A DNA stretch of 64,000 nt from Anaerolineae bacterium (GTDB taxonomy: Bacteria; Chloroflexota; Anaerolineae; UBA1429), in NCBI GenBank assembly GCA_963675785.1, contig OY776562.1:2304001-2368000 (forward strand). The letters are read 5' to 3'. The position numbers and the translations under genes were made by a program. The notes beneath the pieces were generated by a model. The model was given only the letters and a program-made list of their open reading frames with translations, did no database searches and was not told the DNA's origin. Below are positions 1 through 64,000 of the stretch, piece after piece. Numbering within the stretch: position 1 is the stretch's first letter; each line of letters opens with the position of its first letter.

Positions 1-57
1 CCTGCAGAACGCCTAGAACGAATGCTTGGAAAAATGTCACCGTGTGCCTCCCCGCGA

Positions 58-1245
58 CTAAGAGTTTTGGCGCTTACTTTGCCCCCAGGCCTCACGATTT
101 TCAACCCGTGCCTGGCTATTTGCAACCTGATAACGCTCAAGAAAGACGTCTCTGAACTGGGCCAGGGTTCCATCGAGAATGGCCTGGCGTATCTGCCGCA
201 TCAAATCGAGCAGAAAATGAACATTATGAATGGTATTGAGATGCAGCCCTAGGGTTTCTTTGGTCATCACCAAATGGCGCAAGTACGAACGCGTAAAGGT
301 GCGGCAGGTATAGCAGGTGCAGCCTTCTTGAATAGGACGCTCGTCCTCACGATTGCTGGCGTTACGCAGATTCAGGCGACCATCCAAAGTGAATACAGCG
401 CCATTGCGAGCCAAGCGTGTAGGTAACACACAATCAAACATATCAATGCCCCGCCAAACGCCCTCGATCAAGTCCTCGGGAGAACCCACCCCCATCAGGT
501 AGCGGGGCTTGTTTTCGGGCAGGTAGGGTGTGGTGTGATCCAGAATACGCAGCATATCCTCTTTGCTCTCACCCACAGAAAGCCCGCCAATAGCATAGCC
601 GGGGAAATCCATAGCGCTGAGCGTAGCCGCGCTTTGTTGCCGTAAATCCTCAAAGATGCCGCCCTGGACGATGCCGAAAACGGCCTGATCAGACCGAGTA
701 TGGGCCTCCAAACACTGTGCAGCCCAACGATGCGTGCGCTCCAGGGCACGGATATTGTATTCGCGGTCATGGGGTTCGGCGCATTCATCCAGCACCATCG
801 CAATGTCAGAGCCAAGAAGCTCTTGAGTGTGCATTACACTCTCTGGTGTAAAACGATGTCGTGAACCATCGATATGAGACTGAAAGGTGACACCATCCTC
901 ATCGATCTGGCGCAAGCCCTGCAAGCTAAATACCTGAAAGCCGCCACTATCCGTCAGAATGGGGCGATCCCAGGCCATAAAACGGTGCAGCCCCCCCCTG
1001 CGGTCGATAAGTTCGGCCCCTGGCCGCAAATAGAGATGATACGTGTTGGCTAAAATCATGGGGGCGTCGAGTTCGACGAGATCGCGCGGAGCCAACGTTT
1101 TGACCGTGGCTTGCGTACCAACCGGGCAAAAGATAGGCGTAGGCACGTCGCCGTGAGGCGTGTGCATCATACCAGCGCGAGCCATCGAAGCAGGATCTGT
1201 GTGTTCTAGATCAAAAGTCAGTGCAAAAGGGGTAGAATTTGGCAT
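58..1245 (-). CDS. tgt: tRNA-guanine transglycosylase (queuine tRNA-ribosyltransferase)
   Basis: PVGTQATVK, ANTYHLYLRPG, TDSGGFQVFSL, GIVQGG, GGLSVGE, DMFDCVLPTR and CxCxxC...H zinc site. Confidence 0.97.
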   Translation of the reverse strand: MPNSTPFALTFDLEHTDPASMARAGMMHTPHGDVPTPIFCPVGTQATVKTLAPRDLVELDAPMILANTYHLYLRPGAELIDRRGGLHRFMAWDRPILTDSGGFQVFSLQGLRQIDEDGVTFQSHIDGSRHRFTPESVMHTQELLGSDIAMVLDECAEPHDREYNIRALERTHRWAAQCLEAHTRSDQAVFGIVQGGIFEDLRQQSAATLSAMDFPGYAIGGLSVGESKEDMLRILDHTTPYLPENKPRYLMGVGSPEDLIEGVWRGIDMFDCVLPTRLARNGAVFTLDGRLNLRNASNREDERPIQEGCTCYTCRTFTRSYLRHLVMTKETLGLHLNTIHNVHFLLDLMRQIRQAILDGTLAQFRDVFLERYQVANSQARVENREAWGQSKRQNS

Positions 1246-1298
1246 GGGGCGATTATACCATAGGCACTGCAGGCGTCGGAATCCTCATGCAAAAGCAA

Positions 1299-1322
1299 AG
1301 CGCCCCTCATATGAGGGGCGCT
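1299..1322 (-). terminator. Perfect 24-bp palindrome, probable terminator of the zinc-ribbon gene
   Basis: agcgcccctcat|atgaggggcgct, followed on the minus strand by T-rich sequence, 15 bp past the stop at 1338. Confidence 0.6.
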
Positions 1323-1337
1323 ATTTGCAAACCGCGT

Positions 1338-1550
1338 TTAGTGGCCGCAAGACGAACAAGAACCGCCGCTGCAACCGGCACAACCGCCGCCACCAGAACC
1401 AGAGGTGACCGAGCAGCAGGCCGTCAATTCACGTTTCGAATTCGTGCTCTTACAAGCTGGGCACTGGGCGGGCTCATCTGCCTGAGAATAGGGTCTCAAC
1501 AGATCAAACTTGTTGTTGCAGTCCTTACAGGTGTACTCGTAGAACGGCAT
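1338..1550 (-). CDS. FmdB-family zinc-ribbon protein with Gly/Cys-rich tail
   Basis: MPFYEYTCKDC...CPAC motif; start trimmed to the ATG at 1550. Confidence 0.85.
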   Translation of the reverse strand: MPFYEYTCKDCNNKFDLLRPYSQADEPAQCPACKSTNSKRELTACCSVTSGSGGGGCAGCSGGSCSSCGH

Positions 1551-1622
1551 AGCTATTCCTTCCAGTGATTTGTTTCCACAACAGCCACTATGATAGACCA
1601 AACAAAGCAAGGGCACAAAACC

Positions 1623-2858
1623 CTATTCAGAACAGGCGTCGATGGCCTTGCGCAAACGCCGAATGCCCTCATAGATCATGTCGGGGTCCATAGTGGCGAA
1701 CGATAGCCGTAGCGTATTCTTGCCCACGCCGGGCACTGTATAAAAGGGGCCGCCTGGCACAAAGGCCACGTTCTCTTTGGCAGCGATCTTGAGCAATTCG
1801 ATGGTGTCCAGGCAGCAGTTGAGCTCCAACCAAAGGAACAAACCGCCCTCGGGACGAACATAAGTCACAATATCACCCAAGATTTCGTCCACAGCATCGC
1901 ACATGGCGTTGCAGCGCACCAAATAATGCTCGCGGATGCGATCGAGTTGATCGGGCATATAACCCAACCGCAAGAACTCGGAGGCTATAGCTTGAGCCAG
2001 GGCGTTACTTTGCACATCGGCGCCCTGCTTGGCCATGATGAATTGCTCTTTGACCGAAGGCGGCGCTACGAGCCAGGAAATGCGCAAGCCCGGCGCGAGA
2101 ATCTTGGAAAAAGAGCTGGCATAGATAACATTGCCCGTAACATGTTCGCTAGCGACCGCATTTTCAGGGTGCAAGGCAGCATCCAACTCAAAGAGCGAGG
2201 GGAGAAACTCGCCGTCAAAACGCAGCAAGCCATAAGGATCATCCTCGAGGATGGGCACGCCGTATTTATCAGCCAGCTCAACCACCTTCTTGCGACGCTC
2301 CAGGCTCATAGTCACACCAGTGGGGTTTTGGAAATTGGGAATGGCATAGATAAAGCTGGCCTTGGTTTCTTTGAGGGCTGTCTCCAACTCGTCGATGCAC
2401 ATGCCCTCGTCGTCCACGGGGACCGGAGCAAATTTGCAGCCATAGGCCTTAAAGGCCTGCAAGGCCCCAAGGAAGGTGGGAGACTCGACGATCACCACAT
2501 CGCCTTCGTCCAAAAAGAGGCGGCCAGCCAAATCCAGCGTCTGCTGGGTGCCGCTAGTGATAGCGATATTATTCACGCCTGCATGAATGCCATTTTCTCG
2601 GGAGAAATCGACCAACTGCTGGCGCAAACCAATATAGCCATCGGTCACGCCGTACTGCAACGAAGCAGCAGGCTGCTCTTCCATGACATAGTTGGCGAGT
2701 TCTCCAAGCTTGTCTACGGGGAAAAGACTGGCATCGGGCCACCCACCAGACATTGAGATAACGTCGGGAGACTGGGCCGATTTGAGAATCTCACGAATAA
2801 TCGACGTGGTCATCCATTCGAGACGGCGGGAATAGCGACTGGTCCAATCAACGCTCAT
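1623..2858 (-). CDS. PLP-dependent class I/II aminotransferase (LysN/ARO8-like)
   Basis: PNFQNPTG, EDDPYG, SFSKILAPGLRI (PLP lysine), LRLSF. Confidence 0.9.
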   Translation of the reverse strand: MSVDWTSRYSRRLEWMTTSIIREILKSAQSPDVISMSGGWPDASLFPVDKLGELANYVMEEQPAASLQYGVTDGYIGLRQQLVDFSRENGIHAGVNNIAITSGTQQTLDLAGRLFLDEGDVVIVESPTFLGALQAFKAYGCKFAPVPVDDEGMCIDELETALKETKASFIYAIPNFQNPTGVTMSLERRKKVVELADKYGVPILEDDPYGLLRFDGEFLPSLFELDAALHPENAVASEHVTGNVIYASSFSKILAPGLRISWLVAPPSVKEQFIMAKQGADVQSNALAQAIASEFLRLGYMPDQLDRIREHYLVRCNAMCDAVDEILGDIVTYVRPEGGLFLWLELNCCLDTIELLKIAAKENVAFVPGGPFYTVPGVGKNTLRLSFATMDPDMIYEGIRRLRKAIDACSE

Positions 2859-3795
2859 TTTGATCTCCTCTTACCTGATGAGATGCCACGACGTCGTCGT
2901 CGAGCGCAGCCGCTGTTGCTGCGTTCTCTTCTTTGCCAGCCACATAAATGCCAGCCAGAATGAGAATACTGCCAATGTAAAAAGCGGGGACAGGGATTTC
3001 CCTCAATATGATAAAAGCCAATAGGCTAGAGCCGATTGGCTCGCCCAAGACAGTGAGGGTCACCATCACGGGCGTCTGGAAAGACAAAGACCAGTTGAGC
3101 AACGAATGGCCGATAATCTGCGGGCCCAAAGCCATCAGAATAACCATCAAATAAGTGTTCGAGCTATAGCCGATGACGGGGACCCCCATCACAAAGCAAC
3201 ATACTAATAGAATGATACCAGCCATGCCATATGTTGGCCAAACATAGGCCATCGTCGAGAGCTTTTTGCGCAAATGATCGGCGATCATAAAGTTGGCGCC
3301 TATGCAGAGTGCACCCAGAACAGCCATCAAGTCGCCCAGTAGAGCCTGGCCCGATAACCTAAAATCGCCATAGCTCACGACCACACTGCCCATCATAGCA
3401 ACAGCGATGGCAATAGCCTTACCGCGAGAAACCCTTTGGCCCAAGAAGAAATGAGAGACCAAACCCACATAAATAGGCGTAGTAGTGACCAGAATGACCG
3501 AACTGGCCACAGTAGTGTACTCTAGAGAGGCGAACCAGGTAGCAAAGTGCGCCGCCAGGGCCGCAGCAGCCCCCAACATCAGCCATTTGTCTTTGGTGTT
3601 GAGCACGTGCCATTCTCTTCGAATGGCCGGTATACCCCAAGGGGCAAGGAGTATCGAAGCCAGCAACAATCGAAAAGCGCCAATAAAAAAGGCGGGAGCG
3701 TCCGAAAGACGCGCCAAAATCGAAGCAGTCGAAATTGCCAGGATGCTCAACACCAAAGCACTCGTGCGGATGCCACGTCGTTCGGCCAAGGCCAT
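2848..3795 (-). CDS. DMT/EamA family transporter
   Basis: About 10 hydrophobic segments in two repeats; GD-LA and EP signatures. Confidence 0.88.
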   Translation of the reverse strand: MALAERRGIRTSALVLSILAISTASILARLSDAPAFFIGAFRLLLASILLAPWGIPAIRREWHVLNTKDKWLMLGAAAALAAHFATWFASLEYTTVASSVILVTTTPIYVGLVSHFFLGQRVSRGKAIAIAVAMMGSVVVSYGDFRLSGQALLGDLMAVLGALCIGANFMIADHLRKKLSTMAYVWPTYGMAGIILLVCCFVMGVPVIGYSSNTYLMVILMALGPQIIGHSLLNWSLSFQTPVMVTLTVLGEPIGSSLLAFIILREIPVPAFYIGSILILAGIYVAGKEENAATAAALDDDVVASHQVRGDQNER

Positions 3796-3921
3796 TCAAT
3801 CACCCCAAGGTTCAGAATTATCAGGCATTGTACTGCTGTGGTGGCAACAGGGCAAAGCCGGCGGTTGCAGTGCAATACGGCCATGGTAGAATAGTGTATC
3901 AGAGAAGAGAAAGACACAGCA

Positions 3922-5655
3922 ATGCCTATTCATATTCTGCCGCCTGACATCATCAATAAAATCGCCGCCGGTGAAGTCATCGAGCGGCCAGCTTCGGTCG
4001 CCAAAGAGCTCATCGAGAACGCTATTGATGCCGGAGCTACCGAGATAGAGGTGGCTGTGGATGAGGGCGGCCAGCGTCTCATCCAAGTCAGCGATAATGG
4101 CAGTGGCATCGCCGCCGATCAGGTGGAGGTTGCCTTTGCACGGCACGCCACCAGCAAACTCGAAAGCGCAGATGACTTGTATCGCATCCGCACTCTGGGC
4201 TTTCGCGGCGAGGCATTGGCCAGCATTGCCGCAGTTTCACAGCTTACGCTTACTACCCGTACCCAAGAAGACAGCGCCGGCACACTGGTGCGTTATCATG
4301 GTGGCGAACGCATGGAAAAGAGCCTCGTGGGGCGTTCGCTCGGCACGAGCGTGATGGTGGAACACCTCTTTTTCAATACACCCGCCCGCAAAAAGTTCTT
4401 GCGCTCGGATAGTACCGAGGCCAGCCATGTGGCTCGGCTGGTCAGCAGCTATGCTCTGGCTTTCCCCACCATTCGCTTTACGCTCAAAAAGAATGGACGT
4501 CAGATTCTAGCCAGCAACGGCACGGGCAAGCTGCTCGATGCCATAGTCGCTGTGTACGGCCTGGATACGGCCAGTCAAATGGTAGAACTGGAACCCCAGG
4601 AGAACCCCGAATTGCTGCTAGTCAGTGGCTATACTGGCGAACCCGGATTGAACCGCTCTAATCGCGGCGATATTGTGCTCTTTGTGAACCACCGCTGGAT
4701 ACAAGACAACACCCTGAGCTATGCCATCACCGAGGCCTATCGAGGCTTACTGCCGCAGCGTCGTTACCCGGTAGCCATCATTAATATCACGTTGCCTCCC
4801 GAGGATGTGGACGTCAATATTCACCCCACCAAGCGCGAAGTCCGTTTCCGCCAGGGGCGAGATATTTTTGTGGCGGTACAGCGCGCTGTTCGCCGGGCTA
4901 TTCTAGGCACCAGCCCAGTGCGTTCCAGCGAACTGCCGCCCGCCGTTAATACAGCCAACTACCAGCCCCTTTATCATGAGCTCGATCTGCGCAATAGGCC
5001 AGGTGGTTCGATCCCCTTGGGCCCTAACACCCAGCAGGCCATGGAGGCTTACCGCCCCTCTGCTGCACTAGGGCCACAGCGAGAGGGTCGCCTGCCTATG
5101 CTGCGTGTGGTAGGACAAATTGCCCAAACCTATATCATCGCCGAAGGGCCCGGCGGCATGTATCTCATCGATCAGCACGCCGCTCACGAGCGCATCCGTT
5201 ATGAAGAGATCCGCACGCAAAAGCAGGGCTCCTTGGCCGCGCAAGATCTGCTTCAGCCATTGCCCATTGACGTAGCGCCGCAGCAAGCCGCGCTGCTTGA
5301 AGAACATCTGGATGATCTGGTCTCGCTGGGCTTTGTCGTTGAACCCTTTGGCGGCTCGACCTTTTTGGTACGCCGTGTGCCAGTGGAAATGATCGGCGAG
5401 AGTGTCACCGAGGCTTTGGCCGAGATGCTCGACCCCGATGCAGCCGATAGCTCCTGGTCCTGGGATGATCGGGCCCAGATCACCCTAGCCTGCCATACGG
5501 CCATTCGCGCTGGCCAAACGCTCTCTATGCAAGAGATGCAAGAGCTGGTGCGCAAACTCGAAGCCTGCGAGGTCCCTCACACCTGCCCTCATGGGCGCCC
5601 CACCTTGTTGCACTTTTCCTCTGCTCAACTGGAAAAACAATTCGGCCGTATCTAG
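3922..5655 (+). CDS. mutL: DNA mismatch repair endonuclease MutL
   Basis: IAAGEVIERPAS, KELIENAIDA, GFRGEALASI, DQHAAHER, ACH and CPHGRP endonuclease motifs. Confidence 0.97.
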   Translation: MPIHILPPDIINKIAAGEVIERPASVAKELIENAIDAGATEIEVAVDEGGQRLIQVSDNGSGIAADQVEVAFARHATSKLESADDLYRIRTLGFRGEALASIAAVSQLTLTTRTQEDSAGTLVRYHGGERMEKSLVGRSLGTSVMVEHLFFNTPARKKFLRSDSTEASHVARLVSSYALAFPTIRFTLKKNGRQILASNGTGKLLDAIVAVYGLDTASQMVELEPQENPELLLVSGYTGEPGLNRSNRGDIVLFVNHRWIQDNTLSYAITEAYRGLLPQRRYPVAIINITLPPEDVDVNIHPTKREVRFRQGRDIFVAVQRAVRRAILGTSPVRSSELPPAVNTANYQPLYHELDLRNRPGGSIPLGPNTQQAMEAYRPSAALGPQREGRLPMLRVVGQIAQTYIIAEGPGGMYLIDQHAAHERIRYEEIRTQKQGSLAAQDLLQPLPIDVAPQQAALLEEHLDDLVSLGFVVEPFGGSTFLVRRVPVEMIGESVTEALAEMLDPDAADSSWSWDDRAQITLACHTAIRAGQTLSMQEMQELVRKLEACEVPHTCPHGRPTLLHFSSAQLEKQFGRI

Positions 5656-5731
5656 CTCAAATTGCGAAACCCTGTATCGGTTGCCACGTATAGTATTCGT
5701 TCATTCGCAACAACGGATACGGGAGAATAAC

Positions 5732-6121
5732 GTGAAGAACATCTATCGTCGCAAGAACAATCGCGTCATTGCCGGTGTGTGCGGCGGAATCGCAGACTAC
5801 TTGGGCATCGACGCAGTTTGGATTCGGCTCGCCTTTGTCGCCCTATTCCTGATGGAAGGCAGCGGCATACTACTGTACCTCATTGCTTGGCTGCTCATTC
5901 CTGAAAAGAGCGGCGAGCAAGAGCTCGATCCCTGGAATGAAAAAGACAACCAGAAAAGGGCCGAAGTCGGCGGCGTCCTACTCATTGGCACGGGCTTATT
6001 GCTCTTGGCTCGCCACCTGGGGCTGCTTAGCTGGCTCAACTTTGGCACATTGCTACCCATCGTGCTCATCGTTGCCGGTGGTGTGCTCATCATGAGAAAC
6101 CGCCAGGGTGCCCACTCATGA
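5732..6121 (+). CDS. PspC-domain membrane protein with C-terminal LiaF-like helices
   Basis: YRRKNNRVIAGVCGGIADYLG...LYLIAWLLIPE; GTG start after GGGAGA. Confidence 0.88.
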   Translation: MKNIYRRKNNRVIAGVCGGIADYLGIDAVWIRLAFVALFLMEGSGILLYLIAWLLIPEKSGEQELDPWNEKDNQKRAEVGGVLLIGTGLLLLARHLGLLSWLNFGTLLPIVLIVAGGVLIMRNRQGAHS

Positions 6122-7011
6122 GTGAAAAGCGCGAGACGCCCAGTCTGCTGCTGCCCCTGCTGCTCATTACAGCAGGGGCAGCTCTGCTTCTTCAACAAAC
6201 CGGCATGTACACCATACCCTGGGGACACATCGCCAGGCTATGGCCCTTGCTTTTGGTGCTCTTTGGGCTAGAAGCCCTGTTCAGGGCACTCAAAGCACCG
6301 GCGTTAGTGGCATCCAGTGCAGCCTTGGTCATTACCCTGGTTGGCGGCTTGATCTTTGAGCCCATCCTCTACCCCGCCCAGAATCCGGGGCAGGTATCCT
6401 ACCTTTACCAGGGGAACGGCGCAGAAACCGCGGAATTATACTTGCAAGCCAGCGCTGCCACAGTGACGGTCGACACTGAACTGAATGAGGGGATGATTGC
6501 CGTCGATATCAGTGACCCTGAAGGCGTAGATGACATCTCAACGCAAGAAGAGCGTAGTGACAATACACTGATCGTTCGCGTGAACAACCAACGCACCCGC
6601 GTAAACGTGCCGCTTGTTGATGAGGAGACAACAGCCCAATGGCGTACCCATATTGCGGCGGATGCACCAAGCACGCTCGTTGTCGAGACCGGCGCAGGCA
6701 AGATTGATGTGGATATGAGCGAGGCAGCGCTATCTGGGCTGAACCTACACACAGGTGTGGGCAGCATGAATGTCGAATTGCCCGCAGGGGATTATTCGGC
6801 AGACCTAAGCTGCGGCGTAGGCAAGATTGTGTTGACCTTGCCGGAAAGCGCCGCTGTGCGCATCTACGCCGATAGTGGTTTGGGTAACACCACGGCAAAC
6901 AGTCATTACCAGCTGGTAGACGGTTATTACGTCTCGGCAGCTTTTTCAGAAAGCGAACCTTTTGCCACGATCACTATTAGCACCGGCATTGGCTCGATCG
7001 TTCTTCAGTAG
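6118..7011 (+). CDS. LiaF/LiaI-like membrane protein with extracytoplasmic beta-repeat (toast-rack/adhesin-like) domain
   Basis: Three N-terminal TM helices including LWPLLL; C-terminal G-x-G-x-hydrophobic repeats; ATGA overlap with the PspC gene. Confidence 0.7.
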   Translation: MSEKRETPSLLLPLLLITAGAALLLQQTGMYTIPWGHIARLWPLLLVLFGLEALFRALKAPALVASSAALVITLVGGLIFEPILYPAQNPGQVSYLYQGNGAETAELYLQASAATVTVDTELNEGMIAVDISDPEGVDDISTQEERSDNTLIVRVNNQRTRVNVPLVDEETTAQWRTHIAADAPSTLVVETGAGKIDVDMSEAALSGLNLHTGVGSMNVELPAGDYSADLSCGVGKIVLTLPESAAVRIYADSGLGNTTANSHYQLVDGYYVSAAFSESEPFATITISTGIGSIVLQ

Positions 7012-7038
7012 CAAAATACCCCAATTTACTGGATTTGT

Positions 7039-7067
7039 TTGACGGCCCTCCCGGGGTACTCTATACT
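7039..7067 (+). promoter_or_regulatory. Sigma70 promoter of the CsoR-family gene with a C/G-tract operator-like spacer
   Basis: TTGACG-N17-TATACT; the spacer contains ccctcccggggta. Confidence 0.65.
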
Positions 7068-7104
7068 GTCGCACGAGATACCGGTAGGAAAGGCAGAGCA
7101 GAGA

Positions 7105-7380
7105 ATGAGCCGCCAACAAGACGAGATTCTGGGGCGCCTGCGACGAGTCGAGGGTCAGATTCGCGGCATTCAGCGCATGATCACCGAAGAGCGCGATTGC
7201 GAGGCGATCGTCACACAGATTCTCGCCGCACGCGCCGCCCTCGAGAAGGCGAGCTTGCTCATATTGAGCGATCAGATCGATAGCTGCCTGCTCGGCCCCG
7301 AAGGAGAGCAAGATCCCGAGCGCGTCAAGCGCATGGTCGAGCACTTGCTCAAGTTCAACCGTCCAGATGCTTCCGAATAA
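7105..7380 (+). CDS. CsoR/RcnR/CstR family transcriptional repressor
   Basis: RLRRVEGQIRGIQRMI..ERDC...QI.A.RAAL. Confidence 0.92.
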   Translation: MSRQQDEILGRLRRVEGQIRGIQRMITEERDCEAIVTQILAARAALEKASLLILSDQIDSCLLGPEGEQDPERVKRMVEHLLKFNRPDASE

Positions 7381-7384
7381 CAAC

Positions 7385-7421
7385 AAAAAAAGGCCGAGTC
7401 GCTTTGACTCGGCCTTTTTTT
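7385..7421. terminator. Bidirectional intrinsic terminator
   Basis: A7-ggccgagtc-gcttt-gactcggcc-T7 between convergent genes. Confidence 0.9.
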
Positions 7422-7426
7422 GTTTA

Positions 7427-8728
7427 TCAGTGATATTCGGGCAGATACTCGCCGTGGGCCTCGATCAAATCATCGCACAGAGAGACGATTTCGTCGATAG
7501 TCAGCTCGGATGCCGTGTGCGGATCGAGCAGGGCAGCATGATAGATGTGTTCTTTTTTGAGTGTCAAAGCCGCCTCGATGGTCAGCTCGTGCACGTTCAC
7601 ATTGGTACGCGTGAGAGCCGCACACTGGGGTGGCAGGTCGCCTACATAGGTTGGGGTGATGCCGTTTTTATCGGCCACACACTTGACCTCGACGCAACAG
7701 TTATTCGGTAGATTGGTAATGAGCCCCGTATTCGGCACGTTACCCCCAAACACATAAGGGTTGCCGGTTTCAATGGCCTCAAAGATATAGGAAGCATACT
7801 CGTGTCCGCGCTCGTGGTGCAGAGGCTCTTCTTTGAGCAAGCCCTGACGCATTTCCTCCCAGCCGTTGATCTGCTTGATACAGCGTCGCGGATATTCGTC
7901 CAAGGGAATGTGGAAACGGTCAATGAGCTCGGGATGATCGGCCTTGATAAACCAGGGCGTATACTCGGCACTGTGCTCACTGGATTCGGTCACGTAATAG
8001 CCAAAGCGCTTCATCAGCTCGAAACGCACGGTGTCTTTGTAGTTATATTCTGGCAGTTGAGCGCGACGCTTGATCTCGGGGTAGAGGTCCTCGCCATCAC
8101 GATTGATTTCCAGCAACCAGCCCTGATGGTTGACGCCAGCAATCTTCCAATCGATGTTATCAGAGGACAGGCCGACGCGTTCGCACAGGCCGGGGGCGCA
8201 AACCTGCACACTGTGGCACAGGCCCACCACATTCACGTTGGTGGCCTTTTGCAATGCGCCAGTGAGCATGGCCATGGGGTTGGTATAATTGATCAATAGC
8301 GCATCGGGCGCTACTTCTTCGATGATGGCACAATAGTCGAGCATCACAGGGATGGTACGCAGCGCCCTAAAGATACCGCCAATACCCAGGGTGTCGGCAA
8401 TAGTCTGGCGCAAGCCGTACTTTTTGGGGATCTCGAAATCGATGACTGTGCTGGGTTCATAACCGCCTACTTGAATAGCATTGACAATGTAATCGGCGCC
8501 GGCCAGTGCCTGAGGGGCATCCTTCGCCAGATAGGAAGAAATGCTGGCCGAAGAGCCGATGGTACGGTTGATATTCTTGAGCATCACTTCAGAAGCATGC
8601 AAGCGCTCAGGATCGAGGTCGACCAGGGCGATCTCGGCATTACGCAGTGGTTCGGCATGCAGGCAATCGCCCAATACCTGGCGCGCAAAAACAGTGCTGC
8701 CCGCCCCTAAAAATACAATCTTGGCCAC
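7427..8728 (-). CDS. melA: GH4 NAD-dependent alpha-galactosidase
   Basis: KIVFLGAGSTVF, QTIADTLGIGGIFRALRT, NYTNPM, GLCHSVQ, TESSEH; GTG start after AGGAGG. Confidence 0.92.
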   Translation of the reverse strand: MAKIVFLGAGSTVFARQVLGDCLHAEPLRNAEIALVDLDPERLHASEVMLKNINRTIGSSASISSYLAKDAPQALAGADYIVNAIQVGGYEPSTVIDFEIPKKYGLRQTIADTLGIGGIFRALRTIPVMLDYCAIIEEVAPDALLINYTNPMAMLTGALQKATNVNVVGLCHSVQVCAPGLCERVGLSSDNIDWKIAGVNHQGWLLEINRDGEDLYPEIKRRAQLPEYNYKDTVRFELMKRFGYYVTESSEHSAEYTPWFIKADHPELIDRFHIPLDEYPRRCIKQINGWEEMRQGLLKEEPLHHERGHEYASYIFEAIETGNPYVFGGNVPNTGLITNLPNNCCVEVKCVADKNGITPTYVGDLPPQCAALTRTNVNVHELTIEAALTLKKEHIYHAALLDPHTASELTIDEIVSLCDDLIEAHGEYLPEYH

Positions 8729-8747
8729 GTTGTGCCTCCTACTGTAC

Positions 8748-9776
8748 CTATAACTTGATCTCGACTGATCGGCCCGTCTCTGCGCTCTCGATGGCGCCGA
8801 GCACCATGGCCAAACTCTTAATATTGTCCGAAGCGATGGTCTCGGGCACTCCGCCATTACGCACGCAATCCAGAAATTCACGGATGCAGCCAGCGTGTCC
8901 GCCCTGCTTTTCAGGCTCAGGTGATGCTGGCACCTCGAGCGGCTCCATCTCATAACGGAATCCCTCGGCACGTAAAACAGCCTCAGCCCGAAAAGAAGTG
9001 GCGCCATCCCACAATGCGGAACCCTGGGTACCCACACCGCGCCAGTCACACTCCCAGGTGGTATTCATGCCCTCAGCGCACCAGCTACCGCGATAGGTAT
9101 ACACCAAACCGTCGCTCATGGTAAATATGGCTACCGCCGAAGCATCCTGGTCATACCAAGAACCCTGGGGATTCCACTCGTAACAATAGACGGACACCGG
9201 ATCGGCCCCCGAGATGAAACGAGCCTGGTCAAAAGTGTGGATAGCCATATCCAACAACAACACGTGCTTCATGTTGTCGCGGAAACCGCCAAAGTGCGCG
9301 CCAATGTAAAAATCGCTATTGAGCGTAGTCAGATCACCCAGGCGCCCACCCCGACACAGTGCCCCCATACGACGAATCTGTGGGTCGTAGCGACGATTCT
9401 GCATCACCGCAAAAAGGCGCCCTGCTTTCTCGGCTGCCTCGATGAGAACGCGAGCATTCTCCATAGAATCGGCCAACGGCTTTTCAGAGAGTACATGACA
9501 ACCATGTTCCAATGCAGCCAGGGTTACATCGCGATGAGCTGCCGGTATGGTGCAGTTGAATACCACATCGGGGTTCAGTGTATCCAGCGCTTCGGCCAAG
9601 TCTGTGGTGATCAGTGGATCGCCTCTGCTCCATTCTTTGGCTCGCGTGGCCGCAGCAGCCTCTGCCAAATCCACAAAGCCAACCAGTTCGACGTTATCCA
9701 TATCCTGAAGCGCTTTAATCCAGGTACTCGTGATACCGCCGCAGCCCACTAGCACGGCGCGAATTGTTTGTGGCAT
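8748..9776 (-). CDS. Gfo/Idh/MocA family oxidoreductase
   Basis: VGCGGI, HVLSEKP, QNRRY, DMAIHTFD. Confidence 0.92.
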   Translation of the reverse strand: MPQTIRAVLVGCGGITSTWIKALQDMDNVELVGFVDLAEAAAATRAKEWSRGDPLITTDLAEALDTLNPDVVFNCTIPAAHRDVTLAALEHGCHVLSEKPLADSMENARVLIEAAEKAGRLFAVMQNRRYDPQIRRMGALCRGGRLGDLTTLNSDFYIGAHFGGFRDNMKHVLLLDMAIHTFDQARFISGADPVSVYCYEWNPQGSWYDQDASAVAIFTMSDGLVYTYRGSWCAEGMNTTWECDWRGVGTQGSALWDGATSFRAEAVLRAEGFRYEMEPLEVPASPEPEKQGGHAGCIREFLDCVRNGGVPETIASDNIKSLAMVLGAIESAETGRSVEIKL

Positions 9777-9936
9777 GTTTTCCCCTCTAGTACATAGCCT
9801 GGCCTCAATGACCAGTGGACGACTTGTCATCTCGGCCGATTATATCGCAACGCTTGCTCCATACAAGACGCTGCTTGCATTTCACTACGGTCAAAGTATA
9901 GTGGTGCCAGCTAGCCATGCAAGAGCGGGGGAGGCC

Positions 9937-12009
9937 ATGACTGATCTATTACAGGATGCCAGATGGATTTGGTCCTCTGGCGAGAAAACCAACCATTATG
10001 TGCTTTTTGCCCGAACAATTCCCGGCCCTGTGGTTGCACTCAAGGCCGAGATTTCAGCATCGAGCTACTATGAGCTCTATGTGAACGGCAAGTTCGTCGG
10101 GCGCGGCCCAGTGTACGGCGATCCACAGTGGGTTCAAGTGGATGAATATGACCTGGGCACATTCCGCGGCGACGTGCAACTGGCCATTGTGGCCCATCAC
10201 GAGAGCGGTATTCGCTTGGCCAGCGTGATGGAGGCCCCTGGTGGTTTCATCGGGCGCTTTAGCGCCAACGGGCAGACCCTCGTCACCGATGCCAGCTGGA
10301 AATGTCTGGACTTGCTCATGTGGCGTGATGGCGTCGAGCGGCGCGGTTGGGCCCTGGGTTATTGCGAGGACTATGATGCCCGCCTCGAACCCGAGGGTTG
10401 GACTGACAAATGTTTTGATGAGGCCATGACCGAGAATTGGCCGAATGCCGTGCTGGTGCCGGATCAAGAACACATCTGGGCCAATTACACGGCACGCATT
10501 GTGCCTTATCTAAAGCGCCGCATGGCCATGCCATTGTCTTTCAAAGCCTGGCAGGCACCAGGCCCAAGTGCAGCGGATATTGCCGAGGTATCCAACACCT
10601 GCGATACCGAAGAACTCGTGCCCCTCAACGACTGGGCACCTTTTAGCCTCAAGGCCTTTAACGAAACGCTGGGCACGGCCAACGCCTTTACCTTTGACCT
10701 GGGTAAAGAGCGCATCGGCTATTACGCCATCACCGTTCAGGCACCGGCCGGCACAATCATCGAACTCTCTGGCGCCGAGCTGCTGCGTGAGGGCCGTCCC
10801 TGGATATTCCGCAAGGGCACGCGCTATTCAGTGCGCTATGTCTCTCATGAGGGCCCGCAGACCTTTACCAGTTTCAGTTGGAACGGATTCCGCTACCTGC
10901 ACCTGGTGATTCGCGGCCAGGTTGACCAAGTCTCAATTCAGAAAATCGGCTGCCTGCAAAAGATGGCCTCGCTTACCCCAACCTATGCAGTTCATTTGGA
11001 CGACAAGCGTCTCAAGGAGTTGTTCGACCTCTGCGCCTATACGCTACGAATGGGCGTGCAGGAGCATCTCATCGACTGCCCCACGCGCGAACAGGCCCAA
11101 TACTGGGGCGACGGCGTCTTTATCGCCGAGAGCATTCGCGTTGGCTTTGGTTGCGACGCCTACCTGCGCTGGTATCTAGAAGCCTTTTTGCACGTGCCCC
11201 TCAACGAGAACGGCAACATCAACTGCATCTATCCGGGCAACCACACCAGCCTGCTGGATTATTCGCTCATTCCCATGATCGGCCAACAATTCTGGAAGGC
11301 CGCCTATGGCACGTATTATCAGGCACGGGCCACCCTGGAAAAAGGCCTTGCCCTCAAAAAGTGGTACGATGCCAACACCAACGAGCTGGGCTTGCTTGAT
11401 TTTCCTTACGAGGAATATGCCCAGCGCGGCCTGCGCAACTTTATCGACCATCCCGGCGTGGGCTGGCACAACTTTCCACATCCGGGCATCGAACGCGATG
11501 GCGTTAGCGCCCCTTTGAACGCTTTTTATTATAATTACTGTCGGGTATTGGCCGATATAGCTCAAGAACTAGACGATCCCATTGCGCACGACCTGGAAAA
11601 ACAGACACGACAAATTGGCCATGCTCTGGTCAAGCACCTTTATGATGGCCAGGTGTTCCATGACACCGTCAAAGATGACGTCCTCTCTGAGGGTACTGCC
11701 TGGCAGACCAACGCTTTGGCCGTGAACTTTGGTCTATTGACAGGCGAACGCGCACGTGTGGCCATGCAGGCCATGCTGGATGGTTATGACAAGCTGTGTC
11801 GCTGTTCACCCTATTTCCACTTTTTCTTCTTGCCCGCGCTGCGTAAGGCTGGCCTGCAAGATGAAGCACTTGTCTTGATCAAGAAAGAATGGGGACAGAT
11901 GCTGGATGGTGGTGCAACCACCACCTGGGAGGGTTTCCTGGGCGATGCCCTGGATTCGCTCTGCCATCCCTGGTCGACCGCCCCCTTCCTCTATCTATTA
12001 CGTAAATAG
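9937..12009 (+). CDS. GH78-like alpha-L-rhamnosidase family glycosidase
   Basis: YELYVNGK.VGRGP, FDLGKE, FRYL, DCPTREQ.QY.GD, GATTTWE, SLCHPWS. Confidence 0.8.
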   Translation: MTDLLQDARWIWSSGEKTNHYVLFARTIPGPVVALKAEISASSYYELYVNGKFVGRGPVYGDPQWVQVDEYDLGTFRGDVQLAIVAHHESGIRLASVMEAPGGFIGRFSANGQTLVTDASWKCLDLLMWRDGVERRGWALGYCEDYDARLEPEGWTDKCFDEAMTENWPNAVLVPDQEHIWANYTARIVPYLKRRMAMPLSFKAWQAPGPSAADIAEVSNTCDTEELVPLNDWAPFSLKAFNETLGTANAFTFDLGKERIGYYAITVQAPAGTIIELSGAELLREGRPWIFRKGTRYSVRYVSHEGPQTFTSFSWNGFRYLHLVIRGQVDQVSIQKIGCLQKMASLTPTYAVHLDDKRLKELFDLCAYTLRMGVQEHLIDCPTREQAQYWGDGVFIAESIRVGFGCDAYLRWYLEAFLHVPLNENGNINCIYPGNHTSLLDYSLIPMIGQQFWKAAYGTYYQARATLEKGLALKKWYDANTNELGLLDFPYEEYAQRGLRNFIDHPGVGWHNFPHPGIERDGVSAPLNAFYYNYCRVLADIAQELDDPIAHDLEKQTRQIGHALVKHLYDGQVFHDTVKDDVLSEGTAWQTNALAVNFGLLTGERARVAMQAMLDGYDKLCRCSPYFHFFFLPALRKAGLQDEALVLIKKEWGQMLDGGATTTWEGFLGDALDSLCHPWSTAPFLYLLRK

Positions 12010-12019
12010 GAGTTCGCAC

Positions 12020-15000
12020 ATGACAACTGAGGTCCTTCGCCCCAACGACTGGGAGAATCCCCGCGTTTTCGAGCGCAACAAAGAGCGCCCACATACAACG
12101 TTGATCCCCTATTCCGATATCGAAACGGCGCGCAACTGCGAACGTTACCGCTCAGAGTGGGTCGAGCTGCTCAACGATGACTGGAAGTTCGCTTACGCTG
12201 GCACCCCCAAAGAGGCTATCGAGGACTTTTGGAAAGCCGATTTCGACGTCTCAGAGTGGGACGACATCGAAGTGCCCGGCTGCTGGCAAATGCAGGGGTA
12301 TGATATCCCCCGCTACAAGAACGTCGGCTGGCCCTTTGACCCCAGCAATTGTCCCAAGATTCCCGAGGACGACAATCCCGTCGGCTCGTATGTCACCACC
12401 TTTGAGGTGCCCGAGGAATGGGCCGGGCGACGCATCTTTTTAACGTTCGAAGGTGTGGAATCAGCGGCCTATGTCTGGCTGAACGGCCAAGAGGTTGGGT
12501 ATACCCAGGATAGCCGTACGCCAGCCGAGTTCAATATCACGCCATACCTGCGCGAGGGCGAAAACACCCTGGCCGTGCGCGTCTACCGCTTTTCTGACGG
12601 CAGCTATCTGGAAGACCAGGATCATTGGCGCTTTAGCGGCATCTATCGCGACGTGTACATCTGGGCCGCGCCTTTGGTGCACATCCGTGATTTCAGCGTG
12701 CGCACTACCCTGGATTCTGCTTTTGTCGATGCCGACCTGGAAATCCGCGCCGACGTCATCAACTATGGGCAGGAGGACGGCCAGTATCGGCTGGAGGCGG
12801 CACTCATCGATCCCAATGGTGAGATGCTCTGCACTCTTGAACAAGACCTGGTCGCACGGGCTGGCGTTGAGCGCACCATAACGCTGACTACGCTGGTGGA
12901 AGCGCCCGAACTGTGGACCGCCGAGACACCTACCCTTTACACCCTGTTGCTGGCCCTATACGACGCTCAGGATGAGTTGATCGAGATGGAAAGCACGCAC
13001 ATTGGATTCAAAGATGTGCGCATTGCCGACGGCCAACTGCTGGTCAACGGCAAGCCCATCATCCTCAAGGGCACCGATCGTCACGACCACGACGCCTGGA
13101 CGGGCAAGACCGTGGATGAAGAAGACATGCTGCAGGACGTACTGCTGATGAAGCAGTTCAACCTCAATGCTGTACGCACCTCTCACTATCCCAACGATCC
13201 CTTCTTCCTGGATTTATGCGATCTCTTTGGCCTCTATGTCATCGACGAGGCCAATCAGGAAGCTCACGGCGATCTGACTCTGGCAGACAATCCGCTGTGG
13301 AAAGACGCTTTCGTGGCTCGTGTGGAGCGCATGATCGCCCGTGACAAAAACCATGCCAGCATCATCATCTGGTCGCTGGGCAACGAATCGGGCAACGGCT
13401 CCAACATCGAGGCTGAAGGCAACAAAGCCCGCGTCATGGATCCCACCCGCCCCATCCAGTGGGAACCTGTCATGCGAACCGAAGGCTTCCAATCGCGCGT
13501 GAGTGACTTTTTGCCGCCCATGTACCCTACAATCGAGCGCTTGGTCGAGCTTGCTACCAACGAGGATGACCGCCCCGTTTATATGTGCGAATATGCCCAC
13601 TCCATGGGCAACAGCACTGGTAATCTCAAAGAATATTGGGATGCCATCTACAGCCACAAGCGCCTCATCGGCGGTTTTATTTGGGACTGGATCGATCAGG
13701 GCCTGGCTATGGAAGATGAGGATGGCACGGCCTGGTTCGCCTACGGCGGCGACTGGGGCGACGAGCGTCATGACGGCAATTTCTGCATCAATGGCCTAAT
13801 TTCGCCCGATCGCGTGCCCCATCCGGCCTTGTACAACTATGCCAAGATCATCCAGCCGGTGCTCATCGAGGCCGAGAACCTGGACGCGAACAAAGTACGT
13901 ATTACCAACCGCTACAACCATATCGATCTATCGCACCTCACGCTCACCTGGGATTTGGTAGCTGATGGAGACATACTACAAGTTGGTGGCATTGAAACGC
14001 CTTCCCTGGCCCCCGGCGAATCCGCCATCATCGAGATTCCCCTGGACAAAGTGCCTCTGGAGGCCGGCACCGAATACTGGCTGACGATCATGTTCTCGCT
14101 GACCGAGGAGACCATGTGGGCCGAGGCAGAACATGTCGTGGCCTGGGAACAGTTCCTTATGCCCTATGCCGTGCCGGTTACACCTGAGCTAGTCTTGGAT
14201 GATATGCCCAAGCTGGCTCTGGCCCGCAAGGAAGATGCCATCACCGTTACTGGCAGCGACTGGGTAGCCGTTTGGTCTTGCAGCGAGGGCAAGCTCATCA
14301 GCCTGGTCAAAACAGGCGTCGAATTACTCGAATCGGGCCCGCAGTTCAACGTCTGGCGCGCCCCCACCGATAACGACGCCCGTCGCTTGGAGGGCGAATG
14401 GATCGAGGCGGGCTTGGATGCGCTGGTACACCGCGTCATCTCTTGCAGCGCCGAACAGCTTAATGACCAGGTAGTGCAGGTACACATCGGCACACGCATC
14501 GCCGCAGATAATGTGGCTCGCGGGTTCGATTGCCAGTACACCTACACCGTATACGGCAGCGGCGATATCGAACTGACCACCCATATCATGCCCAACGGCG
14601 AGCTACCCACCCTGCCGCGCATCGGCCTGCAAACCGTACTGTTGCCCGAATTCGACACCTTTATCTGGTACGGGCGCGGCCCCGGCGAGACCTATCAGGA
14701 TCGCAAAGACGATTCCCCCGTGGATATCTATGAGGGTTCGGTGGATGATCAGCATGTCGATTACGTCATGCCCCAGGAGAACGGCAATAAAACCGACGTA
14801 CGTTGGGCGGCGTTGTGCAACGAGGAGGGCATCGGCCTGCTGGCCATTGGCTCTCCGCTGATGGAAGTGAGCGTCCACCATGATGACATGATGGGCCTCA
14901 CCGCTGCCAAGCACATGAACGAGATCCCCTGGAAAGAGACAGTTGAGTTCAACATGGACCTGGTACAATCCGGATTGGGTGGTGAAAGCTGCGGCCCCGG

Positions 15001-15118
15001 CACCCTGCCGCAGTACCTGGTGCCAGCAGTAGAAACCCTTTGGAGCACGCGCTTGCACCTGCTGGGCGGTGAAGATGATCCAATCATGATCGCCAAAGAG
15101 AATTTGCCCAAAATCTAG
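12020..15118 (+). CDS. lacZ: GH2 beta-galactosidase (LacZ-type)
   Basis: FEGVES, YLEDQD.WR.SGIYRDV, NAVRTSHYP, WSLGNES, CEYAHSMGNS, GGFIWDW, PQENGN. Confidence 0.93.
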   Translation: MTTEVLRPNDWENPRVFERNKERPHTTLIPYSDIETARNCERYRSEWVELLNDDWKFAYAGTPKEAIEDFWKADFDVSEWDDIEVPGCWQMQGYDIPRYKNVGWPFDPSNCPKIPEDDNPVGSYVTTFEVPEEWAGRRIFLTFEGVESAAYVWLNGQEVGYTQDSRTPAEFNITPYLREGENTLAVRVYRFSDGSYLEDQDHWRFSGIYRDVYIWAAPLVHIRDFSVRTTLDSAFVDADLEIRADVINYGQEDGQYRLEAALIDPNGEMLCTLEQDLVARAGVERTITLTTLVEAPELWTAETPTLYTLLLALYDAQDELIEMESTHIGFKDVRIADGQLLVNGKPIILKGTDRHDHDAWTGKTVDEEDMLQDVLLMKQFNLNAVRTSHYPNDPFFLDLCDLFGLYVIDEANQEAHGDLTLADNPLWKDAFVARVERMIARDKNHASIIIWSLGNESGNGSNIEAEGNKARVMDPTRPIQWEPVMRTEGFQSRVSDFLPPMYPTIERLVELATNEDDRPVYMCEYAHSMGNSTGNLKEYWDAIYSHKRLIGGFIWDWIDQGLAMEDEDGTAWFAYGGDWGDERHDGNFCINGLISPDRVPHPALYNYAKIIQPVLIEAENLDANKVRITNRYNHIDLSHLTLTWDLVADGDILQVGGIETPSLAPGESAIIEIPLDKVPLEAGTEYWLTIMFSLTEETMWAEAEHVVAWEQFLMPYAVPVTPELVLDDMPKLALARKEDAITVTGSDWVAVWSCSEGKLISLVKTGVELLESGPQFNVWRAPTDNDARRLEGEWIEAGLDALVHRVISCSAEQLNDQVVQVHIGTRIAADNVARGFDCQYTYTVYGSGDIELTTHIMPNGELPTLPRIGLQTVLLPEFDTFIWYGRGPGETYQDRKDDSPVDIYEGSVDDQHVDYVMPQENGNKTDVRWAALCNEEGIGLLAIGSPLMEVSVHHDDMMGLTAAKHMNEIPWKETVEFNMDLVQSGLGGESCGPGTLPQYLVPAVETLWSTRLHLLGGEDDPIMIAKENLPKI

Positions 15119-15133
15119 TCCGAAAGAACCTGT

Positions 15134-15159
15134 AGAGGGCGGCCATGTGCCGCCCTCTT
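15134..15159 (+). terminator. GC-rich hairpin after lacZ (weak U-tract)
   Basis: agagggcggc-catgt-gccgccctct. Confidence 0.5.
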
Positions 15160-15227
15160 GTCATCTCTGCTTGTTATTCTTTCCGTGATACAGTAGAACA
15201 CTCGTAAGATTGCCTGGGAGGAGCATC

Positions 15228-16562
15228 ATGAGAGACGCTTGGCGTTGGTTCAATCATGCCAAATTCGGCTTTTTCATACATTGGGGTGCTTATGCTTGCG
15301 TGGGCCGGGGAGAGCAAGCCCTTTTTCGCGATCACCTCGACCAAGAGGAATACGCCCGCACGGCCTGCGCCTGGAACCCATCCTCGTTTGACGCCCGCCG
15401 CTGGGCCGAGATAGCCAAGCGTTCCGGAGCACGCTATGCCGTGCTCTCCACCCGTCACCACGATGGCTTTTGTCTGTGGGATTCGGCCTATACCGATTAC
15501 AGCACTGCCAAGCAAGCCGCGGGGCGCGACTTTGTACGTGAGTATGTGGAAGCCTTCCGTGCCGCCGGTTTGCGTGTCGGGCTCTATTACTCGCTAGCTG
15601 ATTGGCGCATCCCCGCCTACTGGGATAGCAATGCCGATCCGCAAGGCTGGGAGACCTTTAGCCAATACGTGCACAACCAGGTGCATGAACTCCTCAGCAA
15701 TTACGGTAAAATCGACGTTATCTGGTTCGATGGCGCCTGGCCCCACACCCAGGGCGAATGGCAGAGTCACGAACTGGTCGAGATGATCCGCTCCCTGCAG
15801 CCCGATATCCTCATCAACAATCGTCTGGGCGTCCCCGATGAGGGCCCTGAGCAGATAGCGAGCGACACCATGGGCGTCGGTCAAAGTCTCGCACTGGGTG
15901 ATTTTGGCACACCAGAGCACCAGATCATCGCTGATCCCGAGCGCCTGTGGGAATCCTGCCAGGTGAGTACCTGGCGTCTGTGGGGTTACACCACTGGGGA
16001 ACACTGGCGCTCGTCCGAGCTGCTCCTCGACTTTTTGGTAGAGTCGGCCAGCATGGGCGGCAACCTGCTGCTAAACGTTGGTCCTACTCCTGAGGGCGAG
16101 TTTCCTCAGCCCTTTGTCGAGCGAGCCGAGGCCATCGGCCGCTGGCTGGAAGTGCATGGCGAGTGCATCTATGACGCCAGTGAAGGCGACTTGTGCGAGT
16201 TCATCACATACGGTCGGCAAATCTTGAAAGGCAACACGCTCTACCTGGTTATTCGCTTTTGGGATGGCAGCGGCCAGGTGCGTCTGGCAGGCATCACCAC
16301 GCCTCTGCTAAAGGCAGAACTGCTCACCACCGGTCAAACCGTACCCTTTGTCCAAGAGGATGAGTCTATCATTATCAGCGGGCTGCCCCTGGAGCGTCCC
16401 TGCGAGCTGTTTCCAGTCATCAAACTCACCTTTGCCGAACGCCCCCAAACAGCCGCTTGGGTCAAGGATAGATTGTGGCAAGGTGATCCTCGCCGTATGA
16501 CCGATTGGGCCGCAGCCCGAGGCACTTCGGTGTGGGCCGACGGACGCCCACGGGAGGAGTGA
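15228..16562 (+). CDS. GH29 alpha-L-fucosidase family protein
   Basis: KFGFFIHWG, RHHDGFCLWDS, GLYYSLADW, IWFDG, GGNLLLNVGP. Confidence 0.92.
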   Translation: MRDAWRWFNHAKFGFFIHWGAYACVGRGEQALFRDHLDQEEYARTACAWNPSSFDARRWAEIAKRSGARYAVLSTRHHDGFCLWDSAYTDYSTAKQAAGRDFVREYVEAFRAAGLRVGLYYSLADWRIPAYWDSNADPQGWETFSQYVHNQVHELLSNYGKIDVIWFDGAWPHTQGEWQSHELVEMIRSLQPDILINNRLGVPDEGPEQIASDTMGVGQSLALGDFGTPEHQIIADPERLWESCQVSTWRLWGYTTGEHWRSSELLLDFLVESASMGGNLLLNVGPTPEGEFPQPFVERAEAIGRWLEVHGECIYDASEGDLCEFITYGRQILKGNTLYLVIRFWDGSGQVRLAGITTPLLKAELLTTGQTVPFVQEDESIIISGLPLERPCELFPVIKLTFAERPQTAAWVKDRLWQGDPRRMTDWAAARGTSVWADGRPREE

Positions 16563-16563
16563 C

Positions 16564-18297
16564 ATGCGCTATATAACCCATACGGCCGATTTGTGCGTCG
16601 TCGGCGGCGGACTGGCCGGCATGTGCGCAGCCATCTCGGCGGCGCGCCACGGCGCCAGCGTGGTGCTCATGCAGGATCGGCCTGTGCTGGGCGGCAATGC
16701 CTCCTCCGAGATTCGCATGTGGCTTTGCGGCGCCCATGGCAGCAACCATCGTGAAACCGGCCTGGTGGAAGAGATCGAGCTAGAGAACACTTACCGCAAT
16801 CCCACCAAGAATTACGCCCAATGGGATGCCCTGCTGTGGGAAAAGGCGCGCGGCGAGCCCAACATCAACCTCCTGCTCAACTGCTCCTGCAATCAATGCC
16901 AGATGGACGGCCAACGCATCGCCTCGATCACTGGCTGGCAGGGCACCGCCGAGACCTGGCATACGGTACAAGCCACCAACTATGCCGATTGTTCCGGCGA
17001 CTCCATCTTGGCTCCCCTCACCGGTGCTGAGTTTCGCGTCGGGCGTGAGGCACGCAGTGAGTTCGGCGAGTCCATCGAGCCTGAGCAAGCCGACAACCGT
17101 ACCATGGGCATGAGCTGCCTGCTGCAAGCCCGCGAGACTAATTCGCCGCAGATCTATGTGGCCCCGCCCTGGGCCAAGGTGTACGAGAGCGACGACGACC
17201 TGCCCTATCGCGACCACACCCTGCCCGACAGCAACTTTTGGTGGATTGAGCTGGGCGGCGAGGCCGATTCCATCCACGACACCGAAACCCTGCGCGACGA
17301 GCTGCTGGCCGTGGCCTTTGGCGTATGGGATCACATCAAAAATCGCAGCGACCACGGTGCCGATAACTGGGCGTTGGATTGGGTGGGCTTTTTGCCCGGC
17401 AAGCGCGAGAGCCGTCGCTATGTGGGCGATTACATCGTCAATCAAAACGATGTCGAGGCCGGTGGCCCCTTTAGCGACGTAGTAGCCTATGCCGGCTGGA
17501 CTATGGACGACCACAATCCCGCTGGCCTGGCTCATCTCGGCGAGCCCAATATCTTTCACCCGGCACCCTCGCCCTGGGGTATTCCTTACCGTAGCCTCTA
17601 TTCGCGCAACATCGCCAATCTCTTTTTCGCCGGGCGTAACATCAGCGTTAGCCACGCCGCCCTCTCTTCCTCGCGGGTGATGAAAACCTGTGCCTTGCTG
17701 GGCCAGGCCGTAGGCACGGCAGCAGCCATCGCCACGAAAAAAGCATTGACGCCGCGTGGCGTGTATGAGCAAGCCCTGTCCCAATTGCAACAAACCCTCA
17801 TGGAGGACGATTGCTGGTTGCCCGGTCTAAAGCGCCGAATCTCGCCCCTCACGGTGGAAGCAACCTTATCCGCCTCTGGAGACAATCCCGAGCCCTTGCG
17901 TAACGGCCTGGATCGCCCCATCGGTGAAGATGATAATAGTTGGTCGGGACCACCGAATAGTTATGTCGAGTATCGTTTCGCCAACATGCGGCACGTGGGC
18001 CAGTTGCGGTTCATCTTTGACAGCGACCTAAACCGCCCTGGTGAGGACCACCGTATGCGCTGTAGCTACCCATTGAACGCCCAACCCACTCAGGTGGCCA
18101 CAAGCCTGCTCAAGCGCTTTGCCGTGTACGCCGAAACTGCAGAGGGGGACTGGCGCGAGGTTGCCCGCCTGGACGACAACCATCAGCGCTTGGTGCGCCT
18201 CGCCGTGGATTGCGAGACCACTGCCCTGCGCTTTGTACCCCTGGAGACCTGGGGAGCGCCCCTGGCCCACGTTTTTGCTTGGGATATGCAAGAATAG
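16564..18297 (+). CDS. FAD-dependent oxidoreductase with C-terminal discoidin/F5-8-like domain
   Basis: VVGGGLAGMCAA, DRPVLGGNASSE, DCSGD, PGKRESRR, IPYRSLYS, RVM.T.A..GQA.G. Confidence 0.85.
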   Translation: MRYITHTADLCVVGGGLAGMCAAISAARHGASVVLMQDRPVLGGNASSEIRMWLCGAHGSNHRETGLVEEIELENTYRNPTKNYAQWDALLWEKARGEPNINLLLNCSCNQCQMDGQRIASITGWQGTAETWHTVQATNYADCSGDSILAPLTGAEFRVGREARSEFGESIEPEQADNRTMGMSCLLQARETNSPQIYVAPPWAKVYESDDDLPYRDHTLPDSNFWWIELGGEADSIHDTETLRDELLAVAFGVWDHIKNRSDHGADNWALDWVGFLPGKRESRRYVGDYIVNQNDVEAGGPFSDVVAYAGWTMDDHNPAGLAHLGEPNIFHPAPSPWGIPYRSLYSRNIANLFFAGRNISVSHAALSSSRVMKTCALLGQAVGTAAAIATKKALTPRGVYEQALSQLQQTLMEDDCWLPGLKRRISPLTVEATLSASGDNPEPLRNGLDRPIGEDDNSWSGPPNSYVEYRFANMRHVGQLRFIFDSDLNRPGEDHRMRCSYPLNAQPTQVATSLLKRFAVYAETAEGDWREVARLDDNHQRLVRLAVDCETTALRFVPLETWGAPLAHVFAWDMQE

Positions 18298-18330
18298 TCG
18301 TGACAAACAGAGAACATAGGAGCCGCTAAC

Positions 18331-19443
18331 ATGGCCGTCTCGTTGGCAGAACTGCACCATCAGGTCGCCTTTGGTGAATCGGGTGGCAAGATTATCTGGC
18401 AGCCGCGCATTCAATGCTGGATCACCGATAAGCGTTTCGCTGGTGAACCCCTGCCCGAACCTTATGAGCACCTGACCGAGCCCGAGATATTCCGCCACCT
18501 CGGTTGCTCATCGCGCATCTATGATTACAACCGCTGCTTTGTCTCTCACGAAGACGCCGCGGTATATCGCACCGAACGGCAGCTCAACGAGACCGACCGC
18601 GAAATCACCATTCATACCCCCGTTGGTCAGCAGGTCGAGGTACTACGCAGCACGCCCAACAGCCCGCGCAGTATCCACATCAAATGGCAGATCACCACCA
18701 AACAAGAGATGCAGGTGGCCACCTGGCGCGCCCAGCATACCACCTGGTCGTGGGATCAGGCTGTCTTTGAAGAAACACACCGCACCTGGGGTGATATCGG
18801 CGCCCCCACCATGTACATGCCGCGCATCAACGTGCAAGATTTATTCATCAACACCATGGGCGTTGAGGGTGCTATCTATGCCATCTATGACTGGCCCGAG
18901 CTGGTTCAGGCCTATTTCGACGCACTGGATGACTGCCACAGCCTGATGATCAACGTGATCAACGATTCACCCATCGACATCATCAACTTTGGCGACAACA
19001 TTCACGCGGGAACACTGCCGCCCCGCCTGTTCAAGCGCTACGTGCTACCCGCCTACCATCGCCGTGTAGAAAAGCTCCACGCCGCGAACAAGTTCTGCTA
19101 CGCCCACTGGGACGGCGACACCAAGCCCCTGCTGCCACTGGCCCAGCAAACCTGCCTGGACGGCATCGAGGCCATCACCCCCCAACCCCAGGGTGATGTC
19201 ACTCTGGAAGAGATCAAGGCTGGCCTGGGTGATGACATGGTCTTAGTGGACGGCATCCCGGCGGTGTTTTTCGACGAGATCTATCCCATAGAGACACTGG
19301 TCGAGTGTACGCACAAACTCATCGAGCTGTTTGCCCCACGTCTCATCCTGGGTATCTCGGATGAAATCTCTTCCACTGGCGATATCGAGCGCATCCGCAT
19401 CGTCGGTGACATCGTCGATGCCTATAACGCCCAATTCGATTGA
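18331..19443 (+). CDS. Uroporphyrinogen decarboxylase / MtaA-CmuA-like TIM-barrel protein
   Basis: INFGDN, PP..F..Y..P.Y, HWDG...PLL, DGIEA.TP.PQGD.TLEE. Confidence 0.7.
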   Translation: MAVSLAELHHQVAFGESGGKIIWQPRIQCWITDKRFAGEPLPEPYEHLTEPEIFRHLGCSSRIYDYNRCFVSHEDAAVYRTERQLNETDREITIHTPVGQQVEVLRSTPNSPRSIHIKWQITTKQEMQVATWRAQHTTWSWDQAVFEETHRTWGDIGAPTMYMPRINVQDLFINTMGVEGAIYAIYDWPELVQAYFDALDDCHSLMINVINDSPIDIINFGDNIHAGTLPPRLFKRYVLPAYHRRVEKLHAANKFCYAHWDGDTKPLLPLAQQTCLDGIEAITPQPQGDVTLEEIKAGLGDDMVLVDGIPAVFFDEIYPIETLVECTHKLIELFAPRLILGISDEISSTGDIERIRIVGDIVDAYNAQFD

Positions 19444-19459
19444 AAAAGGAAAGAATGTC

Positions 19460-21412
19460 GTGTCTGATTTCGACAACAGAAAAAAGCAGCTTCTCACCTT
19501 TCTGACGCATGACGTCGCCACCACTCCCGTCTTGCAGCAAACTGCCACCAACGAGCGCAACGGTGTGTATCTGACCCTGGCAGCACTAGAGATAGAACGA
19601 CTGGGGCAGACAGACGTCCCCTGGGATGCAGCCCCCATTGATCGGGCTCTAGCCCTGCTCAAGGCGAGGCTGGATTGTTGCGATTTCGCTCAGGCAGCAC
19701 TGCTGCGCCTGCTCTACCGCTATCCCGATTCACAGCTCTTAACGCCTGATTGGCGCCAGCGCATCTCCCAAGGCTCCATCAAGCACATCTATTGGGTGAA
19801 CGAGCCCGGCGAAGAGCACATGTGCTTTTGCACCGAGAACCATCAGATCATCCACCACAGCAACGAATTGCTGGCCGGACAGCGCTGGCCCCAAAAGACC
19901 TTTGATGACGGTAACCTCGGTAACTGGCACCGCCAGCACGCCGAAAAGCTCATCGCCCTCTGGCTCGATTGGCGCCTGCGCTTTGGCTTTTCCGAGTGGA
20001 ATTCCAACTGCTACTATGACGAGGACCTCATCGCTCTGCTAAACCTGGCCGATTATGCCGAGGACCCTGAGATCAAACACCGCTCGACGGCCGTTATCGA
20101 TCTCTTGCTCCTCCATCTGGCCGTGAACTCGTACCAGGGCGTGTTTGGTTCCACCCACGGGCGTACCTACACCCGCATGACCGTTAATCCGCTCAAAGAG
20201 AACACCCGCCCCGTGGCCTGGCTGTGCTTTGGCCTGGGCGGTTACAATAGTGTTTTGAGCATGGGCACCACCATGATGGCCGCCAGCGACTATGCGCCGC
20301 CCGAGATACTGGCGCACCTGGCCGCCGACAGCAGCATCATGGAGAATCGCGAGCGCCACAGCCTGGACGTGACCGAGGCTCCCGAGCATGGCGTCGATCC
20401 TCACGATACTGACAATATTGGCTTTTTCTGGGGGGCACAGGTGTTTCACCATCGCGAGGTTATCGAGGCCTCTCGCTGGCTCTGCACCGAAAAGCATTAC
20501 AAATGGAACCTCATCTGCCAGGCCTACAACTATTACCAGGAACAGGATCACCTGGGACTGCCCTACGAGCCCGATCCCGACTATCAGGCCATGACCCAGG
20601 TCAACATTTATACCTATCGCACCGCCGATTATTTGCTCTCCTGCGCCCAGGATTACCGAAAAGGGCGCCCCGGCTTTCAACAGCATATCTGGCAGGCCAC
20701 CCTGCCCGGTAATGCTGTGGTCTATACCACGCATCCTGGTGCAGAAAATCTGGGTAAAAGCCGCCCCGATTACTGGCACGGCAATGGCCTCATGCCACGA
20801 GCCGTGGCTCACAAGAACGTACTCATCGGTTTATACAAGCTCAATGAGCAGGCCAAGCCACGCTTTACCGACAATGAGATCTCTGGCGCGCACGAGATGC
20901 TGTATTACACCCACGCCTTCTTTCCACAATACCTCATGGATGAAATCACAGAGGCCAACGGCTGGGTGATGGGGCGTGTAGGCAGCAGCTATGTCGCTTT
21001 GCGTGCCCTGGGCAAGATGCACTGGCAGGCTCCCCAGACTGAGATGCTCGAGCTGTTGCCGGGTACATCCTCAACCCTTGCACCTTATGAACTCATTAGC
21101 GAGGGCGCCGAGACGGGCTGGGTGTTAGAATTGGGCAGCGAGCGTGAGAATGGCAGCTACGAGCAGTTTTGCGCTGGCTTTGCCAATGCTGACCTGGAAG
21201 GCGATATCGAGACAGTAACCTATACCTCGCCGAGCCTGGGCCAATTACGCTTCGGTTGGGAAGGACCCGCTCTGCTCAACGGAGAGGCCCTCGATCTCGG
21301 CCCCTACCCCAGAATGGCCAACAAATACTGCGCTTGTCCCTTTGACGCGCCCGATGAACGCGACTATACCATCAGATTCAATGGTGAACAGTACATCATT
21401 CGCTACCGGTGA
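19460..21412 (+). CDS. Uncharacterised ~650 aa protein, paralogue 1 of 3
   Basis: Long ORF with GTG start after AAGGA; shares many motif blocks with the next two genes. Confidence 0.85.
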   Translation: MSDFDNRKKQLLTFLTHDVATTPVLQQTATNERNGVYLTLAALEIERLGQTDVPWDAAPIDRALALLKARLDCCDFAQAALLRLLYRYPDSQLLTPDWRQRISQGSIKHIYWVNEPGEEHMCFCTENHQIIHHSNELLAGQRWPQKTFDDGNLGNWHRQHAEKLIALWLDWRLRFGFSEWNSNCYYDEDLIALLNLADYAEDPEIKHRSTAVIDLLLLHLAVNSYQGVFGSTHGRTYTRMTVNPLKENTRPVAWLCFGLGGYNSVLSMGTTMMAASDYAPPEILAHLAADSSIMENRERHSLDVTEAPEHGVDPHDTDNIGFFWGAQVFHHREVIEASRWLCTEKHYKWNLICQAYNYYQEQDHLGLPYEPDPDYQAMTQVNIYTYRTADYLLSCAQDYRKGRPGFQQHIWQATLPGNAVVYTTHPGAENLGKSRPDYWHGNGLMPRAVAHKNVLIGLYKLNEQAKPRFTDNEISGAHEMLYYTHAFFPQYLMDEITEANGWVMGRVGSSYVALRALGKMHWQAPQTEMLELLPGTSSTLAPYELISEGAETGWVLELGSERENGSYEQFCAGFANADLEGDIETVTYTSPSLGQLRFGWEGPALLNGEALDLGPYPRMANKYCACPFDAPDERDYTIRFNGEQYIIRYR

Positions 21413-21427
21413 TGATAGGAGACGCAC

Positions 21428-23401
21428 GTGACCACCATGTCGACTGATCAGGAACGCCGCATCGAGTACCTTCGACTATTGGCATTTGAGCCGGACAAGC
21501 CGCTGGTGCCCTATGCCAGCTGGCAGGCTCCTGCTGGCAATGCCTTTCGCCAAATTGCCCGACTGGAGCTGGAAAAACGCGGCGAAAAGACGCTGCCCCT
21601 TGCTGCCGAGGATATTCGTGCTTCGCTCAAGCGCATGAATGATCGCCTGGATTGCGCCGATTTCGACCTGACGGCGTTAGTGCGTATGCTCTACCGCTAC
21701 CCCCAGTCGAATTTGCTGAATAACACCCTACGTGAAGAGATGCGTCGCGAGATGCTGCGCTTTACCTATTGGGTGGATGAGCCGGGCTGCAGCAACATGA
21801 TCTTTTCCACCGAGAATCACCAGATCATCTACCATGTAGACGAACTTTTGGTGGGCAGCCTGTGGCCCGATGACATCTTTGGCAACAACGGCGAAACTGG
21901 CCGCTGGCACGCCCAACACGCCCAACGCCATATCACCAAGTGGCTGGATTGGCGCATTCGCTTTGGCTTTTCCGAGTGGAACTCGAACTGCTATTTCGAA
22001 GAAGATCTCATTGCCCTGCTGAACCTAAGCGAATTTGCGCCCGACGAAACCACCCGTACCAAGGCCCGGCGTGTCATCGATCTGATCATGCTGCATCTGG
22101 CAGTCAACAGCTTTGACGGGGTGTTTGGCTCACCCCACGGGCGCACGTATGCGCGTATGTTGCTGAACCCGCTGAACGAGAATACCCGTCCGCTGGCCTG
22201 GATGGCCTTTGGCATGGGCAGCCTGAGCAATTACCGCATGGGGGCCACCCTGCTGGCCTGCAGCGATTATGCCGTACCCGAGATCATCGCCAAAATCGCT
22301 CAGGATACCGGCAGCGTCATCGAAAACCGCGAACGTCACAGCCTCAATGTCGAAGAAGCCCGCGATCATGACGTCTATCCCGAGCTAATGAGCGATCTCA
22401 TGTTTTTCTGGGGCTGTCAGAATTTTCACCATCGAGATATCATCGATGCCTCCATGGCCTTTTGCCCATCAGAGCACCGCGTCGAATACCCCAAAATCGA
22501 GGCTGCCTATACGTACTATCATAACAGCGAGGAACGCGGTCTACCTTGGGTGCCCACCCGAGACCATCAGGGCATGTCCCAGGTCAACATCTATACCTAC
22601 CGCACGCCGAGCTATATGCTCTCTTGTGCCCAGGATTTTCGCAAGGGTGAGTTCGGCTGGCAAGCCCACATCTGGCAGGCTACCTTGGGAGATCGTGCTG
22701 TGGTTTATACCACCCATCCCGGCGCTGAAGACACGGGTACCAGTCGACCCGATTACTGGCACGGCAATGATATCATGCCCCGCGCCGTAGCTTACAAGAA
22801 CACCGCCATCTGTCTGTATCGCTCGACACCGCCTGTAAACCCTGCTGACAAAATCAACCCTTTACCAGCGATTTTGGAACGAACGACCGGCTTGGATATG
22901 ACCCATGCCTTTTTCCCTAAATACGCCTTTGATGAAATACGTGAACAGGACGGTTGGGTGATGGGGCGCGCGGGTCAAGCTTATGTGGGACTCTGGTCGT
23001 TGGTGCCAGCACAATGGGCTGAGCCTCAAGATGAGGTTGTGGCTTTGCTGCCCATTGAACCCGACGAGACCGTTACTCCCTACGAATTGATTGCTGCGGG
23101 GCGTACCAATGCCTGGATTTGTGAGCTGGGCGATGCCGAAACCTATGACGATTTCGATGCCTTTTGCGCCGCCCTGGCCACCACGCAACCCGCGGGGGAT
23201 ACGGAAATACTCAGCTACACCTCGCCTTCCTCGGGTGAGATAACCTTTGGCTGGGAGAACAATCTGATAGTCGATGGACAGGTCATCGATCTAGGGCCTT
23301 ATCCGCGCATCGACAATCGCTTCTGCTCAGTTCCGTTTGACAATCCGAACGTACCGACCGAGTATGACATCAAATATATCGATAGTCGCTATCGCATTTA
23401 G
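21428..23401 (+). CDS. Uncharacterised ~650 aa protein, paralogue 2 of 3
   Basis: Long ORF after AGGAGA; same motif blocks. Confidence 0.85.
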   Translation: MTTMSTDQERRIEYLRLLAFEPDKPLVPYASWQAPAGNAFRQIARLELEKRGEKTLPLAAEDIRASLKRMNDRLDCADFDLTALVRMLYRYPQSNLLNNTLREEMRREMLRFTYWVDEPGCSNMIFSTENHQIIYHVDELLVGSLWPDDIFGNNGETGRWHAQHAQRHITKWLDWRIRFGFSEWNSNCYFEEDLIALLNLSEFAPDETTRTKARRVIDLIMLHLAVNSFDGVFGSPHGRTYARMLLNPLNENTRPLAWMAFGMGSLSNYRMGATLLACSDYAVPEIIAKIAQDTGSVIENRERHSLNVEEARDHDVYPELMSDLMFFWGCQNFHHRDIIDASMAFCPSEHRVEYPKIEAAYTYYHNSEERGLPWVPTRDHQGMSQVNIYTYRTPSYMLSCAQDFRKGEFGWQAHIWQATLGDRAVVYTTHPGAEDTGTSRPDYWHGNDIMPRAVAYKNTAICLYRSTPPVNPADKINPLPAILERTTGLDMTHAFFPKYAFDEIREQDGWVMGRAGQAYVGLWSLVPAQWAEPQDEVVALLPIEPDETVTPYELIAAGRTNAWICELGDAETYDDFDAFCAALATTQPAGDTEILSYTSPSSGEITFGWENNLIVDGQVIDLGPYPRIDNRFCSVPFDNPNVPTEYDIKYIDSRYRI

Positions 23402-23413
23402 GAGTGTAACCCC

Positions 23414-25357
23414 ATGACTGCATTGCAAGAACGACGATCCGAATTTCTAGAATATACAGGCTCTCCCGATGTTGATCTCCCCTGGCGCAAAGATCAACAC
23501 TGGTCGTACGTCCGTGGCCCTTTCCTTGAACTGCCCAAACTGGAACGCGAAAAACTAGGTTTGCCAGCTTGTGAGTTGGATGAAGGTAATATTCAAGCAG
23601 CGCTTTCTGGCATGGTCTCTCGCATCGACTGCTGCGACTTTGCCGAAACAGCACTGATGCGCATGCTCTATCGTTACCCCAATTCGTCCATGCTCACACC
23701 CAAACTCCGCGAGGAAATCAAAAAAACAGCCCTGCAGCACATCTACTGGGTAGATGAGCCCGGCGAAGAGCACATGTGCTTTTGCACCGAAAACCACCAG
23801 ATCATCCATCACAGTAACGAACTGTTGGCTGGTCAGCTCTGGCCTGATGAGGTATTCACCAACAACGGCAAAACCGGCGATTGGCACATTCACCATGCCG
23901 AGGGCATGATTCGTCGTTGGCTGGATTGGCGCATCCGCTTTGGCTTTTCCGAGTGGAACTCGAACTGTTACTACGACGAAGATCTCCTCGGCCTATTCAA
24001 CTTGGCCGACTATGCCGACGATCCCGATATCCGCTCCGCCGCCAAGAGCGTTATCGACCTGCTCTTGTTCCACGTCGCGCTCAATTCCTACAAGGGCCTC
24101 ATGGGCTGTACCCACGGCCGAACCTATGCTCGCAATATCGTTAACACAGCGCGCGACGGCGTGCGTAGCCTAGTGTGGCTGGGCTGGGGCGTCGGTGACT
24201 ATCGCTATCTCATGAACATGTCTGCCATTGTGCTGACCTGCAGTGACTATCAGCTTCCCGAGGTCATCGCCAATATCGCTAACGACCTTCCTAAAGAAGC
24301 AATTATCAAAGAACGCCATAGTCTGGACGTTGAACAGGCTCGTCTCTTTGATGTCTACCCCGAACGCATGGAAGATCTGGCTTTCTTCTGGGGCGCACAG
24401 GTCTTTTGTCATCGCCAGGTCATTGAAAACTCGTTGAAATGGGCCGACAAGGGCCGTGATGGCCTCAACGCCCGCATCTGGGCTTATTGGGATCACCATG
24501 AAGAATGCGACCGCCTGGGCATCCAGAGCGAGCAGGATCCTGATGACACCGCCATGACTCGTGTCAACATCTATACCTACAAGACGCCAGATTACATGCT
24601 GAGCTGCGCCCAAGACTATCGCAAGGGCAAGACAGGCTTCCAGCAGCACATTTGGCAAGCAACCCTGGGCGACGGCGCCGCCGTCTTTAGCACTCAGCCT
24701 GGCGCGCAGGACGTGGGCACGAGTCGCCCCGATTACTGGCACGGCAATGCCCGCCTGCCCCGTGTCGCCGCTCATCGCAACGTGCTCATCGCCCTGTATC
24801 GCTTTGAGCCAGAAATCTCGCGCAAGTGGATGTGGTACACCCATGCCTTCTTCCCACAGCAGAATTTTGACGAGTTTGTGGAAAAGAACGGCTGGTACAT
24901 CGGCCGCAAGGGTAATGGCTATGTAGCTCTTACTTCGCTCATGCCCACCGAGTGGGCACCTCCCCGAGAAGATGTGGGCGAACTGATGAAGCCTGATGGC
25001 GCCGCCGGTGAAAACTGGAAGGTCGAAAAGCACGAGATCATCGCCCAGGGTGCCAAGAACGCCTGGATTTGCGAGATGGGTAATGCTGAATCTAACGGCA
25101 CATTCGAGCAGTTCGTCGAGACTGTCAGCTCTCGCCGCCCTGCGGGCGACCCATTGCGCATGACCTATGACTCGCCCTCTGTCGGATCTATCGAGTTTGG
25201 CTGGAGTCTGCCTTTTCTAGTCGACGGCCAGGAAATCGCCCTCGGCGATTACCCGCTGTTCGATAATCCTTACTGCCAGGCGCCGTTCGATTCGCGCAAA
25301 TTCGAGCTCAGCCTGGGCGATGAGCGCTATACCATCGAGCCGCCGACCCTAGTCTAA
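23414..25357 (+). CDS. Uncharacterised ~650 aa protein, paralogue 3 of 3
   Basis: Long ORF after AGGAG; same motif blocks. Confidence 0.85.
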   Translation: MTALQERRSEFLEYTGSPDVDLPWRKDQHWSYVRGPFLELPKLEREKLGLPACELDEGNIQAALSGMVSRIDCCDFAETALMRMLYRYPNSSMLTPKLREEIKKTALQHIYWVDEPGEEHMCFCTENHQIIHHSNELLAGQLWPDEVFTNNGKTGDWHIHHAEGMIRRWLDWRIRFGFSEWNSNCYYDEDLLGLFNLADYADDPDIRSAAKSVIDLLLFHVALNSYKGLMGCTHGRTYARNIVNTARDGVRSLVWLGWGVGDYRYLMNMSAIVLTCSDYQLPEVIANIANDLPKEAIIKERHSLDVEQARLFDVYPERMEDLAFFWGAQVFCHRQVIENSLKWADKGRDGLNARIWAYWDHHEECDRLGIQSEQDPDDTAMTRVNIYTYKTPDYMLSCAQDYRKGKTGFQQHIWQATLGDGAAVFSTQPGAQDVGTSRPDYWHGNARLPRVAAHRNVLIALYRFEPEISRKWMWYTHAFFPQQNFDEFVEKNGWYIGRKGNGYVALTSLMPTEWAPPREDVGELMKPDGAAGENWKVEKHEIIAQGAKNAWICEMGNAESNGTFEQFVETVSSRRPAGDPLRMTYDSPSVGSIEFGWSLPFLVDGQEIALGDYPLFDNPYCQAPFDSRKFELSLGDERYTIEPPTLV

Positions 25358-25363
25358 AAACAA

Positions 25364-25399
25364 TACACTCGACCAGAGGTAAAATTCTGGTCGAGTGTA
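25364..25399 (+). terminator. 14-bp inverted repeat directly after the third paralogue (no U-tract)
   Basis: tacactcgaccaga-ggtaaaat-tctggtcgagtgta. Confidence 0.5.
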
Positions 25400-25502
25400 C
25401 TGGCAGTAAATGCCGTTCATCTGCGTGCAATCCCACGGGCAATATGTATAATGCCCTCACTGTAAGAATCTCTCAACAGAGATTCATTTGAAGGAGAGAA
25501 AA

Positions 25503-26279
25503 ATGGCGAAACTACTCATCGGTGCGCAACTCTACAACGTGCGCGAGTTCACTCAGACTTTTGATGGCCTCAAAGAGACCATGGAAAAGGTCGCAGCCAT
25601 CGGCTACACCACCTGCCAGATATCTGGTGTAGGGGCCGATATTCCTGCTTCTGATATCGGTATGCTGGCCAAGGATAATGGCCTGACCATCGCCTGCACC
25701 CATATGGCTTGGTCGCGCTTTTTGAATGACCTGGACAGCGTCATTGCCGATCACAAGGCCATGGGCTGCGTCCATCCTGCCATTGGCAGCCTGCCCCCCG
25801 AATACCGCACCTTTGACAGCATCAAGCAATTCCGCGATGAGTTGTACCCCATCGCCGAAAAACTGGCCGCTGAAGGCTTGGACTTTTCCTATCACAACCA
25901 CAGCCACGAGTTCATCCGCGAGAATGGCAAGACCTGGCTAGAGATGCTGTACGAGACCTGTGATGCCGACCACCTCAAGGCTGAAATCGACACCTATTGG
26001 GTACAGGCCGGCGGCGGAGACCCCGCGCTGTGGGTAGAGAAAATGGCCGGCCGCGAGCCCCTCTTGCACCTCAAGGACATGATAGTAACCGTCGATAGAG
26101 AACAGCGCTTCTCCCCCATCGGCGAGGGCAACCTCAACTGGCCGCGTATTCTGGGCATTGCCGAGAACAGCGGCGTGGACTATATGCTCTGCGAGCAGGA
26201 TCGCTGTTGGGATGGCATGGATCCCTTTGATGCCCTGGCCATGAGCTACCGTAACCTTACTTCCTGGGGTTACAAATAA
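25503..26279 (+). CDS. Sugar phosphate isomerase/epimerase (xylose-isomerase-like TIM barrel)
   Basis: GAQLYNVRE, YHNHSHEF, EIDTYW, LHLKD, IGEG.LNW, EQD. Confidence 0.9.
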   Translation: MAKLLIGAQLYNVREFTQTFDGLKETMEKVAAIGYTTCQISGVGADIPASDIGMLAKDNGLTIACTHMAWSRFLNDLDSVIADHKAMGCVHPAIGSLPPEYRTFDSIKQFRDELYPIAEKLAAEGLDFSYHNHSHEFIRENGKTWLEMLYETCDADHLKAEIDTYWVQAGGGDPALWVEKMAGREPLLHLKDMIVTVDREQRFSPIGEGNLNWPRILGIAENSGVDYMLCEQDRCWDGMDPFDALAMSYRNLTSWGYK

Positions 26280-26298
26280 ACGAGGTACATGCTCTGTG

Positions 26299-26325
26299 GG
26301 GAGGCTTTAGCAAGCCTCCCTTTTT
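26299..26325 (+). terminator. Intrinsic terminator between the isomerase and EEP genes
   Basis: gggaggctt-tagc-aagcctccc-ttttt. Confidence 0.7.
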
Positions 26326-26342
26326 CTATCGAGGAGACTGCC

Positions 26343-27122
26343 ATGAAATTCCTGTCCTGCAACATTCGTTATTCGGGTGCACAAGATGGCCCCAACAACT
26401 GGCCGCTACGCCGCGAGCTCTGCGCTGAGGTCATCAAACGCCAAAAAGCCGAGGTCATCTGCTTTCAAGAGATGTCGCGCGAACAGTACATTTATCTACG
26501 AGAAGCTCTGCCCGAATACGATGCCTATGGTATCATCGATGAGCCCCTGGGCATGAACCCCGTAAACTCGATCTTTTGGCTGCGCGAGCGACTCACGGCT
26601 CTATCATGCAGTGGCTACTGGCTCTCAGAGACGCCCCAGATCTGTGGTTCCAAGTCGTGGGGCAGCCGCTGTATTCGCCTGGCCAACTGGGCCATCCTCC
26701 TCGACAAAAAGAGCGGCTATCAGTTCCGCGTGATAGCTACCCACCTGGATCACATCAGTCAGCAAGCGCGTGAGGAACAGGCCAAGATGATCGTGGCCGA
26801 GAGCGACAGCATGCCAGACCTGCCGCAGGTGCTGCTCGGCGATATGAACTCGGCACCGGATAACCCCGCCATGGCCATATTCCGTCAGGGCGGCTGGACC
26901 GATACCTATGAGTCGGTCCATGGCCTCCTCAACCCCGGGCGCAGCTTCCATCATTTCCAGGGTGAAGCCTTTGTAGAAGAGCCAGACAAGATCGATTACA
27001 TCTATTGCCGTGGTCGGCTTTATCCTCAGACAGCGACCCTTATCAAGGACAATGACGAGGGACGTTATCCCAGCGATCACTATTTCCTTTCGGCTGACCT
27101 GGGCTTACCAGAACATCCCTAA
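26343..27122 (+). CDS. Endonuclease/exonuclease/phosphatase family protein
   Basis: SCNIR, FQE, THLDH, GDMN, KIDYIY, PSDH. Confidence 0.9.
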   Translation: MKFLSCNIRYSGAQDGPNNWPLRRELCAEVIKRQKAEVICFQEMSREQYIYLREALPEYDAYGIIDEPLGMNPVNSIFWLRERLTALSCSGYWLSETPQICGSKSWGSRCIRLANWAILLDKKSGYQFRVIATHLDHISQQAREEQAKMIVAESDSMPDLPQVLLGDMNSAPDNPAMAIFRQGGWTDTYESVHGLLNPGRSFHHFQGEAFVEEPDKIDYIYCRGRLYPQTATLIKDNDEGRYPSDHYFLSADLGLPEHP

Positions 27123-27154
27123 ACGTAGGGCATACCCAATCTCTTGAATAAGAA

Positions 27155-27182
27155 AACAGGGCGGCTACAAAGCCGCCCTGTT
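27155..27182. terminator. Terminator between convergent EEP and ftsH genes
   Basis: aacagggcggct-acaa-agccgccctgtt. Confidence 0.75.
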
Positions 27183-27196
27183 GCGTTTACACTAGC

Positions 27197-29059
27197 TTAT
27201 TTAGATTCGGTCAATGCAAACTGTTGGGCAATCTCTCGAATCTGCTCGCCAGAGATAACCTCGTGTTCCTGAAGCACCGTCGCTACCTGATTCAACGCTT
27301 CCTCGTTCACCCGCAACAACGTAAAAGCCTGATCCTGCGCTGCCTGAATTAAAGAACGCGTCTCCACGTCAATCAAGGCCGTGGTTTCTGGGCTGAGATC
27401 AGAACGCGTGCCTGTGATCCGATCCAGATAACCAGCCCCTGCCGTTGGCGCATAGCGCACCGGGCCGAGTTTTTCATTCATGCCGAACTCGGTGATCATC
27501 CGGCGAGCTAACTCGGTAGCACGTTCCAAGTCATTCGCCGCACCGGTCGAAACATCGTCAAAGATCAACAGCTCGGCCGCCCGACCTCCCAGCATCACCG
27601 CCATGCGTTCCCGCAGTTCTTGCTCACTGAGAAGGTATTGATCCTCATCCGGCATTTGCATGGTATAGCCCAGGGCACCCTTGGCCGTAGGAATGATGCT
27701 CACCTTGTGCACCGGATCAGTATGGGGCAAGAGTTGAGCCACCAGAGCATGGCCGCCTTCATGGTAGGCCACCCTACGCCGAACCGCGGGCTTGAGTGGC
27801 ATCTTGCGCTGCAGGCCAGCCACCACGCGCTCAATAGCCAGATCAAAGTCAACCATAGTTACCGAGTTGCTGTTGCGCCGCACAGCTAAAAGTGCAGCCT
27901 CGTTGACAATATTGGCCAAATCGGCGCCAGAGAAACCCGGCGTAATCTGGGCAATGCGCCCTAAATTTACACCAGGGGCCAGTGAAACGCCACGCGTGTG
28001 AATATCCAAAATCTGCCGACGCCCCTCGTCAGTAGGCAGGCTAACCTCCACTTGCCGATCGAATCGCCCCGGGCGTAATAACGCACGATCGAGAATCTCG
28101 GGGCGGTTGGTTGCCCCCATGATGATCACCCCGGCATTCGCCTCAAAGCCATCCATTTCCGAGAGGAGCTGATTCAACGTTTGTTCGCGCTCATCATTAC
28201 TGCCAAAACTGCCCACTGTCGAGCGAGATTGGCCGATGGCATCGATTTCATCGATAAAGACGATACAGGGTGCTTTGGCCTTGGCTTGCACAAAGAGATC
28301 ACGCACACGGGCTGCGCCCACGCCCACAAACATCTCCACAAAGTCCGAGCCATTGATGGAGAAAAAGGGCACTCCGGCCTCACCAGCTGTGGCCCTGGCG
28401 AGTAGCGTTTTTCCGGTGCCAGGAGGGCCAACAAGCAATACGCCCTTGGGGAGCTTGGCGCCCAGCTTGGTAAAGCGAGCGGGGTCCTTTAGGAAATCAA
28501 TGATCTCCTTGAGCTCGACTTCGACCTCATCAACACCGCCGACATCCTCAAACTTGACGCCCGTCAGTTCACCGGCTATTTCGCGGGCTTTACTCTTGCC
28601 CACCGACATGACGCCTGCGCCACCGCCGCCCAACTGCCCCATCCGCCTAAAGGCGAAATACCAGATGGCTACGAGCGGCAAAATCGTGAGGGCCCATCCC
28701 AAAATAGTCGTCAAAAAGCTCTCAGATTGATCCTCCGCAGAAAAGATCACGCCTGCTGCCAACAAATCATCGATAAGCGCGGGATCTTCAACCCGTATGG
28801 TGCTGAACTGTTGATCGACCTCATTGGCATTGCCGTCAGTCACCGTCTCGCAGCAAGTATAGTAAATCTTGTCTACATCGAGCGTGACCTCTTTGATGTT
28901 TCCTGCCGCCAACTGTTCGCGAAATTCGCTATAGGGAACCTCTTGCACCTGCATTACATAAGGGGTATACAGAAAAGTACGAAAGACGGTCGCAAGCACC
29001 AGTGCCACCACAAAGAACCATGCTGAAAAACGAACTTGCTTGCGTTGTTTATTATCCAA
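27197..29059 (-). CDS. ftsH: ATP-dependent zinc metalloprotease FtsH
   Basis: Two TM helices, [29 protein letters not shown]; TTG start at 29059 after AGGAG. Confidence 0.96.
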
Positions 29060-29093
29060 TCTTTTCTCCTTGCGCCTCACCGGCAACCAACTA

Positions 29094-29924
29094 TCAATCG
29101 CCGCCATATACCTCTTGCTCAGAAAGCGAGCCGTCAGGGTTCACGTGATAGGTATAGATCAATCCCGAATCGTCCTGATAGTATATGATTGAACCGAGAA
29201 CCGTGGCAAGAATATCCTCATTGCTCTGTACGTTCTCATAATAGTAATCGCCGTTGTTGGTGATAAAGATCGCCGGAGGGATATAGTCATCCAGCCCTGA
29301 CAGGGTCGTCCAATTGATGACGGATTGCTGCCCAGAGACCGGGTTCTCATACCCTGCATAGTTATAGCCATCCGCTACCGTACGCTCAGTTAGGCTGCCC
29401 TGCTCTAGCAGTCGCTCGAGCTTGACGCTCCAATAGAGGTCTTCTTCCTCATCGGGGTTGCTATCCAGCGTAACGTGGCTTTTGTAGGCATCAGCAATGG
29501 TTGAACCATCGGCAAGAATACTATTCTGCAGCGTGCCGTTGTAGACGGTGTTCATGGCTGCCAGACATTCAGGCACAGCCGTTACCGGGTCATAGAATAC
29601 CTGAAGCGACGTACCCTCCTCATCCCACCAGTAATAGAATTCCGTCTCTCCATCGAGATAAGATTCAAAGCCATACGCAACATTTGGACCTATCTTGACG
29701 GGCACGGCTGAACTCAGACCGACAATTTGCTCCGCTCCTTCAGCAACATCCAAAGTGTTGTACGAAAGGATTGCCGTCTCCACGACCTCTTTCTCAGCCA
29801 TGGCAGAACGTTGTGCTGCCGCTCCTAACACATTCCCTGTAGAAGCTGCAGCCACACTAACAAGTACCGCAATGATCGCCAAGACGATCAAAAGTTCAAT
29901 CAGTGTAAAACCTCGATTACGCAT
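29094..29924 (-). CDS. Prepilin-type (class III signal) pilin-like protein
   Basis: MRNRG/FTLIELLIVLAIIAVL. Confidence 0.85.
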   Translation of the reverse strand: MRNRGFTLIELLIVLAIIAVLVSVAAASTGNVLGAAAQRSAMAEKEVVETAILSYNTLDVAEGAEQIVGLSSAVPVKIGPNVAYGFESYLDGETEFYYWWDEEGTSLQVFYDPVTAVPECLAAMNTVYNGTLQNSILADGSTIADAYKSHVTLDSNPDEEEDLYWSVKLERLLEQGSLTERTVADGYNYAGYENPVSGQQSVINWTTLSGLDDYIPPAIFITNNGDYYYENVQSNEDILATVLGSIIYYQDDSGLIYTYHVNPDGSLSEQEVYGGD

Positions 29925-30010
29925 CTTCCCCCCGAACGAACGTAAATATTCCGTCTATAACCATAGTATAGAGAACGGGGTATTGGGGGGCATAAAGTCA
30001 GTATAAAACG

Positions 30011-30505
30011 TCAGGTCAACCTTAAAATTGCCGTGGCCTCACCAGGATAATACGTCAGCATCTGCTGCCGCTCAGCTAGCTCAAAATCGTGAAAATCAAA
30101 GCCGGGAGAAACCGTACAACCCACCAAGGCATAGCCTAGTCCACTCTCAACCTCAGCGCCAAACCAACAGCCGGCCGGCACCACATATTGAAAAGCGCCA
30201 ACCTCCGCGCCCAGATGATGGGCTTCATAGCTACCATCCGGGCGAAACAAGTGGATGACCAGACCTGTGCCAGCGTAAAAGTGCCACATCTCGTCCGACT
30301 TGATGCGGTGAAGGTGGCTGACATCCGCATTCGCTAGCAGATAATAGATGCCCGTACAACAAGCACGTGGCGCATCAAACTGCGCAAGAGTGCCTGCAGG
30401 GATGACCTCTGCCGCTGCATAAGTCTCACGATAGTACCCGCCCTCGGGATGCGACTCCAACTGCAGGCGTTCAATCCAGATTCGAGCTGTATGTTGCTGC
30501 GACAT
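30011..30505 (-). CDS. Cupin domain protein (DUF985/YML079w-like)
   Basis: HPEGGYYRET, TGIYYLL, HRIKSDEMWHFY.G, LVGCTVSPGFDF.DFE. Confidence 0.9.
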   Translation of the reverse strand: MSQQHTARIWIERLQLESHPEGGYYRETYAAAEVIPAGTLAQFDAPRACCTGIYYLLANADVSHLHRIKSDEMWHFYAGTGLVIHLFRPDGSYEAHHLGAEVGAFQYVVPAGCWFGAEVESGLGYALVGCTVSPGFDFHDFELAERQQMLTYYPGEATAILRLT

Positions 30506-30507
30506 GG

Positions 30508-31167
30508 CTAAACCTCCACCGACCAAGCGGCTCTTACAAAAGCGGCCAACTTGTCAGCATCCAAATGCCCCTCGGTACGCACGCCAGAACAGATATCCAC
30601 GCCATAGGGCCGCACCATACGAATTGCCTCGGCCACATTCTCGGAGCACAGCCCACCCGCCAGAAAGACGGGCGTCTTCACCGCCTTAACGATCTCGCGA
30701 CTGATCTCCCAGTTGTGCGTTCTACCAGTGCCGCCCAACTCTTTGCGAGCCAGCTTGGGGTTGCCGGAATCCAACAGAATACCCTGCACCCGGCCATCCA
30801 CCGCCCGCGCCTGCTCAATGGCTTCTGGCCCAGTCACATGAATGACCTGGACGATGCCTATGCCAGGCAGAGCTCTAGCCAACTCCTCATAAGCCGCATC
30901 CTCCACCTCGTCTACAAGCTGCAAAGTGTTCGTGCGGCAAAAGTGTTGTTGGGTGATGATATCGACTGCCTTCTGTCGGCTGGTCAGTAGAAAAGAGCTC
31001 ACGCCTGGCGGCAGTTGCGCCGCAATCTCGACAATACGCTCATCAGGGATGACCCCTGGCCCGCTGGGCATGGCCGAAACCAATCCCAACGCTGAAGCGC
31101 CTGCCTTGATGGCCATCCAGGCTTCATCGATACTGCTAATACAGCAAATCTTGATGTGTACTTTCAT
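30508..31167 (-). CDS. trpF: Phosphoribosylanthranilate isomerase family protein
   Basis: IKICCI, LLDSG, GGTG..HNW, FLAGGL..ENV, GVDICSGV. Confidence 0.82.
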   Translation of the reverse strand: MKVHIKICCISSIDEAWMAIKAGASALGLVSAMPSGPGVIPDERIVEIAAQLPPGVSSFLLTSRQKAVDIITQQHFCRTNTLQLVDEVEDAAYEELARALPGIGIVQVIHVTGPEAIEQARAVDGRVQGILLDSGNPKLARKELGGTGRTHNWEISREIVKAVKTPVFLAGGLCSENVAEAIRMVRPYGVDICSGVRTEGHLDADKLAAFVRAAWSVEV

Positions 31168-31287
31168 TCCACATTCCACCATTTCGTATCACGCCAAGCC
31201 ATATCGAATCATCCCATGCATGAGAAAGGGTCCACATTCGCCAACGCATCTACGTCGGGTCTACAGCGCATCCTTCCAAAAGCAGCT

Positions 31288-32175
31288 CTAGCGCTCTTCG
31301 CGCTCAAAACGCTCACCGAGGCCATTCGTGCGCTCAAAGGGAGCCCGCACCTCGTTAGAAACGAGAATCCCATAGCGATGGGGACGGCGGTAAGCGTTTC
31401 CCCAGATTCCATGAGCCCGATGCGCCCGCAACGCCTCAAGATCCAACTCGGCAATATAGACTCCTTCGGCTTCTCCTGCCTGAATCAAAAGGCTGCCATC
31501 GGCACCATAGGCCTGCGAATTGCCATTCTGCTGGGGAGTCGCATAGTTGGCCATTGCCACGGCCATCATGTTCTCATAAGCTCGCGTCTTGAGTTGGGCT
31601 GAGCGACAATCTTCGATGGTGCAGGCATTGGGCACCAATACCAGTTCGGCGCCGTTCAACATCAAGCAACGCGCGCTTTCGGGCTGCTCGCGGTCAAAAC
31701 AGATCATGGAACCTACCGCCACGGGCCCCACCGCCGTATCCAATTCGCAAACCGGAAAATCGTCGCCCGGTGTCATACTGGCTTCCATGCGTTTGAAATC
31801 GCTAGTGTGCACCTTGGCATAGGTGAGCACGCGATTTCCATGGCGATCCACCAACACCAGCGTATTGCGTGGCGCGCCGGGCCAGGCTTCTAACAGGGCC
31901 ACACCAATGGCCATATCCAACGCTTGTGCTAACGCCTCAAAGTGCGATACAAAGGGGCCATCTGCCGGTTGAGCGCAAGCCAGCCAATCCTCATAGGGCA
32001 CATCGCTATCCGGGGCAAAGCGCGTGTAGCCGATACTCCACATCTCGGGCATCAGGGCGATATCCGCACCCTGCTGTTTAGCCTCACGGCAAGCAGCATC
32101 AGCAATCTCCAAGTTAGCTTTGACATCGATGCCCACTGCTATCATTTGCAGCATAGCGATACGAATAATTGCCAC
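31288..32175 (-). CDS. Carbon-nitrogen hydrolase (nitrilase superfamily)
   Basis: Catalytic triad motifs PEMW, YAKVH, ICFDRE.PE. Confidence 0.9.
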   Translation of the reverse strand: MAIIRIAMLQMIAVGIDVKANLEIADAACREAKQQGADIALMPEMWSIGYTRFAPDSDVPYEDWLACAQPADGPFVSHFEALAQALDMAIGVALLEAWPGAPRNTLVLVDRHGNRVLTYAKVHTSDFKRMEASMTPGDDFPVCELDTAVGPVAVGSMICFDREQPESARCLMLNGAELVLVPNACTIEDCRSAQLKTRAYENMMAVAMANYATPQQNGNSQAYGADGSLLIQAGEAEGVYIAELDLEALRAHRAHGIWGNAYRRPHRYGILVSNEVRAPFERTNGLGERFEREER

Positions 32176-32230
32176 CAGGGCCTCCTCTTACGACATGAGC
32201 AACAAAGCTCTTACCACGCCATATCATAAC

Positions 32231-32262
32231 AAAAAAAGGGCAGAGGTGTTATCCTCTGCCCT
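32231..32262 (-). terminator. Intrinsic terminator of the 32276-32764 gene
   Basis: A-tract plus agggcagagg-tgttat-cctctgccct. Confidence 0.75.
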
Positions 32263-32275
32263 CTAGGATACGGAT

Positions 32276-32764
32276 CTAGTAGGTGATGCCACCACCACGA
32301 GTCACACAGAATTCCATAGCCCAGTTGTTGGAGAATTCCACGCCATTACCCCAGGCTGTCTCTGTCTTGCCAGTCGCAGCATTTACCACAACAGCATGGG
32401 CTGCAAAACAGACGGTATCACCGCTGACATCGGGGATATCCACGATATATTCTGCCGAGTCAACAGCCGGCTTGTAAACGCTCTTATACGGGAATTTTCC
32501 CGGCGCGGCCTTGGCAGGCGCACCTTCACCCACCCACAGGTGGGTCTCGCTGATCAACCAACCCGAGTCGCTGGTGTCATAGACGACCTTGAACTGAGTA
32601 CCAGCCTCATTTACATAGACCGTGACCGTGCCAACGTCGATATGCTGTCCAGCGATCAGCGTAGTCTGCTCAATCTGGTGCCATTCCACTTCGTCTGCCG
32701 AAACACCCAAAAGTCCTGGAAGTGCCAGAGCAACCAAAATCGCGATAACAACCCGTAGTTTCAT
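32276..32764 (-). CDS. Secreted protein of unknown function
   Basis: Sec signal peptide (MKLRVVIAILVALALP...VSA); beta-rich mature domain (AGQHIDVG, ETHL, PGKFP, AAHAVV, ETAW). Confidence 0.7.
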   Translation of the reverse strand: MKLRVVIAILVALALPGLLGVSADEVEWHQIEQTTLIAGQHIDVGTVTVYVNEAGTQFKVVYDTSDSGWLISETHLWVGEGAPAKAAPGKFPYKSVYKPAVDSAEYIVDIPDVSGDTVCFAAHAVVVNAATGKTETAWGNGVEFSNNWAMEFCVTRGGGITY

Positions 32765-32887
32765 CGCGCTTTCCCCCTCATATCTATAGCTAAGAATAGC
32801 CTCAGCTTCATACTCTTATTATTATAGCAAAGCGACGATCATCATTCAGTCAAATCTAATTACAATAAGGTTACAAAAAACTTGCAA

Positions 32888-33367
32888 TTAGCCAGAGGAG
32901 AGGCCAATACGGTACCGTCGCGTCTCCCGGCGTCCACGCTTAAGCAGCTCAGGATCCTGGTTGAAGGAAATCGTATCGACGAGCTCAGCACCAGCCAATT
33001 CGCAACTCCGGCAAGAAGCTGAATTTCTCGGATCACAAGTGAGCCAAAGCTCGCCAAGGCCGTGTGCCAAAGCCAATGGCTTGAGCAGCAAGCAACTTCG
33101 CGCTGCATAATGATGACCCCGATAGGCTTCGTAAACTTCATAACCTAGGTTGCCGCCGAACAAGTTCAATTGAGCAGTGAGCTGAATGCGAAACGTGATC
33201 CAGCCCATCGTTTCACCTGTCTCCGTAGAACGCATCTCAAAATGATAGGCAGGGACCCAGCCTTTTGAGGGCGCCCCCGGCTCGCAAGCAACCAATATCA
33301 ACTCAAGATCATCATCCACCATGGGGCCAGGGTCGATGAATGGAGGAGTAATCTTTACTTGAGTCAA
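32888..33367 (-). CDS. GNAT family N-acetyltransferase
   Basis: GGNLGYEV.EAYRGHHYA, TCDPRN.AS.R..E..GA. Confidence 0.8.
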   Translation of the reverse strand: MTQVKITPPFIDPGPMVDDDLELILVACEPGAPSKGWVPAYHFEMRSTETGETMGWITFRIQLTAQLNLFGGNLGYEVYEAYRGHHYAARSCLLLKPLALAHGLGELWLTCDPRNSASCRSCELAGAELVDTISFNQDPELLKRGRRETRRYRIGLSSG

Positions 33368-33394
33368 GACGAGACCTCCTTTAGGCCGAAATTG

Positions 33395-33667
33395 CTAGTC
33401 AACAGCTTTGGCAGCATTTTGCCGTGAATACTTGAAATAGAGCATTAAATCTGTAGCCACCATCACCAAGTTTAGGATATAGAGTGCTGTCACCCAATCC
33501 GGATTGTATAACAATTTATTGATAATGCCGCTGGCATAGCCCACACAGATCGCAATCATAAAAAACGGACTCTTACCCTCCACCCGTTTCGCCTTGAGTG
33601 TTTTGGCGATTGAAAGGGGCCAACTCAGGCCAAAACAAAGTAGCATAATAACTTCAAACACACTCAT
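33395..33667 (-). CDS. Small three-TM membrane protein (PQ-loop/SemiSWEET-like)
   Basis: FEVIMLLCFGLSWP.SI.K.......GKS; three hydrophobic helices. Confidence 0.7.
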   Translation of the reverse strand: MSVFEVIMLLCFGLSWPLSIAKTLKAKRVEGKSPFFMIAICVGYASGIINKLLYNPDWVTALYILNLVMVATDLMLYFKYSRQNAAKAVD

Positions 33668-33686
33668 CGCAGATCCCCTATATCTA

Positions 33687-33863
33687 TCAAGAAGGCCAAT
33701 TGGCAACAATTCCTTCATAAAAATTGCGGACGCCCTCGCCAAGAGATGTGACTGACAGAATGATGGCGATAGCGATCAGCGAAATAATAAGCAAATACTC
33801 GACCAAAGCGGCGCCTTGCTGCGATTCTCCGGGGAAAAGCAACAATTTTAGGTTGCCAAGCAT
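33687..33863 (-). CDS. Flp family type IVb pilin
   Basis: QQG/AALVEYLLIISLIAIAII; 58 aa; AGGAGG ribosome-binding site. Confidence 0.85.
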   Translation of the reverse strand: MLGNLKLLLFPGESQQGAALVEYLLIISLIAIAIILSVTSLGEGVRNFYEGIVANWPS

Positions 33864-34111
33864 ACAGGACCTCCTGTGTGTATTGAAATTCACGCGGCCA
33901 GCACCGATCAAGGTTATTATAACGTGGTTATGTTCGGCAAACAATGCCTGAGCGCCTCAAATGCTTGCCTCAGCATAATGGGCAGCGTACAATCCAAGTG
34001 AAATTCACCCCTGTCTCCGCAAGGGTACGGGCTGATTACCGACCATCACGTACGCACAACTCTGGCTTTGACTCAAACAGCCTTGTGCACATCAGTAGTA
34101 AAGGAGAGAAA

Positions 34112-34480
34112 ATGGCGAACACACCCATAGTATTTTGGGAATTGGCTTCACATGACGCCGACAAGTCCGCCCAATTCTTAAAGGACGTCTTTGATTGGGA
34201 CATCAGCTACGACGCCGATGCAAATTTTTACGACGTTCCCGCTTTTGACAAGCCCGTTCCTGGCGGCATTTTCACGTTACGGCGAGCGCGCCTGCCCTTT
34301 CTGACGATCTATATCCGCGTAGACGACATCGATGCCATGGTCACTCGGGTAGAGGAGCACGGAGGCTATATCGTCGATCCGCCCATCGTGATAGACAGCG
34401 GCAGCAAAATCTGCCTGTTCTCCGAGCCTTCGGGGGTTATCCTAGCCATGTATGAACCGGCCAAGGCCAAAGAAGAGTAG
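34112..34480 (+). CDS. VOC/glyoxalase family protein
   Basis: VFWEL...F..VFDW, YIRVDDID...VE.HGG, F.EPSG. Confidence 0.85.
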   Translation: MANTPIVFWELASHDADKSAQFLKDVFDWDISYDADANFYDVPAFDKPVPGGIFTLRRARLPFLTIYIRVDDIDAMVTRVEEHGGYIVDPPIVIDSGSKICLFSEPSGVILAMYEPAKAKEE

Positions 34481-34507
34481 GCAGTCGATTATCGTTTGAG
34501 GAGACAC

Positions 34508-35494
34508 ATGAACAAGGTAAAATGGGGTATTTTGAGCACCGCAAACATTGGCGTACGCCAGGTCATTCCAGCCATGCAGCAGGGTAAGTATTGCGAGATC
34601 GTCGCCATTGCCTCTCGCAATCTGCCCAAAGCCCGGCAAGTAGCCACAGAATTGGGTATTCCACGAGCGATTGGTTCTTACGAAGAGCTGTTAGCTGATC
34701 CCGAGATTGAGGCTGTATACATTCCTTTGCCCAATCATATGCACGTCGAATGGGCCATCAAAGCGTTAGAAGCGGGCAAACACGTGCTCTGCGAAAAGCC
34801 CATTGCCCTTAGCAGCGCGCAAGCGCAAACCCTGGCCGACGCCGCAGCGGCCCATCCCGAACTCAAGGTGATGGAAGCCTTTATGTACAGGCACCATCCC
34901 CAATGGCAGGCTGCCAGGCGCATTGTCAACGAGGGGGGTATCGGCGAACTGGTCGCCGTCAATTGCCTGTTTAGCTACTACAATGTAGACCCCAACAACA
35001 TCCGCAACCAGGCACAAGCCGGCGGCGGTGCCCTGATGGACATTGGCTGTTATTGTATCTCTCAATCACGGTTCATCTTTGGTACTGAGCCCAAGCGTAT
35101 CGTAGGCTCGGTCGAGTTCGATCCAGAGTTTGGCACCGACAAGCTAGCCTCTGCTCTACTTGAATTCGAGCAAGGCAAAGCAACCTTTACCTGTTGCACA
35201 CAGATGTCGCCTTATCAGCGCGTGAACATCATGGGCACAACTGGCCGCGTCGAAATCGAGATTCCTTTCAATGCGCCCATCGATCGGCCCTGCAGAATTT
35301 GGCATCAGACCCAAGCCGGCATTCAAGAGATAGCTTTCGAAACCTGCAACCAATACACCATCCAGGGAGACCTGTTCTCACTGGCAATCCTCAACGATAC
35401 AGATGTGCCCACACCGTTGACGGATGCAGTGGCCAACATGAAAGCCATTGAAGCCGTCTTTCGCAGTGCCGAGACGAGCGGTTGGGTGGAATAA
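34508..35494 (+). CDS. Gfo/Idh/MocA family oxidoreductase
   Basis: WGILSTANIG, YIPLPNHMH, GKHVLCEKP, EAFMYRHHP, GGGALMDIGCY. Confidence 0.93.
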   Translation: MNKVKWGILSTANIGVRQVIPAMQQGKYCEIVAIASRNLPKARQVATELGIPRAIGSYEELLADPEIEAVYIPLPNHMHVEWAIKALEAGKHVLCEKPIALSSAQAQTLADAAAAHPELKVMEAFMYRHHPQWQAARRIVNEGGIGELVAVNCLFSYYNVDPNNIRNQAQAGGGALMDIGCYCISQSRFIFGTEPKRIVGSVEFDPEFGTDKLASALLEFEQGKATFTCCTQMSPYQRVNIMGTTGRVEIEIPFNAPIDRPCRIWHQTQAGIQEIAFETCNQYTIQGDLFSLAILNDTDVPTPLTDAVANMKAIEAVFRSAETSGWVE

Positions 35495-35510
35495 AACTGC
35501 TCTCTAAAAG

Positions 35511-35544
35511 AAAAAAGCCCATCGCTTTCAGCGATGGGCTTTTT
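35511..35544. terminator. Bidirectional intrinsic terminator
   Basis: aaaaagcccatcgct-ttc-agcgatgggcttttt. Confidence 0.9.
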
Positions 35545-35546
35545 GT

Positions 35547-37208
35547 TTACTCTCTGGCGAGTTCCACTTTGATGGCCTGGCCGCGAATCTTCCAGCCTTT
35601 CATGCGCCGGATGACATGGTCTACTTGGTCCTGGGCAACATCAACCGAAGTATCCAAATCGTGGATCTTGATGGCGCCAATGGCCTTACCCTCGATACCC
35701 GCCGTGCCTGTAATCGCACCCACAATCTCACCCGGGCGTATGCCGCTTTCGCGGCCAACGTTTAGTGAAAGGCGAACCATACCCGGCTCATTGCGTGTTC
35801 TGGTCTGTGTTGGGCGTCGGCGCGGAGCGGAACGCTGCGGACTACGCCGCTCAGAGCGATCTCGTCGATCTCGCTCAAGCGTATTCGTACGCATTCGTGC
35901 AATATCCTCGACAGGTCTCTTGATTTCGCCAGCACGTGCCAACTGAATGGCCGCAGCCGCCAAATCGAGGGGATCATAACCCCCTGCTACGAGGTTCTCA
36001 GCCAGAGTACGCTCATCAGCAAAATCGTCCAGAGCCAACTGCTCGGCAAGTTTATCGATAAAACGCTCATCCCGGCGCTTTTGCACATCCGCAATGGACG
36101 GCAGTGAAACTTCGGGGATGGTCTGGTGCATATACTTTTCGATGCGCCCGAGACGCCAGCCCTCTTTGGGCGTCACCAGTGTCAAGGCCACGCCTTGTTT
36201 GCCCGCACGTCCTGTGCGGCCAATACGGTGCACATAGTATTCAATATCCACAGGGATATCGAAATTGATAACGTGAGACATATCGTCGATATCCAAACCA
36301 CGTGCAGCCACGTCCGTCGAAATCAGTAGTTGTGTTTGCCCCTGGCGGAAATGTCGCAGCACAGACTCACGAGCCTGCTGCCCAAGTTCGCCATGTAGCG
36401 CTTCAGCCGTAAATCCGCGGGCTGTCAGTGCATCAGCCAACTGATCGGCGCCAACACGCGTCTTGGTAAAAACCAGGGCACTGGTGACATCCTCAGCTTC
36501 CAAAAGGCGAGTGATGGCCGCCAGCTTGTCACGCTCGGGCACCACGTAATAGCGCTGCTCAATGTTCTCTACCGTCACCTGGCCCGGATCAACGGTGATT
36601 GTCTCGGGTTCGTGCATATAGTTATCGGCCAGAGCGCGAATCTCTTTGGGCATAGTGGCCGAAAAAAGCGCCGTCTGCCGTGTATCAGGGGTCTCGCTCA
36701 AAATAGCCTCAATATCTTCGATGAACCCCATGCTGAGCATCTCGTCAGCCTCGTCCAGCACGAGAAAACGCACGCCAGCAAAGCTGAGCACGCCCTTTTT
36801 CAAGAGATCCAAAATACGGCCGGGTGTACCGACGACAATTTCGACGCCTTCTCGCAGACGCCTGATTTGATGCGAGTAGGACTTGCCGCCGTAAATCGGC
36901 AGCACGCGTGCACCTGTATAGCGCCCCAGGTCATGAATCGCCGCAGCAATCTGCATGGCCAATTCTCGGGTCGGGGTCATCACCAAACCCTGTACCTGAC
37001 CCTCTTCGGGATCCAGATTTTGCAGCATGGGCAGCGCAAAAGCGGCAGTCTTACCGGTGCCCGTTTGGGCCTGTCCCACCATGTCATGCCCCGCCAACAA
37101 AACGGGGATGCTCTTTTCCTGAATGGCGGTGGGGCTTTCAAAACCGAGCTCATCCACAGCCTTTGCCAACTCGGGGCCCAGCCCCAAAACCTCGAACGTA
37201 ACTGTCAC
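35547..37208 (-). CDS. deaD: DEAD-box RNA helicase (DeaD/CshA type) with C-terminal DbpA RNA-binding domain
   Basis: AQTGTGKT, PTRELA, TPGR, DEAD, SAT, ARGLD, HRIGRTGRAG; GTG start after AGGGAG. Confidence 0.9.
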   Translation of the reverse strand: MTVTFEVLGLGPELAKAVDELGFESPTAIQEKSIPVLLAGHDMVGQAQTGTGKTAAFALPMLQNLDPEEGQVQGLVMTPTRELAMQIAAAIHDLGRYTGARVLPIYGGKSYSHQIRRLREGVEIVVGTPGRILDLLKKGVLSFAGVRFLVLDEADEMLSMGFIEDIEAILSETPDTRQTALFSATMPKEIRALADNYMHEPETITVDPGQVTVENIEQRYYVVPERDKLAAITRLLEAEDVTSALVFTKTRVGADQLADALTARGFTAEALHGELGQQARESVLRHFRQGQTQLLISTDVAARGLDIDDMSHVINFDIPVDIEYYVHRIGRTGRAGKQGVALTLVTPKEGWRLGRIEKYMHQTIPEVSLPSIADVQKRRDERFIDKLAEQLALDDFADERTLAENLVAGGYDPLDLAAAAIQLARAGEIKRPVEDIARMRTNTLERDRRDRSERRSPQRSAPRRRPTQTRTRNEPGMVRLSLNVGRESGIRPGEIVGAITGTAGIEGKAIGAIKIHDLDTSVDVAQDQVDHVIRRMKGWKIRGQAIKVELARE

Positions 37209-37526
37209 TTGGTACTCCCTTGCAGAGAAAAAGGACCCGCCATACAGGCAAGGTCCTTTGCATTTCCTATAGCCTCTAAGTTTCATAACACCAACGAGTA
37301 TCATATCACGGATTGCCGCCGATGCCAATATCCTGTATGAAGGTGCACACACATTCATGCGTGCGCCTCGACACTATCCTGGCACAAAATTCTCTCCATG
37401 ACCTCACAAATACTTGACCAACTCAACTAATACAGATCATTACACTCCTTGGGCAGTTGAGCCATCCCTGCTAGAATATCAAAAGATCAATGGCGATCAC
37501 GAACTCATTGAAACGCGAGGCGCCAT

Positions 37527-39356
37527 ATGGTGAAACACCCTTTTTTATCAAGATTATCAAGAGGTCCCCTACTGGCGGATGGAGCCCTGGGCACCGAACT
37601 CTACCGGCGAGGCGTCATACCCGACCAGGTATGCATCGCCAATATCGATCAGAGCGAGCTGGTGCAAGAGCTGCACATGGCCTACCTGCAGGCCGGGGCT
37701 GAACTCATCGAGACCAACAGTTTTGGGGCCAACCGCATTCAGCTGGCTCGCTGTGGACGCGACAACCAGGTGGCGCGAATCAACCGTCAGGCGGCCAAGC
37801 TAGCCCGGTATGCCCGCGATACTGCCGGCAGTCAGGCATTTATCGCCGGCTCCATTAGTCCTCTAACTATTAGCAGCCGCACCACCACCCGTTACGCTGT
37901 TGAACAAGGACGAGCTTTATTCAGCGAGCAAATCGAGGCCTTGATTGAGGGCGGCGTCGATCTGCTATTGTTCGAGACCTTTCCCGACGTCGAGGAATTG
38001 GCCTTTGCCGTGAAAACCGCTCGCGAACTCTGCCAGTTGCCCATCATCGCCTCTGCAACCTTTGGGCAGGATGGCCGAACTCCCTGGGGTCAAACCCCGC
38101 AAGAGGTAGTCAAAGCATTGCAAGCTGCTCAAGCTGATGTCATTGGCTTGAACTGCAGCGTAGGGCCCAGCGATGCCCTAGATATCGCCAAACAAATGCT
38201 CTCGGCGGGCGTTGAGTACCTCAGTATGATCCCCAATGCGGGCATGCCCCAAAGAACCAGCGACGGACGCCTGCTATATGCAGCCACACCGGCATACTTT
38301 GCCGAGATCGCCGTCAAGGCCGCTGCTGCTGGCGTCTCGGTGATTGGCGGCTGTTGTGGCACCACACCAGAACACATTGCCGCCATGCGCCAGGCACTGG
38401 ATGCAGCTCACCCCGAGAAAAAGCCTGCGGCGGTCACGGTGGTACTGCCGCCCCGGCAAAAGGCCGGACAGGATACAGAACCCACAGCCTGGGCCAAAAA
38501 GCTCGCTGCGGGGCAATTTGTCACTTCTATCGAGCTCTCGCCGCCGCGAGGCCTGCACACTGGCGCCTTTATGCGCCAGGCCCGCCAAATCGCCGAGGCC
38601 GGCTGTGTGGACGCCATCAATGTCACCGATAGCCCCATGGCTCGGGTGCGCATGGACGTGGCCGCCGCCTGCTATATGCTGCAAACGCAGGTGCAAATCG
38701 AAACTATCGCCCATGTGACCACCCGCGACCACAGCCTCATTGGCCTGGAATCCATGCTCATTGGCGCCCACGCCATGGGCGTGCGCAACATCCTGGCACT
38801 CACTGGCGATCCTCCTTCGCTGGGAACCTGGGATCACAGCAGCGCCGTCTATGACATCGATTCGATCGGTTTGGTAGAGGCCATACAGGCCATGAAGCGC
38901 GGACAGGACATTGTAGGCACCGACCTGGGTTATGGAGCCGGCTTTTGCGTGGGTGCCGCCGCGGATCCCACACGCGATGATTTGCGCACCGAGGCCGAGC
39001 GCCTGCACCGCAAGATCGAGGCGGGGGCTGAATACGTCATGACCCAACCCCTGTTCGATCTGGCGCTGTGGGATCGTTTTTGCACGTATTACGGTGGTGA
39101 GGTGGAGGTGCCGGTGATTCTGGGGGTGCTGCCCCTGCTGAGCCAGCAGCATGCCGAGTACCTGCACAATGAAGTACCCGGCATTACCCTGAGCAAAGCT
39201 GTACTCGAAGAGATGCGCCACGCTGGCGCCAATGGACAGCAAGTGGGCATTCGCCTGGCGAAAGAGATGGTGGCCGCCGCCCACGAGCGCTTTGCTGGCG
39301 TGTACCTCATGCCCTCATACAACCGCTGCGAGACCGTATTGCAGGTGCTGGAATAG
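37527..39356 (+). CDS. yitJ: Bifunctional homocysteine S-methyltransferase / methylenetetrahydrofolate reductase
   Basis: DGALGTEL, ETNSFGAN, GLNC, GGCCGTTPEHI, then MTHFR-like D.P.A.VRM, TGDPP, KIEAGA, TQP, LHNEVPGI. Confidence 0.9.
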   Translation: MVKHPFLSRLSRGPLLADGALGTELYRRGVIPDQVCIANIDQSELVQELHMAYLQAGAELIETNSFGANRIQLARCGRDNQVARINRQAAKLARYARDTAGSQAFIAGSISPLTISSRTTTRYAVEQGRALFSEQIEALIEGGVDLLLFETFPDVEELAFAVKTARELCQLPIIASATFGQDGRTPWGQTPQEVVKALQAAQADVIGLNCSVGPSDALDIAKQMLSAGVEYLSMIPNAGMPQRTSDGRLLYAATPAYFAEIAVKAAAAGVSVIGGCCGTTPEHIAAMRQALDAAHPEKKPAAVTVVLPPRQKAGQDTEPTAWAKKLAAGQFVTSIELSPPRGLHTGAFMRQARQIAEAGCVDAINVTDSPMARVRMDVAAACYMLQTQVQIETIAHVTTRDHSLIGLESMLIGAHAMGVRNILALTGDPPSLGTWDHSSAVYDIDSIGLVEAIQAMKRGQDIVGTDLGYGAGFCVGAAADPTRDDLRTEAERLHRKIEAGAEYVMTQPLFDLALWDRFCTYYGGEVEVPVILGVLPLLSQQHAEYLHNEVPGITLSKAVLEEMRHAGANGQQVGIRLAKEMVAAAHERFAGVYLMPSYNRCETVLQVLE

Positions 39357-39379
39357 CCAGCCCCAAGCCGGAGGTTCTT

Positions 39380-40228
39380 ATGCTGACGAAACTCTCATCC
39401 AAGAACAAGACCGTCAAGATTGCGCCAGAACGGCCGGTGGTGCTCATTGGCGAAGGCATCAACCCCACAGGCCGGCCCCGGCTGGCCCGTGCCCTGGCCA
39501 AAGGCGACATGGCCTATGTGCAAAAGCTGGCTCTGGAGCAGGCTGAGGCGGGCGCCGACGTGCTGGACGTGAATGTGGGCAGTGGAGGTGTAGACGAAGT
39601 GGTCGCGCTGCCCGCCGCCGTGCGGGCCATTGGTGAGGTGTGCGACCTGCCGCTGTGCCTGGATTCGCGGAACCCGGCTGCGCTGGCCGCCGCCCTAGCC
39701 ATCTACGAGGGTACGGCCCTGCTCAACTCCATAAACGGCGAGGCGGCAGTGATGGAGCGCCTGCTGCCAATAGCCGCTGAATACGGATGCGTCATTATTG
39801 CGCTTTGCACCGACGATGAGGGTATACCCAGTACGGCCAGTGGACGCCTGCTCGTGGCCGAAAAAATCATTAACCAGGCAGAATCGGCAGGAATTGCCCG
39901 GGAGAACATCTTGGTGGACTGCCTGGCGGAGAGCGCAGGTGCCACACCGGCGGCGGGCGCGATCTGTCTGGAGGCGGTGCGGCTGGTGCGTAGCGAGTTG
40001 GGCTGTAATATGACCTTGGGCGCCAGCAATATCTCGTTTGGGATGCCCAACAGAGAGACGATTAATGCGCGGTTCCTGGCGATGGCAATTGCCGCAGGGG
40101 TTAACGCCCCCATCGTGAACGCGGCACAGGCTAAAGAGACGGCGATGATCGCGGATCTGCTGATGGGCAATGATGAGTTGGGTATCAAGTACATCCGAGC
40201 TGAACGTAAGAAACGGAGAATGTCCTAA
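39380..40228 (+). CDS. Pterin-binding methyltransferase (stand-alone MetH folate domain / AcsE-like, DHPS fold)
   Basis: IGE.INPTGR, Q..AGAD.LDVN, PL.LDS, LNSING, GASNISFGMPNR. Confidence 0.87.
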   Translation: MLTKLSSKNKTVKIAPERPVVLIGEGINPTGRPRLARALAKGDMAYVQKLALEQAEAGADVLDVNVGSGGVDEVVALPAAVRAIGEVCDLPLCLDSRNPAALAAALAIYEGTALLNSINGEAAVMERLLPIAAEYGCVIIALCTDDEGIPSTASGRLLVAEKIINQAESAGIARENILVDCLAESAGATPAAGAICLEAVRLVRSELGCNMTLGASNISFGMPNRETINARFLAMAIAAGVNAPIVNAAQAKETAMIADLLMGNDELGIKYIRAERKKRRMS

Positions 40229-41302
40229 AAAGCAAGGCCATCCTCTCGGAGAAGACGAATTCAAAGATTTTCGTCTTCTCCCCCTTTTGCCTAGGCCGCC
40301 ATTGGGCTGCCCAACCGTGAGAGGATCAATGCTCGGTTCCTGGCAATGGCGATTGCCGCGGGGGTCAATGCGCCGATTGTGAATGCGGCGCAGGCTAAAG
40401 AGACGGCGATGATCGCGGATTTACTGATGGGCAATGATGAGTTGGGTATCAAATACAGCAGATAAAAAGCATCTGACGAGCTGAACGTAAGAAACGGAGA
40501 ATGTCCTAAAAAGCAAGGCCATCCTCTCGGAGAAGACGAATTCAAAGATTTTCGTCTTCTCCCCCTTTTGCCTAGGCCGCCATTGGGCTGCCCAACAGAG
40601 AGACGATTAATGCGCGGTTCCTGGCGATGGCAATTGCCGCAGGGGTTAACGCCCCCATCGTGAACGCGGCGCAGGCTAAAGAGACGGCGATGATCGCGGA
40701 TTTACTGATGGGCAATGACGAACTGGGTATCAAATACAGCAGATAAAAAGCATCTGACGTGCTGAACGTAAGAAACGGAGAATGTCCTAAAAAGCAAGGC
40801 CATCCTCCCGGAGAAGACGAATTCAAAGATTTTCGTCTTCTCCCCCTTTTGCCTAGGCCGCCATTGGGATGCCCAACCGCGAGAGGATCAATGCTCGGTT
40901 CCTGGCGATGGCGATTGCGGCAGGAGTCAATGCCCCCATCGTGAACGCGGCACAGGCTAAAGAGACGGCTATGATTGCGGATTTACTGATGGGCAATGAC
41001 GAACTGGGTATCAAATACAGCAGATAAAAAGCATCTGACGTGCTGAACGTAAGAAACGGAGAATGTCCTAAAAAGCAAGGCCATCCTCTCGGAGAAGACG
41101 AATTCAAAGATTTTCGTCTTCTCCCCCTTTTGTTAAACACCGACCAAGATAGAGCAACAGACGGCTTTTGGCGATGGCAATTGCCGCAGGTGTGATAGAG
41201 AATGTCCACAAAACGGGGATATCCTCTTGAAGAGGACGAATTCAAAGATTTCGTCACCTCCACCTTTGCTTAGCCGCTATTGGGCTGCCCAACGAGAGAC
41301 GA
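40038..41302 (+). repeat. Tandem array of ~281-bp units duplicating the methyltransferase 3' end plus its downstream hairpin
   Basis: Units start at 40038 (inside the gene, 264 bp), 40302, 40583 and 40864. A degenerate, internally deleted copy spans about 41168-41279 and a stub spans 41280-41302. Confidence 0.95.
40302..41027 (+). pseudogene. Three 5'-truncated fragments of the methyltransferase (G[L/M]PNRE[R/T]INARFLAM...GIKYSR*)
   Basis: Each fragment is preceded by an in-frame TAG, has no evident RBS and ends at a TAA inside a 17-nt insertion. Confidence 0.75.
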
Positions 41303-41372
41303 CCATGAAGAATAAACAGGCTGATGGTGCATTCGCCTGTTTCTTTGTTTGAAGGTTTCTTGTTTTCTGGTC

Positions 41373-41381
41373 TGCTATAAT
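41373..41381 (+). promoter_or_regulatory. Extended -10 promoter element
   Basis: TGcTATAAT about 45 bp upstream of the ATG at 41425. Confidence 0.55.
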
Positions 41382-41424
41382 TAGTGGAAAACAGGAATAA
41401 ACAAGAGTTTGTGAGGTGAACGCT

Positions 41425-41892
41425 ATGCCGCAGATCGCTAAAGGCGGGAAATTCATCTTTGGAAAATCTCTGATTCGGGACGGCTTGAAGATTCAATTTC
41501 CGCCTCAGGCTATTGCAGAATACAACATCACCGCGGAGGGGAAAATCTATTTATTCACAGGCAGCAAGAGTACGGGCGGATTTTGTGTAACACGAAAAGG
41601 ACTGTTGTATCCATCCAAGATCGGCAATATTCTGCAAGATACGCCCGTGTTACTGAATTACGAATTGCAGGAAGGCGAGTTCGTCCCTTACAAAGGACGT
41701 TTTTACTGCTGGGTGAAGATTTTGCCCGAGGGGATGATCACACTGCCCAGACCGACGGCAGCTTTGTTGCAGGTTGAAACTGGCATGGCGCTTTTATCCA
41801 TCAGAAGCAGCGATATTGCTTTTACAATGGGGGCAAAAGGACCATTGCTAGAAAAGGCCCAGAACTATGACGGCGTAATCGACGTTTTCTAG
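41425..41892 (+). CDS. Conserved hypothetical protein, possibly with two AbrB/SpoVT-like swapped-hairpin segments
   Basis: G.KIQFPPQAI.EY and G.ITLPR segments; GAGGTG ribosome-binding site; AT-richer codons. Confidence 0.65.
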   Translation: MPQIAKGGKFIFGKSLIRDGLKIQFPPQAIAEYNITAEGKIYLFTGSKSTGGFCVTRKGLLYPSKIGNILQDTPVLLNYELQEGEFVPYKGRFYCWVKILPEGMITLPRPTAALLQVETGMALLSIRSSDIAFTMGAKGPLLEKAQNYDGVIDVF

Positions 41893-41964
41893 TTCGCTAG
41901 ATTCCAACAACTGCGCGGGTGGGGCGAGTCAGGAACTTGTCAGTAAAGGGTAAGGGTATTGGCC

Positions 41965-42432
41965 ATGTTTCGCTATGTGCATACGAATATTGTTGCTAAA
42001 GACGCAGGAAAACTGATCGATTTTTACAAGCGTGTGCTGCACTGTAGCAGCATTGACGAAAAGCGCGATCTGCGCGGGGAATGGTTGGATGAGCTCACGA
42101 GGGTAGATGACGCTCATATCAGGGGTGAGCATCTTTTGCTGCCGGGGTATGGCGAGGATCACCCGACACTGGAGATCTTTGGCTACGACACGACGAAAGA
42201 TGCCATCCCCCAAGAGATCAATCGCCCCGGTATCGCTCACTTGGCGTTTGAAGTGGATGACGTGGAAGCCACCCTGCAAGAGATCATCCAGGCGGGAGGA
42301 AGCAGCATCGGAGAGGTGGTGACGGCAGCCTACCCGAACGGCGTGGAAGGGGTCTTTGTTTACGCACGAGACCCTGAAGGCAATATTGTCGAGCTGCAAA
42401 GCTGGAAACGGATCCAAGCCGACTCGAAATAG
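41965..42432 (+). CDS. VOC/glyoxalase family protein
   Basis: YVHTNIV, LEIF.Y, GIAHLAFEVDD, YARDPEGNIVEL. Confidence 0.9.
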   Translation: MFRYVHTNIVAKDAGKLIDFYKRVLHCSSIDEKRDLRGEWLDELTRVDDAHIRGEHLLLPGYGEDHPTLEIFGYDTTKDAIPQEINRPGIAHLAFEVDDVEATLQEIIQAGGSSIGEVVTAAYPNGVEGVFVYARDPEGNIVELQSWKRIQADSK

Positions 42433-42563
42433 TGGATGCAGAGAGCCAGTACCAGGAGCCCACAGCGTAAGATGGGGTTTCTATGTTGATAGACCACAAG
42501 CGGACTCGCCGGTGAGGGCGGGGTGGCGAATACGGCAGACCCCGAGCTGAAGGGGCGCCGAGG

Positions 42564-43775
42564 TCAGTTTAGCAGGGCAGACAGCTCCGAGTAACCCTGG
42601 GCATCTGGGGCAATCTCGATACCCTGAAGACCCTGATAGATCCGAAAATGATCCAAAGCCTGAGAAAACGCACGGTTCATCTCGGACGAAGGGGCCACAT
42701 TGGGCTGCCACCACCAATTCTTGATGAGCAGGGTGTTGTTCTGGCGGTTACGGACCGGCTCGAAACGGGCCACAAAGCGATCGCCATAGAGCACGGGGAG
42801 CACGTAATAGCCGTACTCGCGCTGGGCGACGGGCTTGTAGACCTCCCAGCGATAGTCGAAATCAAAGAGAAAGCTGAGCATGTCGCGATCCCAGATGAGA
42901 TTATCGAGGGGGGCGATGAAAGAGACACGCGGGGCCTGGGTAGGCGGCTGCTGAGCCAGGGGCAGCAGGGCCTCCTCGGAGCGGCGCAGGTAATAGGGCC
43001 ACCTGGCGTCCTCGACCTCGACCTCTAACAGCTCGCCGCGCTCGGCCAGACGCTGAACCGCGGCCGTGCGCTGAGCGGCCTTGATTCCGGACATGCCCAT
43101 CCAGGGGACTCCGCCGCCGGTGCGCAGCAGGCCCACACTGCCCAGACGACGGAGGACATAGGCCTCCTGATAGGCCTCGGCGGTGGGATTGGGCTCCTCG
43201 GCAGAGACGATCTCGGTGGGAAGGTGGCGCTCGATGAGATCATAGACCTTGCGAGTGCCCACGCGGTGATGAATGACCAACTGGCCCATGGTGTGCATGC
43301 CCTCAAGGGCGGCACGAGAAACGCGGGCGGGGCCCCAAGGCCAATCCACACGCTCGTTATGGTCGAGATCGATGGAAGAGAGAGGGCCGCGCTCGGCCAG
43401 GGCCCGGCGCACCTGGGGGATGACCTCGAAAATGGCGCCGGAGCGCCTTTGCATGTGATGACGCTCACTCTCTCGCCAGCGCCCGAAAAAGGGCCAGTCC
43501 TCGACGGGGTAGAGGCAGGCCATCTTGTCCCAGCCATCCAGCAGGGCGAAATCGGTGTAGAGCAGCTCCTCCAGCAGGGCGGGCGTATAGCCAGAGACGC
43601 GCGACTGGAGGACCAGATCGGGATTGCGGCCCACCACATTGAGGGGGTCGAACTGGACGGCGCGCACGTGATGGACAAAGGCCAGAGCGCCCTCTTTGCC
43701 GCTGAGCTGCCTGGGGGGCAGCAGGTATTGGTGTAATAAGAGCAAACGACCGGCCTGTTGGCGGGTGAGCTTCAC
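42564..43775 (-). CDS. ycaQ: YcaQ/AlkZ-family winged-helix DNA crosslink glycosylase
   Basis: QFDPLNVVGRN.DLVL.SRV (QxD catalytic motif), APLDNLIWDR, YRWEVYKP...R.YGYYVLP; GTG start after GGAGG. Confidence 0.85.
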   Translation of the reverse strand: MKLTRQQAGRLLLLHQYLLPPRQLSGKEGALAFVHHVRAVQFDPLNVVGRNPDLVLQSRVSGYTPALLEELLYTDFALLDGWDKMACLYPVEDWPFFGRWRESERHHMQRRSGAIFEVIPQVRRALAERGPLSSIDLDHNERVDWPWGPARVSRAALEGMHTMGQLVIHHRVGTRKVYDLIERHLPTEIVSAEEPNPTAEAYQEAYVLRRLGSVGLLRTGGGVPWMGMSGIKAAQRTAAVQRLAERGELLEVEVEDARWPYYLRRSEEALLPLAQQPPTQAPRVSFIAPLDNLIWDRDMLSFLFDFDYRWEVYKPVAQREYGYYVLPVLYGDRFVARFEPVRNRQNNTLLIKNWWWQPNVAPSSEMNRAFSQALDHFRIYQGLQGIEIAPDAQGYSELSALLN

Positions 43776-43789
43776 GAAAACCTCCACGA

Positions 43790-43817
43790 TTGACGGACAA
43801 CGGATACATGTTATCAT
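43790..43817 (+). promoter_or_regulatory. Putative sigma70 promoter for ogt
   Basis: TTGACG-N16-TATCAT with TG extension. Confidence 0.5.
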
Positions 43818-43831
43818 AGAACAGATGTTCT
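43818..43831. promoter_or_regulatory. LexA (SOS) box, Gram-positive/Chloroflexota type
   Basis: AGAAC-agat-GTTCT between two divergent DNA-repair genes. Confidence 0.78.
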
Positions 43832-43902
43832 TGTCTAGTGGGGACTGGAAAGATGGACAAAACCTGCTAGAGTAAGTTTATTGAAAAAAGAAAGAGGGAG
43901 CC

Positions 43903-44427
43903 ATGAGCCCAGAAGATAAGCTCGTTCGCATTCGCCGTACCATGGTGCCCAGCTCAATTGGGCTGCTGCTGGTGGCGGCCACGACCAAGGGGCTATGCTA
44001 TGTGGCCCTGGGGGATACGGAGGACGAGGTGGAAGAGGCGCTGCGCGCTGCCTACCCGCAAGCAGAGTTCACGGCGGGGGACGCCGAGCTGGCGGGCTGG
44101 ACGCAACAGGTGCTAAGTATCATCGAGGAGCCGGGGCAGCCGGTGGACGTGCCCCTAGACGTGGAAGGGACAGCCTTTCAGCAAAAGGTGTGGCGGGCAC
44201 TGCAAGAGATCCCGCTGGGGACGACGGTGAGTTACGGCGAGTTGGCGCAAAAGATCGGGGCGCCCAAGGCGGCGCGCGCCGTGGGCCACGCCTGCGCGAC
44301 GAACAAGGTAGCGCTGGTGATTCCCTGCCACCGGGTGGTGCACCAAGACGGTACGCTGGGCAGCTACTATTGGGGGCTGGCGCGCAAGAAAGAGCTGCTG
44401 CGGCGAGAGAAGGACTCCCGAGGGTGA
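43903..44427 (+). CDS. ogt: Methylated-DNA--protein-cysteine methyltransferase (Ogt/AdaB type)
   Basis: GTAFQQKVW..L..IP.G...SY, ARAVG.AC, IPCHRV. Confidence 0.92.
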   Translation: MSPEDKLVRIRRTMVPSSIGLLLVAATTKGLCYVALGDTEDEVEEALRAAYPQAEFTAGDAELAGWTQQVLSIIEEPGQPVDVPLDVEGTAFQQKVWRALQEIPLGTTVSYGELAQKIGAPKAARAVGHACATNKVALVIPCHRVVHQDGTLGSYYWGLARKKELLRREKDSRG

Positions 44428-44445
44428 TGCCCTCGGGAGTTTTTT
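44414..44445 (+). terminator. Intrinsic terminator overlapping the ogt stop codon
   Basis: actcccgaggg-tgatg-ccctcgggagt-ttttt. Confidence 0.85.
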
Positions 44446-44471
44446 GTTAATGGGCATTCTGCTTTGGTTGC

Positions 44472-44501
44472 TTGACGAAAACAGCAAGAAAACTATAGAA
44501 T
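44472..44501 (+). promoter_or_regulatory. Putative sigma70 promoter of the SIR2-HerA pair
   Basis: TTGACG-N18-TAGAAT upstream of the AGGAGA ribosome-binding site. Confidence 0.5.
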
Positions 44502-44540
44502 GATATTAACTATCCTGTATGCCATATTCAGGAGACAAGC

Positions 44541-45977
44541 ATGGGACTATGCAAAATCTTCCAAAGTAAATCTTCCAATAAGATATCCCCTGTTTCAGAA
44601 ATAAATGAAAATAAAGATAGACAAGAATTAAGGTTTAGAGGAAATAAACTAACGCTTGTTCCATGCACCAATACTGACGGGATACGTTTCGAACGCTATC
44701 TGCTCACGCCAGACAAGAACAGCTATGAAAAGGCTGAGGAATCCATAAGTGTAGAAGATATCCGCTCATGGATTGAGCCTTGGTTAACAGCGCTTTGTCA
44801 AGCTGAGCATCTTTCTCTGCTCGTAGGATCAGGAATGACACATGCTATTCATGCCATAGCTACTGGAGATTCGCTTCCAGGAATGGGCAAACTCTCATGG
44901 GGATCCAATGATGGAATCATCCAGGATGCCTCTCTTGAGTCTGCTAAGAAGATGGGGCGAAACGAAGGAAATCTAGAAGATCAGATCAGAGTAGCAAATG
45001 AATTATTACGTGGATTTTCTATCCTAGCGAAAGGTGACAAGAGTTATGAAGAAAGGAAAGATGAATTAGAAGAAATACTGGATCAAAATTTAAAACATTT
45101 TGCCCAATCGATTCTTAAAGGCGAGAACAACTTGATTGTTGCAGATGAGAAAGAACGTCAAAAAGCCTTTAGTTACCTTATCAGCTTCTTGATGAGCTTC
45201 TCCAGTAGGACAGGAACAAGAGAGCGACTTCAAATATTCACTATTAACTATGACCGTGTCATTGAAGCTGGTGCTGACGTAGCAGGCTTGAGGCTTATTG
45301 ATCGCTTTGTGGGAGCGTTGAGCCCCATCTTCCGCTCATCACGCCTTGATATCGATATGCACTATGATCCCCCCGGAATTCGAGGAGAACCGCGCTATCT
45401 GGAAGGCGTAGCGAAATTCACCAAACTACACGGCTCGCTGGACTGGATACAATCCGGAGAAGATATTCGTCGTGTTGGCCTGCCCTTTGGCGCAACTAGC
45501 ATTGATCCATATCTACAAGTACCCGAGGCAGGATCAACATTGCCACTCATGATCTACCCAAATTCAACAAAAGATCATGAAACGGCTCTTTTCCCCTACG
45601 TTGAGCTATTTCGTGATTTTGCAGCTGCAACATGTAGACCGAACAACGTGTTGTTCACATACGGCTACAGCTTTGGCGATGACCATATTAATCGAGTCAT
45701 CGAAGACATGCTGACTATTCCATCTACACATCTCGTTATCATTTCGTATGGTGACAGCTTGGGCCGAATTACTTCTTTCTATGAAAAGCTAGGACGCAGC
45801 TCACAGATTACAGTGCTACTCGGCAATCACCTGGGGAACCTTGAATGCCTTGTAGACAACTATCTCCCCAAGCCAGCCATTGATCAAGCATCCTTTCGGA
45901 TGTCTCAATTACTCAAGAACCGTTGGGGACAAAAACAAGCCGTCCCTCCCGATGATGTAGAAGAAGAGAAATCATGA
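44541..45977 (+). CDS. SIR2-like (SIR2_2) NADase, defence-associated
   Basis: LLVGSG, FTINYD, KLHGSLDW, YGYSFGDDHIN. Confidence 0.85.
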   Translation: MGLCKIFQSKSSNKISPVSEINENKDRQELRFRGNKLTLVPCTNTDGIRFERYLLTPDKNSYEKAEESISVEDIRSWIEPWLTALCQAEHLSLLVGSGMTHAIHAIATGDSLPGMGKLSWGSNDGIIQDASLESAKKMGRNEGNLEDQIRVANELLRGFSILAKGDKSYEERKDELEEILDQNLKHFAQSILKGENNLIVADEKERQKAFSYLISFLMSFSSRTGTRERLQIFTINYDRVIEAGADVAGLRLIDRFVGALSPIFRSSRLDIDMHYDPPGIRGEPRYLEGVAKFTKLHGSLDWIQSGEDIRRVGLPFGATSIDPYLQVPEAGSTLPLMIYPNSTKDHETALFPYVELFRDFAAATCRPNNVLFTYGYSFGDDHINRVIEDMLTIPSTHLVIISYGDSLGRITSFYEKLGRSSQITVLLGNHLGNLECLVDNYLPKPAIDQASFRMSQLLKNRWGQKQAVPPDDVEEEKS

Positions 45978-48052
45978 GCTATGCTCCCTTTGAACACTTG
46001 GAGAGTCTGTGTATAGGCACAGTGGACTATGTAGCTCCTGATGAAATCAGAGTGCTCCTCGACACTGAAGCCCCTGAGACAATCGCTCTCAATGCTGGTG
46101 ACCCTCGACCATTTCCACGCGTTAATGGATACGTCTTGATTCCTGTAGATACAAGCTATTTGGTAGGACAAATCGAATGGCTTACAGTCGAACGTTCTCC
46201 TTTTCCTCAACGACAAGGCATGCGTGATTTTGGGCTAATCGACTTGCCATATCCTTTAAGAAGAATGAAGCTCAATCCATTGGGCATGTTAACAGCCCAG
46301 AGTACGCCAGACGGAGCAGCTGCCTTTAGCTTCCGACGCGGAGCGGATGCACTGCCCTCCATTGGAACGAGCGTCTTGCTTCCAACAAGCGTTCAACTCC
46401 GCTCCATCATCGAATCCGGAGAAAAGCGACACGTCAAAATTGGCACCAGTCCCTTGGCAGGAAACGCAGACGTATGCGTAGATCCAGATCGTTTGTTTGG
46501 TCGACATCTAGCCGTTTTAGGTAATACGGGCAGTGGCAAATCCTGTTCAGTGGCAGGACTTGTCAGGTGGTCATTAGAAGAAGCAAGAAGAAAAGGAGGA
46601 TGTGAGCCGAATTCCCGATTCATCATTCTAGATCCCAACGGTGAATATAAAAGCGCGTTCACTGGAGAAAATGCCCGCTTTTTCACAGCCAAAGTAGAAG
46701 AAAATGGGGACCAATTACTAAAAGTCCCAATCTGGTTTTGGAATAGTTCAGAATGGTGTAGCTTCATTGAAGCAAGTTCAAAGACACAGCGTCCCACTCT
46801 CATCCAAGCATTGCGAACTGTGAAAAGTGATCTAGTAGAGCCTGAAGAAAATCAAAGTCATGAAATGAGACGTTTCTTAAGAACGCTCGTCCAGATTCTA
46901 AGGATCGAGAAGAACAAGGGCAATCCTTGGGCAGGTTTTCCTAAATCAAAAGGATTCTATGAGCTTCTCGAAAAATGGAATTCTAGCTTAGAAGATGGAC
47001 GCGCATCTTTAGAAACACAAGAAAGTGATAAACTCGAAGAAATCTGCGATGAACTAGAAGACCTCTGTAGGCCACGTCGGAAGCAGTATGCTACTTACGA
47101 TTTTACTCTTCAAGAAATTGGCCATCTAATCGAACTCGCAAGCAACGCACATTCCCTCTTCGGCGGCAGTATAGAAGAACTAGAGCTTCTTGACGCAGAT
47201 ATTCCCCGGTATTTCTCTGGAGACTCTCTGCTCAGAAGCGTAGAAGCAACTGCCGAAATACTCAATGTTTCCGAACATGTGGAAACGCTGCTTATTCGCC
47301 TCAGAACGCTTCTAGGCAATTCCAATATAAAAACTATACTCGGAGACAAAGAAACAACTCTTGATACATGGCTAACCGATTATATTGGTTCAGAGAGAAA
47401 TCTAAATGGTTGTATCTGTATCGTAGATCTTTCATTAGTACCTAACGAAGTCATCCAGATTATTACAGCAGTTATTGCCAGAATGGTGCTCGAAGCCCTT
47501 CAACGCTATCGGAAGATGAATAAAGAGGTTTTGCCTACGGTGCTTGTTATGGAGGAAGCACACACATTCATAAAAAAATACCCCCAAGACTCTGAAAATG
47601 TCACTTCAGCAACCATCTGTTGCCAAATTTTCGAAAAGATCGCCCGAGAGGGGCGAAAATTTGGTCTTGGATTGGTTCTTTCCTCACAGCGTCCAAGCGA
47701 GCTCTCTCCAACCGTATTGTCACAATGCAATACTTTTTTACTGCACCGCATTAGTAACGACCGAGATCAGGAACTCGTGCAACGCCTTGTTCCCGATAAC
47801 TTGCGTGGCTTGCTGCGTGAGTTACCCTCACTTCCATCACAGAACGCTATATTGCTGGGCTGGGCAACAGAATTGCCTATCCTTGTCCGAATGAATGATC
47901 TGCCCGAAAATCAACGTCCCCACTCTAGTGATCCTGATTTCTGGAAAGTCTGGACTGGCGAAAGTGAAAGGTCAGTTGATTGGGAGAAGATAGCCGATGA
48001 TTGGCAAGGTGGTAACCCCGAGGGTGATGCAGAAGATTCCTCACCTGACTGA
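45974..48052 (+). CDS. herA: HerA/FtsK-family ATPase (HAS barrel plus DUF87)
   Basis: RHLAVLGNTGSGKS, DPNGEY, VMEEAH, IAREGRKFG, SQRPSELS; ATGA overlap with the SIR2 gene. Confidence 0.9.
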   Translation: MSYAPFEHLESLCIGTVDYVAPDEIRVLLDTEAPETIALNAGDPRPFPRVNGYVLIPVDTSYLVGQIEWLTVERSPFPQRQGMRDFGLIDLPYPLRRMKLNPLGMLTAQSTPDGAAAFSFRRGADALPSIGTSVLLPTSVQLRSIIESGEKRHVKIGTSPLAGNADVCVDPDRLFGRHLAVLGNTGSGKSCSVAGLVRWSLEEARRKGGCEPNSRFIILDPNGEYKSAFTGENARFFTAKVEENGDQLLKVPIWFWNSSEWCSFIEASSKTQRPTLIQALRTVKSDLVEPEENQSHEMRRFLRTLVQILRIEKNKGNPWAGFPKSKGFYELLEKWNSSLEDGRASLETQESDKLEEICDELEDLCRPRRKQYATYDFTLQEIGHLIELASNAHSLFGGSIEELELLDADIPRYFSGDSLLRSVEATAEILNVSEHVETLLIRLRTLLGNSNIKTILGDKETTLDTWLTDYIGSERNLNGCICIVDLSLVPNEVIQIITAVIARMVLEALQRYRKMNKEVLPTVLVMEEAHTFIKKYPQDSENVTSATICCQIFEKIAREGRKFGLGLVLSSQRPSELSPTVLSQCNTFLLHRISNDRDQELVQRLVPDNLRGLLRELPSLPSQNAILLGWATELPILVRMNDLPENQRPHSSDPDFWKVWTGESERSVDWEKIADDWQGGNPEGDAEDSSPD

Positions 48053-48274
48053 ATTCAAATTCTTACATCCTCATCAAGCCGCTGCCAGCCGCGCAGCGGC
48101 TGTTTTCTTTAGCGGCCCCACACCGAGGACCGACTTGAGAAACCAATTCAGTTGAAACATACTGAATGCAGACATCCTCGCATCCCTCCAGCGGAACCAT
48201 CCCATGCCTTTTTGCGTATACTAGAATGGCATAACCCACAAAAATAGCATAGGTATTCGAAAGGAACCCCACCC

Positions 48275-50020
48275 ATGCCAAACTTTCGATTGAAGCTGGC
48301 CGCACTGGTTGCGTCAGCCGTCATGGTGGTTGGCTGCAGCACGAGTGGCTCGGCCAGCCCTGAGCAGTTTTATTCCACCGGGCAAGTAACGCGCGGCGAT
48401 ATGGCCGAAGTGATTCAGACCTACGGCCAGATTACGGCGCAAGAAGAAGAGACCCTCACCTTTGGTACTGTCAGCGGCACCATCTCTGAGGTACTGGTGA
48501 GCGTCGGCCAAACCGTACAGGCGGGTGATCCGCTGGTGCGGCTGAACACGGCTGCGTTGGAAAAGGCGCTGGTAGAAGCCAAGGCCGATCTGGTGGTGGC
48601 CGAAGCCAAGCTGCGCGAAGCCGAGGTAACTGCCTCGGAATCCGCCGTGCTGGAGGCCGAAGCGAACCTCATCTCGGCTGAGAACGCGGTCTCTAAAGCC
48701 TATCTCGACTGGCAGATCGCCATCGCGACGGGCCTCGAATCGCTGCAGAACGCGGTGACCAAGGCCCAGGCCGACGTGGCGCTGGCCCAACAGCAATTGG
48801 AGATGACTCAACTTACCGCGCAGAGCGGGCAGATTCGCCTGTTGGAATACGACGAGGCGTTTTTGCAGCGCAGCCTGCGCGACATTACCCCCGAGCAAGA
48901 CCCCGCGCCGATTCAGGAGCAGTTGGAGCAGACTCAGCAGAGCCTGGCCACTGCGCGTGCCTCGCGCGAGAGCAGCATTCAATCGGCGCAGGACGTGGTG
49001 GATCAGGCCGAGCAGGATTTAGCCCGCGCCCAGGCCAAGCTACAGCGCGCCACAAATGGCACCGACGATCCCACGGTTAGCGCCGAACTCGCCTATACAC
49101 AGGCTGTGAGCCAGCGCGATGCTGCCCAAAAGGCGTTGGACGACCTCAATCAGGGCGGTGACCCTGCCTCTGTGGAGGCCGCCAAAACGACTTATGATGC
49201 GGCCTTGGCCAAGGTAGAAGAGATCGAGTCCAAGATTGAAGATACAACCCTCACCGCTCCCTTTGCCGGCGTCATCTTTTCGCTCAATGCCCAAGAGGGC
49301 CAGGTGGTTACTTCCTCCGATCAGATCATTTACCTGGCCAACCCCTCTGAGTTGAGCGCTACCGCCAACGTTTCCGAGGTCGATGTGGTGAAGCTCAGTC
49401 TCGGTCAAGAGGTGCGCGCCACTTTTGACGCCTTCCCCGACGAGCTGGTTATCGGCGAATTGGAGAGCATCGATCAACAGGCTGATACGCAGAGCGGCAT
49501 TCCTGCGTTCGCCATCAAGGTCGCTTTTGACGAGACGCCTGACGGCGTCAGCCCCGGCCTGAGCGCCAATCTGCGCATCATCATTGGCGAACGGCAAGAT
49601 GTCATTATGGTGCCCGCCGCCGCCCTGCAGCAGGATTGGGAAAACGTGTATGTGCAGGTGCAAAAGGCCAGCGGTTCCTGGGAAACGCGCACTATCACCA
49701 TCGGCATCAATGATGGCATCATGGTGGAGGTTCTCAGCGGACTGGAAGAGGGCGAGACAGTGATGCTGCCTCTCACCGATACCAGCACTGACACCGGTAC
49801 GGGCGTCGTCGAACCTCTCATGGAAGATTCCAATCAAGAAGGCGTCATCGATGAGACTGGAGACGGCGTCATTCTTGACGATTCAGGCGAAGGTGTGATC
49901 ATCGAAGAAGCAGGGTCTTCTGAGGCAGGGATTGGCGGAGCTGATAGCCCTGAGATCATTGAAACGACGCCGCTGACCGATACGGTGTCCGTTGATAAAG
50001 AAAGCACAGAGGCCAGGTAA
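48275..50020 (+). CDS. Efflux adaptor (HlyD/MacA-like) lipoprotein, operon A gene 1
   Basis: Lipobox VVG/C; lipoyl halves (V.VGQ.V.AGD, TAPFAG); long coiled coil; acidic tail. Confidence 0.88.
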   Translation: MPNFRLKLAALVASAVMVVGCSTSGSASPEQFYSTGQVTRGDMAEVIQTYGQITAQEEETLTFGTVSGTISEVLVSVGQTVQAGDPLVRLNTAALEKALVEAKADLVVAEAKLREAEVTASESAVLEAEANLISAENAVSKAYLDWQIAIATGLESLQNAVTKAQADVALAQQQLEMTQLTAQSGQIRLLEYDEAFLQRSLRDITPEQDPAPIQEQLEQTQQSLATARASRESSIQSAQDVVDQAEQDLARAQAKLQRATNGTDDPTVSAELAYTQAVSQRDAAQKALDDLNQGGDPASVEAAKTTYDAALAKVEEIESKIEDTTLTAPFAGVIFSLNAQEGQVVTSSDQIIYLANPSELSATANVSEVDVVKLSLGQEVRATFDAFPDELVIGELESIDQQADTQSGIPAFAIKVAFDETPDGVSPGLSANLRIIIGERQDVIMVPAAALQQDWENVYVQVQKASGSWETRTITIGINDGIMVEVLSGLEEGETVMLPLTDTSTDTGTGVVEPLMEDSNQEGVIDETGDGVILDDSGEGVIIEEAGSSEAGIGGADSPEIIETTPLTDTVSVDKESTEAR

Positions 50021-50021
50021 G

Positions 50022-51647
50022 ATGAGCAAGAAACGTAAATGGACCAAGCCGCTGGCCGGCATCGGCTGCCTTTCTGTCATCGCCATCGTTGTGGTATTGG
50101 TGATTACGGTCGCAATTCCCCAGATCAAATCGCTGGTGAACGGCGACACGGATCAATCCCAATGGGACCTCATGGGCCCTACTATCGACCAAACAGTAAC
50201 TGTTGGCTCGGTTTCCAACGGCATTCAGGTGTACGGCACGGTCAAGCCTATCCGCGAGGCCTCGCTGTCCTTTGGGTACGGCAACGCCACGGTATCGCTG
50301 ATCAACGTCTACGCGGGCATGCCCGTCATGGCGGGGGATACTCTCATTCAGGTGGATACCGAAGAGCGCGAGCGCGACCTGGCGCAGGCCAAATCGGATT
50401 TACAGGACGCCCAGGATGAACTGGACGCCCTTTTGAGCGGAGTCGATCTGGCATCAAAACAGCTCGAACTAAGAGTAGAGCTGGCCCAGTGGCAGGAGAA
50501 ACTCACTGACGCACAGACTGCACTGGCCGATTTCGATGCGGGCAAGGGGACTCCTGCCGAAGAGAGAGAACGCGCTGCGCAAGAACTGACCCAGGCTCGG
50601 GCCAATTTGGACGAGCTAGTAAACGGCCAAGATCGGCAAGAGATGATCGATCAGTTGCAGTGGATCTATAACCAGGCCGAAGTCAAGCATGGCGAGATGA
50701 CGGTCATTGCCAACCCCAGCGAGCAAGACATGGATATCGAGTGGCTGCTGCGCATCGATATGCTGGCCAAGTACGAATCGTTGGAGCAGGCCAAACTGCA
50801 ATACGATATAGACGTTGCCAACGCCGAGCTGCGTGTGCAGACTGCTGAGCAAGAACTCGCCCGGCTGGATGCAGAGCTGGCGCTAGGGAGCCAGGCCATT
50901 GCCCGGCAAGAGATTGTCGCCGAGATTGCCGCAGCGCAAACGCGTATTGCCCAAATCAACGCGTCGCTTACTAACCTTTCGCAGAATGTGGATACGGCCG
51001 AAGTAGCCGAAGCGCGTGCTGAGGTCATCAAAAAAGAGGGTGCTCTGGAAGAAGCCGAGAACGCCATGGCGGATTCGGTGCTCGTAGCCCCCTTTGACGG
51101 TCTCGTGGCTCAGGTCAATGCTGAGCAAGGCAGTCCCGTATCCGCTGGGGCAGCTGTTGTCATCATCCAGGATACCAGTTCGTTGCGCATCACTGCCCAG
51201 ATGAGCGAGGTCGACCTCAAACGCATTACCACTGGCGATCCCGTAGTGGTCACTTTTGACGCCTATCCTGGTCAGCAAGTCTATGGCACAGTTGGCGAAT
51301 TGCCGCTCACGGGCACTTATCAGAACGGCATCACCACCTACGAGGTGCCTGTTCTCCTCGAGGATGTGGGTATCGACCTGATGACCGGCATGTCGGCCAA
51401 TGTGCTGGTGCCACTGGAAACCATCGATAACGTGCTGGTGGTTCCCGCAGCAGCCGTGTTTAGTGAATACACTGGTGACGACTATGTTTGGCTCGTCAAT
51501 GGCAACGATGTCGAAAAACAATACATTGAAGTGGGCATTAGCGATGGCCTAAACACCGAGATCAAGGCGGGGTTGGAAGAGGGTCAGATTGTGCGAATGG
51601 TCACCCAGAGCTATTCCCAAAGCTCTGGAGGAGTGATATTCTACTAA
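50022..51647 (+). CDS. Efflux adaptor (HlyD/MacA-like) with N-terminal TM anchor, operon A gene 2
   Basis: TM helix, APFDG, E.D, GMSA.V, VP..AV, G.SDG..TEI..GL.EG. Confidence 0.88.
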   Translation: MSKKRKWTKPLAGIGCLSVIAIVVVLVITVAIPQIKSLVNGDTDQSQWDLMGPTIDQTVTVGSVSNGIQVYGTVKPIREASLSFGYGNATVSLINVYAGMPVMAGDTLIQVDTEERERDLAQAKSDLQDAQDELDALLSGVDLASKQLELRVELAQWQEKLTDAQTALADFDAGKGTPAEERERAAQELTQARANLDELVNGQDRQEMIDQLQWIYNQAEVKHGEMTVIANPSEQDMDIEWLLRIDMLAKYESLEQAKLQYDIDVANAELRVQTAEQELARLDAELALGSQAIARQEIVAEIAAAQTRIAQINASLTNLSQNVDTAEVAEARAEVIKKEGALEEAENAMADSVLVAPFDGLVAQVNAEQGSPVSAGAAVVIIQDTSSLRITAQMSEVDLKRITTGDPVVVTFDAYPGQQVYGTVGELPLTGTYQNGITTYEVPVLLEDVGIDLMTGMSANVLVPLETIDNVLVVPAAAVFSEYTGDDYVWLVNGNDVEKQYIEVGISDGLNTEIKAGLEEGQIVRMVTQSYSQSSGGVIFY

Positions 51648-52939
51648 TGAAAAGGCCAATCAATCTACAATTTGCGCTGCATGGGCTGGGTTCCAGCAAG
51701 CTGCGTTCGGCACTCACTACACTTGGCATCGTCATCGGTGTCGCCGCTGTCATTACGATCGTCTCTTTGGGGCAAGGCCTAAGCCGGGCCACAAAGGAAC
51801 AGATGGAATCTTATGGCAGTGGTACCATTGAGGTGCGTCCATCGATGAGCGGCGGCTATTACTATTCTGATTATGCAATGAGCTCGGTTGCTGTAATGGG
51901 TGGGAGTGATTACTATTCTTCGCCGGCGCAGGCCCAGCTTACGTCTCAGGATGTAACAGCCATCGAAATGCTTTCCACACGCGTGGACGGCGTATCTCCA
52001 CAAATCGAGATCTATGGCAGCAGCTCGTGGAATGGCGAAAGCACCTACGCGGGTTCGATCCTTGGTATCACGCCGGAATGGCTCAACGTCTACAAGCGAG
52101 AACTGTCTCTGGGACGCTTTATCTCGGATGAAGACAACCAAAATCAGTTGCCCGTTGTGGTCATTGACGAGCAATTGGCAGAAGAGGTGATGGGAAGTAT
52201 CAATCCGATCGGACAAATCCTCCATATCACTGTCAACGAAGTTACGCAAAACTATACGGTGATTGGAGTGCTCGCTGCCAACTCTCAGTACAGTTCTACG
52301 CGCTATAACCTGCTCATCCCTATGGAAACCGCGAACGTACGCCTGCCTGGCGCACGTGATGCAGGTATCAGTATGATTGCCTTGCGTATGGATGATCGCG
52401 ACATGCAAGAACGCGAATATGCTTTGGCTGAGGTCAACACGATCCTGCGCGCCAGCCACAAGCTTAGCCGATCGGATACGGCAGACTTTTACCTGCAAGA
52501 CACGCTGCAATATAGTGAAAGCTCCACCCAATTCCTCCAAGTCGTTACTATTGTTCTCGCCCTGATAGCCGGCATCTCTTTGATTGTAGGCAGCATCGGC
52601 CTCATGAACATCATGCTGGTCACTGTAAGTGAACGCACCTGGGAGATCGGTATGCGCAGGGCCATCGGCGCCCAGCGCAGCGACATCATGGTGCAGTTCC
52701 TGACAGAAGCCATCCTTCTTTCGCTGGCTGGAGGTTTGGTTGGCATGGGATTGGGAATCGCTGGCTCCTATGGTGTGGCGATGCTGTTCGAGGAACTTCA
52801 AGGGCATATCGTGGTCACAGCGGGCATCGTCGGCATTGCCGTAGGTGTATCAACAATCGTTGGCGTCGTTTCAGGCCTGTACCCTGCATGGCGCGCAGCC
52901 CGGTTGCAACCGACAGAAGCGCTTAGACACATGGCCTAG
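51647..52939 (+). CDS. MacB/FtsX-type ABC permease, operon A
   Basis: RS.LT.LGIVIGVAAV, GLMNIMLV.V.ERT.EIG.R.A.GA, G.YPAWRAARL.P.EALR. Confidence 0.93.
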   Translation: MKRPINLQFALHGLGSSKLRSALTTLGIVIGVAAVITIVSLGQGLSRATKEQMESYGSGTIEVRPSMSGGYYYSDYAMSSVAVMGGSDYYSSPAQAQLTSQDVTAIEMLSTRVDGVSPQIEIYGSSSWNGESTYAGSILGITPEWLNVYKRELSLGRFISDEDNQNQLPVVVIDEQLAEEVMGSINPIGQILHITVNEVTQNYTVIGVLAANSQYSSTRYNLLIPMETANVRLPGARDAGISMIALRMDDRDMQEREYALAEVNTILRASHKLSRSDTADFYLQDTLQYSESSTQFLQVVTIVLALIAGISLIVGSIGLMNIMLVTVSERTWEIGMRRAIGAQRSDIMVQFLTEAILLSLAGGLVGMGLGIAGSYGVAMLFEELQGHIVVTAGIVGIAVGVSTIVGVVSGLYPAWRAARLQPTEALRHMA

Positions 52940-52965
52940 TTGTAGCAAGTACGCAGGAGGATTTC

Positions 52966-53664
52966 ATGACAAGTGAAAACGGCGCTCTGCTGCACCTGGA
53001 GAACGTCCGCAAAATCTACCAGATGGGCGAAGTAGAAGTCGAAGCCATCAAGAACGCCAGCCTGGATATTCAGGCTGGAGAATTCGTTGCCATTGTTGGG
53101 CCTTCAGGTTCTGGAAAAACAACCATGCTCAACATCGTTGGCTGTCTCGATCTGCCTACAGAGGGCACGTATTATCTTCAGGGGCAGGATGTGATGGCCA
53201 TGAACGATAGGCGAATCTCGCAGCTTCGTGGCGAGGGGCTGGGGTTTGTTTTTCAGAATTATAGCCTTTTGAACCGCGCCACGGCCCTGGCCAACGTTGA
53301 AATGCCCTACCTTTACAAGTACCGCAATGGAAATAAGAACCGTGCCAAAGAATTATTGGAAAAGGTTGGGCTCGGAGATCGTATCAACCACCGCCCCACC
53401 GAATTATCTGGTGGGCAGCAGCAACGTGTAGCTGTGGCGCGCGCGCTGATGAACGACCCTTTCTTGCTGTTAGCGGATGAACCTACCGGCAACCTGGATA
53501 GTCACTCGGGCCAAGAGCTCATGGATTTGTTCGATCAACTCAACCATGAGCAAGGGCTTACTATCATCATGGTTACCCATGACGCCGACATAAGTGCACG
53601 GGCCAAGCGCACTGTACACATGCTGGATGGTGAAGTTGAGCACGACGAACACAACGGCAGATAG
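52966..53664 (+). CDS. ABC ATP-binding protein (LolD/MacB type), operon A
   Basis: [34 protein letters not shown]. Confidence 0.95.
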
Positions 53665-53691
53665 CTCTCTCTAGATTTTGCTTATCAACAA

Positions 53692-53730
53692 GAACCGCTG
53701 CACCTCGAATGAGGTACAGCGGTTCGTTTT
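53692..53730 (+). terminator. Intrinsic terminator of operon A
   Basis: gaaccgctg...cagcggttc followed by gtttt. Confidence 0.7.
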
Positions 53731-53881
53731 AGGTTGGGATGCCCCCACTCTACCCAAAAGCTCAATACTAAAAGAACTAAACAACTATCTAACAGCCGAT
53801 TCATATTGTCTCTATATTCTTTTACGAGAATCTAGTACAGATTTGCCGGATTTGCTCAATGAACCTCTCCCACACACAAAC

Positions 53882-53923
53882 AAAAAATCCGATTCACGGG
53901 CCCAAGGGCCTGCAAATCGGATT
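53882..53923 (-). terminator. Probable terminator of the tRNA gene
   Basis: aatccgatt...aatcggatt stem with a U-tract on the minus strand. Confidence 0.6.
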
Positions 53924-53934
53924 AGCATTTCTAG

Positions 53935-54007
53935 CGCGCCCAGCAGGGGTCGAACCTGCAACCGACGGATTCGAAGTCCGGCACTCTATCCATTGAGCTA
54001 TGGGCGC
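53935..54007 (-). tRNA. tRNA-Arg (anticodon UCG), CCA not encoded
   Basis: Reverse complement GCGCCCA-TAGCTCAATGGATAGAGT-G-CCGGA-CT-TCG-AA-TCCGT-CGGTT-GCAGG-TTCGACC-CCTGC-TGGGCGC-G; full cloverleaf with a T-loop. Confidence 0.95.
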
Positions 54008-54158
54008 AAAACTCACCACCCTAGTTTAGTCTGGCCCTGCTCTCTGTCAAATGGCCCAGCCCGAAGACCCGTAGGCCAAGATATCTATTTGCTGGCGCAT
54101 TGCCCACAGAGCGCAAGTAACTATCCGACAAAGCACTATTCGAAAGGAGCCTTATCTA

Positions 54159-56054
54159 ATGCCAAGCTCTCGATTAAAACTGCCCTCCCTACTGGCGGCA
54201 GTTATTTTGGTGGCAGGCTGTAGTGGCACCACAGGCAATTCATCCGATGCCAGCGTTTTCTACTCTACTTCAGAAGTAGCAATCGGCAATGTCTCTGAAA
54301 TCGTTTCGAGTTATGGCAGCGTTGCTGCACAAGAAGAAGAGACCATGACTTTTGACAGTGTCAGCGGTACGGTTTCCGAAATCTATGTGACCGCAGGGCA
54401 GACCGTCCAAGAAGGAACTCCACTTCTTAGCCTTGACACCACCGATCTGGAAGAAGAACTTGTCGAAGCCAACGCTGAACTCGTTGTTGCAGAAGCCAAG
54501 CTGCGTGAAGAGGAAGTAACCGCTTCGGAATCTGCAGTACTGGAAGCCGAAGCCAACCTCGCTACTGCTGAAAACCAAGTTTCCCAAACATATCTCGAAT
54601 GGCAGATTGCCATTGCTAGTGGGCTAGAAACCCTACAAAACGATGTAACAGATGCTGAATACGCTCTGGAAAAAGCCCAACAAGAACTCGAGATGACTGA
54701 GCTTACTTCACAAAGTTCAACCATACGCCAACTCGAATATGATATCGCCTTCTTTGAGCGCACCCTGCGCGATCTCGATGATGAGGAAGAAGAAGCTGAC
54801 ATTGAAGAGGAATCGGCCGAAGCCGAAAAGAGTCTCACATCTGCACAAGCGTCTCGCGAGAGCGCAATTCAGAACGCTCAAGATGCAGTAGATCAGGCTC
54901 AAGAAGATCTGGATAAGGCTCAGGCTAAACTCAATCTGGCCATTGCCGGCACATACGACCCGACTGCTTCGACAGAGCTTGCCTATCAGCAAGCCGTCAG
55001 CGAGCGTGATGATGCTCAAGAAGCGCTGGATGAACTCAACGAAGGCGGTGATCCTGCTTCTGTGGAGGCAGCTCAAACGGCATATGATGCAGCTCTTGCT
55101 AACGTCCAAGATCTAGAAGAGCAGATTGCGGATACAACGCTCTATGCTCCTTTTGACGGTATCATTTTTACATTGAATGTTGATCTGGGAGACACTGTTG
55201 CAGCAACAGACAGCATTATCTATATCGCCAACATGAGTGCCCTAGGTGCCAGCGGAACCGTATCTGAAGTCGATTACTCTTTGCTCAAAGTAGGACAATC
55301 TGTTCTCGTTACCTTTGATGCCTATCCTGATATTTCTGTCACGGGAGAACTGACCGAAGTCTCTGAAGAGGCGGACTCTGACTCAACGGTGCCTACATTT
55401 GACATCGAGGTGGCCTTCTCAGAAACACCAGAAGAGATCACCCCAAGCATTACCGCCAATCTGAGCATCGTTGTAGGAGAGCTCGAAGATGTTCTTACGG
55501 TAGCTGCGGCCGCAATCCAACAAGATGGTGATACCGTCTATGTGCAAGTGCAAAAGAGCACTGGAGACTGGGAAGCACGTGAGGTATCGATTGGGCTCAG
55601 CGACGGCACACTATGTGAAGTTCTGGATGGTCTAGAAGAGGGTGAAACTGTCATGATCCCCGTTGTTTCTAGTGGCAGCTCATCAGAAGATGAAGAGGAA
55701 GATACGACTGAAGAGGCGACGCTCGAACCTATAGCGACGACCACACCAGAGAGTACCGAATCTTCAACAGAGGATACCTCCGCTATGCCCGAAATTACGA
55801 TGCCCACAGATGGCCAATTCCCGACCCAAGGGCAGCAAGGTCAGGGCCCCATGGGAGAAGGGGGAGGAACTGATTCTACTCTAGATCAGTTGCAGGATCT
55901 CTTGGGTGATGGCACTGATACTGCGCCCAGTGGTGGTGAGATGCCCAGCGGCGGCGAGATGCCCAGTGGCGGCGAAATGCCCAGTGGTGGCGAAATGCCC
56001 AGTGGCGGCGAAATACCCAGTGGCGGCGAGATGCCCAGTCAGACGAATCCCTAA
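54159..56054 (+). CDS. Efflux adaptor lipoprotein, operon B gene 1 (paralogue of 48275)
   Basis: Lipobox VAG/C; colinear similarity with 48275-50020; acidic low-complexity tail. Confidence 0.88.
   Translation: MPSSRLKLPSLLAAVILVAGCSGTTGNSSDASVFYSTSEVAIGNVSEIVSSYGSVAAQEEETMTFDSVSGTVSEIYVTAGQTVQEGTPLLSLDTTDLEEELVEANAELVVAEAKLREEEVTASESAVLEAEANLATAENQVSQTYLEWQIAIASGLETLQNDVTDAEYALEKAQQELEMTELTSQSSTIRQLEYDIAFFERTLRDLDDEEEEADIEEESAEAEKSLTSAQASRESAIQNAQDAVDQAQEDLDKAQAKLNLAIAGTYDPTASTELAYQQAVSERDDAQEALDELNEGGDPASVEAAQTAYDAALANVQDLEEQIADTTLYAPFDGIIFTLNVDLGDTVAATDSIIYIANMSALGASGTVSEVDYSLLKVGQSVLVTFDAYPDISVTGELTEVSEEADSDSTVPTFDIEVAFSETPEEITPSITANLSIVVGELEDVLTVAAAAIQQDGDTVYVQVQKSTGDWEAREVSIGLSDGTLCEVLDGLEEGETVMIPVVSSGSSSEDEEEDTTEEATLEPIATTTPESTESSTEDTSAMPEITMPTDGQFPTQGQQGQGPMGEGGGTDSTLDQLQDLLGDGTDTAPSGGEMPSGGEMPSGGEMPSGGEMPSGGEIPSGGEMPSQTNP
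55926..56039 (+). repeat. Coding 18-bp tandem repeat, six copies (PSGGEM)
   Basis: cccagyggyggygaratr x6 plus a partial copy. Confidence 0.95.
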
Positions 56055-56072
56055 GGATAGAGGCAAAATAGC

Positions 56073-57683
56073 ATGAAAAAGAACCAGAAATTAACCAAAG
56101 CATTACCTACGCTTGGCTGCCTCACAGTCGTCGTCGTTGTCATTGTGCTGGTAATCACTATGGGCTGGCCAATGCTCAAGTCAGCTGTAGGGGTAGATAC
56201 ATCAAGCGCTACGTCGTCATTCGATCTTATTGGTTCAACTGTCGATGCGACTGTGGAGATAGGCTCTGTTTCTGATGGTATTCAGCTCTATGGCACAGTG
56301 AATCCGGTACAAGAGGCATCTTTGACTTTTGGTTATGGCAACGCAACCGTTTCCGTCGTCAATGTCGAGACCGGTGATACGGTTGCAGAGGGAGCTGTCC
56401 TTGTTCAGGTTGATACTGAAGATCGAGAAAACGACGTCGTTCAAGCCAAAGCAGACTTGCAGGATGCTGAAGACGAACTTGCCGATCTCTTGAGTGAAAC
56501 CAGTGCAGAGACGAGTCAGCTCAAGCTAGAAGTCGAACTCAGTGAGGCGCAACAACAACTGGCAGAAGACCAGGCTGAACTGGCAGCGTTCGATGCAGGG
56601 GAAGGGACTTCCACTGAAGACAGAGAACGTGCAACAGAAACGCTTGCACAAGCTGAAGCGACGCTGGATGAACTCGTGAATAGTAGCGATCGCCAAGATC
56701 AGATCGATAACCTGCAATGGATTTACAACCAAGCTGAGGTTAAGCATGGTGAGATGACGGTCATCACAAATCCCAGCGAACAAGACTCGGACAAAGAATG
56801 GCTTTTGCGCATCGACATGCTGGAAAAGCAAGAGGCGCTCGAAAAGGCTCAGCTACAATATGAGATGGATATCGCTGCAGCAGAGCACGATGTTGAGGTA
56901 GCGACAAGAGAACTCGCCGAGATCAATGCAGAAATAGCCCTTGGCAGTCAATCGATTACGCGCCAAAAGATCGTTGCCGCAATCATGGCCGACGAAGCGC
57001 GTATTGCTCAGATCAATGCCTCACTGACCAATCTGTCGGAAGATGAAGAAAGTTCCGATATAGCCGAAGCTCGAGCTGCCGTCATCAAGGCTGAAGGCGC
57101 CCTAGAAGAAGCCCAGAATGCTTTGGCCGACTCTATACTCGTTGCACCTTTTGCAGGCACAATCACACAAGTCAATGTCTCTGAGGACAGCGAAGTTTCT
57201 GGCGGCATGACGGCTGTTGTCATCCAAGACAGAACTTCACTTGTTCTGTTGGCGGAAGTAAGCGAAGTGGACATTGTGGATATTGCCGCGGGTGATCAGG
57301 TTATCATCACTTTCGACGCGCTTTCAGACATTGAGGTTACTGGCACGATCGATGAATTGCCGCTAACCGGTACATATGACAGTGGTGTCACGACCTATGA
57401 AGTGCCCATTAACATGGACACAATCCCTTCGACGGTCAAAACGGGCATGTCTGCTAACATACTCATCCCCACAGGTACGATCGAAGATGTACTCGTAGTG
57501 CCAGCCGCTGCAGTATATAGCGATAACAGTGGTGATTATGTGTGGATAGTAGATGGCAACAGCCTTGAACAGCAGTATATCGAAACGGGATATAGCGACG
57601 GGCTGTACACCCAAGTCAATGAGGGGCTCGAAGAGGGGCAGACCATACGGTATGCCACGCAGAGCTACTCATCTGGTTACTGA
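56073..57683 (+). CDS. Efflux adaptor with TM anchor, operon B gene 2 (paralogue of 50022)
   Basis: Colinear similarity including LQWIYNQAEVKHGEMTVI.NPSEQD. Confidence 0.88.
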   Translation: MKKNQKLTKALPTLGCLTVVVVVIVLVITMGWPMLKSAVGVDTSSATSSFDLIGSTVDATVEIGSVSDGIQLYGTVNPVQEASLTFGYGNATVSVVNVETGDTVAEGAVLVQVDTEDRENDVVQAKADLQDAEDELADLLSETSAETSQLKLEVELSEAQQQLAEDQAELAAFDAGEGTSTEDRERATETLAQAEATLDELVNSSDRQDQIDNLQWIYNQAEVKHGEMTVITNPSEQDSDKEWLLRIDMLEKQEALEKAQLQYEMDIAAAEHDVEVATRELAEINAEIALGSQSITRQKIVAAIMADEARIAQINASLTNLSEDEESSDIAEARAAVIKAEGALEEAQNALADSILVAPFAGTITQVNVSEDSEVSGGMTAVVIQDRTSLVLLAEVSEVDIVDIAAGDQVIITFDALSDIEVTGTIDELPLTGTYDSGVTTYEVPINMDTIPSTVKTGMSANILIPTGTIEDVLVVPAAAVYSDNSGDYVWIVDGNSLEQQYIETGYSDGLYTQVNEGLEEGQTIRYATQSYSSGY

Positions 57684-57696
57684 GAGGGGTGCACTC

Positions 57697-59004
57697 GTGA
57701 AACGACTCTTGAAACGACCTATCAATATTGAATTTGCTTTACGTGGTCTAGGGACAAGCAAACTTCGTGCAGCTCTCACGATACTGGGGATCATCATCGG
57801 CATCGCTGCGGTTATCACGATCGTCTCGTTAGGCCAAGGTCTCAGCAGTGCAACCAAGGCACAGATGGAATCCCTTACCAGTGGCATGATCGAAATCACT
57901 TCGTCGTCAAGCTCTTCTAGCATGGGGGGCATGGCTGGCATGATGGGAGGACGCAGTATGTTCTCCATGACACAGTCTACGTCTTCGACAGCCGCTGTAT
58001 TGACACTCGATGACGCCAAAGCCATCAAGACGTTTTCTAGTCGTGTGGATGCTGTAACTGCCGTAATCGAACTGTCGGGCACGCTCGCTTGGAGCGGCCA
58101 GAGTGTTTCCAATAGCGAGATACTCGGTGTCACTTCAGAGTGGCTTGACGTTTATCAGCGGGAGATGTATCTGGGACGTTTTATCTCGGATCAAGACAAT
58201 GAGGATATGTCAGCGGTCATTGTGATTGGCGAGGACTTGGCAGAAGACTTGATGGGCAGCAGCACCAATCCCATCGGTGAAGTAGTTCGTATTACGGTGG
58301 ATGACGTGACACAAAGCTATACGATCATTGGTGTGTTGGCCAGTGATTCGACAGTCACTTCCTCGCAGTACACGCTCATTGTCCCTATGGACTCTGCTAT
58401 TGCGCGAATGCCCGGGGCCCGTGAGAATGGTATCAGCACGATCATCATTCGCGTAGACGCGAGCGACTCGGACGAACGTGATCTAGCCGTAGCTGAAATC
58501 AACACAATCCTGCGTGCCAGCCATAAACTGGAAAGTTCAGAAAGTGAAGATTTCACAATAAGCGACACCATGGAGTTCAGCGAAAGTACATCCAGTTTTG
58601 TACAGGTTCTCACAATCGTCCTATCCATGATCGCCGGTATCTCACTCATTGTGGGCAGTATCGGCCTCATGAACATCATGCTGGTAACGGTAAGCGAACG
58701 CACCTGGGAGATAGGCATGCGCAGGGCCATTGGCGCACAACGCAGTGACATCATGATTCAGTTTCTGATGGAAGCTATCTTCCTGTCACTGGCCGGAGGA
58801 ATAGTGGGTATGGTCCTTGGGATTCTGGGGTCATACGGCGTAGCATCGCTGTATGAAGAACTGCAGGGATATATCACTGTGACGCCCAACATTATCGGCA
58901 TCTCTATTGGCGTATCGGCTGCCGTGGGCATCCTCTCTGGTCTCTATCCTGCCTGGCGAGCTGCCCGATTGCAGCCAACCGAAGCACTGCGTCATGTGGC
59001 CTAG
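57697..59004 (+). CDS. MacB/FtsX-type ABC permease, operon B
   Basis: Same permease motifs as operon A; GTG start after GAGGGG. Confidence 0.92.
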   Translation: MKRLLKRPINIEFALRGLGTSKLRAALTILGIIIGIAAVITIVSLGQGLSSATKAQMESLTSGMIEITSSSSSSSMGGMAGMMGGRSMFSMTQSTSSTAAVLTLDDAKAIKTFSSRVDAVTAVIELSGTLAWSGQSVSNSEILGVTSEWLDVYQREMYLGRFISDQDNEDMSAVIVIGEDLAEDLMGSSTNPIGEVVRITVDDVTQSYTIIGVLASDSTVTSSQYTLIVPMDSAIARMPGARENGISTIIIRVDASDSDERDLAVAEINTILRASHKLESSESEDFTISDTMEFSESTSSFVQVLTIVLSMIAGISLIVGSIGLMNIMLVTVSERTWEIGMRRAIGAQRSDIMIQFLMEAIFLSLAGGIVGMVLGILGSYGVASLYEELQGYITVTPNIIGISIGVSAAVGILSGLYPAWRAARLQPTEALRHVA

Positions 59005-59027
59005 TTGTAGCGAACAGGAGATATTTT

Positions 59028-59720
59028 ATGCCAAGTGATAATGGCGCTTTGTTGCACCTGGAGAGTATTCGCAAGGTCTACCAGATGGGCGAAGTGGAAG
59101 TAGAAGCTATCAAAGATGTCACACTAAAGATCTATCCGGGAGAGTTTGTAGCCATTGTGGGGCCATCGGGCTCTGGCAAGACGACCATGCTCAATATCAC
59201 TGGCTGTCTCGACTTGCCTTCGCATGGCGAGTACTATCTTCAGGGAAAAGACATGATGGCCATGAACGACAAGCAGATCTCGCAGCTTCGCGGTGAAGGG
59301 CTAGGCTTTGTTTTTCAAAACTATAGTTTGCTAAACCGTGCTACGGCTCTGACCAATGTCGAAATGCCTTATCTCTACAAGCACCGCAGTGGCAACCGGG
59401 AACGCGCCAAAGAACTGCTAGAGGCCGTCGGATTGGGGGATCGTCTGAATCACTGCCCCACCGAGATGTCTGGCGGACAGCAGCAACGCGTAGCTGTAGC
59501 CCGAGCTTTGATGAATAACCCGTTCTTGCTGCTAGCCGACGAGCCCACCGGGAACCTGGACACACACTCTGGGCAAGAACTCATGGATCTGTTCGACAAG
59601 CTCAACCAAGAACAGGGTCTCACGATCATCATGGTGACCCATGATGTCGATGTAAGCGAACGGGCCAAACGCATTGTTCATATGCGCGATGGTCTGATCG
59701 AGCATGATCAGATCAATTAA
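59028..59720 (+). CDS. ABC ATP-binding protein, operon B
   Basis: [25 protein letters not shown]. Confidence 0.95.
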   Translation: MPSDNGALLHLESIRKVYQMGEVEVEAIKDVTLKIYPGEFVAIVGPSGSGKTTMLNITGCLDLPSHGEYYLQGKDMMAMNDKQISQLRGEGLGFVFQNYSLLNRATALTNVEMPYLYKHRSGNRERAKELLEAVGLGDRLNHCPTEMSGGQQQRVAVARALMNNPFLLLADEPTGNLDTHSGQELMDLFDKLNQEQGLTIIMVTHDVDVSERAKRIVHMRDGLIEHDQIN

Positions 59721-59727
59721 CCCAAGA

Positions 59728-59759
59728 AGAAGGGGGCAGCAAAAGCTGCCCCTTTTTCT
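59728..59759. terminator. Terminator between convergent genes
   Basis: ggggcagc-aaaa-gctgcccc-ttttt. Confidence 0.8.
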
Positions 59760-61482
59760 AATCAAGCGTGACCAACACGGGTATAGTCCCCGCGCCCTCC
59801 TCAAGCGTTCCTAACGCCTTGCCGATTACTGTGCCCGGAGATGGCACAGTTGAAACCATAGCCAAGCCGAGATTGGAAGAAGAGACCAGTAAATCACCGG
59901 GGGCAATTGAGGCAGAACTAGCATCAACGTTGATCCAGCCGAATGTCCCCGAGGTTACGACATTCACATACTCCCCCGTGAGGATGCTTTCTGATTCGAG
60001 GACCTCCCCATTCTCCTCTGTTGCCTCGTCGAGCACCACACGCTCATCGACCACGCCGACCACGGCGGTACTGTTCGCCTCTGTGCAAGCTTTTACCAAC
60101 AGTAAGGGAATATCACCTAGCACGGGCTCGCCTACGCCGACGATAACCACCACATCGCCTTGATGCAACGGTGTCTCGCCCACGTTCATGGCCAGATCGA
60201 CAAGATAACCGCTCTTGCTACCTTCGACGGTGAGATCGCCCATCACGGTCAAATCGCCAGTCATCGTCGTAATGCCATTGACATAGAGACCAGCTCCGTC
60301 CGAACTCGATCCATCGAGATAGGCTGCCCAAGAACCATATCCGCCAGCAGCATACAGCCCTCGATAGGTGTTCGAGGTAATATAAGCACCATAGCTATTC
60401 TCAGAAGCCAGATAAGCACCGTAGGAATTGGTACTCAGGCCTTGCACTGCATAGCTGTTCGTGCTAGTGCCAACGACGCCTTTGCCATCCTTGGATGTAC
60501 CCATCACACCCACATCCTGGCCGAGTCCCTGCACGCCAATTTTGCCGACAGATGGCTCTTCCAGTGATTGACCGCTCTGGCCCACCACGCCCGAGTTAGT
60601 CTCACTCTCGCCAACGACTCCCGCTTCTGACTCTGAAACGGCCTGAAGGGCTGTTCCGTTAGAAGAACTGAAATATCCACCATAGCCCGTATCCGTGCTG
60701 GCACCATACACCGCTGTGCCAGTCGTGCATGTGCCATACAAAGCATAGCCAGAGTTCGCTTGCCCCTTGAGAGCGATACCTGACTCGCTCGTCCCTAAAA
60801 CGGCCGGGTAGGTTTCTGAGGCAGTCTCAGCCATAAGACCCACACCATTTTCGCTGTAGGCATAGACACCCGGAGCATAGGCATTGGCCTGAGAAGGGTC
60901 GGCACTGCTGGCTGCATAGACACCCGCAGCACTGGTTGAAGTGAACGAGCCGCCATATGAAGAGTCTCCAGTTCCGGTGCTTTGGCCAGCTATGCCCACG
61001 CCACTATTAGAACTGCCAGACAAACCGACGCCAGAATCCGAGGCAACAGAAAGCGCAGTGCCGCTAGAAGCTTGAATGCTGGCCCCCGGCAGCACGCCAG
61101 CAGCATAAGGTACAGCCGTCAATGGTTGACGCGGCGAAAGGGTTTCGCCATCCACTTGAACAGACAGCCAGAGGTCTCGGCCATCGAAAAGACTCGCAGG
61201 AACATTCAGGGTGACATCAAAGATGCCTTCATCCACGGAGACGGCTGTGAGGATACCGCTATCATACAAAGCTGTGACTGACACGGCGCCAGTATAAAGA
61301 CGAAAGCGCATATCGATGAGACCATTTATGGCTACGCCGCCAGCATCTGCCAGATAGCCGCTGTAACCCAGCGAAATATTGCTATCATCAGCAGATAAAA
61401 CTGGTGCGTCGGCAGCTGCTGATGATGCCGCCAAGAGCAGTACGAGGCAACAGACAGATATGAGAAACAGGGATCTCTTCAT
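59758..61482 (-). CDS. Secreted Gly/Ser-rich repeat (probable beta-helix fibre) protein
   Basis: Signal peptide ending AAA/D; many ~11-residue G-V/L-x-G-x-S repeats; C-terminal PGDLLVSS...GTVIGKAL domain. Confidence 0.7.
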   Translation of the reverse strand: MKRSLFLISVCCLVLLLAASSAAADAPVLSADDSNISLGYSGYLADAGGVAINGLIDMRFRLYTGAVSVTALYDSGILTAVSVDEGIFDVTLNVPASLFDGRDLWLSVQVDGETLSPRQPLTAVPYAAGVLPGASIQASSGTALSVASDSGVGLSGSSNSGVGIAGQSTGTGDSSYGGSFTSTSAAGVYAASSADPSQANAYAPGVYAYSENGVGLMAETASETYPAVLGTSESGIALKGQANSGYALYGTCTTGTAVYGASTDTGYGGYFSSSNGTALQAVSESEAGVVGESETNSGVVGQSGQSLEEPSVGKIGVQGLGQDVGVMGTSKDGKGVVGTSTNSYAVQGLSTNSYGAYLASENSYGAYITSNTYRGLYAAGGYGSWAAYLDGSSSDGAGLYVNGITTMTGDLTVMGDLTVEGSKSGYLVDLAMNVGETPLHQGDVVVIVGVGEPVLGDIPLLLVKACTEANSTAVVGVVDERVVLDEATEENGEVLESESILTGEYVNVVTSGTFGWINVDASSASIAPGDLLVSSSNLGLAMVSTVPSPGTVIGKALGTLEEGAGTIPVLVTLD

Positions 61483-61593
61483 TTCGCATCAGCTCCATCG
61501 CAAATCATGACTAGAACAATAGAGTCATCATAACGCAATCAGGAACAGTGATGCAACACAAAAAGATGGGTCACGATACAAAGAGAGAGGTAA

Positions 61594-62901
61594 TTAGCGA
61601 GTTTGGTTCTGCAACCATGTTTCAGCCTGAGCAGTGTTGACAAGTACACCGCGCACCTGAGCCAGGGTCAGTTCGTTGAGGAGGCGGCCAATCTCGGGAC
61701 CAGTTGCGCCGGTGAGCCGCTGTACATCGTTGCCAGTGAGGAGCCGGGGAGGTGTAACGAGCCGATCATGCTGTTCATACCAGGCAGAAAGCAAGGCGTC
61801 ACGCGTTTCTGCCGATGAAGAGCTTGGCGAAAGAGTGGCATGGAACACGGCCGCATCAACGCCCGATTCATTGAGCGCATCATAGTAGGCGTAAATGCGT
61901 TCCGGATCACGCCACCATCCGGGGGCCCAAGCGGAGAGCCAGGCTAGCCCCTGGCGAAGGCGCAGCAAGTGAGCACATTCGCGGCTGCTAAGCACCAGCC
62001 TTTCGCAGATGGCGGGCCAGATTTCATCTTCACCCACAGCCCCCCACAAAAGAAGGGCCAAACGATTGAGCAACCAGCGCGGGCGATCTGCAGCCATGAG
62101 CTGCTGCCAATCTCGATCCAGAGCCTCTGTTAAATACGAATCAGCCACGAATTCAGCAGGCTTTTTCAGCAAAGTGTTCAAGCTCTGAATGCCACAAATC
62201 AGCGCTGTACTCTCAATACCCAACGTTATTTGCGACAAGTCGAGCCTGACGAATAAGTCAAGGGCATTGAGCGGCTCTGGCGCGGACAACATGGCCAGAA
62301 ACTCGTCGCGGATTCGCTCGGGCGAGACAGAAGGCAGCAATTCACGATCGCGCTGTACAAGTTCGAGAGTATGGGCCTCAATAGAAAAGCCCAGTGTGCC
62401 CGCAAAGCGGACAGCACGCAAAACACGAAGGGGATCGTCAGACAAGCTGGCATCGGTAATTGCCCGAATACGCCCATCCTGAAGATCCGTCAGGCCAGAG
62501 GAAACATCGATCACCTGATAGGTTTCATCGCCAATGTGCCAGGCCAGTGCATTCACTGTGAAATCCCTGTGAAACAGATCACCTTCCAGAGTTGGTTCGC
62601 GGTACTTTGTTATGTCAATATGAGTGGCTGCGTCAAGAAGCACGCGGCACACGTCACGTTCGGCATCGAGGACGTAAAAGGCCACATCCAGATCGCGGGC
62701 TAACGCTCGCCCAGTACAGATGGCTCCCTCGGACACCAAGATATCCAGATCAGCAACGGGGCGCCTCAAAAGGAGATCTCGAACGGTGCCCCCTACAACG
62801 AACGCCTCTGGACATGAAGCAAGAAAAGACAGAGCCTGGGCGAAACGCGGCGCAGTGCTCAGCCATGAGCAGAACGCCTCACCCAGACTGTTCGCTAGCA
62901 T
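61594..62901 (-). CDS. Class II tRNA nucleotidyltransferase / poly(A) polymerase family protein
   Basis: VGGTVRDLLL...DLD, RDFTVNALA, DDPLRVLRAVRFA, ERIRDE, GPEIG. Confidence 0.88.
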   Translation of the reverse strand: MLANSLGEAFCSWLSTAPRFAQALSFLASCPEAFVVGGTVRDLLLRRPVADLDILVSEGAICTGRALARDLDVAFYVLDAERDVCRVLLDAATHIDITKYREPTLEGDLFHRDFTVNALAWHIGDETYQVIDVSSGLTDLQDGRIRAITDASLSDDPLRVLRAVRFAGTLGFSIEAHTLELVQRDRELLPSVSPERIRDEFLAMLSAPEPLNALDLFVRLDLSQITLGIESTALICGIQSLNTLLKKPAEFVADSYLTEALDRDWQQLMAADRPRWLLNRLALLLWGAVGEDEIWPAICERLVLSSRECAHLLRLRQGLAWLSAWAPGWWRDPERIYAYYDALNESGVDAAVFHATLSPSSSSAETRDALLSAWYEQHDRLVTPPRLLTGNDVQRLTGATGPEIGRLLNELTLAQVRGVLVNTAQAETWLQNQTR

Positions 62902-63518
62902 GAGATGCCCGCCCGTTTCAGCAACAGGTGCTGCAGGGCAATCACAACTGTAGCAGTTTTCATCTGGCCCTCGCGCATCATACGTACAGCCTCGTCCAAG
63001 GGGAAACTACAAACCAGAATGTCTTCCGATTCGGACTCGAGGCCGCCCAGACATTGCCAACCTGATTCGATTGAGATGGGTGCCAGATACACAAACAGCC
63101 GCTCGGAGCAGGCCCCACCGCTGGGAAACACGGTGGCTACATATTCGAGTTCATCCAAGGTGAGATGCGCCTCTTCCATGGCCTCGCGCCGAACCACGTC
63201 CTCTGGCTGCTGGCCATCCAACATGCCAGCAATAGTCTCCCACAGCCAACCGTCGCCCTCGCGCACATAGGCGGGACAACGGAACTGCTTGATGAGTACC
63301 ACCATACCCGTCTCGGGGTCATAGGGCAGCACGGCCACCGCATCGCCACGTTCGAAAACCAGACGCTTCATCACCGGCCCCATACCGCCACCGAACAGCT
63401 CGTACTGGAGGGTATAGCGGTCTACCTTGAAGAAATCATCAAGCAAGCGTTCGCGGTTTAGCACCTCGACGCGAGATGGCGATAGTTCTTTTAAATTCTT
63501 TTCACTCTTTACAACCAC
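62895..63518 (-). CDS. NUDIX hydrolase, ADP-ribose pyrophosphatase (NudF/NudK-like)
   Basis: ERGDAVAVLPYDP, QFR, AG....P....RREAMEEA, PSGG.CSE, E.EDI. Confidence 0.88.
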   Translation of the reverse strand: MVVKSEKNLKELSPSRVEVLNRERLLDDFFKVDRYTLQYELFGGGMGPVMKRLVFERGDAVAVLPYDPETGMVVLIKQFRCPAYVREGDGWLWETIAGMLDGQQPEDVVRREAMEEAHLTLDELEYVATVFPSGGACSERLFVYLAPISIESGWQCLGGLESESEDILVCSFPLDEAVRMMREGQMKTATVVIALQHLLLKRAGISC

Positions 63519-64000
63519 GCAACCAACTCCCCAACTCCCCACACAGTCAAATCAGGGCATGAATCCGCAAAACGAGCAAGATCGCCATGACTGGCCACGG
63601 CCACAGTCAATGCACCAACCGCCTTGCCCGCCAGAATATCCATCACATAATCACCGCACATGACCGACTCTGCACCCGACACACCAAAAGCATCCAGGGC
63701 CACCTGCAGATGCTCAGGGTTGGGCTTGACCTTGGGGGCATCCTCACGCGCGACCAGTAGATCGCAAGGGATATTGTTAGCCATCAGAATGTATTCGGCT
63801 GCTTTGCGACAATTGCGCGTAACGATGGCCGTTTTGAAACCGCGTAAAGCTAAAGCTGCAAACAATTCCTGCACACCGTCAAACACTCGCGCTGAAGGGG
63901 CCGCCATGAGCTCTACCCGCTCGATGGCTCCATCAGCAGCCAAGCGAAACTCCGCAGCCACCTCAGATGAGGCCTTGGCGGCCTCGTGTTCCACATGATC
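63509..64000 (-). CDS. HAD-family hydrolase (phosphoglycolate phosphatase-like), 5' end outside the window
   Basis: IVTRN, KPNP, GD...DI.AG. Confidence 0.85.
   Translation of the reverse strand, partial: DHVEHEAAKASSEVAAEFRLAADGAIERVELMAAPSARVFDGVQELFAALALRGFKTAIVTRNCRKAAEYILMANNIPCDLLVAREDAPKVKPNPEHLQVALDAFGVSGAESVMCGDYVMDILAGKAVGALTVAVASHGDLARFADSCPDLTVWGVGELVAWL

Follow-up and report, generated by a model that had tools for sequence, protein, structure and literature searches.

In the pilS/pilE and vls systems, silent cassettes feed an expression site by gene conversion and thereby diversify a protein. In the CDI and Rhs systems, orphan C-terminal modules lie downstream of polymorphic toxin genes, their ends encoding different toxins together with immunity genes. 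The locus described here lies in a 64,000-nucleotide stretch of an Anaerolineae genome (the window), where the last 50 codons of a methyltransferase gene recur in three silent head-to-tail copies downstream. As with pilS/pilE and vls, the copies are promoterless, 5'-truncated and partial, stand beside the expressed gene and appear to have exchanged mosaic patches; however, they encode nearly the same peptide (1–2 residue differences, dN/dS ≤0.07) and would therefore yield no protein variation. The likeness to CDI and Rhs loci is found in their stacks of displaced gene 3' ends, which stay homologous to the main gene over part of their length, but here the gene encodes a housekeeping enzyme, the protein does not change and there is no partner gene.

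Within the Chloroflexi group, the Dehalococcoides ssrA islands show direct repeats of a gene 3' end stacked downstream of the gene (PMC3146451). Those islands resemble the present locus in having an intact gene whose 3' end is repeated behind it in direct orientation, a strain-variable neighbourhood and older copies lying farther away; there, however, the repeats are 20 bp long, are split by kb-scale islands and often come with a serine integrase module (PMC3146451). Here, units of 264–281 bp abut one another with no cargo and no nearby integrase, and the copies have in common a frame-breaking insertion that is absent from the live gene. Transformation-triggered merodiploidy is alike in its head-to-tail repeats formed by alternative pairing, in the possibility of outside donor DNA and in copies that are free of selection (PMC3784515). 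Those duplications span 100–900 kb and are bordered by IS copies (PMC3784515), whereas the array has a 281-bp period and foreign-looking silent-site variation. A full-text literature search turned up no account of synonymously diverged gene ends stacked without cargo.

Organization of the array and its assembly support

The gene at 39380..40228 (+ strand) is a methionine-pathway methyltransferase gene of a Chloroflexi-type bacterium. This expressed copy encodes 282 aa ending in ..GIKYIRAERKKRRMS* and is classed as a pterin-binding methyltransferase by Pfam (Pterin_bind, 8.1e-26) and NCBIfam (NF005719, 264.5 bits, cut-off 259). Its upstream neighbour (37527..39356, + strand), with which it forms an operon-like pair, is a bifunctional homocysteine S-methyltransferase / methylenetetrahydrofolate reductase gene whose product matches Pfam S-methyl_trans (1.6e-68) and MTHFR (3.5e-33) as well as NCBIfam NF006396 (659.7 bits, cut-off 453). 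A protein from another assembly, P0001, is 99% identical to the methyltransferase. The C-terminus of the enzyme fits the family pattern of 8–18 aa after a conserved Tyr, found in 121 of 121 proteins (119 relatives, the methyltransferase itself and P0001). A 2-aa tail after this Tyr, as in the silent units, occurs in none of the 121.

Tandem Repeats Finder places the array at 40196–41132 with a period of 281, 3.3 copies, 94% matches and 0% indels, and by alignment its homology to the gene begins at 40038. The gene's own repeat copy, unit 0 (40038..40301, + strand), consists of the last 64 codons and a 73-nt non-coding tail. Three silent units follow on the same strand: u1 (40302..40582, 281 bp), which carries haplotype B and, by codon counts, the most diverged variable block, and which is 87% identical to unit 0 over the entire unit; u2 (40583..40863, 281 bp), a mosaic; and u3 (40864..41132, 269 bp), which stops at its terminator, the last two being characterized from the alignment and a table of variable sites. 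An earlier note on this DNA had placed units of 281 bp at 40302, 40583 and 40864 plus a decayed copy, and both methods agree. The length of 281 bp holds for the repeat of the silent units but not for the gene's own copy, which is 264 bp long and lacks a 17-nt insertion. This frame-breaking insertion (+ strand; 40460–40476 in u1, 40741–40757 in u2 and 41022–41038 in u3; alignment columns 177–193) leads to a premature stop (..KYSR*) in all three silent units and is absent from the expressed gene. There is no ATG in u1 or u2; u3 carries a 52-aa ORF with an ATG (40869–41027), and a ribosome-binding site is not evident. The repeats behind the intact gene, namely three complete units and relics, all have direct orientation, and the units abut with 0 bp of cargo in between at a period of exactly 281 bp.

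The earlier note had also described a near-invariant non-coding tail. Its near-invariance stands, with 2 of 94 sites variable, but the first 33 nt of this constant stretch are coding in the expressed gene (..IRAERKKRRMS*) and the non-coding tail is 73 nt. A hairpin resembling a terminator (perfect stem of 12 bp, loop of 10 nt), followed by CCCTTTTG, lies at 40529..40562 (+ strand) and is repeated at 40248–40281, 40810–40843 and 41091–41124. Its fold has an MFE of -44.3 kcal/mol (z-score -3.04), and a search of 37000–42500 against Rfam for a known RNA family in the tail gave 0 matches at E up to 1. The unit boundary carries the motif TTGGGCTGCCCAAC (40302..40315, + strand), which encodes G-L-P-N and contains a 13-nt perfect palindrome, TTGGGC-T-GCCCAA, adjoining an 8-nt palindrome, GCCTAGGC. 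The motif is also found at 40583 and 41280 and, as the A variant, at 40038 and 40864; the window holds five plus-strand matches, and eight when both strands are counted, where chance would give 0.56. By eye, it resembles the integron core/inverse-core consensus, but with both halves adjacent.

The array is real, with each unit at 1x per genome, and is not a misassembly of strain variants. In run X1, which may be the source sample of the assembly and whose contigs do not span units, the k-mer depths of the pieces listed were 237.5, 232.4 and 226.9 for those specific to the gene copy, u1 and u3, against 224.2 and 228.6 in the flanks. A piece shared by the gene and u2 was at 456.5 (~2x) and a shared tail piece at 786.9 (~3.4x). 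In these pieces, coverage does not fall across the array, a fall being what the earlier note had named as a sign of misassembly. The genome was assembled as one 3.22-Mb contig, and a second sample, X3, shows no differences from the locus.

Several runs hold related strains, and run X4 is a strain mixture. In X4, 3.5–8.7% of letters differ at 42160–44265 against 0.6% upstream, and a SIR2-HerA pair downstream is skipped in most of the DNA. Contigs of X4 break at 40073 and 41103, as in X1, which suggests that the array is shared by a strain differing at 0.6% of sites upstream. The downstream DNA is low in G+C and strain-variable. From another assembly, P0122 has a u3-type block with the same 52-aa translation and a changed tail. 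In its constant block, the stop is replaced by Tyr and the ORF runs on, two further residues are found in no copy here and two match other copies here; its hairpin loop is flipped relative to the array hairpins. From these differences, the constant block is not conserved across strains. Gene callers predict the u3 ORF in two assemblies.

Synonymous divergence and mosaic structure

Over 51 codons, the gene and u1 differ by 15 synonymous and 2 non-synonymous codon changes, the exact numbers of the earlier hand count, with 3, 1 and 15 changes at the three codon positions. These 19 of 153 nt correspond to a dS of 0.664 and a dN/dS of 0.039, and the gene and u2 differ at 8 of 153 nt (dS 0.220). Divergence of the coding part is 9–12% in most pairs and 5% between the gene and u2, with 1–2 non-synonymous codon differences per pair over the 51 codons. 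When the four copies are taken together, 26 sites vary, of which 21 are third, 4 first and 1 second positions (binomial p = 9.3e-7). Three of the four first-position changes are synonymous within six-fold Arg or Leu codons, so that 24 of the 26 variable sites are silent. The codon-position bias on which the earlier proposal depended is thus present, and pairwise values for the variable blocks are 0.22–0.67 for dS and 0.014–0.068 for dN/dS. In the constant block, copies differ from one another at 0–2 of 94 sites; the comparison of 21 variable third positions out of 51 with 2 variable sites out of 94 gives a Fisher p of 1.6e-9. Diversity drops from 5' to 3', with 18 variable sites at positions 1–89, 8 at 90–155 and 2 in the 94-nt constant block.

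Under neutral theory, copies decaying in place should show a dN/dS of close to 0.5, with the tail diverging roughly as much as the silent sites. The variable blocks, judged by their codon positions, bear the mark of long purifying selection. With the low dN/dS and the near-identical adjoining block, the variation must, on this comparison of copies, have arrived recently from functional alleles of diverged lineages. The mark of purifying selection supports the earlier suggestion that the fragments stem from different functional alleles.

Simple tandem duplication with decay in place, against which the earlier note had argued, would fit the constant period. It is ruled out by the 21 third positions among 26 variable sites, by a dN/dS of 0.014–0.068 at a dS of up to 0.67, and by the adjoining constant block with its 0–2 differences in 94 nt.

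The silent units, as read from their variable sites, are related to one another and mosaic. Substitutions at unit positions 120, 122, 152 and 157 are shared by u1, u2 and u3 and are not found in the expressed copy. From unit position 15 to 83, u2 equals the expressed copy at every variable site, and u1 and u2 have the same state at sites 6 and 89, which flank this gene-type sequence in u2. All three two-by-two groupings of the four copies are present (sites 6 and 89; 15–68; 137–178), which requires at least three recombination breakpoints, and neighbouring units differ across the entire variable block. Since the 17-nt insertion is common to the silent units, these are not simply successive displaced functional ends. 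The earlier picture of functional ends laid down one after another is not supported, given the insertion and the four substitutions that only the silent units share, and neither is that of a simple layered record, given the mosaicism with its three groupings and the gene-type stretch of u2.

Beyond u3, the relic (41133..41302, + strand; alignment and self-comparison) is decayed and rearranged. It is composed, in order, of a 36-nt unrelated spacer, a 22-nt fragment of the variable block (41169–41190) that is identical to the gene/u2 type at 22 of 22 positions, a constant block (41198–41279) that is 80% identical with 67 of 84 aligned columns matching, and a 23-nt unit start (41280–41302) equal to that of u2 with a 1-nt deletion. 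The decoupling of the two parts is reversed in the relic: the variable pieces match at 45 of 46 positions and the constant block at 80% (P = 7e-4 under uniform decay).

Recombinases, donor alleles and further loci

The earlier note had stated that no recombinase gene is in the window, and no integrase or transposase domain was found there among the 53 ORFs scanned (90 aa or longer, an antisense ORF within the array excepted). The genome has two tyrosine recombinases, XerD and one Xer-like, at 1.19 and 3.05 Mb. There are 0 matches in the genome to the Resolvase or Recombinase families of serine recombinases, and the best score for an integron integrase, 134.8 bits against a cut-off of 265, falls on the XerD gene. 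In this respect, the locus differs from an integron cassette array; in a comparison with attC by eye, the hairpin has a perfect 12-bp stem and the "cassettes" are all the same gene fragment.

Donor alleles were searched for in several collections. In the protein database, only P0001 (99%) was more than 59% identical, the next best being at 59%. A protein-guided scan of the metagenome kept 80 loci with a best identity of 51%, and 40 relatives, among which there is no same-genus genome, gave best DNA identities of 65–74%. In 41 family genomes, the best unit match was 75% over 83 nt; the matches of units to intact alleles of relatives that the earlier note had proposed to look for were thus not found among these 41 above 75%. 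A degenerate 18-residue peptide pattern had 0 matches in the genome and viral collections, and plasmids, phages and viral contigs gave no match to the array sequence. For the hairpin tail, a 26-nt pattern had 0 matches in the metagenome, genome and viral contigs; given the perfectly palindromic stem, this pattern matches the loop in either orientation.

A direct repeat of the gene's own 3' end was found at 0 of the 80 homologous loci, where 11 extra matches were all inverted hairpins. There is no second such locus in the 41 family genomes or in this genome, in which self-BLAST finds no other copy of any array part, and no other gene of this genome is followed by stacked 3' ends of the kind that the earlier note had proposed to seek. 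Its suggestion of an undescribed system is not upheld, given no recombinase in the window, no cargo and no second locus in the genome, the 80 homologous loci or the 41 family genomes. There is a small chance that a site-specific process lies behind the array.

Possible origins of the array

Our tentative preference, at slightly less than an even chance, is for an array that arose as pseudo-copies were duplicated, crossed over unequally and, in patches, exchanged homologous DNA with functional alleles that had diverged in unsampled relatives, by a mechanism that is unproven. With the same near-even confidence, ordinary homologous recombination would have made and reshaped the locus, a real and heritable tandem array that borders a strain-variable region and whose pseudo-copies, promoterless and 5'-truncated, represent the closing portion of a methyltransferase gene from an essential pathway. 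The segment from the G-L/M-P-N codons to 12 nt beyond the terminator would have been duplicated head to tail, and, from the shared derived characters, one silent copy would have gained the 17-nt insertion. The insertion-bearing copy may then have multiplied via unequal crossing-over inside the identical constant block, which is made up of the insertion, the last 11 codons, the terminator, a 12-nt filler and the start of the motif. The 155-nt variable blocks are seen to be mosaic, and one patch of u2 was copied from the expressed gene. The diverged haplotypes of u1, u3 and part of u2 would have been copied by homologous recombination from functional alleles of close unsampled relatives, with DNA uptake as an example of a possible route. 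Exchange would be limited to unbroken homology, on the left by the point where filler replaces the gene body and on the right by the 17-nt heterology and the fast-evolving tail, so that the constant block would stay local. Its uniformity in this genome and its difference in another assembly are consistent with concerted evolution or recent expansion. The silent copies are probably without function and at most extra terminators.

Duplication with patchy exchange is favored by the confinement of the insertion to the silent units, the form without it being the family norm (121 of 121 proteins), by the low dN/dS of the variable blocks beside near-identical constant blocks, by the three groupings of the copies, by the reversed decoupling in the relic, by the differing constant block of P0122, by the lack of an integrase in the window and by the strain-variable downstream region. 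ComEC and DprA are encoded in the genome, as they are in most control genomes, and their presence lends weak support to exchange. On the other side, the donor lineage was not found in the searched collections, and the imports would have to come from three or more diverged source haplotypes. A 155-nt target at ~12% divergence leaves very short flanking identity (at most 14 nt left of site 15), which makes a poor substrate for RecA-type exchange. The persistence of a neutral tandem array, apparently shared between strains, is unaccounted for, and the boundary palindromes of 13 and 8 nt are what a site-specific process would use.

It is unlikely that the stack is instead an archive of successive expressed ends built by ordinary recombination, in which DNA imported from diverged relatives replaced the 3' end again and again. 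Tracts would enter from the gene body and end in the last 50 codons, and unequal exchange would then copy the current end to a silent slot, so that the stack would list expressed alleles in order of time; such an archive is the earlier note's idea without a new machine. A drop in diversity from 5' to 3' is expected if import tracts stop before the fast-evolving tail, adjacent units differ over the whole block as after wholesale replacement, and the gene adjoins a strain-variable region. Such an archive is difficult to reconcile with an insertion found in all three silent units and absent from both the expressed copy and P0001, the only other sampled allele, or with a 2-aa tail that 0 of 121 family proteins have. 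Copying an expressed unit to a silent slot would need a crossover within only 14 nt of shared motif, and cleanly separated layers would not give the mosaic patches (u1 = u2 at sites 6 and 89). Serial site-specific integration at the palindromic motif is distinctly improbable. Here the units would be scars of integrase-bearing elements or of small circles mobilised in trans, each bringing a replacement 3' end from its previous host and later losing its body. Tandem integrative elements are known to leave stacked direct repeats of a target gene's 3' end, a perfect palindrome of 13 nt forms the unit boundary, the 23-nt terminal stub resembles a short att remnant and the downstream DNA is low in G+C and strain-variable; an 8-bp palindrome at a gene's 3' end is reportedly the att site of PAISt. 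Yet the units are separated by 0 bp of cargo at a period of exactly 281 bp, no integrase is in the window, and the genome offers just XerD and one Xer-like gene, with no recombinase of the serine type. The gene-proximal copy should be the incoming one, but it has the only family-typical end. Furthermore, the constant block, including 33 nt of the gene's coding end, is identical in all units although the part that would have travelled with it is 9–12% diverged in most pairs (5% between the gene and u2), and no phage, plasmid or viral contig carries the array sequence.

An "allele archive", in which a recombinase (unknown or visiting) acts at TTGGGC-T-GCCCAA and serially captures ~155-nt foreign 3'-end segments of the same gene, is very unlikely. 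There is equally little to recommend the placement of such segments between copies of a constant module of insertion, terminator hairpin and filler, and only a slim chance that new units would be added near the gene as old ones decay distally, in formal analogy to an integron or CRISPR array but with alleles of a housekeeping gene as what is recorded. Maintenance of the units by selection through expression, either of the sense mini-ORF (u3, 52 aa) or of antisense ORFs (84, 84 and 136 aa), is highly implausible. In every unit the antisense frame does stay open, its third positions coincide with those of the sense frame, and the u3 ORF is called in two assemblies; nevertheless, the sense frame fits best over the six pairs (77 synonymous and 11 non-synonymous, the best antisense frame having 66 and 25), and three first-position changes are silent in the sense frame only. 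None of 1138 candidates is related to the antisense ORFs, u1 and u2 have no ATG and the stop is lost in P0122, so that ORF length is not conserved. There is next to no likelihood that strain variants of one gene end were concatenated during assembly. Related strains occur in several runs and X4 is a mixture, but the unit-specific pieces are at ~1x flank depth with shared pieces at ~2x and 3.4x, the genome is a single 3.22-Mb contig, X3 is without differences and a u3-type unit is found in another assembly.

If duplication with patchy exchange holds, silent tandem pseudo-copies near a variable region can store silent-site variation of never-sequenced relatives, and concerted evolution would be restricted to one of the two halves of a 281-bp repeat; the locus would be useful for recombination estimates in poorly sampled Chloroflexi. 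If a site-specific process is true, the array would represent gene-end stacking in a minimal form that lacks cargo. Either way, it is one locus in one lineage with no evident function and opens no long-standing question.

Two further candidates were rejected. A replication origin, terminus or dif site as the cause does not agree with a skew minimum at 2.84 Mb and a maximum at 1.2 Mb, the window being at 2.30–2.37 Mb. Second-order selection on silent donor copies was set aside by reasoning, since a silent divergence of ~0.4 points to conversion events too infrequent to remove deleterious changes. As judged by coordinates only, every other tandem repeat in the genome with a period of at least 60 sits within a long ORF or is a whole-gene duplication.

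Layout and integrity of the array

The pterin-binding methyltransferase gene (39380-40228; 282 aa; Pfam Pterin_bind and NCBIfam NF005719, above cut-off) and the array that follows it lie on a single 3.22-Mb contig, within 2,304,001-2,368,000. From profile searches, the gene is immediately preceded by one for a bifunctional homocysteine S-methyltransferase/MTHFR, and its homologues at 54–59% identity are proteins named Chloroflexi or Anaerolineae, so the organism probably belongs there. Head-to-tail recurrence of the gene end begins at 40038, where Tandem Repeats Finder reported a period of 281, 3.3 copies, 94% matches and no indels. By alignment, the array comprises the gene's own copy (unit 0, 264 bp, 40038-40301), the silent copies u1 (40302-40582), u2 (40583-40863) and u3 (40864-41132), and a relic after u3 that extends up to 41302. 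Every unit starts with TTGGG(C/A)TGCCCAAC, which encodes G-L/M-P-N and contains a 13-nt palindrome; a window scan found five plus-strand matches to this motif and eight on both strands against 0.56 expected. Units end 12 nt past a hairpin, whose 12-bp stem is perfect and which precedes CCCTTTTG.

That the array exists was confirmed by the tandem-repeat call, the alignment and read depths in the public sequencing run X1. Stitched strain variants would leave each unit with a fraction of the flank depth. Since the copy-specific pieces of the gene copy, u1 and u3 reach 237.5, 232.4 and 226.9 against flank k-mer depths of 224 and 229, this explanation was rejected, with the caveat that X1 is possibly the genome's own source sample and its contigs cannot span units. 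The piece common to the gene and u2 has a depth of 456.5, and the tail piece common to the copies 786.9. Other data agree: run X3, a second sample, has no differences; the strain in run X4, which shows 13 differences over 2,074 nt of upstream sequence, has contig breaks at 40073 and 41103, the same two places as X1, which fits the same repeat structure; and a u3-type unit is present in another assembly.

None of 80 homologous loci had a direct repeat of its own 3' end, and 3 of 41 family genomes matched any unit (best 75% over 83 nt). No parts of the array were found elsewhere in this genome, where the other long-period repeats are intragenic or whole-gene duplications.

Substitution pattern and the 17-nt insertion

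Within the variable block (~155 nt), codon changes were counted pairwise over 51 codons, with dS and dN/dS by the Nei-Gojobori method. The gene and u1 differ by 15 synonymous and 2 non-synonymous changes (dS 0.664, dN/dS 0.039), the same counts as in the earlier note. The gene differs from u2 by 6 and 1 (0.220, 0.039) and from u3 by 15 and 1 (0.673, 0.026). Among silent copies, the values are 15 and 1 for u1 and u2 (0.583, 0.030), 15 and 1 for u1 and u3 (0.600, 0.014), and 11 and 2 for u2 and u3 (0.383, 0.068). The synonymous bias proposed earlier is thus strong, with dN/dS of 0.014–0.068 and third positions making up 21 of the 26 variable sites among the four copies (p = 9.3e-7); three of four first-position changes are six-fold silent changes in Arg or Leu codons. 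Summed over pairs, the sense frame gives 77 silent versus 11 replacing changes and the best antisense frame 66 versus 25, and the sense frame accounts for the pattern best.

The alignment also places a 17-nt insertion in u1, u2 and u3 but not in the expressed copy. It brings the frame to an end at ..KYSR*; in its absence the expressed gene continues to ..KYIRAERKKRRMS*. The near-invariant tail had been described as non-coding. Its near-invariance held, with 0–2 differences between copies over the 94-nt block past the insertion (Fisher p = 1.6e-9), but its first 33 nt are coding in the live gene, and position 178, their sole variable site, varies only synonymously in the ancestral frame. Variable sequence therefore gives way to invariant sequence at the insertion, not at the stop codon. 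Among 121 family proteins (this methyltransferase, the 99%-identical P0001 from another assembly and 119 more distant relatives), the residues after a conserved Tyr number 8–18, never 2, and P0001, the only other sampled allele, has the long C-terminal end. From this pattern, the ancestral state is that of the live copy, and the silent copies have two kinds of derived mark in common: the insertion and the substitutions at unit positions 120, 122, 152 and 157.

In another assembly, an 80-aa ORF (P0122) on a 1.25-Mb contig opens with 52 residues identical to the translated u3, among them the M plus R combination specific to u3, and reads on where the u3 stop is changed to Tyr. Relative to u3, two further residues are absent from every copy in this genome and two occur in other copies here, E (gene, u1) and P (u2). 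The end of P0122, ..GEDENL*, is exactly what the reverse-complemented hairpin (41091-41124) encodes, so the hairpin loop is flipped in that assembly, a change suggestive of loop inversion mediated by inverted repeats. Given these changes, the constant block is not conserved between strains, and its uniformity in this genome is a local effect of concerted evolution or recent expansion.

Mosaic structure and origin of the stack

The variable-site table contains all three two-by-two groupings of the four copies: sites 6 and 89 pair the gene with u3, sites 15-68 with u2 and sites 137-178 with u1, which requires at least three breakpoints. Because u1 and u3 carry six and four private changes, all silent and third-position, at least three diverged source haplotypes under purifying selection are needed. 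From 15 to 83, u2 has the state of the expressed copy at all variable sites, and this stretch resembles a patch that the live gene donated by conversion. At site 6, the L of u1, u2 and the stub at the array end is the family norm (119 of 121 proteins), and M, as in the live gene, is confined to this species. In the relic, the two pieces of variable block agree with the gene/u2 type at 45 of 46 positions, but identity in the constant block falls to 80% (67 of 84 aligned columns), a contrast with a probability of 7e-4 under uniform decay. This decoupling runs opposite to that of the full units.

Under duplication with decay in place, dN/dS would be near 0.5 and the tail would have diverged as much as the silent sites. 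Neither holds here, which also rules out a time series made up of the lineage's own alleles. Second-order selection acting on the silent donor copies was rejected by reasoning: at the divergence seen, conversion would be too infrequent to remove harmful changes. The failure of these readings indicates that the variable blocks derive from functional alleles of lineages at dS ~0.2–0.7, as the earlier note had proposed; they must have arrived recently relative to the mutation rate. Two further proposals, a layered record of 3'-end replacement and an undescribed system, found no support.

The best reading, held tentatively, is recombinational. The founder would have been a pseudo-copy already bearing the 17-nt insertion, unit number would have grown by unequal crossover within the identical block, the live gene would have donated conversion patches, and patchy homologous exchange would have occurred with foreign functional alleles. 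If such exchange were limited to the unbroken homology from the unit start to the 17-nt heterology, the constant block would remain local. Transformation is a known trigger of tandem duplication via alternative pairing of repeats (PMC3784515), and the genome encodes ComEC and DprA, whose presence mildly favors the recombinational reading. Its weak points are the very short flanking identity for imports, the requirement for at least three of them and the unexplained persistence of the array; no donor lineage was found among those sampled. Archiving of successive expressed ends, a less likely variant, accounts for the fall in diversity from 5' to 3' but is hard to square with an insertion common to the silent units.

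A site-specific origin of the stack can still be entertained. The palindromic boundary motif, a 23-nt att-like stub that terminates the array and the strain-variable neighboring DNA would suit a classical integrative-element stack, for which a study of Dehalococcoides provides a precedent in tandem islands with a serine integrase, marked by stacks of 20-bp ssrA ends (PMC3146451). However, the array has an exact period and no cargo, its only intact end is gene-proximal, and its constant block includes this gene's own last 11 codons. The sequence is absent from the phage, plasmid and viral contigs searched. As noted earlier, the window lacks a recombinase gene (no integrase in 53 scanned ORFs), and genome-wide there are just XerD and one Xer-like recombinase, with no serine recombinase. 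An integrative element is thus quite improbable. The locus is a curiosity, probably without function, that known processes generated in a lineage of which few members have been sampled.

Neighboring DNA and other repeats

A SIR2-HerA anti-phage pair (44541-48052; PADLOC SIR2 2e-158, HerA 5e-255) has a G+C content of ~45% versus ~55% around it, with indel boundaries near 44445 and 48075. Most X4 DNA lacks the pair, as three joints run from 44445/44448 to 48075/48076 with a summed depth of ~64 versus 8.5 for the contig that includes the pair, and cover in run X8 is little or none. Thus, the pair is a strain-variable insertion between terminator-like hairpins. The X4 strain differs by 3.5–8.7% in 42160-44265, 0.6% in the upstream methyltransferase operon and 0.2–0.4% in 41103-42071, so divergence between strains is mosaic. 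The 42160-44265 region holds glyoxalase-family, AlkZ-like glycosylase and O6-methylguanine methyltransferase genes. Directly 3' of the array, a 158-aa ORF (41416-41892) in a stretch of 46% G+C had no Pfam, NCBIfam or PADLOC match.

Elsewhere in the window, 19331-25357 holds three tandem paralogous ORFs (693, 657 and 647 aa; no Pfam family) with 73–78% DNA identity at a spacing of ~1,977 nt by self-BLAST. Adjacent paralogous sets of HlyD-type membrane-fusion genes with an ABC ATPase occupy 48275-53664 and 54159-59720, the first set alone matching a MacB/FtsX-type permease, with a tRNA-Arg gene (53934-54007) between them. Outside the window, two 95%-identical tRNA-like copies with similar flanks (C1:1974277-1974384 and 2003092-2003198) lie in direct orientation 28.8 kb apart and may be borders of an integrated element; a family search found no tyrosine recombinase there. 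The region C1:1.40-1.56 Mb contains many dispersed short repeats (45–240 nt) with paired G+C-rich hairpins, which resemble REP-type elements and are concentrated in ~150 kb.
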